The position numbers and the translations under genes are program-made. Below, piece by piece: positions 1-64,000 of a stretch of 64,000 nt of DNA (within the stretch, counting starts at the first letter, position 1; every line of letters starts with the position of its first letter). A model generated the notes under the pieces. That model worked only from the letters and a program-made list of their open reading frames with translations, made no database searches and was not told the origin of the DNA. Source of the stretch: Marsupella aquatica (Eukaryota; Plantae; Marchantiophyta); contig OZ316892.1 in the NCBI GenBank assembly GCA_973895155.1, forward strand, positions 510,917-574,916. Reading direction: 5' to 3'.

Positions 1-2
1 CT

Positions 3-1679
3 AGGCCGAATGTGCAAAGATTTGCGGCGTGCTATAATTGTGGTCAACCTGGCCATTTTGCTAGAGAATGCCCGAATGCACGCAAACAGGGTGATGGACA
101 ACCAGCTCAGCTATGTATGGGATGCCGACAGGAAGGTCATATGCTAGGGCAATGTCCTACTTGGTTGGCAGGCCTGGCCGCAAATCATAAGCTTTTGCCG
201 ATCAAGATCTTACCGCCAGGTACTACCCCCGGAGGAGTTCAAATCAACCACATCGAACTAGGATGGCAAGAGGATGTCGAGGCAGAGTTCGTACCATCTG
301 ATGATGAGGCCGAAGCCCTATCAACCTTCTCAGAGGAGGATTTAGATCATGATTGCTACCGGGTCTCTACTCGATCTACCAGAAGGAAGGAAAGGTGGGA
401 TGGGCTGGCCAAAAATTAAGGGAAGGTTACGGAGGAAAGGATCGACTCTTCGTCAACATCAACAGAAGGAGAAGGGAGGGCTCCGGCAATACAGGTAAGC
501 CATGAGCCCACCAGTGAAACCAATCCTTCACAAGATAGCGACTTCAATCGAGATCATCCTAAGTTGTTCTACCCCTCTGTTACGGCTAGTGTTAAGGAAC
601 AACTAAGAGAATTAGAAACCCTGGAGAATACCGAAGCCATTGCCAAGGATGTAAAACGAGCAAAAGCATTGTTTGCTTCGGAAGACCCAACAGCTGTGGA
701 GACTAGCGTGGCAAAACTGGCCGAATCCAAGACGGAAACACCACCAGAAGAGAAGCCGATTGTTCCCTATGACCTGGCTAAAGATGTACTAGAATCTAGA
801 GTCTCGGCAACAGTAGGTCAACTATTGAAAAATAGCCCGTACTTCCGGAAGCAATTAAGGAAGGCTATTCTCGGCAAGCCGAGATTACCCAAGGTAGCAA
901 CCAGATCCGACGTACTAATGATAGAAGAAGATCAAGGAGCCCCAGCATTACCATTAATGATTCAAGGAGAATTATTACTACGGGTACCCATCGATGGAGG
1001 ATCAGGGGTATGTATTATGATTGATTCAACAGCAAAAGGGTGGGGTCTAACACCGGAGATGACTGGAAGAGTGTTGAACATGGCCAATGGATATCAGGTC
1101 ATTCCGACGGGAGTGTTAACCGGCATCAAGACAGAGATAGGAGGTATCTTCTTTAGCATTAACTATGTAGTAATGAAGCCGGTAAATCCTACGTCATTCC
1201 GGCTATTGATTGGTAGGCCATGGCTGTACCTAGCCGAGGTAATAGAAGATTGGGGTAAAAAGCAGTTCACTTTCGGGACCCCCTCTATCACGGTATCCTG
1301 GGACACTAAGGATGACCGTAGGAAAAGCATAAGGGAAGTAGATGGGTACGATAGTGGACTGGAGTCAGCCGATGAAGTACGTTGGTTAGAATGCCTCACT
1401 AACCTAACCGAAGAAGGTGTCTTTGGACCAGAGGTACCCCCCAGCGGATTATGGCAAGAACCAATGGAAGGTGACTTGGAAGAAGAAGACGAAGAGGTCG
1501 AGGACTGCTTTACAATAGAATCCACCTTTTTAGCTGCAATTCCGGAGGAAGTTAAGGATGTAGACCAATTGGATGAAACGGCTAAGTGGGGAGCAGTAGT
1601 AGGGACAGTGGATTTTCTGCAGGCGTTGTGGCAGAGCCGACGGGGTCCACAACGCCATCGATCATCGGCAAGGAATTAA
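3..1679 (+). CDS. gag: gag-protease polyprotein (partial; one in-frame TAA at 417-419)
   Basis: Zinc knuckles CYNCGQPGHFAREC and CMGCRQEGHMLGQC; aspartic protease motifs VPIDGGSGVCIM and LLIGRPWL. ORFs 12-419 and 564-1679 share a frame, and 420-563 is open. Confidence 0.85.
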
Positions 1680-4600
1680 ATACCAAGGGATCGGCATACA
1701 AGCCGATTACGAGGGCAAAACAAATTGAGGCCCTATTAGAAGCCGAGAGAGCACAGCGGCCTAACTCTCAGGAGCAAGAGGTGGATGAGATGGACAGACA
1801 CGATCTAGAGCCAAGGCAGGAAGGGGAGCCGACCACTAATTCAAAACCGAATAGACCGGTAAGGGGACAATCTATGGACACCAAGGAAGGGACCGACTCG
1901 GCTAGTCCAGCCGAGATCCCAGTTTATGGAGGTATGAGATTAGAGAGACTGGAAGCCGAACTGGACCCGAATTTGAAGAAGCAGATTAATATGATCCAAG
2001 CACGGCAATATCGGAAGCTCGACTTAGGAGAGGGAAGAGAACTGAACTTAGGGAGAAACCTAGCACCTGAGCTCGAGAAAGAGATCAATGACTTATTGAT
2101 TGAATTTCAGGATGTGTTTGCATGGAGTCACCAAGATCTAAAGGGAGTAGATCCAACACTAGGGGAACATCGAATTGATCTCATGTTAGGAGCCAAATCA
2201 TTTCGACAACCAATTCGAAGGATGAACCCGAAGTATTCCCTGCTGGTCAAAACAGAAATCGACAAACTAGTGGAAGCTGGATTCATCACTCCAGTCCTGC
2301 ATTCAGACTGGGTGTCTCCAATTGTGATAGTTCCCAAGAAAGCTGGACCCGATGGTAAACCCAAGATCCGGGTTTGTCAGGATTACAGGAAGCTGAATGA
2401 AGCAACATTAAAAGACCATTTTCCTTTACCGTTTACTGATATGGTACTAGACATGGTAGCCAGTCATGAACTATATTCATTCATGGATGGATACTCTGGT
2501 TATAACCAAATCAGGATTCGGCAGGAAGACCAAATCAAGACGGCCTTCATCACGGAATGGGGGATCTATGTCTTCAATCATATGCCGTTTGGACTCTGCA
2601 ACGCACCAACTATGTTCCAACGATTAATGGTGAACATTTTTCATGATTACTTGAGAAAGTTCATGGAAATCTTCATTGATGACTTTGCAGTATTCGGGAA
2701 GGCATCGAAACATGCTAAATACCTCAGGAAAACCTTCATGAGATGTAGAGAGGTGGGTCTCAAGTTACACCCAGATAAATGTTTTTTTGCAGTAACCGAG
2801 GGGGTGCTACTAGGTCACAAGGTATCAAGGAAGGGCATTGAGATTGACAAAGGTAAGCTAGCAGTATGGCTAGATATCATGCAACCTAAGAACATAAAGG
2901 ATGTAAGATCCTTCTTGGGATGCATTGGTTACTATCGCCGGTTCATCAAGGATTTTGCCAAGCTAGCTTTACCATTAACCAATATGCTCAAGGCAGGAGC
3001 AGACTTCGAACCCACACCCGAACGAGTCACAGCGGTGGTAGAATTGAAGCAGATGTTAGTAGAGGCCCCAGTCATGATAGCACCGGACTGGAACAAAGAT
3101 TTTCATGTTTTTGTAGATGTCTCGGGCTTCTGTATTGGCTCAGTACTAAGTCAGTTGGATGAGAAAGGAAGGGACCATCCCATATACTTCGCAAGCCGTC
3201 AGCTTGCCGATGCCGAACGGAACTACTCTACCACGGAAAGAGAAGCATTAGGAGTCATTTATTCTTGTAAAAAGTTTAGGCATTATTTACTAGGGTACAA
3301 GGTAATCTTTCATACTGATCATGAAAGTTTGAAGTACCTAGTCAATAAGCCGGACCTTACAGGCAGAGTAGCAAGATGGATTTTGCTATTACAGGAGTTT
3401 GACTATGAGCTGAGGATCAAGCCGGGAAAGTTACATGCCAATGCCGACTTCTTTTCAAGGATCACAGGTAAACCTGCCACGGATTGCATCGATGATCGAT
3501 TCCCCGACGAGGAGCTATTCGTTGTGGAAATAGCTGGTACATGGTACCCTGAGATTTTACAATTTCTCAGCACTTCCAGATTACAGCCAGGATTAAGCCG
3601 AGAGCAAGCCGCAGTCTTTGTGCGGAAGGTCAGACAGTATCAGTGCATTAAAGGCATACTGCACAAGCATGGAATCAACGGCACGATTCAAAGGTGTTTG
3701 GAAAAGAGAGAGGTAAAACGAGTCCTACGGGCCATGCATGGAGAGGAGGCCGGAGGACATTTTGCCCCAGTAACCACATCTAAGAAGATATTAAATGCCG
3801 GTTACTGGTGGCCCACCTTGCACAAAGATGTCTATCAGTTTATCAAACAATGCGATCCTTGTCAACGAGCGGGAGGACCAAGGGCGTCCACCAGGCATCC
3901 ACTGCACCCTATTCTACCTCTGGCACCATTCGAGAAGTGGGGTATTGATTACATTGGACCTCTGAAACCACTGACCCACCCTCGACGGAACAAGTACATA
4001 ATCCTGGCTACGGATTATGCAACTAAATGGGTAGAGGCCAGACCAACAACGAAGGATGATGCAATTACTACGGCTAGATTCATGTATGAGCAGATCTTCA
4101 CCAGGTATGGAGCACCCCTAGAATTAGTTAGTGATAGAGGAACCCATTTTTTGAATGATATAATTAGTCGTTTAAATGAGCAATATTTAGTTAAACATAG
4201 GCCTACTACTCCCTACCATCCAAAGGCAAACGGGTTGACAGAACGAGCAAACGGGATCATAGGAAAGATATTGAACAAGACAGTAGCTCAGAACAAACTC
4301 GATTGGGATGATAAATTGTTTGCTGCTGTTTTTGCTTACAATCTGGCCTATAAATCCACTACCGGTCATACACCCTTCTTCTTAACCTTTGGACAAGAAG
4401 CCCTGGTACCCATGCAACTTGAGATACCGACATTTCAAGTTACAATTGAGGAAAGAGCCTCAGCGGAGGAGAGCCTAAAGGAGCGAGAATATAGGTTAGA
4501 AGCTTTAGAGGAAGCGAGAATGATTTCAGCCGAGAGAGTAGAATATAGACAGAATATCATGAAGCAGCAGTATGATAAAAGGTTAAAAGTAGTTAGTATT

Positions 4601-4852
4601 CATACCGGTGATCTTGTGCTACTTTATGACAGTAGGTATAGTAGGTTTCCAGGAAAGCTTTACACTCGCTGGTTAGGACCCTTTAGAGTAACCATGATGT
4701 TCCCCAATGGCTCCGTGCAATTGGCCAACATTACGGGAGAGGTATATCCAGTTCGCATCCATTATGACCGCCTCAAGAAATACTATATGGACGAAGATGA
4801 AGTTGTTCGCGAGGACGCTTCACAATTAAGTGGGGAGCTATGTGATGCCTAG
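1586..4852 (+). CDS. pol: pol: reverse transcriptase, RNase H, integrase (intact ORF, probably entered by frameshift at ~1610)
   Basis: RT motifs CQDYRKLN, MPFGLCNAP, FIDD; RNase H FVDVS...NYSTTEREAL; integrase HHCC zinc finger, D,D(35)E core (WGIDY, SDRG, ERAN) and GPF motif. The stop codon lies just inside the LTR. Confidence 0.96.
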   Translation: MGSSSRDSGFSAGVVAEPTGSTTPSIIGKELNTKGSAYKPITRAKQIEALLEAERAQRPNSQEQEVDEMDRHDLEPRQEGEPTTNSKPNRPVRGQSMDTKEGTDSASPAEIPVYGGMRLERLEAELDPNLKKQINMIQARQYRKLDLGEGRELNLGRNLAPELEKEINDLLIEFQDVFAWSHQDLKGVDPTLGEHRIDLMLGAKSFRQPIRRMNPKYSLLVKTEIDKLVEAGFITPVLHSDWVSPIVIVPKKAGPDGKPKIRVCQDYRKLNEATLKDHFPLPFTDMVLDMVASHELYSFMDGYSGYNQIRIRQEDQIKTAFITEWGIYVFNHMPFGLCNAPTMFQRLMVNIFHDYLRKFMEIFIDDFAVFGKASKHAKYLRKTFMRCREVGLKLHPDKCFFAVTEGVLLGHKVSRKGIEIDKGKLAVWLDIMQPKNIKDVRSFLGCIGYYRRFIKDFAKLALPLTNMLKAGADFEPTPERVTAVVELKQMLVEAPVMIAPDWNKDFHVFVDVSGFCIGSVLSQLDEKGRDHPIYFASRQLADAERNYSTTEREALGVIYSCKKFRHYLLGYKVIFHTDHESLKYLVNKPDLTGRVARWILLLQEFDYELRIKPGKLHANADFFSRITGKPATDCIDDRFPDEELFVVEIAGTWYPEILQFLSTSRLQPGLSREQAAVFVRKVRQYQCIKGILHKHGINGTIQRCLEKREVKRVLRAMHGEEAGGHFAPVTTSKKILNAGYWWPTLHKDVYQFIKQCDPCQRAGGPRASTRHPLHPILPLAPFEKWGIDYIGPLKPLTHPRRNKYIILATDYATKWVEARPTTKDDAITTARFMYEQIFTRYGAPLELVSDRGTHFLNDIISRLNEQYLVKHRPTTPYHPKANGLTERANGIIGKILNKTVAQNKLDWDDKLFAAVFAYNLAYKSTTGHTPFFLTFGQEALVPMQLEIPTFQVTIEERASAEESLKEREYRLEALEEARMISAERVEYRQNIMKQQYDKRLKVVSIHTGDLVLLYDSRYSRFPGKLYTRWLGPFRVTMMFPNGSVQLANITGEVYPVRIHYDRLKKYYMDEDEVVREDASQLSGELCDA
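1610..1669 (+). promoter_or_regulatory. Putative -1 programmed ribosomal frameshift signal (slippery heptamer plus H-type pseudoknot)
   Basis: G GAT TTT at 1610-1616 is in correct phase for gag-pro to pol (-1), followed by a 5-nt spacer. Stem 1 is GGCGTTGTGG (1622-1631) / CCACAACGCC (1647-1656); loop GCCGA (1636-1640) pairs with TCGGC (1665-1669). Confidence 0.75.
4828..4837 (+). other. Polypurine tract of family A element
   Basis: AAGTGGGGAG sits 3 nt before the LTR-initiating TG; the same arrangement occurs in copy 3 (~61903-61912, minus). Confidence 0.75.
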
Positions 4853-4955
4853 ACAGGAATCACTCGACCGGTTAAGTGGGTAAAGCAGGAAGGCACCCTA
4901 GGAACACCTTAGTATAGTGACAAAACAAGGAAAATATAAACAATTAGGGGCAACC

Positions 4956-7900
4956 ATGGAACCCGGGCAGAGGCCGGAGGTAAGGCTGAGGGTGAAAACC
5001 CGATTAGGGTTAGGGCGCGTTAAGCGTCGGCGGCTAGGAAGGATCAACGGGAAGAAGGACCGGCAGAGGAGAGGGGTAAGGAGCGCTTGCAGGAGATGGT
5101 GGCTCATTTGCGAGCACGAACTAGGCAGACGACTACGGGAGGCCAACTACTGTCAGCTGCTTAGGCAAGCACTCGGGGAGAGAGTAGATACCGACGATCG
5201 ACCTAAGGAGGGTATGAGCAACGTCAATCAAGCGGCACATTTCTGGGGATGCCTGTTCGAACAGGCAACTGAGTACATCAAGACTTACGAGGACGAGGAG
5301 TCAGAAAGGGCAGCTCGAGAACGGCAGGAGCTCGCTCGATTGTGGGAGCTGCACAAGACGGCTTTCTTAGGAGGCGAACTCATCAAGGACGAGTTCCTGT
5401 GGACGCCTACTTCCAATCAACTCGACGATCTTCTGTTTTGCAAAGACAGCGTCGTCGGCATCCGAGAGGCCATCAAGAACTGCAACGACATACACTGGGA
5501 ATTAAAGGGTAGCACGGAAAGGTGGACCCGGGCAACGGTGCTAGGAGAAACCTCCACGGCAGCAGAGATGAAGAGGAAGGGAGCCGTCAACGATGAAGCC
5601 ACCCCGGCAAAAAGAACGAGGTCGGCGGCACCAAAGAAGCCAGCCGAGCAGCAGAGCAGGAGGCAGGGAGAAGCCGAAGAGGAGGAGGTCGATCCCATCA
5701 AGGCCATTCCAACCAGGGATGACACCTGGAAGGGCTGGGCGGCAACCCTACCGGTGGAGGTGCAACTACATTTTGCACGGGAGGAGGATGCATGCTTTAC
5801 GGCCATGCAGACCAAGAAGTACCAAGGCTTCATGGCCGGATCCGGCTTGGAGGCCTTTGTAAGATTACCATGGCTGAAGCCGGAGGTACCGGAGTCAGAC
5901 CTATTAGAATTCGTGGGGTCATGGGAACCCGAGACCAATTGCACGAGGATATATGGGAAGGATTTCTATCTTACTCCCAAGGTAATTGCCGAAGTGTTTG
6001 GCTTGCCGATGGGCAATAAGACCAAAGTTGATACCAGGAAGACCTTGCCTGACAAGGAGTTCCGGTCGTTCCCCGGGCCATCAACGAAGAATGGCTTCTT
6101 CCGGAGCACCTGCACCAACCCGCACATAGGAGAGATGATCGACTTCTTGCGGGTGACCATGCATTGTAACTTGCCGAGGGCAGAGATCGGCAAGGCACAG
6201 GTCTATCTGGCAGAAAGGCCAGACCCAAGCCGGGACTACAACGGGTACCTCCTCAACCAATTGAAGAAGATCTTAAAGGAGGAGCAGCAGGTAATCGGCA
6301 TGGGGAGCGTGTCGCGGCTTGGCTATCACATGCCGCTGTTGTGCCGGTATGCCAGAGGTCAGACTTTTGCCCCGGTACTTCCCCTGCAGGTAAGGGCACC
6401 CGAGGAAGCTCCAACACTGAGGCCGTTGGCTGAGAAGCCTCCACCACCTGTTAGTCCTACGATCGAGCAGGTGTTTAGGCCCAGGAAGGAAGACTTGCCG
6501 ATGCAGCAACCAGGCATGTAGAGTCTGCTGAAACTACTGGAGAAAGAAAAGAAATCGGCATCGGCAACAACAACAACAACGGCAACGGCAACAATGCAGG
6601 ACACTACTACAGAGGTAGGCCTACACCGGCTCACAAGAGAAAACCCCTTTGCTGGAGACAAGGAGAGAATCAGGCCGGAATCCAAGCCAGGTGTTCGAAT
6701 GTACGTGGGAACCTCAAGCTCCGAATCTGAGGCAGAATTGCCTGAAGCTCCTACCGACGAAGAGGAGAGGGAGAAGCCGGACGTCCAAGAAGTAGAGGAG
6801 GCAGTGGAGGATTGCAGCCATGATAATTCCGGCTATGGGTCGGACCATCACATTCCAGGAGTAAGGACCTGTGGCCGGTTTGTCCCCACACTTCCAAGGG
6901 TAGTGCGAGGGGACCCCAACCAGCAGAGTAGCCCTGAGTCTCCCCCACCAGATGTTGCTCCCCCGAGCTTCGACGGCATAAAACAGACGGTGCAGGAATT
7001 TCAGGAGCGAATCAAGCAGGAGGAAGAGGCCGCCCTGGCTAAGGAAAAGGATTTACCAGGAGGAGATTGGCCGGAGGACATCAGGCGGCTAGCCGAAAAA
7101 GGAAGCAAACCTCTAGCCACGATTGAAGAGATCCGCAGGACGGCGTGGGAGCAGAGGCCACGATGGGCGATGCCGATCACTTCTACTTACTCCACCTACG
7201 CTAAGAATAGAGCCATGGAGTATGGTGAGATGTGTGGGGAACTTGCGCTCGACATCTTTGGAGAGGAGTTGGAGGTAGGACCCTTTTTCCATAGGGAGCA
7301 GTTGGAGAAGCACCAATTAGAAGAAGCAGTGGCTTTAGAGAGAAGCAAGAAGGACGAGGTCATTCGGCGGCTTAGGAGGATGGGAGCCGAGATTGAAGAT
7401 CTAAGGGCGGCCAAGAAAGCCCAAGATGAACTGCGGATTAAACGACATGAGCTGAACATCATGCAGGGGCAGTTGGACGCCGCCCAGGCTGATAATCAGA
7501 ATATCAAGGATAAACTGGCTCAGACGCAGGAAGAGTTGGCCGACACGATCAAAGAGAGGGAGAAGTGGAAGCAAGAGCTGAAGAATACAGAGGAGGCCCA
7601 CATAACAGCCAACAGCCGGGCCATGGCGGAGACCCAAAGAAAGGAATGGGCGTTGAAAGGGGAGCTCGAGAAAATCCGCGGAGCCCTTGAGCAGAAGGAG
7701 GTCGAGTTAGGGAAATCCTATCAAGGGATTATGGCGCTGCAGCAGGAGCTTGCGTCCCTGACGGCCAGCTTCAAGGCCGACCTAAGGGAGAAGGACTAGA
7801 TGCTCGAACAGACTTACGCCAAGATGAACCAGATGGAGTCTGTCATCATTGCAGAGCTCGACAAGGAGCTAAGAGCAACCCAGGAGGAGAGGGCTACCTT

Positions 7901-8585
7901 GAAGAAGGAATTGGAGGAAGCCCACAGGGAGCAGGAGGAGGCCAAAAACGAGCTGGAGGGGGCACGTAAGGACCTGGATGAAACCCAAGAGGAGTTGGAG
8001 GAAATCACGAGGAAGATGGAGAACCTACAGCGGCGGGCCGACAACCAAACAGAGCGGCTGAAGAAACAAGCCGCAGTATTTAAATGCTTAGCTGCAGCAG
8101 GTCCATCTCCCGTTGGGACAAACCAGTTACCAGGGGTGGTAATTGCCGAAGGACAAGCCGCGTCAACTGCACCAGTGCCGGAAGTAAGTGGGAAGGGGAA
8201 GGGACCAGCTGCTGAGCCACCAACGAAGAAGAAGCGGAAACCTCCAGGGTCAAGGAGTAATACGACTTCACAGGCCGTGGTGATCAAGGAGGTAGACCCA
8301 GCACCGACCCCAGACAGGGTCACGGCTAAGGATCCAACTACCCTAGGGGAAGGGGAGGCCGAAGCCGAGGGAGTGGCTGAAGCCGAAGCCGTGGGAGTGG
8401 CTGAGGCCGAAGCCGTGGGTATTGCCGAGGCCGGTGTCGAGGCTGAAGCCGAAGGTGGACCCAGTCAGGCCGATGGAGAGTTGACTCGGTCAAGGGCAGG
8501 TAATCTGTCAATAGGTGGGCCAACGGCAGTGGCTGAGGAGGAAGTGTTGGGGGCGTCCATTGAGGATCCACCACCGGTGTCGTGA
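4956..8585 (+). pseudogene. LTR-encoded accessory ORF (~1209 codons; basic N-terminus, plant-transposon/PMD-like domain, long coiled coil, NLS), broken by 2 stops
   Basis: ORFs 4917-6521, 6594-7799 and 7800-8585 share one frame. TAG 6519-6521 is CAG in copy 2 (59866-59868). Motif GLEAFVRLPW...LLEFVGSW...IYGKDFYLTPKVIAEVFGLP; heptad-rich region ~7300-8070; PPTKKKRKP. Confidence 0.85.
8353..8455 (+). repeat. Coding minisatellite (18-24 bp units) encoding AEAE(A/G)VG(V/I) repeats
   Basis: Repeated gaggccgaagccg/gtggctgaagccgaagccgtgg units. Confidence 0.7.
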
Positions 8586-11025
8586 CGGTGCAAGGGCGCC
8601 GTTCCTTTTAGGGAAGGCGGACGTGGAGGGAGGAGGCGTGAGTGGGCAGGGCGGGCGCGGATATCCACGTTTAGGATTAGGATCAGAACCAGGAGCGGCC
8701 CTGACACTTAGCTTAGTGGGATTGCGGTCCCACTGGTAGGAGCAACACTTGTGCTCCTGCCTTGCTGTACATAGGTAGATTCGGGCAAGTAGATTACTGT
8801 TAAGTAGATTAGGCTTACGATGCAAAGAATGGCGGATCCACTACCAGGATAAGTACCTGGGCAGCGGGGAGCTCAGGGCCTCTTCTTTAGCAAGTTTTTA
8901 GTTTGCACCAGCCGGGCTGGGATCAAGTAGTACGAGAAGCTCTCGGTTAGTCATACAGTGACCCTTGTGTATATTCATGTTTCCTCATGCCTAAGAGCTG
9001 AATAGAGTTGGCCTCACGGCTTAGTTCGCAGAACTTGTGTATGAGATGTACTGTTTGTATGGCAAGTGCATGGTATGACTCAGTCAGAATGAGTCATTTT
9101 GCTATTTGTGTGTCGCATTAACTTGTGTGAAGAGTGCCCACATCAACAGAAGGAAGGAAAGTAAGCAGGGGAGTGAGAGTTGGATGTGTCGAGCTGAGAG
9201 AGGTCTTAGCGGCTTAACCAAGCCTATTGGGGATCATTCCGGCGGCGGAATCCAAACATACTTAACAGGAAGACAGGGGAAGACAGGGGAAGGCCTATAT
9301 TAGGCCGGCTACGTATCTCATGACCCGATGAAGGATCTGTCCAGTATATGTGTGTAAAATGTTAATAGTAGTAGTAGAAGGTTAGCAGCGTCCCATGTCG
9401 CTAAGCCGCGGAAACGGCCTCGCCAAGCACGAAACCTGCGGGAATCGGCTTGAGCTGGGGGGTTTCTTGGGTTTAGGGAGCCATGGGACGCACTACAGTC
9501 CTCACTGTCTGCACAATCAACCAAGCTATCCGGTAAGTAACCCATAAGAATCTAGACCTCCCAAGTCTAGCATCCTAACTCAAGCTCGACAGACATTGGT
9601 AAGTAGGTCAGTGATAGGTCCTCCCAATGCCATAAGTCAAAACTAGAACCAACACCCACTATTCGTCTAGAACAGTTCCTTCCTTGGGTGCAACCCGGGT
9701 TCCTCCTTGTGTACCTATCCATGACCAACTAACCGCCCTGCCCCCAGAACATGCTCATGGCCCAATTAGCGTAGCTTGTCCTAAAGCTTCTCCCAACATG
9801 CCAAGATCAGAATGGCTCCAACTCTCGGTTCCCGCTCCACTGATGGTCTAGGAGCCAAGTGCCCTTGGAACTCAACCTCCATGCCTACTTGGCCTTGCCT
9901 CCCCAACGCAAGCTCCCTTGGGAGACTGAACACGGTTTGGCTGCTATCTCGATAGGATTTGGCAAGCGAGTGAGATATCCCCCGTAAACCCCAAGAACCC
10001 ATGACAACCCTAGACCCAACTGAGCTTAGGAGGATGTAGTCCTCCTTGAGAGCTTTCCAACGCAACGCAACCCGTTGGAAAGTTATCATCATTTATGTTT
10101 GGCGTTTTTCCTTAATGTCGCAACCGTCGCGGCCCACGACTTTGGCTCACCCTTAGCCCCCAGGGAAACACCACTCCCCTCATATATGATTTTGGAGACT
10201 TGCCATCCCCGGACCTATTTTGGCCCCCAAATTTGGGCGGGCCCCCACTAGACCCTAACCTGCATGTCTGGGCGCACCACCAACTGGCAATGTCCATAAC
10301 TTTCTAGTTAGGCATCTGTAAGTGGAGTGCCTTAGCCCATTGTGATTGAGCCGACCCAATGCTCATGCCTAGGCCCTCAGATCCTGTCATTGTCTGGGAC
10401 TCCCTATGGGCCAAACTTGCGGGTCATAACTTGCGACAGTTGCCCATGGAGTAAAATCCATTTGCCTTAGGCCCAAGATGAGCTCTCCTTCAAGCACTCA
10501 AAATTCAAAGTTTGTTCGGGGGTTCGGATGGTCGACCTTGAGCCCGGCCCGTTCCCCTTGACCCGACTAGCCCTCAACTAGTTTAAGTCCTAGTGTGTGT
10601 CACCAACTTAGCGTCTTGCCTTCACCAGTGCCACTCCCCATTGTTCACCAGTCTCCCCATGCTAAGTCCTCCGCGGATGGCCATTTCGGGCCTAGACCAT
10701 AGGGGAGCTCGGCGTCGGAGTCAGTGACGCCGGAGCTAAGTAAGGTAGTTGATTTTTGTGACTTTACTACTATGCAATGATAGATTGTAGATGTATGCAA
10801 CTTGGTTGACAGGTTCAGCCCAAAAACTATTATGCAACTTGGACTTACATAGCATGTTGCGTGCTTTCTCTAGTAATGTCTGATTCAACCATTCTGCAAC
10901 TCCATTATGCTACGGGGCCTCCAATACATGTAATGACGCTTGGGGCCAAAGTCCTGACCAAATTGGTCAAGCTCATTGGACTTATACTCGCCACCGTTAT
11001 TTGATCACACACTTCAACCACTCAC

Positions 11026-11855
11026 ATGTTATCCTTGGGTTGTGTATAGGATTGACTAGTAGGACACCTTGATAGGCGTTGACTTGTAAGTAAGTTGCCC
11101 ATATACACAAACTCGGATCTCTGTTTCATTTAAAAAGACTACAATTCAGAAATAAAGCCTAGACAGCTTCTGTAGATTGGCTCTATAGATTCCATTAATT
11201 TGTGATTAGACACAAACAACATGACTGTGAAAGCGCTCCCCCTCCCTCTCCTAATGATTCAGAAGTAAAGCCCATCCAACATTATTTTAATTGGCTCTTA
11301 TAGAATGCATGGAGAGTAGATACATACAACATGAATATGACAGCCCCCCTCTCCCTGTGCTTCCTTGGAGATGAGAAAAGAATCAAGCATGAGGTTCAAG
11401 TCAAGTCTTTATCACATAAGCCTCAAAGCAGGAAATTCATGCAAGTGTAAGTGTCACACCGTGGTGTTGGAACAAGGGTTTTTGTTTACAAGTAGGTACT
11501 CACAACGTTGAAATCGCTCTTCAGTCCCATTACCTGAAGGCCTTGTACAACAACAATGGCTGATGCCAATACCAATCAAACTGGAAGATGAGGGATGAAC
11601 TGTGTACATCAAACGTCTTTGTTGAGAATTTCTTCAAGGTTGTTTGGTCACATCATAATCCAAGAAAATGACATGCAAACAAATCAATCATACCTGGTTG
11701 TAAAGTGTTGCCTGAAGCACTCCGTATCCAAAATTTCCATTGAATCAGCTCCCTTCCCGTGAAGAGAAAAGAGAGCTTAATGGTATAGTGGTGAGAGATA
11801 TAATCTTTCCTGTTTGACAAACTTTCAAATCAGTCTAGATAAGTAGTGCAATCTT
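11026..11855 (-). repeat. Inverted diverged duplicate of 46284-47035 (leader region upstream of the PPR gene)
   Basis: Reverse-complement matches, e.g. atgttatccttgggttgtgtatagga vs ~47010-47035, and ccttgtacaa...tgatgccaataccaatca vs ~46576-46614. Confidence 0.85.
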
Positions 11856-14800
11856 CCAGAGCTAAACCCTAAACCCTTCCTACCTCACCCTACCTCCCCT
11901 TCCTGCTCTAGTGGTGGATCCGCTACCCCGGCTTCATCAATGATCGTCCCGGCCTCGGCCTTGCCCTCCCCGCCTTCTAGGACAGTTGGATCCTCTGTCG
12001 TGACCCTGCCTGAGGGTGGTGCCGTGTTCTCCTCCTTGGTCACGGTGGTGGCTTGAGAAGCCATGTTGCTCCCTGACCCAGAGGGTTTCCGCTTCTTCTT
12101 CTTCCCTTGGTCGGCAGCTGGTCCCTTCCCCTTGCCACTTAATTACCTCCGGCACTTGTGCGAGTGCCGCAGCTTGTCCCTCGGCCAGTACTATCCCTGG
12201 CAACTTTGTTGCCACAATTGGAGTCTGAACGGATGAAGCCAAGCACTTGAATACTGCGGCTTGTTTCCTTGGCCGATCCGTTTGGTTGTCGGCCCGCTGC
12301 TGTAAGTTCTCCATCTTCCTCGTGCTTTCCTCCAACTCCTCTTGTGTTTTGTCCAGGTCCTTGCACGCCTCCTCCAACTCCTTCTGGGCTTCCTCCAATT
12401 CTTTCCTTAAGGTAGCCCTCTCCTCCTGGGTTGCTCTCAGCTCCTTGTCAAGCTCCGTTACGACCTCAGACTCCATCTGGTTCATCTTGGCATAAGTCTG
12501 ATCGAGCTGGTCGTCCTTCTCACGCATGTCAACCTTGAAGCTGGCCGTTAGGGATGCAAGCTCCTACTGCAACACAATAATCCCTTGATAGGATTTCCCT
12601 AACTCGGCCTCCTTTTGTTCAAGGGCTCCGCGGAGATCCTCGAGCTCCCCCTTCAACGCCCTCTCCTTCCTCTGGGTCTCCGCCATGGCCCGATTGTTGG
12701 TTGCTATGTGGGCCTCCTCTACGTCCCTCAGTTTTCCTTGACCAAGTTGGCCAACTCCCCTTGGGTCCAAGTCAGTTTATCCTTGATAATCTGATTATCA
12801 GACTGAGCTGTATCCAGTTGCCCCTGCATGATGTTTAGCTCATGCCGCTTAATCCGCAGCTCATCTTGGTCTTTCTTGGCTGCCTTTAGGTCTTCTGCCT
12901 TGGCTTCCTTCTCCCTAAGCCATTGGATGACCTCGTCTTTCTTTCTCCTCTCCAAAGCCACCGCTTCTTCCAATCGGCATTTCTCCAACATCTCCCTCTG
13001 GAAAAAGGGTCCCTGCTCCAACTCCTCCCCAAAGATGTTGAGCGCAAGTTCTCCACACATCTCCCCGTACTCCATGGCTATGTCTTGTGCATAGGTGGAG
13101 TGAGTAGTAGTCATCGGCATCAACCACCACGGCCTTTGTTCCCAAGCCGCCTTTCGGATTTCTTCTATCGTGGCTGGAGGGCTGCTTCGTCTTTCTGCAA
13201 GCCACCGGATGTCCTCTGGCCATTCTCCCCTAGATAAATCCTTCTCCTTGGCCAGGGCTGCCTCCTCTTCTTCCCTGAGGCACTCTTGAAACTCTTGTGC
13301 CGTCTGTGTTATCCCGTCAAATCTCGGGGGAGCGACATCTGGTGGGGGAGACCTGGGGCTGCTCAGCTGGGTGGGGTCCCCTTATACTACTCTTGGAAGC
13401 GTGGGGATGAAATGGCCACAGGTCCTTACTCTTGGGACATGATGATCCAACCCATAGCCTGAGTCATCATTGCCATAGTCCTCCATTACCTCCTCCCCGG
13501 CTTGGACTACCGGCTCCCCCCGCTGCTCTCTTGGTCTTGCTGTGAATACGGCCTCTTGCCGAACATAGCTCATGAGTCCTGGTTCCTCCTCCGGCTTCCA
13601 AGCTGTCCTCTCCTTTTGTTTACCGTGACCAGGAGCTTTGGGCTGCTCTCCCTTGGATTCTGGACTTGTGGCTCCCACATACATTCAAACCCCCGGCTCG
13701 TGTTCCGGCCTCCTTCTTTCCTTGGCTCCGATAAAGGGGTTTTCCCTTGTGAGTCGGCTTAGGCCTACTTCTTGAGCAGCGTCCTATATCGGTGCCATTG
13801 CCGTTGCTGTCTTCTTTTCCTTCTCCAGCAGTTTCAGAAGATTTTGCATGCCTGGTTGATGCATCGGCAAGTCCTCCATCCTCGTCCTAAACACTTGCTC
13901 GATCGTAGGACTGCCGGGTTGGTTGGGTTCCTCTGCTGCCGGCCTCTGGTCCGAAACCTCTTCTAGTGCCCTTGACTGCAGGGGAAGTACTAGGGCAAAG
14001 ATCTGACTTTGGGCATACCGGCACAATAGCGGCATGTGATAGCCAAGCCGGGACACGCTTCCTTTGCCGATCACCTGTTGTTCCTCCTTCAAGATCTTCT
14101 TTAGTTGGGTGAAGAGGTACCCGTTGTAGTCCCGGCTTGGGTCTAGCCTCTCCACTAGGTAGACCTGTGCCTTGCCAATCTTTGGCCTCGGGAAGTTGCA
14201 ATGCATGGTTACCCGTAGGAAATCGATTATCTCCCCAATGTGCGAGTTGGTGTAGGTGTTCCCGAAGAAGCCATTTTTTGTTGATGGCCCTCGGAACGAT
14301 TGGAACTCCTTGTCTGACAAGGTCTTCCTGGTATCTACTTTGGTCTTATTGCCCATCGACAAGCCAAACACTTCGGCAATCACCTTGGGAGTGAGATAGA
14401 ACTCCTTCTCATACACCCTTGTGGAATTTGTCTTGAGCTCCCATGATCCCACGAATTCTAATAAGTCAGAATCTGGCACCTCTGGCTTCAGCCACGGTAA
14501 TTTCACGAAGGCTTCCAGGCCGGCCGGATCCGGCCATGAAGCCCTGGTACTTCCGAGTTTGCATAGCCGTAAAGCATGCATCCTCCTCTCATGCAAAGTG
14601 TAATTGCACTTCCTCAGGGATGGTCGCCGCCCAGCCCCTCCATGTGTCATCCCTTGTTGGAACAACATTGATGGGGTCAACCTCCTTTTCTTTGGCTTCT
14701 CCCTGCCTCCTGCTTCCTAACTTGGCTGGCTTCCTTGGTGCCGCCGACCTTGTTCTCTTCGCAGGGGTGGCCTCTTTGTTGTTGTCCACTTTCCTCTTCA

Positions 14801-15765
14801 TAGCGGCTGCCGTGGATGTTTCTCTGAGCACGGTTGCCTTCGTCCACCCCTCCATGCTACCCTTCAGCTCCCAGTTGTCATGCCGTCAGCCTAGGCCTTA
14901 ACCCGGGCTTCGGCTTAGACAGGCATATCCTTTGTTAATATGAGGGTTTGGGCAGGGAGGGAGGCACGGAATGGACCTAACTCACATAAACTAGCGCTAA
15001 GTGCACCTATTGTCATATACGGACACCTCTTAGGTATGGCTTGTGTTCCGCCGCCGGAACATACCTCAATCGATAGCAGGATCGACCCCGGCTTACAGGT
15101 TTCTAAGCCTTCGTGTTGTCCACCTTCGATCCAGATTCGATGGTATGGGTACTCAACCCGGGCTCGCAACCACTTACCCGCAAGCTACACCCCGTGCACA
15201 ACTTGGGTAGTGCGTTTGGCCAAGCGTTGGCACATATACATGAGATTCACACATATACATACGCACAAGCATACAATCTCAATTTACACGAAGGAAATAA
15301 TGGGAAAGGATTTTACTACATAGGAGACATATGCGTACACTTAGTTGACCCGAAAGCTCTGGAATGAATAGGTCCGAGGCCGAGGGTGTACACTACAACG
15401 GAGCCTGGCTCCGCACTCGCCCAGCAAGCTTAGTCCTACACCCTCCCCTTGGTACTCTTTCACTCCCATAGGTCGGGACTCCCCGCATACCGCGGATGTC
15501 CAACACTGAGACTAAAAATCCTCCTGCCTCTACCAAGGGGTGCACTAAATACTAAGGGCCGAGGAACGGAGTGCCCTTGCGCCCGAAGATTTGCTAACTA
15601 AGGTCCTAACTAAGCTGGCTGTCAGGCCGGAAAATGACTTGTCTTATTAGAAGATCCTAATCTACGCAGGTTATACAGCATGGCAGTGCTGCTTTAACTA
15701 GGGCAGGTGCTTGTCCCTATAGCCTAATTTAACTACTCCTACTCTATTTTAATCATACTCCGCCG

Positions 15766-18325
15766 CTAATGCTTGGCACGCTTGCCAGAGCCGCCTGAGT
15801 GGGAGCGGCTATCCCGCTGCCTTCTAAGCTTGTCGGCGTCCTGCTTGAGTAGTTGGACTTGGTCCAGCAGAGATTCATTCTCCCGCTTCGCAGTGTCTGC
15901 CTCTTCCACGGCCTCCTGGCATGCCTCCTCCAGTTGCTGGGTGTCGCTCGTCAGCTTATCCTCCAACTTGACCTGTTTTGTGACTTCTCCTTGAAGCCGC
16001 GCCACCTCTGCCTTCAGGGTGTCAATCTCGGCTGTGTCCCGCTGAGACCTCGAGTCAGCTTCCTCCAGATCCTTTTGCCAACTGACGGTTTGCCCCTACA
16101 AACCATCAATCTTGGTCCGGAGCCGTGCGATCTTGGCGTCCTTTCCAAGCCCGGCCTGTACTGCTAACGCTGCTTGGGCCCTAGCCTCGGCAACCTGGTC
16201 CTCCGTGGCCGTTACCTAAGGCCGTAGTTGCTGGAGTTCAGCCTCCAGGGTTGCCACTTTGTCCTTCAGGTAGACAGACTCAACCCGATATCGCTCTATT
16301 CTCTGTGCTGTCTCTGCCTGCGCATGTCCTGCCCTTACTGCCGCAACCAACTCTTGGTTGAAGAAGTAGGCCACCCTCCGGGCCATGTATTCCTCGGTGT
16401 CCCGAGAGATTTGTTGCGAGAAATCTCCCTACAACCCGTTCAGAAATGTGCCCGGCGCAAAGAGTTTCGGATGGTCTAGACTGTGTCCCTCTGGATTCGA
16501 GCATGGGCAGACTCCAACCCGTGCGGGAGTAGGAGTGGACACATCCAGCCCTTGAGGTAAGTCGGTCGAAGGGGCTGGTTCCATTGGAGGTGGACGGTTC
16601 TCCTGCACCACAGCGGGGGGTGGCGGAATCCCCTCGGCTACCATGGCATCTGCTTTGGATGCGGCTTCATCCGGCTTGGCTTCGATTGCATTGTCCCGAT
16701 TGATCACGTCTAAGGTCGCGATAACTTCAATGGGTATGTCTGGCGGGGTGGCAGCGGCTGGTTGTGGGGCCGGGGTAGCAGGACTTGCAGCCGCCAGACT
16801 TTGGGCCTTGGGCTGCGGTCGCCTCACCTGGGTTGGGAACACCCATTTTGGCGGGGTCAGCTCGGGCTGCGGTCGAAACGAGCATACCACTCGATGATGA
16901 TTTCAATGTGGCTAGCGAAGTACGCCCTTCCAGCAAGGTACAAAGTCTTCCTTCTCATCTCCATCTCCTCGTGGAACTTCTTGACGAAGAAGGACGCCCA
17001 CTTCTTGGGCCGATAGTTCTCCACCTGGATGACCTAAGCGGCCGATATTTCTCCTCTGGGTTCCATCATGTGGAGGACATACCGCTGGAACTCCAGGCGT
17101 TCTGCTACCTTTGGGATGAGGCACGTCCTCATTAAGAACCCATTGTCCACTACCCCCTCGACCGGGAAGCTAGATGACTGGTATCTAGCTCCCTTGCCCC
17201 CAAGAGCCCGCGATTCTACCCGGTTTATCCCCTCGGCCGGGTAAACCAAAAATCATCTTCAAACGTGCCTCATTGAGACACATCACTCTTCCGTGCGCTC
17301 GGGTTTGTTGACGGCCTCGTCAAAGTTCTGAATGAACTCCATCATATCTTGCCCATAGTACCTGCTTCCGTTCCAAGGGAGAGAGGCGAGGTGCTCAAAC
17401 CCTTGGGTCTTCAGATAGCATGCATGCTTGGGGTGGAGGATGTTCTTGTGAACGTTGTCCCCCATGCGATGCATGGTCAGCTTGGCTACCACAACCGTGG
17501 CCAAAGGCAACCCGGATACGGCTGCGGGCTCCTTCCTCTTCCTACCCCGAGATTGATTTCCGGGGTGACTGGAAGAGGGGGACATCTCTCCATCCTCTCG
17601 GTCAGGTGGTGGTAGCGCGACTGCCGTGAGTTTTGGTGCCAAGGCCACTAGAGTTACCATGTTATCACCTCGGGCTTGCTGGAGTGGTGCTGGGTTGTCT
17701 GGCGCTTGTTGAGTCATACCCCGCGGCTGTCGATTCAGAGGAGGGTGAGCCTCCTTGTCTTCAGAGCTAATATTTACCGCATTCACCACGGATCGTACTC
17801 GGAGAGGCAGTGGGACCGGTGGCGGGGACCGGCTCGGTTGAGGCCGAGGAGGTGTAGGCACGGGTATGGGCACGGGTTGGCCGACACTGGTCGTTGATGG
17901 TAGAGTTGCCATGAAGTTCTGCAGGTGCCGGTGGAGATTCTCCGAAGCAAGTGAAGACGGCCCTGTCAACCGGGCAGTGTTGAACTCGCTGTTGATGATA
18001 GCCCGGACCCGAGCGGGGATGTGGTCAAAGTAGTGCCGCTGCAAGTTGATCGTGCCCGGGATATTGATGACCTCGTCCAGAAGCCGATGTATTTGCCCCC
18101 GTCAAAGAAGTACCCTGATACTTCTTTGGGTCGGTAAAGCTCGCTCTGGGATGGGTAATCAAAGTTAAGGAGATAGTGGTGTCGTCCTGCTAGGCGGATG
18201 GCTCTCTCGTATTCGCGTTTGATCTCGTATCGGCGCGGGTTGGCATGTTTCAATGAGTCCGCCAAGTGCCCTCCGATAGACAGGAACTGAGTCCAGAATC
18301 GTATGGCCAAACTGGAAAGGATCAT
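15766..18325 (-). pseudogene. Degraded LTR-encoded ORF of family B (homologous architecture to the family A LTR ORF)
   Basis: Successive minus-strand fragments 17966-18325, 17283-18044, 17034-17249, 16429-16890, 16280-16504 and 15766-16005. GFEHLASLPW...DMMEFIQNFD aligns with GLEAFVRLPW...DLLEFVGSWE. C-terminal coiled coil; basic RGRKRK and GKRAKH motifs. Confidence 0.75.
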
Positions 18326-18432
18326 GTGCGATATTCAGAGGAGAGAGCAGGTGACTAAGGAAAAGCGAGAGAGTCAGGGTCGAAGCTGGCGAGTGGACTG
18401 AAGAACTGATGCACTGCAAAGGATCGGCCCCC

Positions 18433-18439
18433 TTTTATA
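18433..18439 (-). promoter_or_regulatory. TATA box upstream of the family B LTR ORF
   Basis: GGGTATAAAAGGG on the minus strand, followed by a CT-rich leader and an ATG at 18325. Confidence 0.6.
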
Positions 18440-20261
18440 CCCTGAGAGCTCGCCAACCGCCCGACGCCTCCTCGTCGCTTATAGGCCGAGCCTTTCACGC
18501 TCGCAGTGTACTGGCCCCTTTGCCGGTCCGGGTCAGCTTGTGCTTGGGGGTCTCACTACATGGGGACCTCCCCATCACCTGCGACGTTTTTAGGCCTTGG
18601 ACCCCCTAAAATGTAAGAAAAAAATATTATTTTTTAACCCCTATAAAGTTGGAATATTTTTGGATTATTCCAAAATTTGGATTAAAAAGGCCCTAATGTT
18701 CTTATAAGTCTCAAAATTGAATTTAAAAGACCCTAGTGTTCTTCTACAAAAATTCTTAAGTCTTCCCCTACAACCAATAAAATGACCATATCCTTCGTCG
18801 CACGTGATATGCCATTTTTGTGGAAGTGAAACCCCCCAGAGCTTGTGTGAGTGGCCGCCTCCCGGAGTTCGTTATACAGACCCGAGGGAGGGGGAAAGAG
18901 GGCCCATTACACCCTCGCAACCCGGGCGTGCAAATGGCGACCCGCCGCCAGCCCAAACATGAATTCCCCTTATTGACTAATGATTTCCTACTCATAATGG
19001 CTACCTAAATACTATCATTATGCTAATAATAATGGCCTAAGATACCCCTAACGCACGTGCTAAGCGTGGTTAGACCGAATCACTCATTACCCGCCGTACC
19101 GGCGGCGTCACACCAGTGTATGTCGTTGCAGCGGTTGATGGCTTCTTGGATGCCGACAATTTTGTTCTCACAAAACAGAAAGTCATCGAGCTCGTCGCCA
19201 GTAGGTGTCCACAAGAATTCAGCCTTGATGAGTTCTCCTCCTAAGAAGACAGACTTTTGCAGCTCCCATAGTCGAGCGAGCTCCTGCCATTCTTGAGCTG
19301 CTCTTTTCGATTCTTCATCCTCGTAGGTCCCAATGTACTCAATTGCCTATTCAAACAGGGATCCCCAAAAATGTGCTGCTTGATTGACGTTGCTCATACC
19401 CTCCTTGAGTTGATAGTCGGTATCTGCTCCCGCCCAGAGTGCTTGCCTAAGCAGCTGACAGTAGTTGGCTTCACTTTTGTACCCAATCAGTACTTTGTGT
19501 CACGAATATGAGACACAATCATGATAAAATTTGAAGTCATAAGTCATTGGTAAGTAATACTTCTTAGCATCTGTGCTCAAGCAAGGTCATGCCAACAATT
19601 ATGCATCAAGAACTAAGGAATATGTGAAATTTCACCAACAAGGAATCTATTTTCACATATACCAAAGATTTAACATTCACAATGATTTTTACTTCAAAGG
19701 TCCAAACTTCTCATTCATTTAGACTTGAAGGGGGAATAATTCATTTGTATTAAGTACTCATATGCAATGGAGTTCTCTTTACAAGGTGGAGGTAACAAAG
19801 TTGTAACTGAGCGCTCATGAAATTTCTTCACACTAAAAGTGACAGACTACATATAGGGTAGCAGGAACCAAAGGAAAAAAAGATAATGAAAGGACATGCC
19901 CTTTCATATCTTAAGGGTCATAAACTAAAGTAAAACGTATTAAAATAGGTTATAAGAGTGGTTCACTAGAATGCTCCTGGAATAAAAAAAACTAATCAAA
20001 AATGATCTCTAGTGTAAACTGGAGTAAAAGTGTCTTTGCGCTTTTGCGTTAAAACTAACAAATAGCAACTTTGTCTGAATTTTAATTTCTAACATAAAGG
20101 TCAGAATGGGGTGAAACTTTTCTAGGTGGAAGAATTACATATATGCTACAGTTGGCAAAATTTCAGACTTTTCTGAGGTGTCTAAGTGCTTAAATAAAAT
20201 CGGTGAAAAGTGCTGTTGGATATAAAATACACTTTTTCCGAAAAAATTTCTAAGTGTCGGA

Positions 20262-20338
20262 AGCGCCGTTGCGCCTTTGCACTTTGGCATAGTAGCGCCG
20301 TTGCGCCTTTGCGCTTTGGCATAGTAGCGCTGTTGCGC
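20262..20338. repeat. Tandem repeat, 32-bp unit x ~2.4, within an unclassified TE remnant
   Basis: agcgccgttgcgcctttgcrctttggcatagt repeated. Confidence 0.7.
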
Positions 20339-20819
20339 AGTCAAGCTTTTTACAAAACTAAAATGCTAATAACTTCTAAGCTACATGTCGATTTAAGTCG
20401 AAACTTTCAGGGTAGGGTCTACTACATAAGGGCTACCTCCTGAAAAAGTATGAGACTTTTTTAACCACTTTAACTATTTAATTAAAATTGCAGAGATTCA
20501 TTGATTTTAACTATTGTCGTAGGAGAACTAATCTTGTTGGAGTAGTGTTGTCTGATCTGGTTGCTGAACTCTTGTGTAGGTATTCTCTTGCATAGCTTCT
20601 CAAATTACATCCATGTCTTGAGCGTGATGCCGATAGAAAAGTAAAGACTTCCGCTATCGTTCAAGATCCAAAACAGGAAGTAGTCTCCGGTGTAGCATCA
20701 TGACATTAGATAAAGTGTCCAATTGATCTAAATTGTTACAAAAGATAACTATATTGCACCTTTGAGTTAGAAAAAGTTCAAAATTTATATTTTTCCTATC
20801 ATTTTTAACTAATGTACTG

Positions 20820-21710
20820 TATTACAATGGGCAATAAAACAAGCTCATAAACGGAGATATCTTTTAAAAGTGACATGCGTTTAAAAAAAGGCAAGTGCGT
20901 ATAATTGTAGGCAGCAGGAGATGTCATCCCTGAATTGAGTAGTACTTGAACCAGGATGGGGAGACAAAAAGTGTCTTGGGCTAATAAATAGATCATGCCC
21001 GCTTGCTGGGCACTAAGAATTGAGAAGCATTGTTGCCCAGAAATTTAGGGCTGAAACATAGAAGAAAATTGAGTACATCTAGGGCCTTACTAAGAATTCT
21101 TAGCCCAAAGGACATTGCAAGAGGCCATGTCAAAGTGGTAAGCAAACCTAACAGGGGTCACTAGATTTGTCAGCATGGTGCTACACATAGTTCGGTACCA
21201 GCTTGGCGACAAGCAACTAAAGCAACATTAGATAACGAGCTACGACGAGTAATTCTTAGCAGATTGTGAATTCTGTAGAGATTGTTAGCTTGCTCCAGCC
21301 CGGGATTCAAAATAGCCACGGGATCTCCTTGGATTCATGTAGAGATCTTGGTGACAAGGAGGAGGAACTCTAAGTAGCCGGCACTGATAAACCCTGATCT
21401 GTCACTCGAATGGTCTCGCACAAACCTTGATCTATTGATTGAGATTCAGCTGGACTAGGCCCAGTTAGCTGAGTCGAGTGAGCTATGCCAAATCCAAACT
21501 GAGATTCGACTGGGTTCCGTCTTTCGATAGTTCCTCATAACAATCTTGCCAATGATCATATTCAGGTGAGGTAAAAGAAGAGATCTGACGGCAAGATGTT
21601 GGCCTGAAAATTCTCAGTAGCCACAACTATCTGCATCATTCTAAGAACACTGAACTTAAAATCAAACTAAGATTCAGTGGTCGTTTGAGACAATACATCC
21701 GCAGCTCACC
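20820..21710 (-). repeat. Inverted diverged duplicate of 44885-45782 (promoter/leader-like region)
   Basis: Reverse-complement matches, e.g. agggccttactaagaattct, acgacgagtaattcttagca, ttcaggtgaggtaaaagaagagatct and ttctcagtagccacaactat. Confidence 0.88.
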
Positions 21711-23492
21711 CGACAGCTCACTACTCTTTGGCTATGTGAACAGGGTGACTTAGGCATTGCCACCCCCGAAGATCACTTTCCTGTTTTCGCCCTGGATTTT
21801 ACTCTGGTGTATTTGAGTACCGCTGCCAAACGCTAACTCACCCTGTGTAAATCATAAACCTGCTTTTCACCTTGTGAACTCACCCTGTAAGTGTGCTTTT
21901 ACAAAAAACTCTAATGTATTAGACGAAGCAAAAATATTTTACGTTATAGAAGCGACGTTATAAGAGATATTTCCGCTTTACTGAAACACAAACTGATACA
22001 AGTGCCACAGTCATAAGTGGTCTTCCAAGGCTGAAAGCTATGTCTACACCAAGTCTAGAACTCTACATCCTAGCTCATTGCTGAGTGCTCTGGAGACTCT
22101 GGAGGGGAAATAGTTTTACGCCACTCGTCTCATTCTGTTTGGCCAAAGCATACTTCTCTTCACAAGCCTTCCTGAACAACATATTCTTTCTGGCACCCTT
22201 TTCCTGTATACGGACGGAGCAACTCATCTTGGTACGGCCCCTTCCTCTACTGTCCCTAAAACAATCACAATCCTCTTTCGCAATAATGGATGTTTGTCTG
22301 AATGGCTGAGCTGGGTACAACTTGAATGGCAATTAAGACATCAACTAGTGCATTTGCTTTCTTGCATGCAAATATTCAGTCCCATGTTACAATGTGATTG
22401 TGCTGAAAATGATATGCTAAGAGAAAATCCATCTAATCAAAATAACAGTCCAGCTGTCCCAATCAGTCTCAACAATGTGAGTGGTCTATGCAAACAAATG
22501 TTTCTCCCATAGCCCACCACCAAGGGCCAGTCCATGGACACACTGGTTAAAGATCGTATATCTACCTTCCCATCACTACTCAGAAAATGGCACAAACTCC
22601 CTCAAACATGTTAGCCATTGTGTAAATAGAGCAGACCTGCTTTGAAAAACAAGTAGAATGTGTACATATAGTTTTTTTTCTTCACGATTTATGGACTGGG
22701 AGTTGTGTCAAATACAATGTCAAAAGCATAGTTAGTCAAAATGTCTGGTGAGACTTTAATAACAATATACACTATGACATAACCCAGTCTTGTAACGTCC
22801 AGGGGACCTTAAATTGGGACACCTATAAAGACATTTGTTTGCCTCGTTCTAGATGACGTTTATTACTTTTATTTCCTCACACATAAGACATAAAATTACC
22901 TCATAAAATACAACGTTAAATGTACGTTGTGCCGGGATACGTAAATCTATCGGATGACGTGTTAGGCACCCTAACACTACATGGTGACGTCCTGGAAGAC
23001 GTTAACTTGGAAAATGAGGTTTGCATATGTAGTTGTGATAGCAATCATAAGGACGAGCATATTAAGGACGGTGAGATATGAATACACCTTTGGCTTGACC
23101 AATACTTGACCCATGTGGGAAAATATCATGTGGACTGAGTTTTGAACTTTTTAAGTCTAACATTGTCCTGAACCCCTCGCCGGAACTCAGTTTGTTCTCA
23201 TGATCGAATATGAATGATATTTCTGAACATTTCTTGATGCTGGATGTGAGCTGGTAAGGTCACTCTTCTAATATCTATGTGAACTTGTCAAAAGATAACC
23301 AAAGTGATATTTGAATTTTTAAGGGTGAACGTTGCGAGTTTATGGTCTAACTGGGATTACTTGAGCCAATCTGACCTAAGATTTAGTTTTGGGGTTCACA
23401 GATCACCATGATGATCGTGACCATGATCTTACTCATGATCCAGATTGTCTCCTCGTCAATATCTCTTGTGGGGGAAATGTGGATGTACACAA

Positions 23493-23834
23493 TGTTGAGC
23501 ATAGATGACATTCGCAACGACAAGCCCATGAACCATCCAACGCACAATAGTTGACACAGAGAGATACGTGATTCACCTCCACATGAGGCTACGTCCATGG
23601 GAACACACAAGAGCTTTACTACACTCTAGGCCGACCAGCCATACCAAGCATCCACAGCACAAGCTCTCCCTATCTCTCAACTAGCTTCATAACAATGAGC
23701 CTAAGTTCCACCAGGGTCTAGCATCAGCCCTGGCTATATGCACACTAGCACTACCGCTAACATTAGCTAAGTCCTAACCAGAGTTAGACTAACTGTGGTT
23801 AGCTCATGAGTCACAAGACGAGCAATATCTAACA
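23493..23834 (-). repeat. Copia 3' LTR
   Basis: Direct repeat of 29918-30261; PPT adjacent. Confidence 0.93.
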
Positions 23835-24030
23835 AACTCCCCCTTGACTCTTGTCTTGGGGACTAGAGTAAATGCTACCATATGGAATCCTCAGCGGGAA
23901 GTTCTAGACAATCACCAAATCGAGTCTCCCCCTAAAAACCACAAGGGTTAACTAGAACTAAGCCGTAGCCTAACAGGAATGAGTAATCCATATACAAATA
24001 GTCACACATTGCTAAATAACTCTACTTGCA

Positions 24031-27000
24031 CTACAACTGCAAAACCTGCAAAGTAGCACGGTGTCTTGAAAAACTCTCCAAATGAATCACTTTGGTAAAA
24101 GCATCAGCGGGATTGAGCTTTCCATCAATCTTGACTAGCTCAAAAGTTTTATTAGACACTACTTGCCTGATAAAATGGTACCTGATATTAATGTGCTTCA
24201 CCCTGCTATCCATCACCTGGTTAGCAGCCAAGTGAAGAGCACTCTGACTATCACAGTTTAGAGTCATTTTTCCATGCTCTAAACCCATCTCCGCGATCAA
24301 CTTATCCAGCCAAATTGCTCCCTTTGCTGCTTCTGCTATTGCAACATACTCTGCTTCTATAATAGACTGAGATATACACTTCTGCAAGGTAGATTTCTAA
24401 CTGATACATCCTCCAAGAGTGTATACAAACCCAGTTGTAGACCTCCTTGTATCCAGACAGCCTCCATAGTCAGAATCTACATAGCCAACTAACGTTCTAT
24501 CTGATCTGTTATCAAATAGTAATCCATAGTCCTGTGTTCCCCTCACATACCTGAGAATCCATTTCACAGCTTCCCAATATACCTTTCCTGGATTTGACAT
24601 GAATCTGCTGACCTTGCCCATCGCTAGGGCCAAGTCAGGCCTAGTACAAGTCATCAAATACATCAGACTGCCTACTGCCTTCTCATAAGGAATCTTAGCC
24701 ATCAGACCTTTCTCCACAACATCCGTAGGAGAGAAAGCCGATGATAACTTGAAATGTGAAGCTAAAGGAATATTCACTGGCTTACAGTTTTCCATGTTGA
24801 ATCGTGCAAGTACTTTTCTCGCATACTGGCCTTGACTCAAGCACAACTATCCAGTCTCAGAGTTCCTAAAAATCTCCATCCCTAAGATCCTCTTGGCCTT
24901 ACCAAGATCCTTCATCCTGAATTCAACACTCAATTTCGCCTTGAGACTGTCAACCTCAGATTGATCTTTAGCCACAATCAGCATGTCATCCACTTAGATC
25001 ACCAGAATGATGAAACCAAATACATCATTCTTGACTGATTTCGTATACACACAAGGATCATACACCATCCTTGTAAAACCTTGAGCAAGCATGAAATCAT
25101 CAAACTGCTTGTTCCACTGTTTGGGAGACTGCTTCAATCCATACAAGGACTTGAGCAATCTGCAAACTAAGTTCTCTTGGCCCTTCTTCATAAAGCCTAC
25201 TGGCTGTCTCATGAAGATCATCTCTTCCAAGTTGCCATAGAGAAAAGCAGTAACAACATCCATCTGATCCATCACAAGACCAAAAAACACAACAAGCTGA
25301 CACAAGATCCGAATTGTGGAATACTTAGCCACCGGTGAAAAGACCTCATTGTAATCCACTCCTTTCTCCTGAGTGAATCCCTTGGCAACAAGCCTTGCCT
25401 TGTAGATCTTGTCTCCACCCTCTGAAGGATTATCCTTCAACTTGTAAATCCACTTGCTGTCCACCACTTGTTGACCTCTTGGAAGCTCCACCAGCTCCCA
25501 TGTCTTGTTGTCACTCAAAGATTGCAACTCCCTCTGCATTGCTGCATTCCACTCATGCTTCTACTCTGAAGCACAAGCCTCACTATACGAAGAAGGCTCT
25601 CCTTCTTCCAAGATCAAAGCCATATCATCTTCATCAGGTGCAATGTTAATATCATCTAGCTTAGATGAGTCTGCCCATTGACCATACCTGGTAGGAGCTC
25701 TAGTAGAACGACTGGAAGTTCTTCTAGTAGATGACTCAGGCTGATCTGTTGCTGCTGCTGGTTGAATTTGAGGTACCCTAGCAACAATTTTCTCCTCTTG
25801 TTCCATCACAAGAACCAACTCCAAGCCCGGAGCTTCTCCATCTCTCCTGTCATGAACTGCATCATGACTAATCTCTCCCTCAACCCGGTCCGGGATGGGA
25901 GATTTCCCCTTGTCAGTATGGGAGTCCTGAGAACTCTCCCCCTCCTTTGATGATCTGGATTCATTAAAGGACACATCTCTACTGACAATTAGTTTACAGG
26001 TTACTGGATCCCATAACCTATAACCCTTCGCACCTTTCTGATAGCCAAGGAAAATGCACTTCTTCGACTTGGACTCCAGCTTGGATTGAAGCTGGGAAGG
26101 TGTAAGCACATAAGCATCACATCCAAAAATCCTCAGATGTGAGTAATTTGCTGGACGCCCGTATCTCATTTCAAATGGCGTCTTGAATCCAATAGAACTG
26201 GATGGAGAAAAAATTTATCAAATAAGCTGCAGTGTTGATAGCTTCATCCCAAAACTCATGTGGTAAGCATGATTGACTCAACATACTCCTCGAGTGGTCC
26301 AATAGTGTTCGGTTGAGTCTCTCAGAAATACCATTCTGCTGAGGAGTATAACTTGTTGTGAGATGGCGGGTAATCCCTTGCTCCTTACAATACGTTCCAA
26401 ATTCCCCGAAACTGTATTCACCGCCGTTATCTGATCGAAGATATCTCACCTTATTACCAGTTTGATTCTCAACTTGGGGCTTTCCACTCCTTAAAAGTGG
26501 CAAAAACATCAGACTTATTGTGTATAAAGTATATCCACACATATCTTGAGTAATCGTCTATGAACGTGACATAGTATAACCGTCTAGAATGTGAGGGAGT
26601 AGGGGCTGGACCCCACACATCACTATGTACATACTCAAGTACCTCCTTGCTGGTGTGAGTTCCAACTCCGAAGGGTTTCCTGTGCTGCTTCCCTAGCACA
26701 CAGTGCTCACAAAATTCCAACTTACAAGATTGCAAATTAGAAAGTTATCCTTTCTTCTGAAGAATAACCAAACCTTTTTCACTCATGTGGCCCAAACGAA
26801 AGTGCCACAGCCGGGCCGTCTCCTCATGAGATAAGGTTACATTGGCTTCATCACAGATTACACTGCCCTCCAAAACGTATAGATTGCAATGTCTTTTTCC
26901 TTTCAATACAACTTTAGTACCAGTTGAAACCTGAAGGACACCATTAGCAGAACTCCACTGATGGCCATTTGCTTCTAAAATTCCAAGTGAAATGAGATTT

Positions 27001-28313
27001 TTCATCATGTTGGGAATATGTCTCACATTCCTCAACGTTCTCACAGCACCATCAAACATCTGAAATCTTACAGATCCAAGTCCAACAACTTGACATGGGA
27101 TTCCATTTCCCATCAACATTGACCCGTTGGAAACTGTGTAAGAACTGAAACAATCTCTCCTAGAGCAAATGTGAAAAGTACATGCACTATCTAGAATCCA
27201 GTCATCACTACCTGGATTTGACACTACGTTGAGAGCATAACCTTGACATCACAATATATCATCATCATCGAGTAAATCTACCTCATGCGAGCTCGATGCC
27301 GCGTTAGCAGAGGCAGTAGGGACCTTTACTCGACAATCCCTTTTCATGTGGCCAGACTTGCCACAATTCCAACATGCAAGAGGCTTCCTCTCTTGCAATT
27401 TCCCTCTGGATTTAGATCTCCCCCGTGATGTAGATCTAAACCTGTTCTGCCCATTCGTGCGCTGCGCTGCTCTCCCATGGTTCACGTTCAGCGTAGTGCC
27501 AAAAGAAGATGCTGTCTGTGATTGACCCAGCTTCTTCTGAGCATCATCAGACAGTAAAGAGCTCACCACCTCATTACACAAAATGGACTTCAGATCTCTA
27601 TACAAGAGCACGTGTTTCAAGCCCTGATATGACGGCGATAAGGAGCTTAGCAAAAGCAAGGCCTTATCCTCATCTTCAACTCCTTTTCCCAGGTTTGACA
27701 AATCCACCGCTAGACTGTCAAACTCATCCCGGTGATCCTGCATCTTGCTCCCTTCCTTGAGCCTGAGGCTCATCAAGAGAGAATTCTTGTACAGCCGGTC
27801 AGATGCATCTTCTCGGTAGTACTTCTCTCTTAGAGCCTTGAACAATGACGCGCAATCCGCATAATCATCCAGCTGCTTGATGATGTACGGCTTCAGATAA
27901 AGCATCACTGCATTGACAACAATCACCTGCTCCTGTCTCCACTACCTCACTAAAATCTCCTTCTCTCCATCATACTGCTCTCGCGATGAAAGCAGATGAG
28001 CTAAGCCCATGGCCTGTAGAACACCCTTCACTTGCTTCTCCCACAACAAGCAATCAGTATGACCATCGTACTTCTCCACCTCAAACTTCACTCCTCCAAA
28101 TCTAGCCATTTCCCTCTTCTTTCCAACTACCAACAGCTCTGGTAGTAACACAACTTCCTCCACTGCACGCAGCACCGGTGATCGTACCGGTGTCACTAGT
28201 TCTTCCTCAAACGGTAGCAGCTCCTCCTCAGACTCACCGTCTGATCGTCGCAATCCTGAAGCTCCACCGACGTCAAATCTTCCAGTATCCTCCGAGTCAC
28301 TCATATGAAACAA
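24031..28313 (-). pseudogene. Copia gag-pol polyprotein (gag, CCHC, protease, integrase, RT, RNase H) with multiple stops/frameshifts
   Basis: Motifs CWNCGKSGHMKRDC, WILDSAC, LWHFRLGH, VHSDVWGP, LRSDNGGEY, YKARLVAKG, SLYGLKQSP; YVDD is mutated to *VDD; RNase H EAEY and KHINIRYHF. Confidence 0.93.
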
Positions 28314-29917
28314 TCACGAAAAAACATCTTTTTTCAAAACTTCTCATAAAACTCAAACCTCAACACCGCCGCGTAGCTCACGAAGCTAGGAGTCCAATAC
28401 TGAAAGCCGAAATCAAAATCAAAATTTGACGGAAAAGTTATTCAAATTTTGGTCAGGGTGGGTAAAACCTTGGGAAACTCCCCCGTTTTGACCACCTCGG
28501 AGAATAACCAAAATACCAAGTACAACCCGTCGTCGGAATCACGATGTGATTAGTGCGTCGCGTTGCTAACGCCAGTGGCAACGTCCTCACCGAAAAAGAA
28601 CCAAAAAAGTTACCGTTCGGCGGACGGAATCTTTGTGAGATGGCCAAAAAACAGCTCTATGTTTTTTGGGAATATTCCCACACAGTCTCACAGGTCTCAC
28701 AGGGGGCCATTCCCCCTGTCGAAGCGGTTAAAACGGAGGGTCACAGGGCCCGGGACAGCCAATAGAAGAGCCAACAAGAAAAAGACAAAAAAATTGGCAC
28801 TTAAAAGGGGTTGAATGGCCCCTTAGCAAAAATACGCCCCAAAATGCGCATCCGCGTCGCGCGACGCGGGGCGGGCCAGGCAAGATACAGGGTATGCGCG
28901 AGTGTGGCCGGGGTACGCACGGGCGAATATGGGCGTAAATGCAAAAAAGGGGCGGGGGAGGAGTTTGCGACCGATAGCATGGCCTGGTCGCAAAAAGTGT
29001 ACAAAGGGGGGGGCCGGGGGCTCGTTAAGTCAAGGGGAAGGGCGACAGCGCGCACAAAGCGCCGGCCGGCGCTGCGCAGTTCGCCAACGCGGGAGGAAAA
29101 AGAGGTGCGGGGGGGGACGACAAGTACTCGGGGCCGGGAGGGGTATGAGTTGTGTATACACACCTCGTGTGTGTATACACACACCAAGTGACCCCCTTAA
29201 ATCCAAAAATTAGCCTAAAGCAAAAAATGCTGATTACTCAACCTAACAGCCGCCGTTTTAAACAAGAAAACAACGAGTTACCGACGGGATATGTTGCCGA
29301 ATCACACCGGCGCCGTCTGCAACTCCAGCACTGTAATAACTTTCGTCGCGTCACCTTCACTGCGCGTCAAGTGTCAATCCCAGACTCAAAACAACCGCCT
29401 CACCGCGATCAATCCATTGAGCCGTAGCACTTCGCGTTTCTTCCACCGAGTCGGACGTCACGAAGAGAAAACCCGGTTCAGATGAGAACAAGCTCCATAG
29501 CTTATGAAAAAACCTGAACGCCTCCTTCACTCGTCACGATGCACTCGGTAATAACTCGACAACAATCCAGCTACCGAAAAGACCAGCTTGCATCAACCTT
29601 CAACTTAAGCTATAATGTGCGATCCCTCCCGTACCGCACAGCTCACACCGTTGAAAAACGTAAACTCTGGTCTCTCCCCTGAAATATCGTCAAACACGAA
29701 TAAACCCTGAACGACGCAAACTTTGATTCCTCCATACCACGGATACCGATCAGCGAGTTCTAACCACCGTTAGAATGCCCTCTCACTAACCTATCCGCAC
29801 AGCCACACACATTTGAGTTTCATGTGACGAAACTCCAAATGTACCATCGACAATGAACGCTGGAAAAACCCGTCACGAAAAAACCTCGTCACCTCCCAGG
29901 CATGCTCTGATACCACT

Positions 29918-30261
29918 TGTTGAGCATAGACGACATTCGCAACGGCAAGCCCATGAACCATCCAACGCACAATAGTCGACACAGAGAGATACGTGGTTCA
30001 CCTCCACATGAGGCTACGTCCACGGGAACACACAAGAGCTTTACTGCACTCTAGGCCGACCGGCCATACCAAGCATCCATAGCACAAGCTCTCCCTATCT
30101 CTCAACTAGCTTCGTAACAATGAGCCTAAGTTCCACCAGGGTCTAGCATCAGCCCTGGCTATATGCACACCAGCACTACCGCTAACATTAGCTAAGTCGT
30201 AACCAGAGTTAGACTAACTGTGGTTAGCTCATGAGTCACAAGACTAGAGCAATATCTAACA
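29918..30261 (-). repeat. Copia 5' LTR
   Basis: Adjacent to the PBS; repeat of 23493-23834. Confidence 0.93.
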
Positions 30262-31639
30262 CACAAGGTATTAGGCTTCATTTATCCTGTCATGTTATTT
30301 TTGCTGTTTTTCTAGTTATTATTTTAGTACTGTATAATTCTTCTGTTTTATTAGATGGAGTTCCAGTTAGTTGGTGTTAGTTGGTGATAGTTGAAACTTC
30401 AGACAAAATAATTTTTTCCAAAGATATGTGTAATTTGAAGAAGTTTATGAATGTTAGGTATGTCACATCCTACTTTTGCAATTTAAAGCCCATTCTGGAG
30501 GGACGCTGCATGGATTGTTACGGACCCCCATTAGAGGTCCTTTCCAAAATTCCTGGCTCCACAACGTGCCACCTCATCATGGCATGCCGCAAACAGGAAG
30601 AGACTTGTTTTTGGATAACCTGAACTTCTACATTCGTGTTTGTGGCAACTTTGCTATAAAAACTGGGACGCCATGCCATAAAAAAGAATGTAAAAAAATG
30701 ACATGCAAATCAAAAGACAAAAAAATTGAGGTAAAACTGCTCCTAGTAATGGTTTTATTTCCATTTTGATTTTACTCAAAACATAAAATTTTCCGGACAA
30801 CAATTTTCAATTTGACATTGCTGAGTCAAATCATAATAAACTCACATATAATATGGTGTTGGAAAGATCTTGAAGAGACAGTCCTAATGAGTTCAGCATT
30901 GTCACCATTCAATAAGAATTGAATAAGTAATTTAAAAAATAGATTTTACCCCTGATTTCATAATCTCTAACATGAATAGAAATCTTTGTTGTACAACCCC
31001 TGAAATGTTGACCCCTTTCATGATAATGGTAAAATTAACAGATTTTATCGAGTATTAAGGAGATTGTGAATTTTAAAATTTATTTAGTTTTTTAATGAAC
31101 TTAACATTGATAGATTTAGTTCTAAAAGCTTATTTTATATTTGATGTTAATTATGGTTACATTGGTAAGTTTGACAACTATTTCAAGTGTCAAACATTGA
31201 CTTGTACAATTTTGAAATTTATTTTATTTAGATTTGGAGGTCCATCTAGACTTCAGTTTCTAGAATAACATGGGGGTCCACCTTTAATTTCCAAATAATG
31301 TCTATACCTTTGTAACTGCAAATTGTGCAAAACTATTCTGTGAAAATGCTACCGGTAGCCATCGCATCGTGAGTGCATCGTGAGCGCATCTTCTGTTATC
31401 AGAGGACGTCTCAGCTAAGACTTGGAAAGTATCTTAGCAATGCCATATGGATCTTCAGGGTGAGCCTCATTAGACAAAATTGTGGTCTCCAGTAAGTTGG
31501 GACCAGGTCCCTGACAGATGCCTGTGAAGGACCTTGATCATACCTTTACATGAAGTTGCCTAGGTTATGAAATAAGGAGTGCTTGCTTTCGCATCTAAGC
31601 TGATTCCTTCGAAGAACGATGTATTGCTTGGTAATGCAG

Positions 31640-34600
31640 ATGCTCGCTGGGTCGACTGGAATGGCTTTATCACAGATAGGAATAATTTCTCGGACTTATA
31701 TCTCCCCTCTACTGTCTGGTGACACCTCCAAGCAGTCGGGAGTTTGTCTCAGGTCACCCTATTCTTCCTATCACTGGAGAAGGAAGGGTTTCCTCGGGGA
31801 ATATGGGATACTCTCTTCATCAAATGGTTTCAATCTTAGGGCATCAGCCGCTTCATCAAGGCCAACATTTCTTCGGGCGAGGAAGAAACTCAGGTGCTGG
31901 AATGAGGAGGGAGATGCAGGGGAACCTCCTCCAAGCGACAAAGCTGCTTTAGAAGCACTAGAGCAAGCAATTCAATTCCAGGTGCTGTTACGATTCATCC
32001 ACCACTCACCTCACATCGCCTACGTTGCTTTAACATGGTTTTGGACAGATTCAGTCAGTAGAAATAGATGCTCCAAGGTTACAGCAGAATAATTTCAGCT
32101 TAAATTACAGCTGCAATTCTGTGACGTTCAACAAGCTGTGAATGAAACAGACGACGCAGACGATGATGATGCTTAATGCTGACCGATTACCAGGTAAAGG
32201 AGGAAACTCGTCTCTTTTTTTGTGGGCCGGCAAGAGGAGATCTGGCAGAGGTTGAAGCCTTCTGTCGCCTGTACAGGCATGCGGAGCAACTCCATTCCGT
32301 TGTCATGAATGCACTCCGCACCCACACCACCACTGCGAACGAAAATAAGACGACCCTGGGACCTTACCATGGGGATGTGTTATTGGTGGAGGATAAGGTT
32401 GCTTCTGGTCTAGCACACCTTATGGCCATACTAAATGAAGGTAAGGAAGACGTGCTTGGAATGCGGACAATGGGCAGAGCCAATCTCGCCGAGGAGGTAT
32501 CGCCAGATGACCTTCCTCCTTTTGCTGAGCTCAGAAAAGAAGTAAGAGCTTGTTGCTTGACTCTAGAGGGGGCTCTGGAATCCCTCTTGCCCTCTGATTC
32601 TCAGCAAGGCTTGGAAGCTCAGGAAAGGATGCTGAAACTGAAGAATGCCTGCCTGGATGCTGGTTTTCCCAGGCCTGAGGGAATCCCTAGTTCTGCTGAT
32701 ATCCCCAACCTTGCACCCGTCAGGCTTCGGCCTTCCAAAAGTGCACGATCCCTTTACAAGGATGAAAATGTGGCTTTCTGGCGAGGTGGGCACATCACTG
32801 AGGCAGGGCTAAGCTGGCTGGTGGAAAAGGGATTCAAAACTATTGTGGATTTGAGGGAAGGCTCTGCCCAACCCATTGCCCGGAGTGCTCTCCCTGACGC
32901 AGTAGCGTCTGGAAAGCTGAAAGTGGTCAGAATCCCGGTTGAGAGGGGAAGTGCACCGTCTAAGGACCAAGTCGAGGAATTTGCCCGGCTGGTGGCTGAT
33001 GATGGTAACAAGCCTCTTTACCTTCACACTCGAGCTGGAGTAGGCAGAGCGTCTGCTATGGTCTCCAGGTGGCGAGAAGTTGCTCTCCGAAAACAAACGG
33101 AGGCTGGTGTAGCGAAAAGGGGAACCGCTGAGACTATGACCGGTGGCCTTGAGCTGCTTAGCGTGGACGACGCTGTCAGAATTTCACAGGAAGATGCCTT
33201 GACTCTGGAGAATGCAATCAAGACAAGTGAAAATGGTCACGTTTCTGTTCCTGAGAAACCCAGCAACGGAGGTATCACAGGTTCGTCCGACTCCAATGAT
33301 GGCTCCCTTTCTGGTGATAAGGAATTGATTCCTGCTGGTGTTGTGCAAGATGGGCAAGCCAATCCAAATGGGAGTGTCCTGAGCGTCCAATGTGATATTC
33401 GACGGTTTGATGTGAATCAGAATGCATTTGAAGCTCAAAGGCCAGTACGGAATGTCTTGAACAGAAAGGCAATGTCAAAGTTCATGAAGCGGCGTAAGGT
33501 GCCTGCAATGTTTTTCTCTAATAGGATAGGTAAACCAATTGTGAATTCATCCCCGCCAAGCAGTGGATTGGGTCTCCTGAATGGAAATATTGCTGGACCT
33601 GCAAATAGATGGACCCCGAGTAGTCCAGGCATTCCAAGGGCGGACGCCCTAGAGGCTCGTAATCGACCACAACCAGCAGGTGTTTCTTTCGGTCCTGTAA
33701 ATGGAATCTCTGATAAACCAACCGCGAAGAAGAATGGCAACAGTAGACTAGGATCTGTGAATGGGAATGCTGAACTAGTAGATAGGAATGAAGAGCAATT
33801 GCATGAAACAGAGAGCAAGAGCTTAGAGAAAGTAGCAGTTGAGGATAATGCATCATTTTACAGAGCTCCTGAGAATAGTACGTCAGAGGAAGTTGACGAA
33901 CCAGTCAGTGTGGAAGGTGACATGTGTGCATCTACCACCGGAGTGGTCCGCCTTCAATCGAGAAAGAAGGCAGAGATGTTCCTGGTACGAACTGATGGCT
34001 ATTCTTGTACGCGGGAGCGCGTCAAAGAATCGACTTTAGCATTCACACATCCAAGCACACAGCAGCAAATGCTAATGTGGAAGACTCCACCGAGAACTGT
34101 GCTACTCTTGAAAAAGCTTGGCAGTGAGCTGACAGAGGAGACACAAGAGGTACAGCAGTACCTTTTTTAAACTTATTGCTATATGTTCAACGGGCGCAAC
34201 CTTGTTTCCCAAGACCTAATATAGGAGGACTTCGAAGATGAGAACCCCGTTTTTTGCGTGCTGTTTAAAGCTGTAGAGTACTTTACATCCCTGATTAGAC
34301 TAGTCTGCTGTTTTTGGATTGCACTCCTTTCCTACAACATTATTGTTGCAAGAAAATTGCTACAATATTAGTCCATTCCTCTGTTCGTCCTTTCAATGCA
34401 GGAGCCTAAATATTCCTAGGCTTCGTTGTAGTCAGGTCTAGGAGTAGATTACTTGGGATGTGGAATACCCATTTCGAGCATGCTTACATAGAGGTTAACT
34501 CTCTGCATTCAGGTAGCATCCTTTCTTTATCACCAAGAGGGTATGAATGTGATGGTGGAACCAGACGTCCATGACAGTTTAGCCAGGCTGCCAGGATTTG

Positions 34601-36403
34601 GCTTTATCCAGACCTTCTACACCCAGGACGCAAGGTACAATCTTCCTCTGAATTTCTCCGTTGTGATCTATCCTTCTTATTCTGGCAGATAATTTTCTTG
34701 CTTGATCTCGAGTTGTTCTATAACGGATAGTTGTTTGTTACGTATCAGCGAACTCCATGAGAGGGTCGACTTTGTGGTGTGTTTGGGAGGGGATGGCGTG
34801 ATTTTACATGCCTCAAATCTCTTTCGGAGTGCAGTTCCTCCCGTGGTCTCCTTCAACCTTGGTTCGCTGGGCTTCCTCACTTCTCACACTGTACGTACAA
34901 CTATTTGCTATGCCTGGTGATTGGAAATAGATGAACTTAAAGGAGTAATTGATTGTAAGGTGCGAGTCCTCTGGACTTGGCAGGAAGTCTATACGAGCAC
35001 AGATCAGTTTCCTGGTACGCAAGAATGCAACTCAATGAGCAGTATCTCCTTGGGTCCTGATTCACGAACTTGATTAGTCTCAACATTTCCGTTTTCTGGC
35101 TGAACCAAGGTAATTCTATTATGGTAATCATAGGTCTACTGTGTTGGTGCAGTTCTCCACCCACAAGCAAGACCTGCAAGCTGTTATCCATGGACACAGT
35201 GACATGATGACTGGCGTGTACATTACTTTGCGGATGCGGTTGCGATGTGAGTTGTATCGTAATGGGAAGGCTGTTCCGGGGAAAGTATTTGATGTGTTAA
35301 ATGAGGTAGTCGTTGATCGTGGTTCAAATCCTTACTTATGCAAGATCGAGTGTTACGAACGCAATCGGCTTATTACAAAGGCAAGTCGACCATCGCTAAG
35401 TTATTGATCACGTGTCTCTGGATCGGCATGGACATTTTTAGTTAGTGTACCCTTTGTATTGTTTAGCTCCCAAGCTGGTGGTTTGTTCAGGTGCAAGCTG
35501 ATGGAGTTATTATAGCCACACCAACAGGAAGTACAGCATATTCCATTGCTGCTGGAGGATCGATGGTATGTATGTGTTAATGTTCTGCACAGAGAAGTAA
35601 CGTGCATTATAGTGTACGTCATGCATTGGAATTTACTGTAAACAGTGTGTGATAAATTAGGGATTCCAGCCCTCAATGAATAAGATGCCTTTTTTCAATA
35701 AGGGAGCTTCTGGATTTTTTGTAATGCAGGTGCACCCAAATGTACCGTGCATGCTCTTCACACCAATCTGCCCTCATTCTCTATCTTTTCGTCCCGTCAT
35801 TTTGCCTGATTCGGCCTTACTCGAGCTCAAGGTAATTTTACGGTACTCCTCAAGGTGGTCGCGCTAATGACCATCACTTGATTTTTGGAAAGCATAGCGG
35901 TAATATTATTAAAGCTTTTATTAAGGTGTCATGCAGCTAACAGAAAGAAGGAACAAAGTGGAACCACAATCAGATTCCACCCAGTTCACTACTTCCAGCT
36001 GTTGATATTGTCTTCCCAGTTTTCAAAATGGTCGTTACTTTTTGCTTCTGTTTGATTGTCCTCTTCTAACCAATAGTTTGCTGAAGAGATTAATGATAAG
36101 TAGCTTTCTCCTTGAGGTTGATTAGGATAGCGGAGCCCAATGGAGTGGCTTGAATACCAATTCTGTGATTAACATCAACTTGTTGTTTACCAGGTCCCAT
36201 TCGATGCTCGAAGCAATGCATGGGTATCCTTTGATGGTAAGAAAAGGCAACAACTATCTAAAGGTGATTCTGTAAAAATCTGTATGAGTGAACATCCTCT
36301 ACCCACTGTAAACAAGAGCGACCAGACTGACGACTGGTTCCAGAGCCTGGTGCGCTGCCTGAATTGGAACGAGCGCCTAGAGCAAAGACCGTTGTCTTCA
36401 TGA
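31640..36403 (+). CDS. NADK2: NAD kinase 2, chloroplastic-type (~1058 aa, 8 coding exons)
   Basis: Exons 31640-31981, 32194-34149, 34513-34634, 34749-34890, 35153-35380, 35491-35565, 35730-35831 and 36194-36403 splice in frame. Motifs [54 protein letters not shown]; transit-peptide-like N-terminus. Confidence 0.95.
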
Positions 36404-37329
36404 TTAACCTAAAGAGCAAAGGGCATTGTCCATATGAAAACAAAGAGCAGTGACATTGTCTATACAGGAAATTTAGAATACAAATTGTTCAGTTTATATA
36501 AGGTTGTAGAGTAAAGGTCATTGTGTCGCTTTTTGTTTATACATGATTCACTAGAATGAATGTTACTGAGGATTTCGTGTAGACTCGTGAAGTTTCCAAG
36601 CCTCTCTGCAAAGACGGCCAACTCCACAATTGACGAGCAGGTATAAGCGTGTTGAGCATCAAGAACGCCTTGGCGAGCCCTCACAACAGCAGCACGGCGC
36701 GGTTGTGAAGTGAAACCAGGCCATAGATCTGTTGCTTAAGTTTAAAAGAATGCCTGTGCCTGCGCTCCAATGATCCAACGACGTGTCCTGTGCTCGAAAA
36801 TTAATTGTACATTATATTCATTTGTGAGGATTCACAAGAAATTCTCAAATGGACTGTAAATTATTATTTTTTGGAAGATGAAGTACAGTTTCCAGAAATG
36901 CACAGAACCAGATTTCAAGTCAATCTGGGGTACAATTGGGTTTGATCACGATTCCTGTAGGTGTCCTCCTGCGTTGACCACTAGGGGCGTACTAGCTATC
37001 GTTTTGTGTCAGTGCCGATCTATCTGAGCTGTGTGGATATAATTATGAAATTTGTAAGTGGCCTTTCCAATATACTTTGATAGATATTATTCAAGGCATA
37101 AGAAAAATTAAAGAGCTATGAGATCTCCATTCCAAGCTGATTCTGAAGACAGGATTCTGAGGGTGCGCATGGAATATATGAAAATGGTAGCTTTTTATGA
37201 GGATTAAGGATTCTAAAAAGGATTAAGACGATGACATGAGTTTGGAGCCAAAGTGTTTGACTCTCGTCAAAAGTCCAGAGGCTGACGCCTTAGCCCGTAG
37301 GTATTTATTTATTCTTGCAATGACAATAT

Positions 37330-37790
37330 TTATTCCTCCCTAAACCATAATTTGTCAACAGTCAACTCTGAACCTCGCCCTCAACCCTGCACCTTCATTC
37401 CTCCATCACGGGTGACTCAAACTCTCCACCCTCAGCTGTCAACCTGCAACTGACTTGGGGCCTCAAACTCTCAACCCCACCCTCAACTGTCAACCCTGAA
37501 CCTGTGCACTGTCAACCTGTGCACTGTCAGCCATGAACCCATGCACCCACCAACTCTCAACCCTGCACTATCAGCGCGCCTTCCACCACTAGTGACTCAA
37601 ATCCCTAATCAAACCCTCAATTGTCAACCCTGCATGATCAACTCTTCAGCACTACTGACTCAGACTCTAAACCATCAACCCTCGACCTTGCACTGTCAAC
37701 CCTCCACCACGGGTAACTCAAACTCTCAACCCTCCGTGACTCAAACTCTCAACCCTCCACTCTCAACAGCCAACCCTAAACCTTGACCCT
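37330..37790. repeat. Degenerate C-rich short-unit repeat array (caaccct / gactcaaactct), probable TE subterminal region
   Basis: Many imperfect tgtcaaccct and aactctcaaccc units. Confidence 0.5.
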
Positions 37791-38989
37791 TACCGGGCCT
37801 GATTTACTTTGTACTGCATGTTCTTTGTTCTTAGAGTGACGCTTTTGCAAAGCTCTTGCAAAGCAATCCACTTTGCAAGTGTGTTTTGCAACAAAAAGCA
37901 AAAACAGGATGACATCCATTGTGTCTTATATATGTGTCAAAGCATATTAGGGCAAGGCAAAGGCAAGAGGAGAGGAAAGAGGTTGGGGAATTGCACATCC
38001 CAATAGAGTGGGGAACGAGGCTAAGTAGCAGGGGTGTTTCCAATCTCGAGAGTATCCCCAAGCAAGGAAAGGGGAGGGCACTCACAAACACTGCCTTCAA
38101 GTCGGGGAATCCACATGTCTTTTGAGAATTGCAGATGCCTCCTCAAGTTCCTGTAGTCCTTGAGCTCCCTCAGGTAGCCACTAATTTTCTTCTTGTCATG
38201 ATCTCAAGCCTGAAACATTGAAAACAAAATTCTGTCCATAGTTACCCATGTTTGTCCAAGTCTGGTCCATTTTGAAATGTATGCTTGGCTTGTGTTATCA
38301 CTCCACTTATTACTTTCTGCTCCTCCTTGAAAAGCTTTCCCCACTCAACACTTCTAGGGAAATTCGTGGCCACAATGTGCTTTATGTTGCTCTTAGCGCT
38401 TACAAGCTCATAAGGAATGCCATGAGCCTCTCACTAGTAGAAATATTCCCCAAATTAGACCCGAGAAATGACTATGCAACACCATGTACATCTTGGAAAT
38501 GACGAAGCAGCACTCAAGTCATTTAAAGGAGAGCTAGTTGTATGTTTTGTTACTAAACGAGTCTCAGTTGAGCACTCAGTTATATAAGAGACTTGGTTTT
38601 TCAGTCATTAATTTTGAGTTGTTTAAAATGGGCTATGTGGGTCAGTCATTAAAACAACTTAAATAGAGTTGGCATGTATTAGTGATTTAAACTACTATTT
38701 GGGTCATCTAAATCACTAGGGGATGGACCAAGTAGTACTTGGATAGGTTTATACAAGTCATTTATTATAACCACATGAGTACGACAAATGACTATATGAG
38801 ATCGGGTACGAGATAGTGCTAAACAGCTATCAATGACACTAAATAAACACTATACATGACCTGCCCCCATGTTACGACTCGTGAACATATGAACATATTC
38901 AACATTGGTACACAACTTGCAATTCATTGATATGAATTTAAACTTCAACATTCACAACTTGGACTTCATCCATATTCACTTAAACTACA

Positions 38990-40390
38990 TAGTATGAAGG
39001 GCTTCTATGATCTTGCTGAAGCTAACTTAATAGCCATTGTTAAGATCTGTCGAAGGTTGGGGGTTAGGGTTGTTGGCGATCTTTGGTCCAGTGTGGACTG
39101 TGAGTGGAGAAACCTTGATGCTAGACTTCTCACATTCAGGGGATTTTTGGGTGAAGAGAATAACAGGTGCTTAGCTTTTCTCTGCGCTATTCACAGGTCT
39201 AGATACCGGGGCAGGGCCTTTGGCTCGGCAATGGCAGTGGCTTGACAAGGATTCTATGCCTGTTTGTTTTAGTCTACCTACCAGTAGAGTGTATGAAATG
39301 CTTTGCCCCCAAGGGCTCTGATTTCATTAGGCTAAACCGGATATGGAATGAGACTGTACATGACTGAGTACGAATGGAACTATGTTTGTACTGAGTACGA
39401 ATGGAACTATGTCTGGAAAGTGGTGTGGACTGCCGATCTCTCCACAAAAGCTAAAACCTTTGTGTGGAGGATCTTGGCTCTTCTCAGGCTCTAGGGCTTT
39501 GGGGATTGGTAAATCAGACAGCTTCTGCACACTTTGCACCAGCAATGTGGAGACCATCCTGCACATCTTTCTTTTGTGCAAGCAATCCAGCAACAGACTG
39601 CATGTACCGATTGGTACACAGTGTTCTGGTGATTTGTAGGGTAAGTATTGTTGGTCTGCTCCTCTTGACAGTAGGGAGGGCACCCAGGAGTATGCTGCAT
39701 ACTTTCCTTTTGTTTCAGACTTTGGTGCATCTGGCTGCCCAGGAACGGTCAGACTTTTGACCAGTTGCAGGTCTTCTCCAAAGCGCTTGACCATTTGAAT
39801 GCAGTTGCTTTAGCTTTGCCCCTGAGCAGGAAAATTGATTGACTCACTCAGGGCAAAGTACTACTTGAACAAGAACAACTTAGGATTCTGGGCAGTGGAG
39901 TCAGGCGTACTATTAATCACTGATTGAAGAGTTGCTATTCTGAGGCCTTAATTTGCTTTGAGAATAGGTAGATATATTAGCCACAGAATTTGGTTTAAAA
40001 CATGGTAGAACTTGCTCTCTAGTTGATATTTGCCACAGACTGGAGTCTACTTTAGCTATGTCTTGCCTTAGTTTGATCCCTTGGTCTGCTCTATATGACC
40101 TGGATTGGCCCAAAATACCTCTAGCATCATACCCTCTTTTCATTTACTCAATGCATTGAGAAACCTCTTGCGGTGATTAGCAATCTTGGCAACGGCTTGG
40201 TATGTACCTTGTAGGGATTGGAAAGCATAGATCTCGTATTTGGAATGGGAGATGGGAAATCCATCTATAGGGAGGCTTTCAACCACATGTCCTTGGATTA
40301 TGGTAGTTGGGTAGGTGTATGGGAGATACTGTATAGGATGAGACTCCTGTATGGCAGGACCTTCTGCCCTATTTTTTCTTATTAAAAAAT
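38990..40390 (+). mobile_element. Degraded L1-like LINE 3' fragment
   Basis: zf-RVT-like motif CTLCTSNVETILHIFLLC in ORF 39382-39639; many stops; A-rich tail near 40385. Confidence 0.6.
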
Positions 40391-40524
40391 CTGTTATGTA
40401 TTTTCATCTAAATCTGACTTAAGTCTATTGTTTCACTTTGTGTTGGTTTGAATTTAGCAATTTCTCGAACCCCCTCTTTAAATATTTCAAGCCCGTAGGT
40501 TCTATTTCATGTGTTAGAAACTTA

Positions 40525-40990
40525 AACTAGTTTCATGCCTCTGCGTTGCACAAAATATGTTGAGTAGGTGTGAAAAAAGTTGCCAATGAGAGAAAAATAT
40601 GTCGAGGTGAAGAAAAAATGTTTGTGTGAAAAAAGTTGTCATGAGAGAAAAGATTTTGAGGTGAAGAAAAGATGTTGGTGTGAAAAAGTTATCGATGAGA
40701 GAAAAAGATGTCGAGGTGAGGAAAAGAAGTCAAAGTGAAAAAAAGATGTCGAGGAGAGAAGAGATCGCAAGGTGAGAAAATGATGTAAAGATGAGGAAAA
40801 CATGTTGAGAAGAGAAAAGACGCGCGTTGAGGGTGAGGGAAAGATGTTGTGGTGAGGTAAAGAACACAAAGAATGCCCGTGCATTGCACAAAAGATGTTA
40901 AAATGAGAAAAAATGTCAAGGTGAGGCAAAGTTGTTGAGGAAACACAAAAAAAATGCAGGCAAACTATTCCCTATGTGCCACAAAAAAGA
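40525..40990 (-). mobile_element. Possible Helitron-like non-autonomous fragment with purine-rich repeats
   Basis: ACTAG followed by a degenerate hairpin tgcctctgcgttgcac (a reverse Helitron 3' end), then repeated gtcgaggtgarraaa units. Confidence 0.35.
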
Positions 40991-41753
40991 TGTAGCATAA
41001 AAATGTCATTATTTGATTGTGTTTATCATTGTTGCAAAAATGTTGTCATTTTGGTCATTATTGTGAACGTGTTATTGTTGAGGAGGATGAAAGTGAGAAC
41101 ATGGAGATGCAAGATGGGTGACAGTGGCCATTACATCACGAAGTCATAACATGATCACTAAACCCTAAACGATGCAATTTTTCTTAAAATAAAATTATGA
41201 ATATTTTTAATACATAAATATATACAAAATTATCTCACTTTATCCCCTTCTCTATTTTTCCCTACCTTTTTCAATCTCCTCTTCCTCAATTTTGGTTCAT
41301 TATTTTTATCTGGCCTTCCCCCTTTTTTCCCTCTATGCCAATTTCTTGTTACGTCCTCCCTGATCTTGGGATAGTGCTTTATCCTTATATTATTTATTAA
41401 TTTATTTTAATTAAGGGGAAATGTGTGAAGCCCCACTGAAAGGGATCATTCACAACTTTTGAACCCAAGACTTATGAGTCACTACTCAAATGAGTTGCCA
41501 CACAACCATGCCTCTCTGGACTTTATCCTTATATTTTTATGAGAGTATAATCTAATCATTGTACCCTTGTAGAGTTGTAGTCCCCATGGGAGAGTAGAAA
41601 GGACAATCTAGAATAATTCATAAAGTACAATTATTTTTGTTCTCATTTAGAGTATTGTAATGTTATTATGTGTTTATGTGTACCTTGGTCATGAAATTAA
41701 TAATCAAATGGTTACAAAAAATCACCCAAAAGATCTAACGCTTGTCATTCATT

Positions 41754-42938
41754 CAGATATATGCTTGGTGGGCCCCCTGGTGAACCTTTCTTACCTGATG
41801 GGCCCCTAGGTAACTTTTTTTTACCAAGTAGGACCCCTCTTAATGACCAGTACACCTATTCTTGTGTGGTGCTTACACCTCTCCTTGTGTGGTGCCTACT
41901 ATGTATAGTGACTCCAGGCAAACTACATGGTTGGACCGTGTGGCTAACCCTGCATGGTTGACCAAGAAACCACGGAGATTATTCGAGAGAAACTGCGAAA
42001 AGTGACTGCCGTTGTTGAAAATGTGATTTGAAGACAATATGCATTATGTCTTCGGATTCAAAATTTGACCGATCACGAGGTAGTCATTAGGTTGCTTGTA
42101 TGGATTTTTTGTGACTGTTGGACCATGTGGGAAGCCACCCCTGCATGGTCGAAGATGTTAGATATTGCTCTAGTCTTGTGACTCATGAGCTAACTACAGT
42201 TAGGCTAACTCAGGTTAGGACTTAGCTATTGTTAGCGGTAGTGCTGTTGTGTATATAGCCAGGGCTGATGCCAGACCCTGGTGGAACTTAGGCTCATTGT
42301 TACGGAGTTAGTTGAGAGATAGGGAGAGCTTGTGCTGTGGATGCTTGGTATGGCCGGTCGGCCTAGAGTGCAGTAAAGCTCTTGTGTGTTCCCGTGGATG
42401 TAGCCTCATGTGGAGGTGAACCACGTATCTCTCTGTGTCGACTATTGTGCGTTGGATGGTTCATGGGCTTGTCGTTACGAATGTCGTCTATGCTCAACAG
42501 AAGAAACATGTGGGAGAAACAGGTGAAACCGCATAGATGATGTGGGAGAACTGCGAAAAGCTGCCGCCGCTGCCCAAACCGTGACTTGAAGACAATATAG
42601 ATTTATGTCTTCGGGTTTTTTGGTCAAATTTTCAATCCGAAGACGTAATGCATATTGTCTTCAAATCACGGTTTCGACAGCGGCAGTCACATTTTGCGGT
42701 TTCTCTTGAATAATCTCTGTGGTTTCTCGGTCAACCATACAGGGTCGGCTGCATGGTCCAACCGTGCAGTTTGCCTGGAGTCATGGTACTTAGTAGGCAC
42801 CACACAAGGACAGGTGTAGGCACCACACAAGAACAGGTGTACTGGTCATTAAGAAGGGTCCTACTTGGTAAAAAAAGGTTACCTAGGGGCCCATAAGATA
42901 AGAAAGGTTCACCAGGGGGCCCATCAAGCATATATCTA
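41754..42938. mobile_element. Non-autonomous MULE/foldback element with ~300-bp TIRs
   Basis: 41755-~42060 is the reverse complement of ~42630-42937; 10-bp TSD GTCATTCATT / GTTATTCATT. Confidence 0.8.
42156..42499 (+). mobile_element. Solo LTR of the same copia family as 23493-30261
   Basis: 344-bp reverse complement of the copia LTR with TG...CA ends and TSD GAAGA. Confidence 0.93.
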
Positions 42939-43874
42939 GTTATTCATTCCCACCCAAAATGCATTTTGTAATGGGATGAAGGACTAAAAGGAAGGAGATT
43001 CAATATTATAGATGCAAATGAATTTTTATGATATTTTCATTGTGCCAATCTTTGTTTATTGCATGACAAGATTAGACTCACCAGGCTCCACCAACACATA
43101 AACAAATGGTGCCCAGTAGGTTATATCTCCATTGGTGAAAACATTTCCAATGCTTATGGTTTAGAGATTAACACATGTCACCTAATTGAGAAGCTCTCAA
43201 TAGGACCTAAAAGCAGAGTACAAAGCTGATGTACTTCTCTTTCAACAACAAAGTACTCTACCTCCTAAGGTACTATACTTTCACCCAAAACTACCGAATG
43301 TTTCTTCACTTTATTTTAATCCCATTTATTTTTAAAAATCATTGTTTCAATAAATGTGAATAATATGCGATAGCTACTAATTGATAAACTACTTAAATTA
43401 GCAAATGTTGTGACATTAGTAATTCTTCTTCTCATATTCTTTGCTAATAAGTAGCATGGTCTTAGAATGGGCCAGCTATAAGTGAGATACAAGAGGAGAT
43501 TCTTCAGGTCCCACCTTTTCCCCCATTGTCCACAGTGTTTCTGTTGTCAGGAGTTGGAAGCTTCACTGCAGGACTGACAGACAGATGGTTCCCTTCACTG
43601 ACCAGTCTTTGAGAGTGCACCACGCCACCACTCTTTCTGCAGTAGTTTAACTTCTTGTTTGGCAGCCTGTGGGCTTGCTCCTCTCCTGGAGTCCTGGTGC
43701 TGGCCTCTCCGGTTTTTGGGCACTTAGACCTTCGGACCCCGCGGGTGTTTGCCCCTATGTGGGTCCCTACAACCCTACCCCTATGCTGGCTTTTTGAATT
43801 AAATCCATCGGGTTCTTTCGAGGCCCCCAAAAATTCTTACCACGGCACAAAACACAACCCGGGAAAGACTGCTA

Positions 43875-44725
43875 CTGTCTTCCCCCGAACACAACGCCCG
43901 TGTTCGAATATGACTTTTTTTGGGCCCTAAAAATAAAAAGTGGTTTTTATTCAAACACAGCGTCGGATTAACACAACGCCCGGGCGCTGTGTTTGAGTTT
44001 GGCGTTGTGTTCAAAGTTAGTGCAGCTTTGGTGTTGTGTTTGAAGTTGGCACATACTTTCAAAGTTGGCGCAGCACAGTGTTGACGTTGGCTGTATGTGA
44101 GATCATATTTTGGTAGGTAATGTACATTTGAAACTGAACAAATGAAGTAGGCAGTCCATAGGTTTTGCAGCATGTAGCAACAATTTATCAAGCAAAAGCT
44201 CAGAACACATAGTAGACAACTTGTCCAAGTCTCCTTGGTTATGGTATTTTATTGTGCTGTTAGACATTTTTTATTGTTTGAGGCAACCAAACAATTGTAT
44301 TATGGTATGACATGCACTAAGTTGACAATAGTGATGTTTTGGAACAATTTTTAGAATATTGTTGATTGTCACAAATTTATGGTACTTGTGATTTGCAAGG
44401 TCTGTTCTCTTAGCTTCCCTTGTGTAATCCCAGTGTTTGAATTACCTACACATTCCCAAACACTTTATTTAAGACTTCAGTTAGTGCTTACACAATACAT
44501 TAATCTCCTACCCTTGTACACAAAAGCCTATACTCAAACACAATGCTATTTTTGAACACAACCCCATTTTCGAACACAGCGCCACTAGTGAAAAAAATCC
44601 AAAACCATGTCAAAAAAATTGAACACAACGCCTAGGGCGCACTATTCAAATATAGCGCCCCCTGGCCCACTATTCAAATATAGCTTCAAATATAGCGCCT
44701 GGGCATTGTGTTCGGGGGAAGAAGG
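43875..44725. mobile_element. Tc1/mariner (pogo/Tc2-like) MITE
   Basis: TIRs CTGTCTTCCCCCGAACACAACGCCC / GGGCATTGTGTTCGGGGGAAGAAGG flanked by TA; subterminal AACACARCG repeats; 21-bp tandem duplication at the right end. Confidence 0.75.
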
Positions 44726-47532
44726 TAGTCGTTCGGGGGAAGAAGGTAGTCGCTAATCAAGAGCTTGGAAATCCTCAAATTTAATCACGAGCTGGAAAGC
44801 CAACTCCACCTCTAACTGGTCTTTTGTTATTTCCTAGGGCTTTCCTCATTAAGTTTTGAATGGATTGCCATGGGGATATGAGTCGTGAACTGTGGATGTA
44901 CTCACCAAAACGACCAGAGAATCTTAGTTTGATTTTGAGTTAAGTTTTCTCTGAGTGACGCACATAGTTGTGGCTACTGAGAATCCTCAGGACATCATCG
45001 GGCAGCCAGATCTCTTCTTTTACCTCACCTGAATTGGATCAGCTGCACAACTATTCTGAGGAAGCTGTTGTAGGACCAGCGGCAATGCCCAGTCGAATCC
45101 CAGTTTGGATTTGGAATGGCGCAGTTCGGCTCACCTAGCAGAGCTCAGTCCAGCTGAATTCCAAGTGACAGATCAAGGGTTGTGCGAGAAAATACGAGTG
45201 ATCAGGTTTTAACAGTGCCGCTTCTCAGGGTTCCTCCTCCTCGCCACCAAGATCTCACATGAATCCAAGGAGATCCACGGTGTCTATCCCGAATCCCGGG
45301 CTGTCGCAAGCTAACAATGCTTGCACAATTCACAATTTGCTAAGAATTACTCGTCGTAACTCATTATTTAATGTTGCTGTAGTTGCTTCTCGAGGAGCTG
45401 GTACCGAGCTGTGTGTAGCCGGATGCTGACGAATCCAGTGATCCCTGTTAGGTGGGCGTTACCACTTTTACACGGCCTCCCGCGACGTCCTTCGGGCAGA
45501 GAATTCTTAGTAAGGCCCTAGCTGTACTCGATGTTCTTCTGCGTTTCAACCCTAAATTGCTGGGCAACAATACTTCTCAACTGTCAGTGCCCAAGGAAGC
45601 GGGACAGAATCTCTTTTCCAGCCCGGGATACTTTTCGTCCCCCATCCTGGTTCAAGTCCTGCTCAATTCTTGGATCACCTCTCCTGCTGCCTGCAATTAT
45701 GTGCATTTCCCCTTTTTTCTAACGCACGTTAGACTTAAAAGTATATCTCCGATTATGAGCTTCTTTTATTGCCCATCACAATCCAGATCAATTTTGTTCC
45801 CACTTTCTCTAACTTGTTGTTCTGAAGAATTGTCGAGCCTGCCCAATCTGCTACTTACACGGTCTGCATATCACTTGTTCACAAGTCCTTTGAGGAAATG
45901 TCGTCCGTTTTTCGTTTGGTATGCAGGACAGTTCGATTGGAAGGGTTCTGTCTTGGAGGGCGATAAACAAGAGCACATGCGCCATCGTTTTTCAGAGGGC
46001 AATATGCAGGTATGACGGTGGTTGCTTTGGGATTTGGAAGGAAGACATTCTCTTACTTTTTACTCTAAAAACTTGTAGTTTTGATTCTGAAGTTTGGATG
46101 GCAAAGCTGGGATGATTCTTAAAGGAGTACAGCAATTCCTGATGCAGGCGAAGTGATCCTGGAGAGGATACTGCTACTCCTATGTTTCTAGGGGTTTTTC
46201 CAACTGTTACGTTGAGCTGAGATTCCTCTGCCCGGACCGAGCCTTCGCCAAGTGAATTTTCTTTCCTTATGTGAGGGGTTTGCAAGATTGCACTACTTAG
46301 ACTGATTTGAACGTTTGTCAAACAGGTATCATATTGTTCTCAACTGTACCATTAAGCTCTCTATTCCCGTGCCATTAAGTTCTCAATTCCCGGCACAGAA
46401 ACGGAGCTGACTCGATGGAAATTTTGGATATGGACCGCTTTAGGCAACACTCTACAGCCAGGTATGATTAATTTTGTATGCATGTCATTTTGTTGGATTG
46501 ATGTGACTAAACGACCTTGAATACATTCTCAACAAACACGTTGGATTTGCAGAGTGCATCCTCCATCTCCCGGTATGATTGGTATTGGCATCAGCCATCC
46601 TTCTTGTACAAGGCCTTCAGGTAATGGGCTGAAGAGCGATTTCCACGTTGTGAGTACCTACCTGTAAACAAAATCTCTTGTTCCAGCACCACGGTGTGAC
46701 ATTTACAGTTGCATGAATTTTCTGCTATGAGGCCTATGCGATGAAGACTTGACTTGAACTTCAAGTTTGATTCTGTTTCATCTCCAAGGAAGCAAAGGGA
46801 TCGGGGCGAGGGGGGGGGGGGTGGCCTCTCACATTCATGTCAACTGTGCCTAATCACGATGGATTGTCTAGAGCCAATCTGTAGATGCTGGCTAGTCAAT
46901 TCTAAATAGTCTCTTTTCCAAAACCTGAGATTCTGGTTTGTGTATAGCACAGAAATGACAGTGTAGGCTACTTACAAATAAGCGCCTGTCAAGGTGCCCT
47001 ACGAGTCTATCCTATACACAACCCAAGGATAACATTGGACCGCTGGCTGAAGGTTTATAGTGCCAATTCAGGAGGCTCTTGACTCCGTTCGTTCGATGGT
47101 TACAGTGAAATACCGGAGTATGATTGCGCTTATTGATACTTGAGCTACCTGGAGATGTCTTTCACAGTTGTTTCTGTACTCTATTCTAAGATCATTGCAT
47201 TCTTGACAGATAGCCGTTACTCTCAGCTGAAAAGGAGTCATATAACTTTTGCAAGTTATCTGTACCAAAGATCACAGCAGAGCAAAGGAGACAAGAAAAT
47301 ACATCTTTGGACGAAGGTGGGAAATGCACCCTAGAACTCGAGAGACTTACCGGTCTGCTATCTATGTCTGAACATTTATTGTAGAAAGATCATTGGGAAA
47401 CATAGTCTTGGAGAAATAAGTAAAACTTTATTGCACCTCGTGGAATCTCCTGGATTTTATCCGGGTACCAGATCTCATCGTGGGTTGTGGTGCTGACAGA
47501 GGAAGCCCAGAGCACCTCAGTTCAATCAGAAG

Positions 47533-50406
47533 ATGACAAGAGAAGCACTTTGGGTGGATGAATGGTCAACCGCAGCATGGGTTAAGGCAAGGGCGAGTTT
47601 GACTCCTCAAGGCAGATTTCAATCTCATCTTAGTTATTGCACGGGAGATCGGTCTCAAGTCACTTCAAAAGGGAATGGCAGTAGGCATATGCATGATGGT
47701 GGTACCACGAGTGAAACAGTTGCTGTTTTGGACGATCGTCTACAACGTGGCATTACTGTAGACTCGTACACATATGTTAAAGTTCTGCAAATGTGCTTGC
47801 AACAGAGAGACCTTTCAGCAGCCAAGCAAATTCATGATTGCATCATCGAGAGTGGAATTGATAAGAATCCATATGTGGCAATCACGCTCTTGAATGTGTA
47901 TATCAAATGCGGAGCATTGTTGGATGCACGTAGAGTTTTCGATCAACTTCAGAAGAAGAGTGTTATTACTTGGACCAACATGATTGCAGGATATACTAAA
48001 AGTGATCATGTTGAATCTGCACTCAAACTTTTCAATCAAATGCGCCAAGAAGGCGTGCAGCCTAATGTGATCACATATCTGACCATCCTGAAAGGATGTG
48101 CCAGCCCATTAGCTCTAACATGCGGAACAGAAATTCATGAACGCATTCGACATGCAGGCTTTGAATCGGACGTACGTGTGGGGACTGCCCTCCTGCATAT
48201 GTATGCAAAATGTGGGTGCATCGCCGAGGCAAAGACAGTTTTTGAAAAGTTGCCCAATCGACCTGTCATTACATGGAATATTATGATTGGAGCATATGCA
48301 GAACGTGGTGATGGTGTGGAAGCATATCGACTATATCTACAAATGAGACGTGAAGGCTTCGAACCAGATGCATTCACTTATGCGAGTATTCTCAAATCGT
48401 CCGCAAGCAACGAGCCTTTGGAGTGGGTGAAGGAAGTTCATGAGCATGCTTGCAAGGCGGCACTGGAGACCAATTTGCGTGTGGGCAGTGCACTCATCCA
48501 CATGTATGCAGAGAGTGGCAGTATAGATGACGCCCGACGAGTCTTTTACAGAATGGAGAAACGCGATGTAGTCACATGGAATGTAATGATCGGTGGACTT
48601 GCACAAAATGGATGTGGGCATGAGGCATATCGACTGTTTCTCCAAATGAGACGTGAAGGCTTCGAACCAAATGCAATCACTTATGTGAGCATCCTGAATA
48701 CATCTGTAAGTGCGGGTTCTTTGGAGTGGGTGAAGGAAGTTCATGGCCATGCTAGCAAAGCGGGACTGGGGTCAGATTTGCGTGTGGGCAGTGCACTGGT
48801 TCACATGTATGCACAGAGTGGCAGTATAACGGACGCCCGACTGGTTTTTAAAAGAATGGAGAAACGCGATGTTGTCACATGGAACGTAATGATCGGTGCA
48901 CTTGCACAACATGGATGTGGGGAGGAAGCATATAGAGTGTTTCTCCAAATGCGACGTGAAGGCTTTGAACCAAATGGAATCACTTGTCTGAGCATCCTGA
49001 ATGCCTCTGCAAGTGCGGGGGCTTTCGAGTGGGTGAAGGAGGTTCATGGCTACGCTAGCAACGCGGGACTGGAGTCGGATTTGCGTGTCACCAATGCCCT
49101 CCTTCACATGTATACAAAGAGTGGCAGTATAGATGATGCCTTACTGGTTTTCAACAGAATGGATAAACGTGATGTTGTCACATGGAATACCATGATTGGG
49201 GGACTTGCACAACATGGATCTGGGTATGAGGCATATCGGGTGTTTCTCCAAATGAGACGGGAAGGCTTCGAACCAGATGCTTTCACTTATGCGAACATCC
49301 TGAATGCATCTGCATCTGCATCTGCGGGGGCTTTGGAGTGGGTGAAGAAAGTTCATGGCCATGCTCACGAAGCGGGACTGGAATCGGATTTGCATGTGGG
49401 CGGTGCACTAGTTCACATGTATGCAAAGAGTGGCAGTATAGATGACGCCCAACAAGTTTTTCACAGACTGGGGAAACGCGATATACTCACATGGAACATA
49501 ATGATCGGTGGACTTGCACAACACGGACATGGGCATGAAGCCCTGGAACTTTTCAGAAAAATGACTGCAGACCATGTGAAGCCCAACGAGACGTCATTCA
49601 TAGCTGTGTTGTCAGCCTGTTCTCATGGAGGCCTTGCTAATGATGGCCGTAGAATCTTTTCAGCTATGACGCAAGATTACGGTATCGAGCGTACTGTTGT
49701 TCACTATAACCTCATGGTGGATATTCTTGGGCGGGCGGGACACTTGGAGGAAGCAAAGCAGTTGATCAGTGAGATGCCGATCGAACCAGATGATGTAACT
49801 TGGACAGCCTTGCTTGGGGCTTGTAGAACTTACGGTAATGTGGAGCTGGGCGAACTGGCCGCTAACGAGCTTTTCAAGTTGGAACCCGGTAAGGCCTCTA
49901 CGTATGTGCTGCTCTCCAATATCTATGCTGCAGCTGGGAAGTGGGGGAAAGTGTCATCTGTGCGCACCTTGATGCAAGCGAGAGGTGTTCGGAAGGAGCC
50001 AGGGCGTAGCTGGATTGAAGTTGATAACAAGATCCATGAATTTGTTGTGGGGGACACATCTCACCCAGAAGCGAAGGCGATATATACTGAGCTGAGTAAA
50101 TTGAGTGAAAAACTGAAGGCTGCAGGCTACATTCCGGATACCCAGCTTGTGTTGCATGATATCAATGAGGAGGATAAAGAGCTGGCTCTTTGCTTTCATA
50201 GTGAGAAATTGGCTATTGCTTACGGACTTATGCACCTACCTTGGGGAGAACCAATTCGTATCAGTAAGAACCTTCGGGTGTGTTCAGATTGCCACTCAGC
50301 AACGAAGTATATCTCTAAGGTGACCGGACGCGAGATTATTGCGAGGGATGCAAATCGGTTCCACCATTTTAAAGGTGGAATGTGTTCTTGTGGTGATTAC
50401 TGGTGA
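47533..50406 (+). CDS. PLS-class pentatricopeptide repeat protein with E/E+/DYW deaminase domain (organellar C-to-U RNA editing factor)
   Basis: 957-aa intronless ORF with P-L-S triplets, PG box PGRSWIE, HSEKLA and CSDCH zinc motifs, and terminal DYW. Confidence 0.97.
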   Translation: MTREALWVDEWSTAAWVKARASLTPQGRFQSHLSYCTGDRSQVTSKGNGSRHMHDGGTTSETVAVLDDRLQRGITVDSYTYVKVLQMCLQQRDLSAAKQIHDCIIESGIDKNPYVAITLLNVYIKCGALLDARRVFDQLQKKSVITWTNMIAGYTKSDHVESALKLFNQMRQEGVQPNVITYLTILKGCASPLALTCGTEIHERIRHAGFESDVRVGTALLHMYAKCGCIAEAKTVFEKLPNRPVITWNIMIGAYAERGDGVEAYRLYLQMRREGFEPDAFTYASILKSSASNEPLEWVKEVHEHACKAALETNLRVGSALIHMYAESGSIDDARRVFYRMEKRDVVTWNVMIGGLAQNGCGHEAYRLFLQMRREGFEPNAITYVSILNTSVSAGSLEWVKEVHGHASKAGLGSDLRVGSALVHMYAQSGSITDARLVFKRMEKRDVVTWNVMIGALAQHGCGEEAYRVFLQMRREGFEPNGITCLSILNASASAGAFEWVKEVHGYASNAGLESDLRVTNALLHMYTKSGSIDDALLVFNRMDKRDVVTWNTMIGGLAQHGSGYEAYRVFLQMRREGFEPDAFTYANILNASASASAGALEWVKKVHGHAHEAGLESDLHVGGALVHMYAKSGSIDDAQQVFHRLGKRDILTWNIMIGGLAQHGHGHEALELFRKMTADHVKPNETSFIAVLSACSHGGLANDGRRIFSAMTQDYGIERTVVHYNLMVDILGRAGHLEEAKQLISEMPIEPDDVTWTALLGACRTYGNVELGELAANELFKLEPGKASTYVLLSNIYAAAGKWGKVSSVRTLMQARGVRKEPGRSWIEVDNKIHEFVVGDTSHPEAKAIYTELSKLSEKLKAAGYIPDTQLVLHDINEEDKELALCFHSEKLAIAYGLMHLPWGEPIRISKNLRVCSDCHSATKYISKVTGREIIARDANRFHHFKGGMCSCGDYW

Positions 50407-52505
50407 ATCCAGATTGCAAGCTGTGTTGGGCTGGCTGGAAAGTGACTTTGAAGTAGTACTCACTGACAGCGCAGATACAAACAGGTTTTTGTTGTTGCAA
50501 TTCCGTAACACTAATTTTGAGATTCTGCAATTTGGGGTTGTAACTAACCCTCTTCTGGCTGAAAGACCATTTCATGTAGGAGAAATTTTACGCGAGTTTA
50601 CTTTTGAGAGTCGAAATCATAGATGCGTGAAATCAAGGTCTTGGCTTGATTTGTAGAAAGTTCTTTTGATATCTTCGTCAAATTTGTCTTTAGATTAGAA
50701 GAAGGGTTGCATACAGCAGCTGCCTTGCCATGAACATGGTACTGGAAGGGAATTCACTTTGCTGACAGGAGTCGGTGAAATCAAGGGCATAAACATAAAA
50801 TTTGCCGATGGCAACCTCCACCAGCATAAAACTCTAAGCTATCAGTTTCAGAGTTCATTGACTTGCGGAGGAAGCCTTGGCTCCCAGACTCATGGATGTA
50901 TCCAGATCTTATACAGCTTGATGATGTAGATCGAAGATGAGACAATTTAATTTTGGTAAGGCTGCCATGTACTTCTGCCTCAAAGCGATTTGACAGTCTG
51001 AATTCAACCAAAAAGATATGAAGTTAACTGTTCTGAGCTTCTCAGAGTCGCAAGATAAGATCGTAAAACGTGCTCAAGAGCTTGTGTACTACTCCGGGTT
51101 TAGGGAAGGCTGAAGTTCAGCAGGGAAGAATTCTCGAATTACGCGAGAATGGGAGCGATGCATGCACTGTACACTGCTATCAAGGATTATCGGACAAGGC
51201 ATGAAATTGGACTGTATTTGCAGTAGAAACTTTGCCAGGTTGATGGCAAGATTGAAATCCGAAAGCACGTAAAATAGATTCATTTGTAGAAGGTCTTGAG
51301 AGAGATTAATCTTTCATCTCGTCTTTTTTGTGTTTGAATTTGCTGTGTGACATGTTGCAGACGTCTGGTGGAAATACACCATTCTTCCTTTGAACTGACC
51401 TAACAACATTGCATCAATGACGAAATTTAATTTGTGCATTTTCTTGACACTAGAGTGCGAATCTAATAGTTGTTTTCCTCAATCCCGGACTGTCAAAACT
51501 CAACTGGCGAGGTATTGTACGATGCGAGCAAACAGTGAAATTTTCAGTGAATTTTCTAGTGATACTGGAAACGGCTAGCGAGGCAAAAACACTACTGCTA
51601 GTCAGGCAGACCTGATTGCTTTGGGAAATAAGTCACGATGACGGATATCCAATTCATCTGCAAACTCCCCGTAATCATGGGTTGGTGTTGCAGTTACCTT
51701 TGGGTGAAGCTTTCCGTCCATTGTCCCCATTACCATAATCTTCCCTCCTGACACAACCAAAATCCATAATTCTCTTACTGAACCCTGTAATGTCTTGATA
51801 GAAATTTATAATGCACTTATAAAGTCCCTTAAGGAGTGGATGGGAAAGAAGTGGATGGGAAAGGCATATTTTTCAACGGAGAACATTTCTCAGTTGCCAG
51901 CATGCACTTGGTCATGGCTATTATGTTCTTATTTCTGCATCATGAATAATAGCCATGACCAAGTCTTATTTCTGCATCATGGCCCACGGTGATTTCTTGT
52001 AACAATTTAGTCACAAAAGACTTGCACAGTTTCATGTATAGAAATCATTCACCTTTATTGAAAGGTGACCAGAATACTCATCATCCCAACAATACTTGAA
52101 GTTTGTGATGAATGTGTAAGGAGTGGAATAGGACATTGTTACTGGATATTCTATATAAGCACTACTAGCACTATCTACAACATTAGCCTGGACCTACACT
52201 ATTCTCCTTGTCTTCCTGGTTGTTCGGCTAAACAAACTTGATGGTCACACTACAGTCATGGAAGGAATTCCCTGACATATACTTCCTACTGAGTGTGTGG
52301 TGACTTTGGCAGTGATGACATTCATTTGAACAGCTCTGGATCATTGGTCATAATCGCATTCTCCAAGTCAAAATTGTCACAATTTCTCTCCCATCTTGAC
52401 CTCTTGTTGTTTGAACCATCCCAAGTATTCATAGAACCTTTCTCCTCCATAGGTTGTCCCTCTCGAACCTGTCAATTCACAGCAGGAATGTGATTAAAGT
52501 AAGAT

Positions 52506-53170
52506 TCACACCTCAACAAACCAGAAACCAGAAAGTACTACAATACATTCTATCGACTTACCTGCAAGGAATTTGTAATGGTCATCGACATAAGAGTTCT
52601 TGCTTACCCTGCTTACAAGCAGCTTCAAACCAGAGCAAGATCCGACCAACTCCTCTTCAACAAATTTCTTTGAAACATGCAATAAGGCTTTCTTATAATC
52701 CAATGCAGGATTGCTAGACACTAATGTAGCTGCTTCCATCTTAAGTCTCTGTGTTCGATCATACCTCAGGTAGGCCCCAGTTGAATGGTGTCCACTGATT
52801 AGTGTACCAACTTTTTCAGGAACTCCACGAGCAGCCATCCGGGTGATGAGAGTTGCTCTCCCACTGCGATTGGTGAATACTTCAGGTGTCAATCCGACTA
52901 CCAGAGCCATATTTTTCAGCCACTTACCAGCAGTATCTCTCCCTACCTTGTGAAATTTGTTGTACCGAGCAATCCCCATTGAATTCGTGACGGCCTGCAT
53001 AAATAAGTCTGGCTTCTCGGTTTTTGCTTCAGGTGGAAAATGCCACTTGTACTGCTTCACCATCATTAAGAAGACAATCTTCATCGTAACTGTGGAAGAT
53101 ATTCTCAAACTGCTCCTCTTGGTACTTCTGGAGTGTGTACAAGTTGTTTTTGCTCTCCCTCTCTTCAAAC
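52506..53170 (-). pseudogene. Crypton/DUF3504-like tyrosine recombinase C-terminal exon (frameshifted)
   Basis: FEERESKNN in a second frame after acceptor ttttgtgttcag; then VGRDTAGKWLK, TNRSGRATLITRM (H-x-x-R box with H>R) and ISGHHS...YLRY. Confidence 0.65.
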
Positions 53171-53184
53171 CTGAACACAAAAAC

Positions 53185-55280
53185 TATTAGGAATTTACTC
53201 GAGTTCCCGACTTTAGTTAGTTTGGCTTTACTAGGGTTTGTTGACCCTTGGTTAGTTTAGGATAAGATCCACTTATTTTAGGCCCACACATCTTAGTCCC
53301 CCTTGGGGGTATAGGTTGCATTCTTCACATGTATTTTCTCATGAACCATGTATCCTTCAGGAGTTTCTCCATCATGGTGTCTTGTTGATGTAGTGTGAGA
53401 TTGAGTGCTCTCATGTTCCGCATTGCTGTGTAGTCTAGAGCTGACGGTTTTCTTACAAAAACCCCATAATATCAACAGTTAGGGATCATAGAAGAAAAAA
53501 CTTGTACTCTCATTGACTCAAAATAATACTTACATGACATACTCCCTTCCTGCTTTGTCGATCCAAACAGGTTTATAGATCATTGCCAACCTTGTAGAAC
53601 TTATGGCTAGCTAGAGTTACAAGACCTTAGTACTCCCAGCTAGTGGGTTTTGGACATGTGTGGACATGAGTTCCACTTGTAGCTCATTCTCTTGTGTGTT
53701 TGTGCCTATGCTGGGATGTGTGACATGCAATGTATGTTGTGTAACAATGAGTATGCGCACGCACAATTGTCACACCATTATAGAGTGTTATTAAAGTATA
53801 TCGTGTTGTATGGGTTTGTGGTTTTTATATGTGTGCTATATGAGCCGATAGGATTTAGCTTCCATTTGGAGGGATAGTTATCCCTTGTGGAGGCTCAAAG
53901 GCCTCATCTTTCAATGTTGAGCCTTTGAGCATGAGCTCTAGTGGCTATGGTATGGCCAACCAGGCTATGTGTATGTAACATGGATTCCTTGAAGTGCAAG
54001 GTGTGTTTGGCTTGACATTTGTGTGTGATCGGATTGAATGTAATCAGTTGTGTATTGTTGGTGTCGATTGTGGTTTGGTTCCCGTGAAGATTATTGTGGG
54101 TTTTGGACATGTGTGGACATGAGTTCCACTTGTAGCTAATTCTCTTGTGTTGGTACCTATGATGGGATGTGTGTGACACGCACTGTATGTTGTGACATAG
54201 CGATGTGTAAGCACATGAAATAATTGAAAAATGTAAAGTTGAGCTCCATTGGCTTATTTTAAAATTGACAAACTAGGAGCTGACTGAAGTATAGAAGAAC
54301 AATGAGGAGCTCACCCATTGGCTCAACTTCAGCAAGGCAGCTTCACAAGCTAGCGTAATTGGAGGTTACACCCAGTCTATGAAAGACTTGAAGGCAACAA
54401 AGGAGGCCCTTGAGCACGGGCTTGAGCAGCAATTGACTGGGAGAAGGCCACTCAACAATATGAGGACCTTGAAACACAATGAAACCTTGAGAGAGATGGA
54501 AAGCAGAAGGGCTAAGTTCACAGACTAAGAAGTAGGTTTGAGGACCTTTCAACATTACAAGCCGAGATGGTAGGTACGTTGAAGTGGAAGGACATCATCA
54601 ATTCACAGAAGACTCATAGGAATATACTTGAGTTTGATGTCGTGCACGCTTGCGTGCAGGATTTGAAGACCTGTTGTTTGGCTTGGCTTCTTGGCTTTGC
54701 CCCTTTAATGGGGAAGGGCCAAAGAGTGAATAGTTAATGGAGGCGGGTATAGCGACGGAGACAGGAAACAGGTAAACAGGAATTTTTTTTCCTGTTTTTA
54801 ATATGTTGTTACCACGAAAAAATCACTGTTACCGGGAAAAATGACAATTTAAAAATGTCTCCTAAAACATGTTATTTCCAAAAAAAATTAACAATGCAAC
54901 ATTTTTGGCTAGCTTTGGGCGCTACTATTAGCAGCGCCGGGCGCTAGCAAAAAAAATGGTCGACCGAAAAAAATAAAATTCAAAACAAAATTTAAAAAAA
55001 AAAATTCACCCATTTTCCTGTTACCAGTTTTTTTTCCTGTTACCAGTTTCTGTTATTAAATCTTGTTTCCTGTTTGCTGTATTTTGTAAACACCTCATGG
55101 AGGCAATGAGTTGATGGGTGGATGGGGTGATTGATGCTCACGTCAGTGATACAATGGTTGCATTAGATGGGAGTGCAGATTGACATTCAATCCGCTGCGG
55201 TATCCAGAAGAACAACTTTGCAAACATTCCTTTTAATCATGAGGATTCATTTCCTTCATAACGGAATCTAGGGTGTTACA
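53185..55280. mobile_element. Unclassified LTR-like remnant with an internal direct repeat and a small MITE-like insert (~54745-55097)
   Basis: gtgggttttggacatgtgtggacatgagttccacttgtagct repeated at ~53643 and ~54096; ends GGGTGTTACA; ATGGAGGC direct repeat flanks the small insert. Confidence 0.3.
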
Positions 55281-57137
55281 AGAAACCAAAGCTTTGATGG
55301 ACTAAAAGCTTGTCTCCCATCATCTCCATGGACTGTGACACATAAACTGAGCAATTTAGACCTAATGATGAGATAATCTAGATGTTCTCATTGACTGTTT
55401 ACCTACATTTTAAATATGTTAGAGGACTGTGTGCACCCTAAAGTGAATTGAAAACATGCATGGAATGGAGTGAAAATTTACATTTAACACTATATCTAAG
55501 TTTTCAGTACTTCAATGGCAATGGCAAATTACTCGAAGGGCTTATTGTAACAAGAGCAGCACTCCTTGAAAACATAATTTTTTGGAGCTCCGTAGTGGGA
55601 AAATTACTTGATGCGCTCTTTGTGACAAGAACAACTCTCCCTGAAAAATAGGATCTCTCAACAATACTCCTTTAGAATAAAATCTGAGGTAGCTTTGCAG
55701 CAGCAAAATAAGTGAAAACCCTCCTTAACACAAGAGCGGCATTCTATGAAAAATAGGATTTTATAAAAATGTTTTGCAAATTAAAATGTCCTTTAGATTT
55801 GCAATGGCAAAATTACTACAGTCCGGCAACAAGAACAATACTCTATGAAAATCAAGATTTCCCCTAGTTTCCTTGGTGTGAATTGTTCCACTAGTTCATG
55901 GGTCTTTGTGTTGTTTGCTCCCCTTTTCTTTTAGGTTTTTGCAGTCCATTATAAATAATATTCTTGAAGAAAATGAGTTCATTTTGTTTTTTATCCTAAT
56001 TGAAGAAACTACTTGAGGTGCTATGAGTAATGTGAAGTGCTTAGTCTAGCTTCACATAGTTTCATTGACCATAAAGGCCAGATAAGGTACTCAGGGTTTG
56101 GAGAAATGATGATCTGACAAGTGATCATGGAGAGAAGTGTAAAGAACAATATTCAAACATATCTGTGTGTGTTAGTCCACTCCACCCAAGTTTGGCTTGT
56201 CCATGGGGGCTTCATGGACAAGGTATCAGGCCATCCTAGAGGCTTTATATAAGTTAGTGTTCCTCAATGTCAACATGCGCAGATCTGCATCCTCAATGGG
56301 TAAATCCTGAACATTTTAACATAGGATGGGCCTGGTTTGCATTGCATCTATTAAGCTCCAATGAGTGCCTGCCCTCTAGACTGTTGTGGGATTGTGGTGC
56401 AACTTACTCAATTACCCTTCACCAGATCACCTCAGCTTAACTGCAACTCTGGAAGTTGGGCCTACTCTAGATAATTCATCATTCAATTTGTCTAACTTAA
56501 TTTTGTGATGTTAAATTAGACAGTAATTGGTGGACTGATAAATGTCTTGCTTTCTGAGTATAGCTAATGCTGAGAGTCTACTCCTTACCTTGAACAGCGC
56601 ACAAAAACAAATGGCCATAAATATTGTAGAATTTTTCCATCTGTTCCCTCTCTCTTGGTTCTTGCTTGCAATGATCTAATCATCTTATTCCTTCTATTTT
56701 GGATCAGTATGCGCTATATTTGGGCTTGTGCTTTAGCAATATATAGAGGGGTACACAACATCATCAGTTATCAGTCACTTATAACTGATAACTGCAAAAG
56801 AGCTGAGAGCTAAGGTATTTTTCTTGCACTTTATGTTTTGACACTCCCATTACCATTATTGGTTTGTTGCAGTTTATGTTTTGACCTTCCATTAAAATAT
56901 CTTGGCTTGTTGGGTTTATGTTTTGACCTTCCCATTATAATAAATTGGTTTGTTTCCAAGTTGTGACTTTTGTAATGTGTAATTCATTGTCACACGATTG
57001 ACATGGGTCTTAACACCAAAAACGTCACTATTGGGTGCCAAAACCATCTCCTTGTACCTGGGGATCACGAAGGGATGATGTGAAGGCCAGTAAACACCAA
57101 TTTATGCCCTTAACACCAGACTATCATAGCAAGACTC

Positions 57138-58187
57138 TGTCACACATCACCCAGCTCAATCCCTAGGAACCAAGGTTGAGAATCAGATCCTGTGCTCATG
57201 ATAGTTCTGGTGAGAAGGGGTCTTCATATCGGGCCCGTACACACAGGGCCTAGCGCTACGGTGCGCATATGTCTATACGTATATGGTTACTGTCATAGGT
57301 ATATTTCTATTCCGCCGCCAGAATGTACCCATAAACCAGTGACTCCTGACTGATTCCCGGCTTAGGGACTTCTAAGCCATTGCCCCACCACTCTGCCATT
57401 CCACTCTCAGCAATCAGAGCTGTGACCGCCCTAACCCTCACCCAACCCACTTCAATGCACCCAGTACACCTCTCAGTGGCGCTGCTAGTCCCATCATACA
57501 CTCAGATTGCCTCACACATACACACATCCATGAGAGAAATGAGGTCTGAGAGGAAAACTCAGTTAGATTCAAAGATGTGCACAATAGTTCACTTAGAACA
57601 CTTGATCCAAACAATGGGCCCGAAGGCTGTCTCCTCCAGATTGCAACGTGCTTGCCCCGCAAGCCCCGTGCTTGCCATGCAAGCTCAATCCTGAACCTGA
57701 GCCCGACTCACTCCAGATTGCGACGACAGATTGGACTCGAACCAATCCCGTACTTGCCTTGCAAAATCAATCTTGAACTCAACCTCCATTGCACTTCATT
57801 CTTGGGGGCACGTATAGATCTCACACCTCCATTTCAAAATGTCAAGTTACGCATGCAGAGTTGACTCAACTTCAAGGTTGGTACCAGGCCTAACGGCAAT
57901 CTACCCCAGACTACAATGAGGCCCGGCCTCATGCTTGCCCTGCAAGCTCAGCCCTGGCCATAAATCCTTAGTGCTCTCTACCAGACAAAGGTCGAGACTC
58001 CCCATGGATCACGTAGCATTGCCAGACTAAACTGTAAATGCTCCTCCTGGTGCCCCTCAATCAGTATCTCAATCTCCCTAATGTGTCACCACAAATCAAA
58101 TTGAAATCCTCCCCACAGATTACAATCACCCACACATCACCTATCACCAAGGCTTTGTATCAGGGGAAAAGAACCCAATTGTGTTGC
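57138..58187 (-). mobile_element. 3' end of a third related gypsy LTR (family C), interrupted by family A copy 2
   Basis: Begins TGTCACAC; carries TTCCGCCGCCAGAA and GGCTTA..TAAGCC motifs at the same distance (~170 bp) from the end as solo LTR B. Confidence 0.5.
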
Positions 58188-60795
58188 TGTGATGCCTAGA
58201 CAGGAATCACTCGGCCGGTTAAGTGGGTAAAGCAGGAAGGCACCCTAGGAACACCTTAGTATAGGGACAAAACAAGGAAAATATAAACAATTAGGGGCAA
58301 CCATGGAACCCGGGCCGAGGCCAGAGGTAAGGCTGAGGGTGAAAACCCGATTAGGGTTAGGGCGCGTTAAGCGTCGGCGGCTAGGAAGGATCAACGGGAA
58401 GAAGGACCGGCAGAGGAGAGGGGTAAGGAGCGCTTGCAGGAGATGGTGGCTCATTTGCGAGCACAAACTAGGCAGACGACTACGGGAGGCCAACTATTGT
58501 CAGCTGCTTAGGCAAGCACTCGGGGAGAGAGTAGATACCGACGATCGACCTAAGGAGGGTATGAGCAACGTCAATCAAGCGGCACATTTCTGGGGATGCC
58601 TGTTCGAACGGGCAACTGAGTACATCAAGACTTACAAGGACGAGGAATCAGAAAGGGCAGCTCGAGAACGGCAGGAGCTCGCTCGATTGTGGGAGCTGCA
58701 GAAGACGGCTTTCTTAGGAGGCAAACTCATCAAGGACGAGTTCCTGTGGACGCCTACTTCCAATCAACTCTACGATCTTCTGTTTTGCAAAGACAGCGTC
58801 GTCGGCATCCGAGAGGCCATCAAGAACTGCAACGACATACACTGGGAATTAAAGGGTAGCACGGAAAGGTGGACCCAGGCAACGGTGCTAGGAGAAACCT
58901 CCACGGCAGCAGAGATGAAGAGGAAGGGAGCCGTCAATGATGAAGCCACCCCGGCAAAAAGAACGAGGTCGGCGGCACCAAAGAAGCCAGCCGAGCAGCA
59001 GAGCAGGAGGCAGGGAGAAGCCGAAGAGGAGGAGGTCGATCCCATCAAGGCCATTCCAACCAGGGATGACACCTGGAAGGGCTGGGCGGCAACCCTAACG
59101 GTGGAGGTGCAACTACATTTTGCACGGGAGGAGGATGCATGCTTTACGGCCATGCAGACCAAGAAGTACCAAGGCTTCATGGCCGGATCCGGCTTGGAGG
59201 CCTTTGTAAGATTACCATGGCTGAAGCCGGAGGTACCGGAGTCAGACCTATTAGAATTCGTGGGGTCATGGGAACCCGAGACCAATTGCACGAGGATATA
59301 TGGGAAGGATTTCTATCTTACTCCCAAGGTAATTGCCGAAGTGTTTGGCCTGCCGATAGGCAATAAGACCAAAGTTGATACCAGGAAGACCTTGCCTGAC
59401 AAGGAGTTCCGGTCGTTCCCCGGGCCATCAACGAAGAATGGCTTCTTCCGGAACACCTGCACCAACCCGCACATAGGAGAGATGATCGACTTCTTGCGGG
59501 TGACCATGCATTGTAACTTGCCAAGGGCAGAGATCGGCAAGGCACAGGTCTATCTGGCAGAAAGGCCAGACCCAAGCCGGGACTACAACGGGTACCTCCT
59601 CAACCAATTGAAGAAGATCTTAAAGGAGGAGCAGCAGGTAATCGGCATGGGGAGCGTGTCACGGCTGGGCTATCACATGCCGCTGTTGTGCCGGTATGCC
59701 AGAGGTCAGACTTTTGCCCCGGTACTTCCCCTGCAGGTAAGGGCACCCGAGGAAGCTCCAACGCCGAGGCCGTTGGCTGAGAAGCCTCAACCACCTGTTA
59801 GTCCTACGATCGAGCAGGTGTTTAGGCCCAGGAAGGAGGACTTGCCGATGCAGCAACCAGGCATGCAGAGTCTGCTGAAACTACTGGAGAAAGAAAAGAA
59901 ATCGGCATCGGCAACAACAACGGCAACGGCAACAATGCAGGACACTACTACAGAGGTAGGCCTACACCGGCTCACAAGAGAAAACCCCTTTGCTGGAGAC
60001 AAGGAGAGAATCAGGCCGGAATCCAAGCCAGGTGTTCGAATGTACGTGGGAACCTCAAGCTCCGAATCTGAGGCAGAATTGCCTGAAGCTCCTACCGACG
60101 AAGAGGAGAGGGAGAAGCCGGACGTCCAAGAGGTAGAGGAGGCAGTGGAGGACTGCAGCCATGATAATTCCGGCTATGGGTCGGACCATCACGTTCCAGG
60201 AGTAAGGACCTCTGGCCGGTTTGTCCCCACACTTCCAAGGGTAGTGTGAGGGGACCCCAACCAGCAGAGTAGCCCTGAGTCTCCCCCACCAGATGTTGCT
60301 CCCCCGAGCTTCGACGGCATAAAACAGACGGTGCAGGAATTTCAGGAGCGAATCAAGCAGGAGGAGGAGGCCGCCCTGGCTAAGGAAAAGGATTTACCAG
60401 GAGGAGATTGGCCGGAGGACATCAGGCGGCTAGCCAAAAAAGGAAGCAAACCTCTAGCCACGATTGAAGAGATCCGCAGGACGGCTTGGGAGCAGAGGCC
60501 GCGATGGGCGATGCCGATCACTTCTACTTACTCCACCTACGCTAAGAATAGAGCCATGGAGTATGGTGAGATGTGTGGGGAACTTGCGCTCGGCATCTTT
60601 GGAGAGGAGTTGGAGGTAGGACCCTTTTTCCATAGGGAGCAGTTGGAGAAGCACCAATTAGAAGAAGCGGTGGCTTTAGAGAGAAGCAAGAAGGACGAGG
60701 TCATTCGGCGGCTTAGGAGGATGGAAGCCGAGATTGAAGATCTAAGGGCGGCCAAGAAAGCCCAAGATGAACTGCGGATTAAACGACATGAGCTG
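58188..60795 (+). mobile_element. Family A copy 2: first 2.6 kb of a long LTR (5' LTR or solo LTR), interrupted by copy 3
   Basis: Starts exactly at TGTGATGCC with unrelated upstream flank and no pol/PPT; near-identical to 4841-7454. Confidence 0.9.
58303..60795 (+). pseudogene. LTR-encoded accessory ORF, copy 2 (stop at 60247-60249; truncated by insertion)
   Basis: ORFs 58303-60249 and 60331 onward match the copy 1 protein; the TGA corresponds to CGA (6906-6908) in copy 1. Confidence 0.85.
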
Positions 60796-61899
60796 TGTGG
60801 TGCGTCCCATGGCTCCCTAAACCCAAGAAACCCCCCAGCTCAAGCCGATTCCCGTAGGTTTCGTGCTTGGCGAGTCCGTTTCCGCGGCTTAGCGGCATGG
60901 GACGCTGCTAACCTTCTACTACTACTATTAACATTTTACACACATATACTGGACAGATCCTTCATCGGGTCATGAGATACGTAGCCGGCCTAATATAGGC
61001 CTTCCCTTGTCTTCCCCTGTCTTCCCCTCCGTCTTGTTAGGTATGTTTGGATTCCGCCGCCGGAATGATCCCCAATAGGCTTGGTTAAGCCGCTAAGACC
61101 TCTCTCAGCTCGACACATCCAACTCTCACTCCCCTGCTTACTTTCCTTCCTTCTGTTGATGTGGGCACTCTTCACACAAGTTAATGCGACACACAAATAG
61201 CAAAATGACTCATTCTGACTGAGTCATACCATGCACTTGCCATACAAACAGTACATCTCATACACAAGTTCTGCGAACTAAGCCGTGAGGCCAACTCTAT
61301 TCAGCTCTTAGGCATGAGGAAACATGAATATACACAAGGGTCACTGTATGACTAACCGAGAGCTTCTCGTACTACTTGATCCCAGCCCGGCTGGTGCAAA
61401 CTAAAAACTTGCTAAAGAAGAGGCCCTGAGCTCCCCGCTGCCCAGGTACTTATCCTGGTAGTGGATCCGCCATTCTTTGCATCGTAAGCCTAATCTACCT
61501 GACAGTAATCTACTTGCCCGAATCTACCTATGTACAGCAAGGCAGGAGCACAAGTGTTGCTCCTACCAGTGGAACCGCAATCCCACTAAGCTAAGTGTCA
61601 GGGCCGCTCCTGGTTCTGATCCTAATCCTAAACGTGGAGATCCGCGCCCGCCCTGCCCACTCACGCCTCCTCCCTCCACGTCCGCCTTCCCGTTGATCCT
61701 TCCTAGCCGCCGACGCTTAACGCGCCCTAACCCTAATCGGGTTTTCACCCTCAGCCTTACCTCCGGCCTCGGCCCGGGTTCCATGGTTGCCCCTAATTGT
61801 TTATATTTTCCTGGTTTTGTCCCTATACTAAGGTGTTCCTAGGGTGCCTTCCTGCTTTACCCACCTAACCGGCCGAGTGATTCCTGTCTAGGCATCACA
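60796..61899 (-). repeat. Short 3' LTR (1104 bp) lacking the 3562-bp ORF cassette
   Basis: Matches 4841-5054 joined to 8617-9497 through a single GGGAAG (61686-61691). Confidence 0.9.
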
Positions 61900-64000
61900 T
61901 AGCTCCCCACTTAATTGTGAAGCGTCCTCGCGAACAACTTCATCTTCGTCCATATAGTATTTCTTGAGGCGGTCATAATGGATGCGAACTGGATATACCT
62001 CTCCCGTAATGTTGGCCAATTGCACGGAGCCATTGGGGAACATCATGGTTACTCTAAAGGGTCCTAACCAGCGAGTGTAAAGCTTTCCTGGAAACCTACT
62101 ATACCTACTGTCATAAAGTAGCACAAGATCACCGGTATGAATACTAACTACTTTTAACCTTTTATCATACTGCTGCTTCATGATATTCTGTCTATATTCT
62201 ACTCTCTCGGCTGAAATCATTCTCGCTTCCTCTAAAGCTTCTAACCTATATTCTCGCTCCTTTAGGCTCTCCTCCGCTGAGGCTCTTTCCTCAATTGTAA
62301 CTTGAAATGTCGGTATCTCAAGTTGCATGGGTACCAGGGCTTCTTGTCCAAAGGTTAAGAAGAAGGGTGTATGACCGGTAGTGGATTTATAGGCAAGATT
62401 GTAAGCAAAAACAGCAGCAAACAATTTATCATCCCAATCGAGTTTGTTCTGAGCTACTGTCTTGTTCAATATCTTTCCTATGATTCCGTTTGCTCGTTCT
62501 GTCAACCCGTTTGCCTTTGGATGGTAGGGAGTAGTAGGCCTATGTTTAACTAAATACTGCTCATTTAAACGACTAATTATATCATTCAAAAAATGGGTTC
62601 CTCTATCACTAACTAATTCTAGGGGTGCTCCATACCTGGTGAAGATCTGCTCATACATGAATCTAGCCGTAGTAATTGCATCATCCTTCGTTGTTGGTCT
62701 GGCCTCTACCCATTTAGTTGCATAATCCGTAGCCAGGATTATGTACTTGTTCCATCGAGGGTGGGTCAGTGGTTTCAGAGGTCCAATGTAATCAATACCC
62801 CACTTCTCGAATGGTGCCAGAGGTAGAATAGGGTGCAGTGGATGCCTGGTGGACGCCCTTGGTCCTCCCGCTCGTTGACAAGGATCGCATTGTTTGATAA
62901 ACTGATAGACATCTTTGTGCAAGGTGGGCCACCAGTAACCGGCATTTAATATCTTCTTAGACGTGGTTACTGGGGCAAAATGTCCTCCGGCCTCCTCTCC
63001 ATGCATGGCCCGTAGGACTCGTTTTACCTCTCTCTTTTCCAAACACCTTTGAATCGTGCCGTTGATTCCATGCTTGTGCAGTATGCCTTTAATGCACTGA
63101 TACTGTCTGACCTTCCGCACAAAGAATGCGGCTTGCTCTCGGCTTAATCCTGGCTGTAATCTGGAAGTGCTGAGAAATTGTAAAATCTCAGGGTACCATG
63201 TACCAGCTATCTCCACAACGAATAGCTCCTCGTCGGGGAATCGATCATCGATGCAATCCGTGGCAGGTTTACCTGTGATCCTTGAAAAGAAGTCGGCATT
63301 GGCATGTAACTTTCCCGGCTTGATCCTTAGCTCATAGTCAAACTCCTGTAATAGCAAAATCCATCTTGCTACTCTGCCTGTAAGGTCCGGCTTATTGACT
63401 AGGTACTTCAAACTTTCATGATCAGTATGAAAGATTACCTTGTACCCTAGTAAATAATGCCTAAACTTTTTACAAGAATAAATGACTCCTAATGCTTCTC
63501 TTTCCGTGGTAGAGTAGTTCCGTTCGGCATCGGCAAGCTGACGGCTTGCGAAGTATATGGGATGGTCCCTTCCTTTCTCATCCAACTGACTTAGTACTGA
63601 GCCAATAGAGAAGCCCGAGACATCTACAAAAACATGAAAATCTTTGTTCCAGTCCGGTGCTATCATGACTGGGGCCTCTACTAACATCTGCTTCAATTCT
63701 ACCACCGCTGTGACTCGTTCGGGTGTGGGTTCGAAGTCTGCTCCTGCCTTGAGCATGTTGGTTAATGGTAAAGCCAGCTTGGCAAAATCCTTGATGAACC
63801 GGCGATAGTAACCAATGCATCCCAAGAAGGATCTTACATCCTTTATGTTCTTAGGTTGCATGATATCTAGCCATACTGCTAGCTTACCTTTGTCAATCTC
63901 AATGCCCTTCCTTGATACCTTGTGACCTAGTAGCACCCCCTCGGTTACTGCAAAAAAACATTTATCTGGGTGTAACTTGAGACCCACCTCTCTACATCTC
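61888..64000 (-). CDS. pol: pol (partial RT, RNase H, integrase), open to the window edge
   Basis: 699-aa ORF nearly identical to the C-terminal part of 1586-4852. Confidence 0.94.
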   Translation of the reverse strand, partial: RCREVGLKLHPDKCFFAVTEGVLLGHKVSRKGIEIDKGKLAVWLDIMQPKNIKDVRSFLGCIGYYRRFIKDFAKLALPLTNMLKAGADFEPTPERVTAVVELKQMLVEAPVMIAPDWNKDFHVFVDVSGFSIGSVLSQLDEKGRDHPIYFASRQLADAERNYSTTEREALGVIYSCKKFRHYLLGYKVIFHTDHESLKYLVNKPDLTGRVARWILLLQEFDYELRIKPGKLHANADFFSRITGKPATDCIDDRFPDEELFVVEIAGTWYPEILQFLSTSRLQPGLSREQAAFFVRKVRQYQCIKGILHKHGINGTIQRCLEKREVKRVLRAMHGEEAGGHFAPVTTSKKILNAGYWWPTLHKDVYQFIKQCDPCQRAGGPRASTRHPLHPILPLAPFEKWGIDYIGPLKPLTHPRWNKYIILATDYATKWVEARPTTKDDAITTARFMYEQIFTRYGAPLELVSDRGTHFLNDIISRLNEQYLVKHRPTTPYHPKANGLTERANGIIGKILNKTVAQNKLDWDDKLFAAVFAYNLAYKSTTGHTPFFLTFGQEALVPMQLEIPTFQVTIEERASAEESLKEREYRLEALEEARMISAERVEYRQNIMKQQYDKRLKVVSIHTGDLVLLYDSRYSRFPGKLYTRWLGPFRVTMMFPNGSVQLANITGEVYPVRIHYDRLKKYYMDEDEVVREDASQLSGELCDA

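Follow-up and report, generated by a model that had tools for sequence, protein, structure and literature searches.

The question raised by this locus of Marsupella aquatica is whether a gypsy retrotransposon carries a long protein-coding gene within its long terminal repeat (LTR) and, if so, what the encoded protein might do. The window, meaning the whole 64,000 nucleotide stretch of DNA that was analysed, had been described from its sequence alone as containing an element of this kind. Self-comparison of the window identifies four copies of one family, referred to here as copies A to D, and one nested stranger, copy E. The features that define the element and the ends of its LTR are the following.

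3..1679, + strand: copy A gag tail (3-419) containing a CCHC knuckle, followed by a 419-codon frame (Pfam, ORF map)
1586..4852, + strand: copy A pol with RT, RNase H and integrase in Ty3/gypsy order, 1088 codons (Pfam)
4826..4840, + strand: PPT-like tract directly 5' of the LTR, within the integrase frame (sequence)
4841..9497, + strand: copy A 3' LTR, 4657 bp, TG...CA (boundaries common to other copies)
58188..60795, + strand: copy B, left LTR end (5' or solo) with foreign flank, gene codons 1-833, cut by copy C (self-comparison)
60796..64000, - strand: copy C with pol, PPT and a 1104-bp 3' LTR (61899-60796) without the gene, joined at GGGAAG (self-comparison)

The features of gypsy membership are present, these being the RT-RNase H-integrase order, a CCHC gag and, in copies A and C, a PPT directly before a TG...CA 3' LTR. 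Neither a chromodomain nor an additional RNase H was found in the copy A pol by Pfam (E 0.1). The 419-codon frame contains a protease-like motif, read by eye, and has no Pfam match for it. A stop at 417-420 parts the gag tail from this protease-like frame in the same phase, reflecting either decay or unusual expression, and pol overlaps the protease-like frame at 1586-1679 in another frame.

The junction of copy A with its LTR is AAGTGGGGAGCTA|TGTGATGCC at 4841. The integrase stop (4850-4852) is 12 nt into the LTR and the PPT-like tract is inside the integrase frame, therefore there is no internal region between pol and the LTR. Words of the LTR occur in 14 sequencing runs, with half or more of them in six runs (four organism labels) and a share below 0.5 in eight; the read comparisons rest on four of the six best runs. 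None of the runs listed is an RNA run, which has no bearing on expression. The LTR start after the PPT, as placed by the sequence-only reading, is upheld by copy B, copy C and a read contig of run X6, which have their boundary at the same TG, the contig with 106 other letters. Likewise, the independent copy said to begin at 58188 with an unrelated flank does so, and copy B is 98.3% identical to copy A over 2614 nt. An LTR left end with a foreign flank can belong only to a 5' or a solo LTR. Copy B has such a flank at its left end and includes 833 codons of the gene, which must therefore be part of the LTR, and the possibility acknowledged in the earlier reading, of a real PPT or LTR start downstream of the ORF, is largely ruled out by this copy. 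The shared ending GCACYACA was also found as described, in copies A (9497) and C (60796, minus strand), with unrelated flanks; the flank that the LTR end of copy C abuts is the gene of copy B. Together the boundaries of copies A, B and C confirm that the 4657-bp LTR contains the whole of the ORF at 4956-8585. It can be stated with high confidence that the gene is inside the family's 4.66-kb LTR. No 5' LTR followed by a PBS was found in the window, beyond which the 5' ends lie. Copy A is inserted in another high-copy repeat (9498-9900), which has high depth in four out of four read runs.

The frame, its recognisable parts and the diverged copy used for comparison are as follows.

4956..8585, + strand: LTR-resident frame, 1209 codons, with stops at 6519 and 7797 in copy A (translation, dN/dS, shuffles)
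5139..5555, + strand: conserved N-terminal domain, aa 62-200, dN/dS 0.20, of no family (homologs P0005, P0007, P0009, P0019)
5793..6383, + strand: core domain, aa 280-476, predicted to be Transposase_32/ATHILA/PMD/VANC-like (dN/dS 0.135 for aa 261-480, fold leads)
7341..8100, + strand: long coiled coil, about aa 800-1050, dN/dS 0.27, then NLS-like PPTKKKRKP (translation)
11890..19472, - strand: copy D, a decayed piece of the gene, ~80% identical, interrupted by copy E (self-comparison)

Coding sequence makes up ~78% of the copy A LTR. The frame has two in-frame stops, against at least 15 in the best frame of each of 200 dinucleotide-block shuffles. The ORF of about 1200 amino acids that had been reported is thus not a chance occurrence, but none of the copies in the window has it intact: copy A has two stops, copy B has a stop of its own and is cut at 60795, and copy D is decayed. 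The two copy A stops are private, since the other copies and nearly all of the depth in four runs (four organism labels) differ from them. Copies B and D have a common stop at a codon that is Arg in copy A (6906-6908), which is most simply read as CpG decay because selection continues downstream. CpG depletion does not differ from that of a host gene.

Comparison with copy D gives a dN/dS of 0.24 (0.20-0.29; 1066 codons), the values by part being 0.20 for aa 61-200, 0.135 for aa 261-480, 0.14 for aa 681-800, 0.27 for the coiled coil and 0.51 for the tail. The other sense frames are at 0.94 and 1.24. One antisense frame is at 0.34, as would be expected because third positions are common with the sense frame. 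Copy A versus copy B gives 0.32. A ratio of about 1 across copies had been named as fatal to the claim; the ratio against copy D indicates purifying selection instead. The best 29 read variants in the ORF, which are among the best 40 of 342, include 12 that are synonymous and 17 that are not, and these are largely private to copy A and were given no weight. On the dN/dS values, the LTR frame almost certainly encodes a functional protein under purifying selection. The Arg-rich first ~60 codons, for which no homolog was found, may be untranslated; the dN/dS values cover later codons. Rfam has no match in 4700-19500. Translation of copy A bears out the Arg/Lys-rich segments, the NLS-like motifs (one bipartite and one C-terminal) and the long coiled coil that had been described, and a TM helix, an env-like trait, is absent, with the highest 19-residue hydropathy being 0.98.

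A HMMER search of 1.84 billion representative proteins returned 24 matches, 23 of which are plausible; P0023, a bacterial repeat protein, was dropped. P0032 and P0033 do not cover the core and were left out of the core alignment. Ten of the matches were looked up and are four proteins of the leafy liverwort Calypogeia fissa, five from Logan assemblies and one from other collections. An alignment-based word-index search, in which two out of 7994 candidates matched, added one further C. fissa protein; word-index searching found no homolog for aa 60-500 and none among proteins of 1379-3935 aa. The core runs on into a coiled-coil-like tail in P0010, P0030 and P0036. Pattern scanning of metagenomes yielded a single 24-bp match, attributable to chance, and scanning of viral contigs yielded none. 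These relatives, together with the PPR-DYW and NADK-like genes of the window, indicate that the host is likely a bryophyte and probably a liverwort.

The resemblance to Transposase_32, ATHILA-ORF1 and PMD that had been pointed out gains weak support. The core has Atlas leads (0.88-0.91), to PF20167 and PF03078 and to PMD and DUF1985 clusters, and its model has a weak whole-domain fold match, at 8% identity, to VANC21-DNA (9lnk_A). No match was found by the Pfam HMMs (Transposase_32, ATHILA, PMD, DUF1985) for the core, pieces of the core or the 24 HMMER matches, nor by PHROGs for the core, and PDB sequence searches gave nothing relevant. The structural comparison by Foldseek, which had been suggested as a check, gave nothing at E < 0.001 against PDB and viral folds. 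VANC was not among the matches listed in a VIA search with the first model and a second look. The model and these leads suggest that the core probably has a PMD/VANC/Athila-type fold.

The LTR ends of copy D were not found. The element that interrupts it is relevant to whether the layout extends beyond a single family.

14876..19112, - strand: copy E, a 4237-bp TG...CA element with TSD ACTGG (end, TSD and domain analysis)

Copy E has a perfect 5-bp TSD, a 9/12 inverted end match and TG...CA ends, as would a solo LTR, and there is neither a gag or pol match nor a long direct or terminal repeat inside it. Within it is a homologous gene in a decayed state, with its core at 17453-16878, an NLS-like RGRKRKE before the core and, after it, a coiled coil that reaches about 15769. 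Copy E and family A have almost no common DNA, yet a homologous core domain is encoded by both (22% identity, tblastn E 1e-6), and the core profile finds it in copy E at E 1e-30, copy E itself not being in the profile. Copy E is therefore likely to be the solo LTR of a second family, and on this reading the gene-in-LTR layout would be a lineage trait. It had been proposed that the gene survives solo-LTR recombination. The TSD-flanked, decayed homolog in this likely solo LTR supports the proposal, here for a second family. Both nested insertions, copy E in copy D at 14876 and copy C in copy B at 60796, landed within the LTR gene itself.

Other features were found in the 64-kb window.

23493-30264, - strand: Ty1/copia element, 345-bp LTRs 96% alike (self-comparison, Pfam)
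32170-34170, + strand: host gene, NAD kinase with a DSP-PTPase domain (Pfam)
41755-42937: 316-bp inverted repeat pair around a single copia-like LTR, possibly a MITE (self-comparison)
42156-42499: single LTR related to that of the Ty1/copia element (self-comparison)
47497-50406, + strand: host gene, RNA editing factor of the PPR-E-DYW type, containing internal repeats of 303 bp (Pfam)
52506-53183, - strand: 225-codon frame with a weak phage integrase match (phrog_1, E 0.0044), resembling a tyrosine recombinase from an element of the Crypton or DIRS type

Candidate signals in the LTR include the following.

4935..4961, + strand: TATA(A/T)A box at 4935, the only one in the LTR, and ATG at 4956 in an ACCATGG context (motif scan)
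9237..9250, + strand: palindromic 14-mer TTCCGGCGGCGGAA, near the LTR 3' end, common to copies A, C and E (word comparison)

The TATA box at 4935 and the ATG at 4956 are too close to work together. Copy A has a second TATA-like sequence, TATATT, at 9296, and copy E has TATAAAA at 18439, followed after 30 nt by an initiator-like TCAGTT. A word as long as the 14-mer is common to the families in 6 out of 2000 shuffles. Its hairpin is no more stable than those of shuffles in copies A and C (z -0.9 and -0.5). No VANC-like target arrays were found, there being no excess of 6-8-mers in four non-coding LTR parts. TTAGGG words resembling teloboxes are grouped towards the two ends of the LTR (4944-5015, 8607-8613, 9472-9478), although not above shuffles. 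The copy A LTR also has a donor-like GAG|GTAAGG at 4980, an acceptor-like TTCCTTTTAG ending at 8611, which is one of four such motifs in the 4657 bp, and a purine-rich tract followed by CGTG at 8625-8640.

Three readings would place the gene differently. It is extremely improbable that it is an ordinary internal extra ORF, in the env-like position, with the real LTR starting downstream. Athila-type ORFs are described in that location (PMC7264820, PMC6317226) and the purine tract with CGTG could mark such a start, but copies B and C and the X6 contig share the boundary at the 4841 TG, copy E has TG...CA and a TSD around its gene, and the protein lacks a TM helix. Loose read ends at 8598 and 8656 resemble, by eye, diverged versions of the same sequence. 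Gene-less LTRs do exist in the family, however, the 1104-bp length of the copy C LTR having been passed over in the sequence-only reading. This LTR is copy A 4841-5060 joined to copy A 8611-9497 at GGGAAG, and the copy C pol is 99.2% identical to that of copy A. Copy C, with a 3' LTR that lacks the gene, departs from the proposal that each element carries two copies of it. The 1.1-kb form retains both LTR ends and the TATA box, and GGGAAG flanks the missing stretch on either side in copy A, as it would if this were the true LTR and 3.55 kb had inserted as a hitch-hiker with a 6-bp target duplication, then been copied with the LTR. Such an origin is nevertheless very unlikely. Most of the read depth has another letter at 8615 in the right-hand GGGAAG, so most copies have no clean duplication, and the stretch is without terminal repeats. 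Copy C is 99% like copy A, while the gene in copy D is 20% diverged, and the homolog in the second family is between unrelated LTR sequences. A weaker point is that the copy C junction is absent from the best 15 of 109 read joints. Coding and non-coding LTR parts have similar read depth in four out of four runs (0.69-1.32, contig depth being a weak measure). The youth of copy C, the imperfect duplication and the similar depths favour a later deletion from a gene-bearing LTR.

The right breakpoint of copy C (61680-61691; A 8602-8616) falls at a splice-acceptor-like tract just past the gene stop, and the left side is without GT. It has a place in the third reading, that the gene is in R or U5 rather than U3, such that one upstream promoter makes the accessory mRNA, gag-pol RNA arises through read-through and splicing, and copy C came from spliced RNA. 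The only TATA(A/T)A box is upstream of the gene in both families, with textbook initiator spacing in copy E, and the donor-like and acceptor-like motifs of copy A fit, the latter being at the copy C right breakpoint. This arrangement is unlikely, however, given the missing GT at the left breakpoint, a junction that microhomology alone accounts for, no matching donor and acceptor layout in copy E and the second TATA-like sequence in copy A. Whether the gene is in R or U5 is a question of expression and is compatible with an anti-silencing function.

The best explanation, with a rough probability of 0.45, is a selected LTR gene encoding a likely anti-silencing factor of the Athila-ORF/PMD/VANC kind, which would be nuclear and oligomeric, bind DNA and act on the LTRs of its own family. 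The anti-silencing role, argued by analogy, falls a little short of an even chance. An ancestral Athila-type ORF would have been situated between pol and the PPT, as in Athila-type elements (PMC7264820, PMC6317226, PMC11728184). Plus-strand priming would then have moved to the purine tract at the integrase end, so that everything downstream of the new tract became LTR and reverse transcription would copy the gene into both LTRs. LTR-LTR recombination would leave gene-bearing solo LTRs as a possible source of the protein in trans. Transcription of the gene from a solo LTR would be possible because the one TATA(A/T)A box of each family is upstream of it. The NLS, the VANC/PMD-like core and the coiled coil suggest an oligomer that would bind the family's LTR, remove or block silencing and keep the LTRs transcribed, in which case solo repeats left behind would also be likely to help the family to escape silencing. 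VANC counters DNA methylation (PMC5735166), and PMD proteins act analogously on Polycomb, which represses transposable elements in bryophytes (10.1101/2022.10.24.513474).

The same gene could instead have another nuclear job, as an LTR transactivator, a tether directing integration to particular chromatin or a factor that aids the export or processing of RNA, which is a substantial possibility. The NLS-like motifs, coiled coil and selection suit any nuclear role, the four non-coding LTR parts lack VANC-like target arrays, the two insertions nested in the gene could reflect targeting, and retroviral-accessory-like roles have been proposed for extra ORFs (PMC7264820). Such fold leads as there are, however, all indicate the VANC/PMD group, and the 14-mer, hairpin-forming and common to both families, gains little from a hairpin no stabler than shuffles. 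A broader extension of the anti-silencing explanation is rather doubtful: that a whole liverwort gypsy lineage has moved a VANC-like gene into its LTR, such that solo-LTR recombination, the main way in which the host removes these elements, leaves self-contained cassettes unsilencing the family in trans, and that the VANC/PMD/Athila-ORF fold is one ancient counter-defence module, common to retrotransposons and DNA transposons from the time of the early land plants.

By convention the LTRs of plant elements are non-coding and a solo LTR is dead, a rule that a selected multidomain gene in the LTRs of two families breaks. A gene so placed would escape pipelines that restrict the search for ORFs to the region between the LTRs, and it alters the consequences of solo-LTR formation. 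MMTV sag, the HIV nef overlap with U3 and the Cassandra 5S RNA are in LTRs and are copied to both by reverse transcription. These are unrelated and are of a few hundred codons or are RNA, whereas here a multidomain gene fills most of the LTR. In reviews, the extra ORFs of plant elements are internal (PMC7264820, PMC6317226). The literature searches turned up no plant gypsy family whose LTR contains a long gene, although earlier mention in supplements or repeat databases is possible. Ogre, Retrosat2/RIRE3 and others likewise have LTRs of 3-6.5 kb and an extra ORF, but this is described upstream of gag-pol or after pol, and the long LTRs as non-coding (PMC3485330, PMC6431247, PMC6317226), in contrast to the largely coding LTR here.

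Athila elements (OTA, non-chromovirus Ty3/gypsy) have the same gypsy domain order, with no chromodomain or second RNase H seen here. Those with ATHILA ORF-1 (PF03078) or Transposase_32 (PF20167) have a similar sense extra ORF after pol, with the Atlas core matches and a long coiled coil in common (PMC11728184, PMC6317226). The Athila ORF is internal, before the PPT, while the gene here is after the PPT, inside the LTR, has 1209 codons and lacks a Pfam HMM match. The lineages present in a liverwort include Athila, Phygy, Selgy and Tat (PMC12885004), and the family here is a possible rather than a firm member of the REXdb Athila clade, with Phygy and Selgy as further candidates. VANC (VANDAL/MuDR, DUF1985) is likewise an accessory protein encoded by a transposable element, and the likeness to it and to the PMD proteins MAIN and MAIL1 consists of the weak VANC21-DNA fold match and the Atlas PMD/DUF1985 leads. 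VANC, however, belongs to DNA transposons and is described as dicot-specific (PMC13547354), with short, often tandem target motifs in the non-coding DNA of the element, whereas the gene here is in a retrotransposon, has non-seed-plant relatives and is accompanied by no such arrays in the four non-coding LTR parts. Should the VANC-like fold be borne out, the Athila-type ORFs, long without an explanation, would gain a function that can be tested, and a retrotransposon would have a candidate anti-silencing protein with sequence specificity, in a lineage in which transposable elements are repressed by Polycomb.

Follow-up and report, generated by a model that had tools for sequence, protein, structure and literature searches.

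The question raised by this locus is whether a 4237-bp unit with TG...CA ends, located on the minus strand at 14876-19112 of the 64-kb stretch of DNA analysed (henceforth called the window), is a solo LTR with a gene of its own and, if so, what the product of that gene would do. On the reading preferred here, to which we give a probability of slightly under 60%, the unit is the solo LTR of a bryophyte Ty3/Gypsy element related to Athila and holds a broken gene with a predicted VANC-like fold, the product of which would likely be a sequence-specific DNA-binding regulator maintaining the activity of its own family against host silencing.

The unit and its insertion site

The termini of the unit on the minus strand (TGTGACGCCG...CGGCATGACA) matched each other in inverted orientation at 8 of 10 positions, and the unit is flanked by a CCAGT target-site duplication (14871-14875 and 19113-19117, plus strand). 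The empty site, i.e., a joint from 14870 to 19113 with five shared letters, was recovered in contigs from three of four runs (X2, X3, X4), and position 14876 was the end of many unrelated flanks in all four. The insertion target was a decayed family-A LTR (A', minus strand), composed of a 3' half (11953-14875, about 80% identical to family-A copy A1) and a 5' half (19113-19472), which fit back together exactly once the 4.2-kb unit is removed; family-A protein residues 1-94 mapped to 19394-19113 and residues 93-216 to 14876-14505. The unit boundaries and duplication of the original prediction were hence confirmed, as was the claimed absence of gag and pol, with no Pfam match to either in the three scanned ORF pieces of the unit. 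Within the 64-kb window, neither a further copy of the unit nor a tRNA gene was found.

Family A is represented in the window by a pre-LTR motif and polypurine tract (4811-4840, plus strand) immediately 3' of the integrase, followed by a 3' LTR of 4657 bp (4841-9497, plus strand) with an accessory ORF at 5217-8585. The ends of this LTR were confirmed in other copies, the TG start recurring at 58188 behind an unrelated flank and the CA end being identical in copy A3. The family-A pol comprises a single RNase H followed by the integrase, without an aRH (Pfam scan).

A broken accessory gene and its protein

The degraded ORF of ~2.6 kb expected between 18325 and 15766 was present on the minus strand, extending from an ATG at 18325 to a TAG at 15768-15766 (~850 codons) over three frames, with seven internal stops and several frameshifts. 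Its three pieces are collinear with a natural protein (P0176, 906 aa), and the broken ORF is therefore one gene; the copy at 14876-19112 is a pseudogene. A TATAAAA (18433-18439, minus strand), from its sequence the likely internal promoter of the gene, is the only copy on the minus strand of the unit and is followed by a pyrimidine-rich leader, both as had been predicted. The encoded protein has a conserved core domain of ~200 aa (16872-17501, minus strand) and a coiled-coil-like C-terminal region (15780-16330, minus strand) with sub-threshold matches to many coiled-coil Pfam families.

The original prediction was made to hinge in part on significant similarity between the A and B proteins, which was found in the core (BLASTP E 5e-10, 20% identity over 210 aa; z 20.7 against shuffles, with the score reached in 0 of 1000). 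Beyond the core the claimed likeness held only in part: the coiled coils aligned weakly (score reached by 8/1000 shuffles), the N-termini did not align significantly (172/1000 and 911/1000), and basic clusters are present in both proteins but did not align to each other. The family-A accessory gene is under purifying selection (A1 versus A', 584 codons, dN/dS 0.21 (0.16-0.27)). Core-domain relatives numbered 54 among 1.84 billion proteins, and the liverwort Calypogeia fissa was named as the source for 8 of the 20 looked up. No match was obtained in word-indexed homolog searches with B (covering 710-2025 aa) and A (covering 238-760 aa), in scans of viral contigs, or in a first metagenome scan using the accessory domain.

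The anatomy of the unit fits its description as a putative self-contained gene cassette. The gene may nevertheless have been useful only in full elements, persisting in solo LTRs as a decaying passenger and leaving the cassette without a biological role, which we consider plausible, if somewhat short of an even chance, and which is compatible with the first half of the preferred reading. Such a passenger would be consistent with the stops and frameshifts in B, the two stops in the A1 ORF, the decay of A', and copy A3, in which the entire accessory ORF is gone while both LTR ends are retained. The strong selection on the gene across copies points the other way, yet is silent on which copies made protein. 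The short LTR of A3 was also considered as a spliced product; this was rejected, since a short microhomology was present at the junction and a GT donor was not.

The fold of the core domain was predicted from a family-A model built from 44 alignment rows (pLDDT 92, pTM 0.88); an earlier 3-row model (pLDDT 34) was useless. Foldseek placed VANC21 first, at a TM of 0.49 and a non-significant E of 1.2, with the next match at TM ≤0.19. VIA aligned 200 of 214 residues to VANC21 (rmsd 4.0) at Z 8.5, which is close to the range that VIA calls common for helical domains, and the runner-up among 48,161 chains was at Z 2.1. The fold search was run on family A, and the claim for B therefore goes through homology: a VANC-like fold is predicted for the accessory core domain, in B by its relation to family A only. 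No Pfam match was found within the core domain of A or B. Among 32 relatives, two (an ORF of locus L015, and P0164) weakly matched PF20167 (Transposase_32) at 21 and 17 bits, below the Pfam cut-off of 45 bits; Atlas leads to PF20167 and PF03078 scored 0.89-0.90, and neither A nor B aligned with two angiosperm PF20167-bearing proteins. A PDB sequence search gave weak coiled-coil-type matches only, and no transmembrane segment was found (top 19-residue hydropathy 1.45 in the B pieces and 0.98 in A). In a viral fold library, one unnamed partial match was recorded (E 0.009, TM 0.35).

VANC21/DUF1985 comes from VANDAL Mutator-like DNA transposons (PDB 9LNJ, 9LNK; PMC5735166, PMC13547354), and VANC is described as dicot-specific and MAIN-derived. 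The targets of VANC are dense tandem motifs. The family-A domain resembles VANC21 in its predicted fold, and both are transposon-encoded accessory proteins with a coiled coil and fast sequence divergence. They differ in that the gene here lies in a Ty3/Gypsy LTR of a bryophyte-type lineage instead of a VANDAL DNA transposon, that identity to VANC21 is 7-12%, that B is without a tandem motif array, and that an anti-silencing role is here predicted only. Concerning binding sites, two 9-mers occur three times each in B, a result matched by 19/300 shuffles; one of them, AACCCGGGC (14900-14908, plus strand, with further copies at 15155 and 18919), is a weak candidate binding motif chosen post hoc. 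Non-coding DNA of A and B had no 6-mer or 8-mer excess, and short-motif excess was strong in the relatives L006, L008, and L009.

The same solo LTR and gene could instead have encoded a protein that has no part in anti-silencing and another role, such as directing integration to chromatin or serving as a general nuclear cofactor; this we regard as unlikely, though a serious competitor. A common fold proves no function, B has no dense motif array, and the related PMD-C proteins MAIN/MAIL1 are reported to be connected with silencing and to counteract Polycomb (10.1101/2024.09.27.615353). Against it, the sole match with a solved structure is an anti-silencing factor bound to DNA, and CpG o/e is higher in B (0.76) and A1 (0.68) than in the older A' (0.51), a difference that age alone is sufficient to explain.

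LTR status and position of the gene

At its 5' end (19060-19112, minus strand) the unit carries GCCGGT-N5-GGGTAA and, in opposite orientation, GAATCACTC. Both motifs are common to family A and within the 64 kb are confined to A and B LTRs, and the score of the inverted GAATCACTC was reached by 2/500 shuffles. The 5'-end resemblance noted originally thus stands for copies A2, A3, and B, but the GCCGGT-N5-GGGTAA motif is absent from A1, its distance from the TG differs by 17 nt, and when the first 80 nt were compared by simple local alignment the score was not significant (224/500 shuffles). Near the other end lies a conserved hairpin motif, TTCCGGCGGCGGAA (15046-15059, minus strand; at 9237 in family A), which folds into a stem-loop in both families and whose alignment score was reached by 0/200 shuffles. 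A TATATG (15014-15019, minus strand), 144 nt from the 3' end in B versus 153 nt in family A, is a weak candidate promoter for genomic RNA; it was chosen post hoc, two further copies lying more upstream.

In run X1, a loose end at 19112, the 5' end of the unit, was formed by 16 contigs (agreement 0.45), and its sequence was identical to the pre-LTR motif and polypurine tract of family A at 24 of 30 positions (second-best place in the window, 18). Among the matches listed, this loose end was seen in one of the four runs. The unit is therefore likely the LTR of a gag-pol element that is sister to family A, and this tract, the LTR motifs common to A and B, and the protein homology all support the identification of the unit as a second-family solo LTR that carries a homolog of the family-A gene. 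Past the 3' end of the unit, the matches listed contained mixed flanks only and no primer-site consensus, and no pair of B LTRs flanking gag-pol was found in the 64-kb window or the short contigs of the four runs.

Eleven of 80 loci matched the pre-LTR motif, eight right after the integrase and three after an accessory ORF. The latter arrangement, in which the accessory gene follows pol and precedes the polypurine tract, was found in the close relatives L007, L014, and L015, and the LTR of L007 is an ordinary one of ~1 kb. The gene is situated past the tract, inside the LTR, in A, B, and the L004-L010 group. Two of these loci (L005, L009) contain the whole gag-pol-LTR layout, and the TG that follows their tract forms an inverted repeat with the LTR end preceding the primer site; the ORF therefore begins inside the LTR. 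That LTR-borne genes are an old trait is supported by the same layout being present with integrases just 53-62% identical to that of family A. The claim that they are lineage-wide was too broad, the trait marking only a sub-clade (bootstrap 80 for the in-LTR clade). Since the gene stands before the tract in some relatives and inside the LTR in others, a shift into the LTR is likely, whether as a single event or as two; the accessory-domain tree places the in-LTR L004 group with L003/L007 and not with A or B, so that two origins are allowed. A simple switch of polypurine tract was unsupported by the candidate relic past the family-A ORF (8596-8625; score reached by 3/40 local shuffles), and A and B yielded no relic of the main pre-LTR motif.

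Under the preferred reading, the accessory gene would have started out as a normal extra ORF in sense orientation, after pol and ahead of the polypurine tract, before shifting downstream of the tract into U3, a placement based in B on the relatives and the weak TATATG. The gene would be transcribed from its own TATA at 18439 and genome-length RNA would start ~120 nt from the LTR 3' end. Reverse transcription would put a gene copy in both LTRs, LTR-LTR recombination would retain it in every solo LTR, and intact solo-LTR copies could supply the protein in trans; the copy at 14876-19112 would have decayed after insertion.

It is rather improbable that the TATA at 18439 was instead the main promoter, which would put the gene in a very long R and first on the genomic RNA, with gag-pol made via splicing or a second start. 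This TATAAAA is the only canonical one on the B sense strand, and a GU-rich stretch at ~15240-15300 resembles, by eye, a plant 3' end, but in the relatives L009 (TATAAAA) and L007 the TATA lies ~150 and ~100 nt, respectively, before the 3' end of the LTR, the B leader is without an evident splice donor, and a minus-strand strong-stop DNA of 3.5 kb, which is unusual, would be required. That the unit is not an LTR at all, and is instead an independent non-autonomous element whose ends resemble those of an LTR and which was mobilised by the integrase of family A, is very improbable: the single copy in the window and the lack of paired copies or a primer site among the matches listed would suit it, but a polypurine tract homologous to that of family A adjoins the 5' end in other copies, layout and end motifs match those of a proven LTR, and the whole gag-pol-LTR layout is present in the relatives L005 and L009.

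Relation to known systems and implications

Athila elements have sense extra ORFs (eORF-3'F, 'env-like'), with ORF-1 PF03078 and Transposase_32 PF20167 (PMC6317226, PMC7264820, PMC11728184). Shared with Athila are a sense gene after pol, the 5-bp duplication (in B), the lack of an aRH and a non-chromovirus RT (both in family A), a distant domain similarity via relatives, and, in L007, L014, and L015, the identical layout with the extra ORF following pol and preceding the polypurine tract. In contrast, A, B, and the L004-L010 group have the gene inside the LTR, the A/B protein is without a transmembrane segment or direct Pfam match, and, in a tree of unlabelled references in which the RT of family A was placed, this RT falls outside the angiosperm group (identity 69-70% with elements from Calypogeia and 37-51% with angiosperm matches). 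Phygy/Selgy elements are characterised by a 4-bp duplication and no extra ORFs, as opposed to the 5-bp duplication and long extra ORF here. Genes in retroviral U3 are known from MMTV (sag) and HIV (nef), which likewise are LTR-borne protein genes duplicated at both ends, but their proteins are unrelated, their hosts are animals, and their ORFs are much below 850-1120 codons.

The plant mobile domain PF10536 occurs in Ogre eORFs and MAIN/MAIL1, and TRP28 (PF04195) in Retand antisense ORFs (PMC11963269); PMD-C is reported to be structurally similar to DUF1985 (10.1101/2024.09.27.615353). These, too, are accessory proteins of retrotransposons for which DNA binding is predicted, but A and B have no Pfam match to either family, and those ORFs are in the internal region and mostly antisense.

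What the extra ORFs of plant LTR retrotransposons do is treated as an open question in PMC7264820, PMC6317226, and PMC11963269. The predicted VANC-like fold, the most informative part of the present results and absent from the original prediction, offers a concrete, testable function for one extra-ORF branch and suggests that the fold extends beyond eudicot DNA transposons. With the gene inside the LTR, a solo LTR is a possible gene copy rather than an inert scar, of a kind missed by annotation pipelines and LTR-length filters, and the transition can be compared directly among close relatives, some of which have the gene outside the LTR and others inside it. The strongest form of the proposal, that a bryophyte Ty3/Gypsy clade put a VANC-fold anti-silencing gene in its LTR and made every LTR a gene with its own promoter and binding sites, is tentative, with the odds against it. 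If true, solo-LTR formation, the host's main deletion route, would leave trans-acting activators of the family behind, Athila-type extra ORFs would be the retrotransposon branch of sequence-specific anti-silencing, and such anti-silencing would long predate, and extend well beyond, the eudicot VANDAL DNA transposons.

Insertion site and probable LTR identity of unit B

Unit B (14876–19112, minus strand; termini TGTGACGCCG...CGGCATGACA in minus-strand reading) is flanked on both sides by CCAGT, in agreement with the original prediction of a perfect target site duplication. Its host sequence is a decayed family-A LTR, in which residues 1–94 of the family-A protein map to 19394–19113 and residues 93–216 to 14876–14505, on either side of the unit, so that the host halves rejoin across the duplication. 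Contigs from four public DNA runs covered the stretch in 30/30 bins (thousands of divergent contigs, mostly 90–99% alike); the empty site of B was present in contigs from three runs, and unrelated flanks beyond 14876 in contigs of all four. Based on the duplication, the rejoining halves, the empty site, and the flank changes at 14876, B is a genuine insertion of the integrase type, repeated and with fixed ends. Within the 64-kb window, no second copy of B was found, and the best DNA match between B and family A was 30–34 nt.

The LTR status of family A, the other LTR family considered here, is proven inside the window: a purine tract and then TG at 4841 (copy A1, LTR 4841–9497, plus strand) come after pol (RT, RNase H, integrase), copy A2 begins with the identical TG behind an unrelated flank, and the CA of 9497 was found again in copy A3. 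For B, the 5′ terminus in run X1 had a loose end (16 contigs, agreement 0.45) that was identical at 24/30 positions to the 30 nt upstream of the family-A LTR (runner-up site in the window, 18); among the matches listed, this was seen in one of the four runs, and the contig flanks listed for the other end of B contained no visible primer-site consensus. Both families share GCCGGT-N5-GGGTAA and, in inverted relative orientation, GAATCACTC (score reached by 2/500 shuffles) at the 5′ end, as well as TTCCGGCGGCGGAA close to the 3′ end (0/200 shuffles), which is predicted to fold as a hairpin in A and in B; none of these motifs occurs elsewhere in the 64 kb. The polypurine-tract loose end and the common end motifs support the proposal that B is a solo LTR of a second family, to which we assign a probability of about 0.9.

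Other features of the window were a PPR-E-E+-DYW editing-factor gene with internal repeats of 303 nt (47497–50406, plus strand), a PTP-NADK-domain ORF resembling plant NAD kinase 2 (32170–34170, plus strand), and a decayed Ty1/Copia element (23493–30264, minus strand) whose two 345-bp LTRs are 96% alike and have a further copy at 42156–42499. Inverted arms of 316 nt (41755–42937; 90% complementary, spaced by 551 nt) are possibly a fold-back element.

The accessory gene and its predicted fold

The accessory ORF of B runs from ATG 18325 to TAG 15766 (minus strand) through three frames with seven internal stops, and P0176, an uninterrupted natural protein, aligns with all three pieces in order (E 0.006, 5e-55, and 0.001). 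Three of the stops are clustered in one segment, which has a family-profile match in a neighbouring frame as well and at both edges of which other copies differ in length; these stops therefore look private to this copy. All gene copies in the window are damaged, and that of A3 is wholly absent. The family-A gene is under purifying selection, with a dN/dS of 0.21 (0.16–0.27; 584 codons, A1 against the decayed copy A′; below 0.5 in 4/4 segments). A3, a 1.1-kb LTR after pol (60796–61899, minus strand), is without 5060–8611 of the long LTR, i.e., the entire accessory gene, and its deletion joint is a short microhomology. As A3 inserted into A2 while without the gene, LTRs of this kind may still be able to transpose.

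The expected homology of the A and B proteins was recovered for the core domain (E 5e-10; z 20.7, 0/1000 shuffles) but not for the N-termini and coiled coils, which could not be aligned convincingly. A hydropathy check revealed no transmembrane segment in A or B, and neither accessory domain had a Pfam match. A three-row profile search of 1.84 billion proteins yielded 54 relatives, with Calypogeia fissa (a liverwort) as the named source of 8 of the 20 looked up; Transposase_32 matched below cut-off in 2/32 relatives. Atlas leads were PF20167 and ATHILA (0.89–0.90), and direct comparison of A and B with two angiosperm PF20167 proteins produced no alignment.

The family-A domain model (44 rows; pLDDT 92, pTM 0.88) had DNA-bound VANC21, a transposon anti-silencing protein, as its top Foldseek match (TM 0.49, E 1.2; runner-up TM ≤0.19), and VIA gave Z 8.5 and rmsd 4.0 over 200/214 residues (next among 48,161 chains, 2.1). 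At the level of predicted structure, the match is of moderate size, yet the sole standout and domain-wide. The BFVD entry A0A890CAY5 (805 aa) matched the model partially (E 0.009, probability 0.91, TM 0.35). VANC21 is described as recognising a nine-base motif that is tandem-repeated in its own transposon and as stripping methylation in trans (PMC5735166); it is said to be dicot-specific and structural kin of MAIN (PMC13547354; 10.1101/2024.09.27.615353).

Position of the gene in related elements

RT identity of family A was 69–70% to Calypogeia elements, 54–60% to Riccia, and 37–51% to angiosperm matches, and a re-rooted RT tree (89 of 120 listed matches) grouped it with Calypogeia, separate from the angiosperm group. 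In an integrase scan of metagenome contigs, the 30-nt polypurine-tract sequence preceding the family-A LTR was matched in 11 of the best 80 of 134 loci. It lay behind the accessory ORF in three (L007, L014, L015; followed in L007 by a ~1-kb LTR plus primer site) and directly behind integrase in eight, as in family A. L004, L005, L006, L008, and L010 have the accessory domain downstream of the motif; the signal in L009 is weak, and none was detectable in L001 and L002 before their contigs end. These ORFs are tied to family A by profile, modestly (E 4e-5 with A and 0.05 with B). The accessory ORF of L005 and L009 starts within the LTR, since the TG behind their tract forms an inverted repeat with the LTR end that precedes the primer site.

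The in-LTR group (bootstrap 80) was nested among gene-outside groups (enclosing clade 100) in a tree of 35 integrases (L039, too short, was left out), so the position outside the LTR is likely ancestral. The accessory-domain tree joined the L004 group with L003/L007 rather than with A or B, making two moves into the LTR, or a gene swap, possible. The idea that the gene entered the LTR by a simple change from one polypurine tract to another was not supported. L003, L007, L011, and L039 carry a second polypurine-like tract right behind the integrase stop, ahead of the accessory ORF; L007 additionally has a polypurine tract before its LTR, and its contig resembles a collapsed circle derived from a complete element whose gene lies outside the LTR. 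The pol ORFs of L026, L030–L034, and L049 extend 200–450 codons beyond integrase, the extension being unrecognised.

Candidate motifs and proposed mechanism

Genes borne by LTRs occur in retroviruses (MMTV sag, HIV nef). No report of a plant retrotransposon gene within the LTR, or of a VANC-like retrotransposon protein, was listed in full-text searches of largely open-access literature. In reviews, the extra ORFs of plant LTR retrotransposons are assigned to the internal region (PMC7264820; PMC6317226; PMC11963269; PMC3485330), and a VANC-like role for Athila ORFs is presented as an open question in a 2026 paper (PMC12844716).

TATA boxes lie ~150 nt (L009) and ~100 nt (L007) from the LTR 3′ end; TATATG, at 153 nt in A and 144 nt in B, is a weak candidate for a genomic-RNA promoter. 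TCCGGA is very dense in L009 (L009:1–1395; 16.5 per kb in the LTR), L006, L005, and L008, reaches 3–9 per kb in coding DNA of these elements, and is absent from family-A pol; its density could reflect an array of VANC-type targets or an effect of methylation context. AGCGCT repeats are clustered in the L007 LTR and leader (L007:6574–8250; 4.2 per kb vs ~1 in coding DNA). The accessory protein is predicted to bind DNA of its own family and counter silencing; against this counts that no dense motif array was found in A or B, where only AACCCGGGC, singled out post hoc, recurs, with three occurrences in B and one per A copy. The gene would lie in U3 and be driven by its own promoter at 18439, each transposition would copy it into both LTRs, and it would be left behind once LTR–LTR recombination deletes gag-pol.
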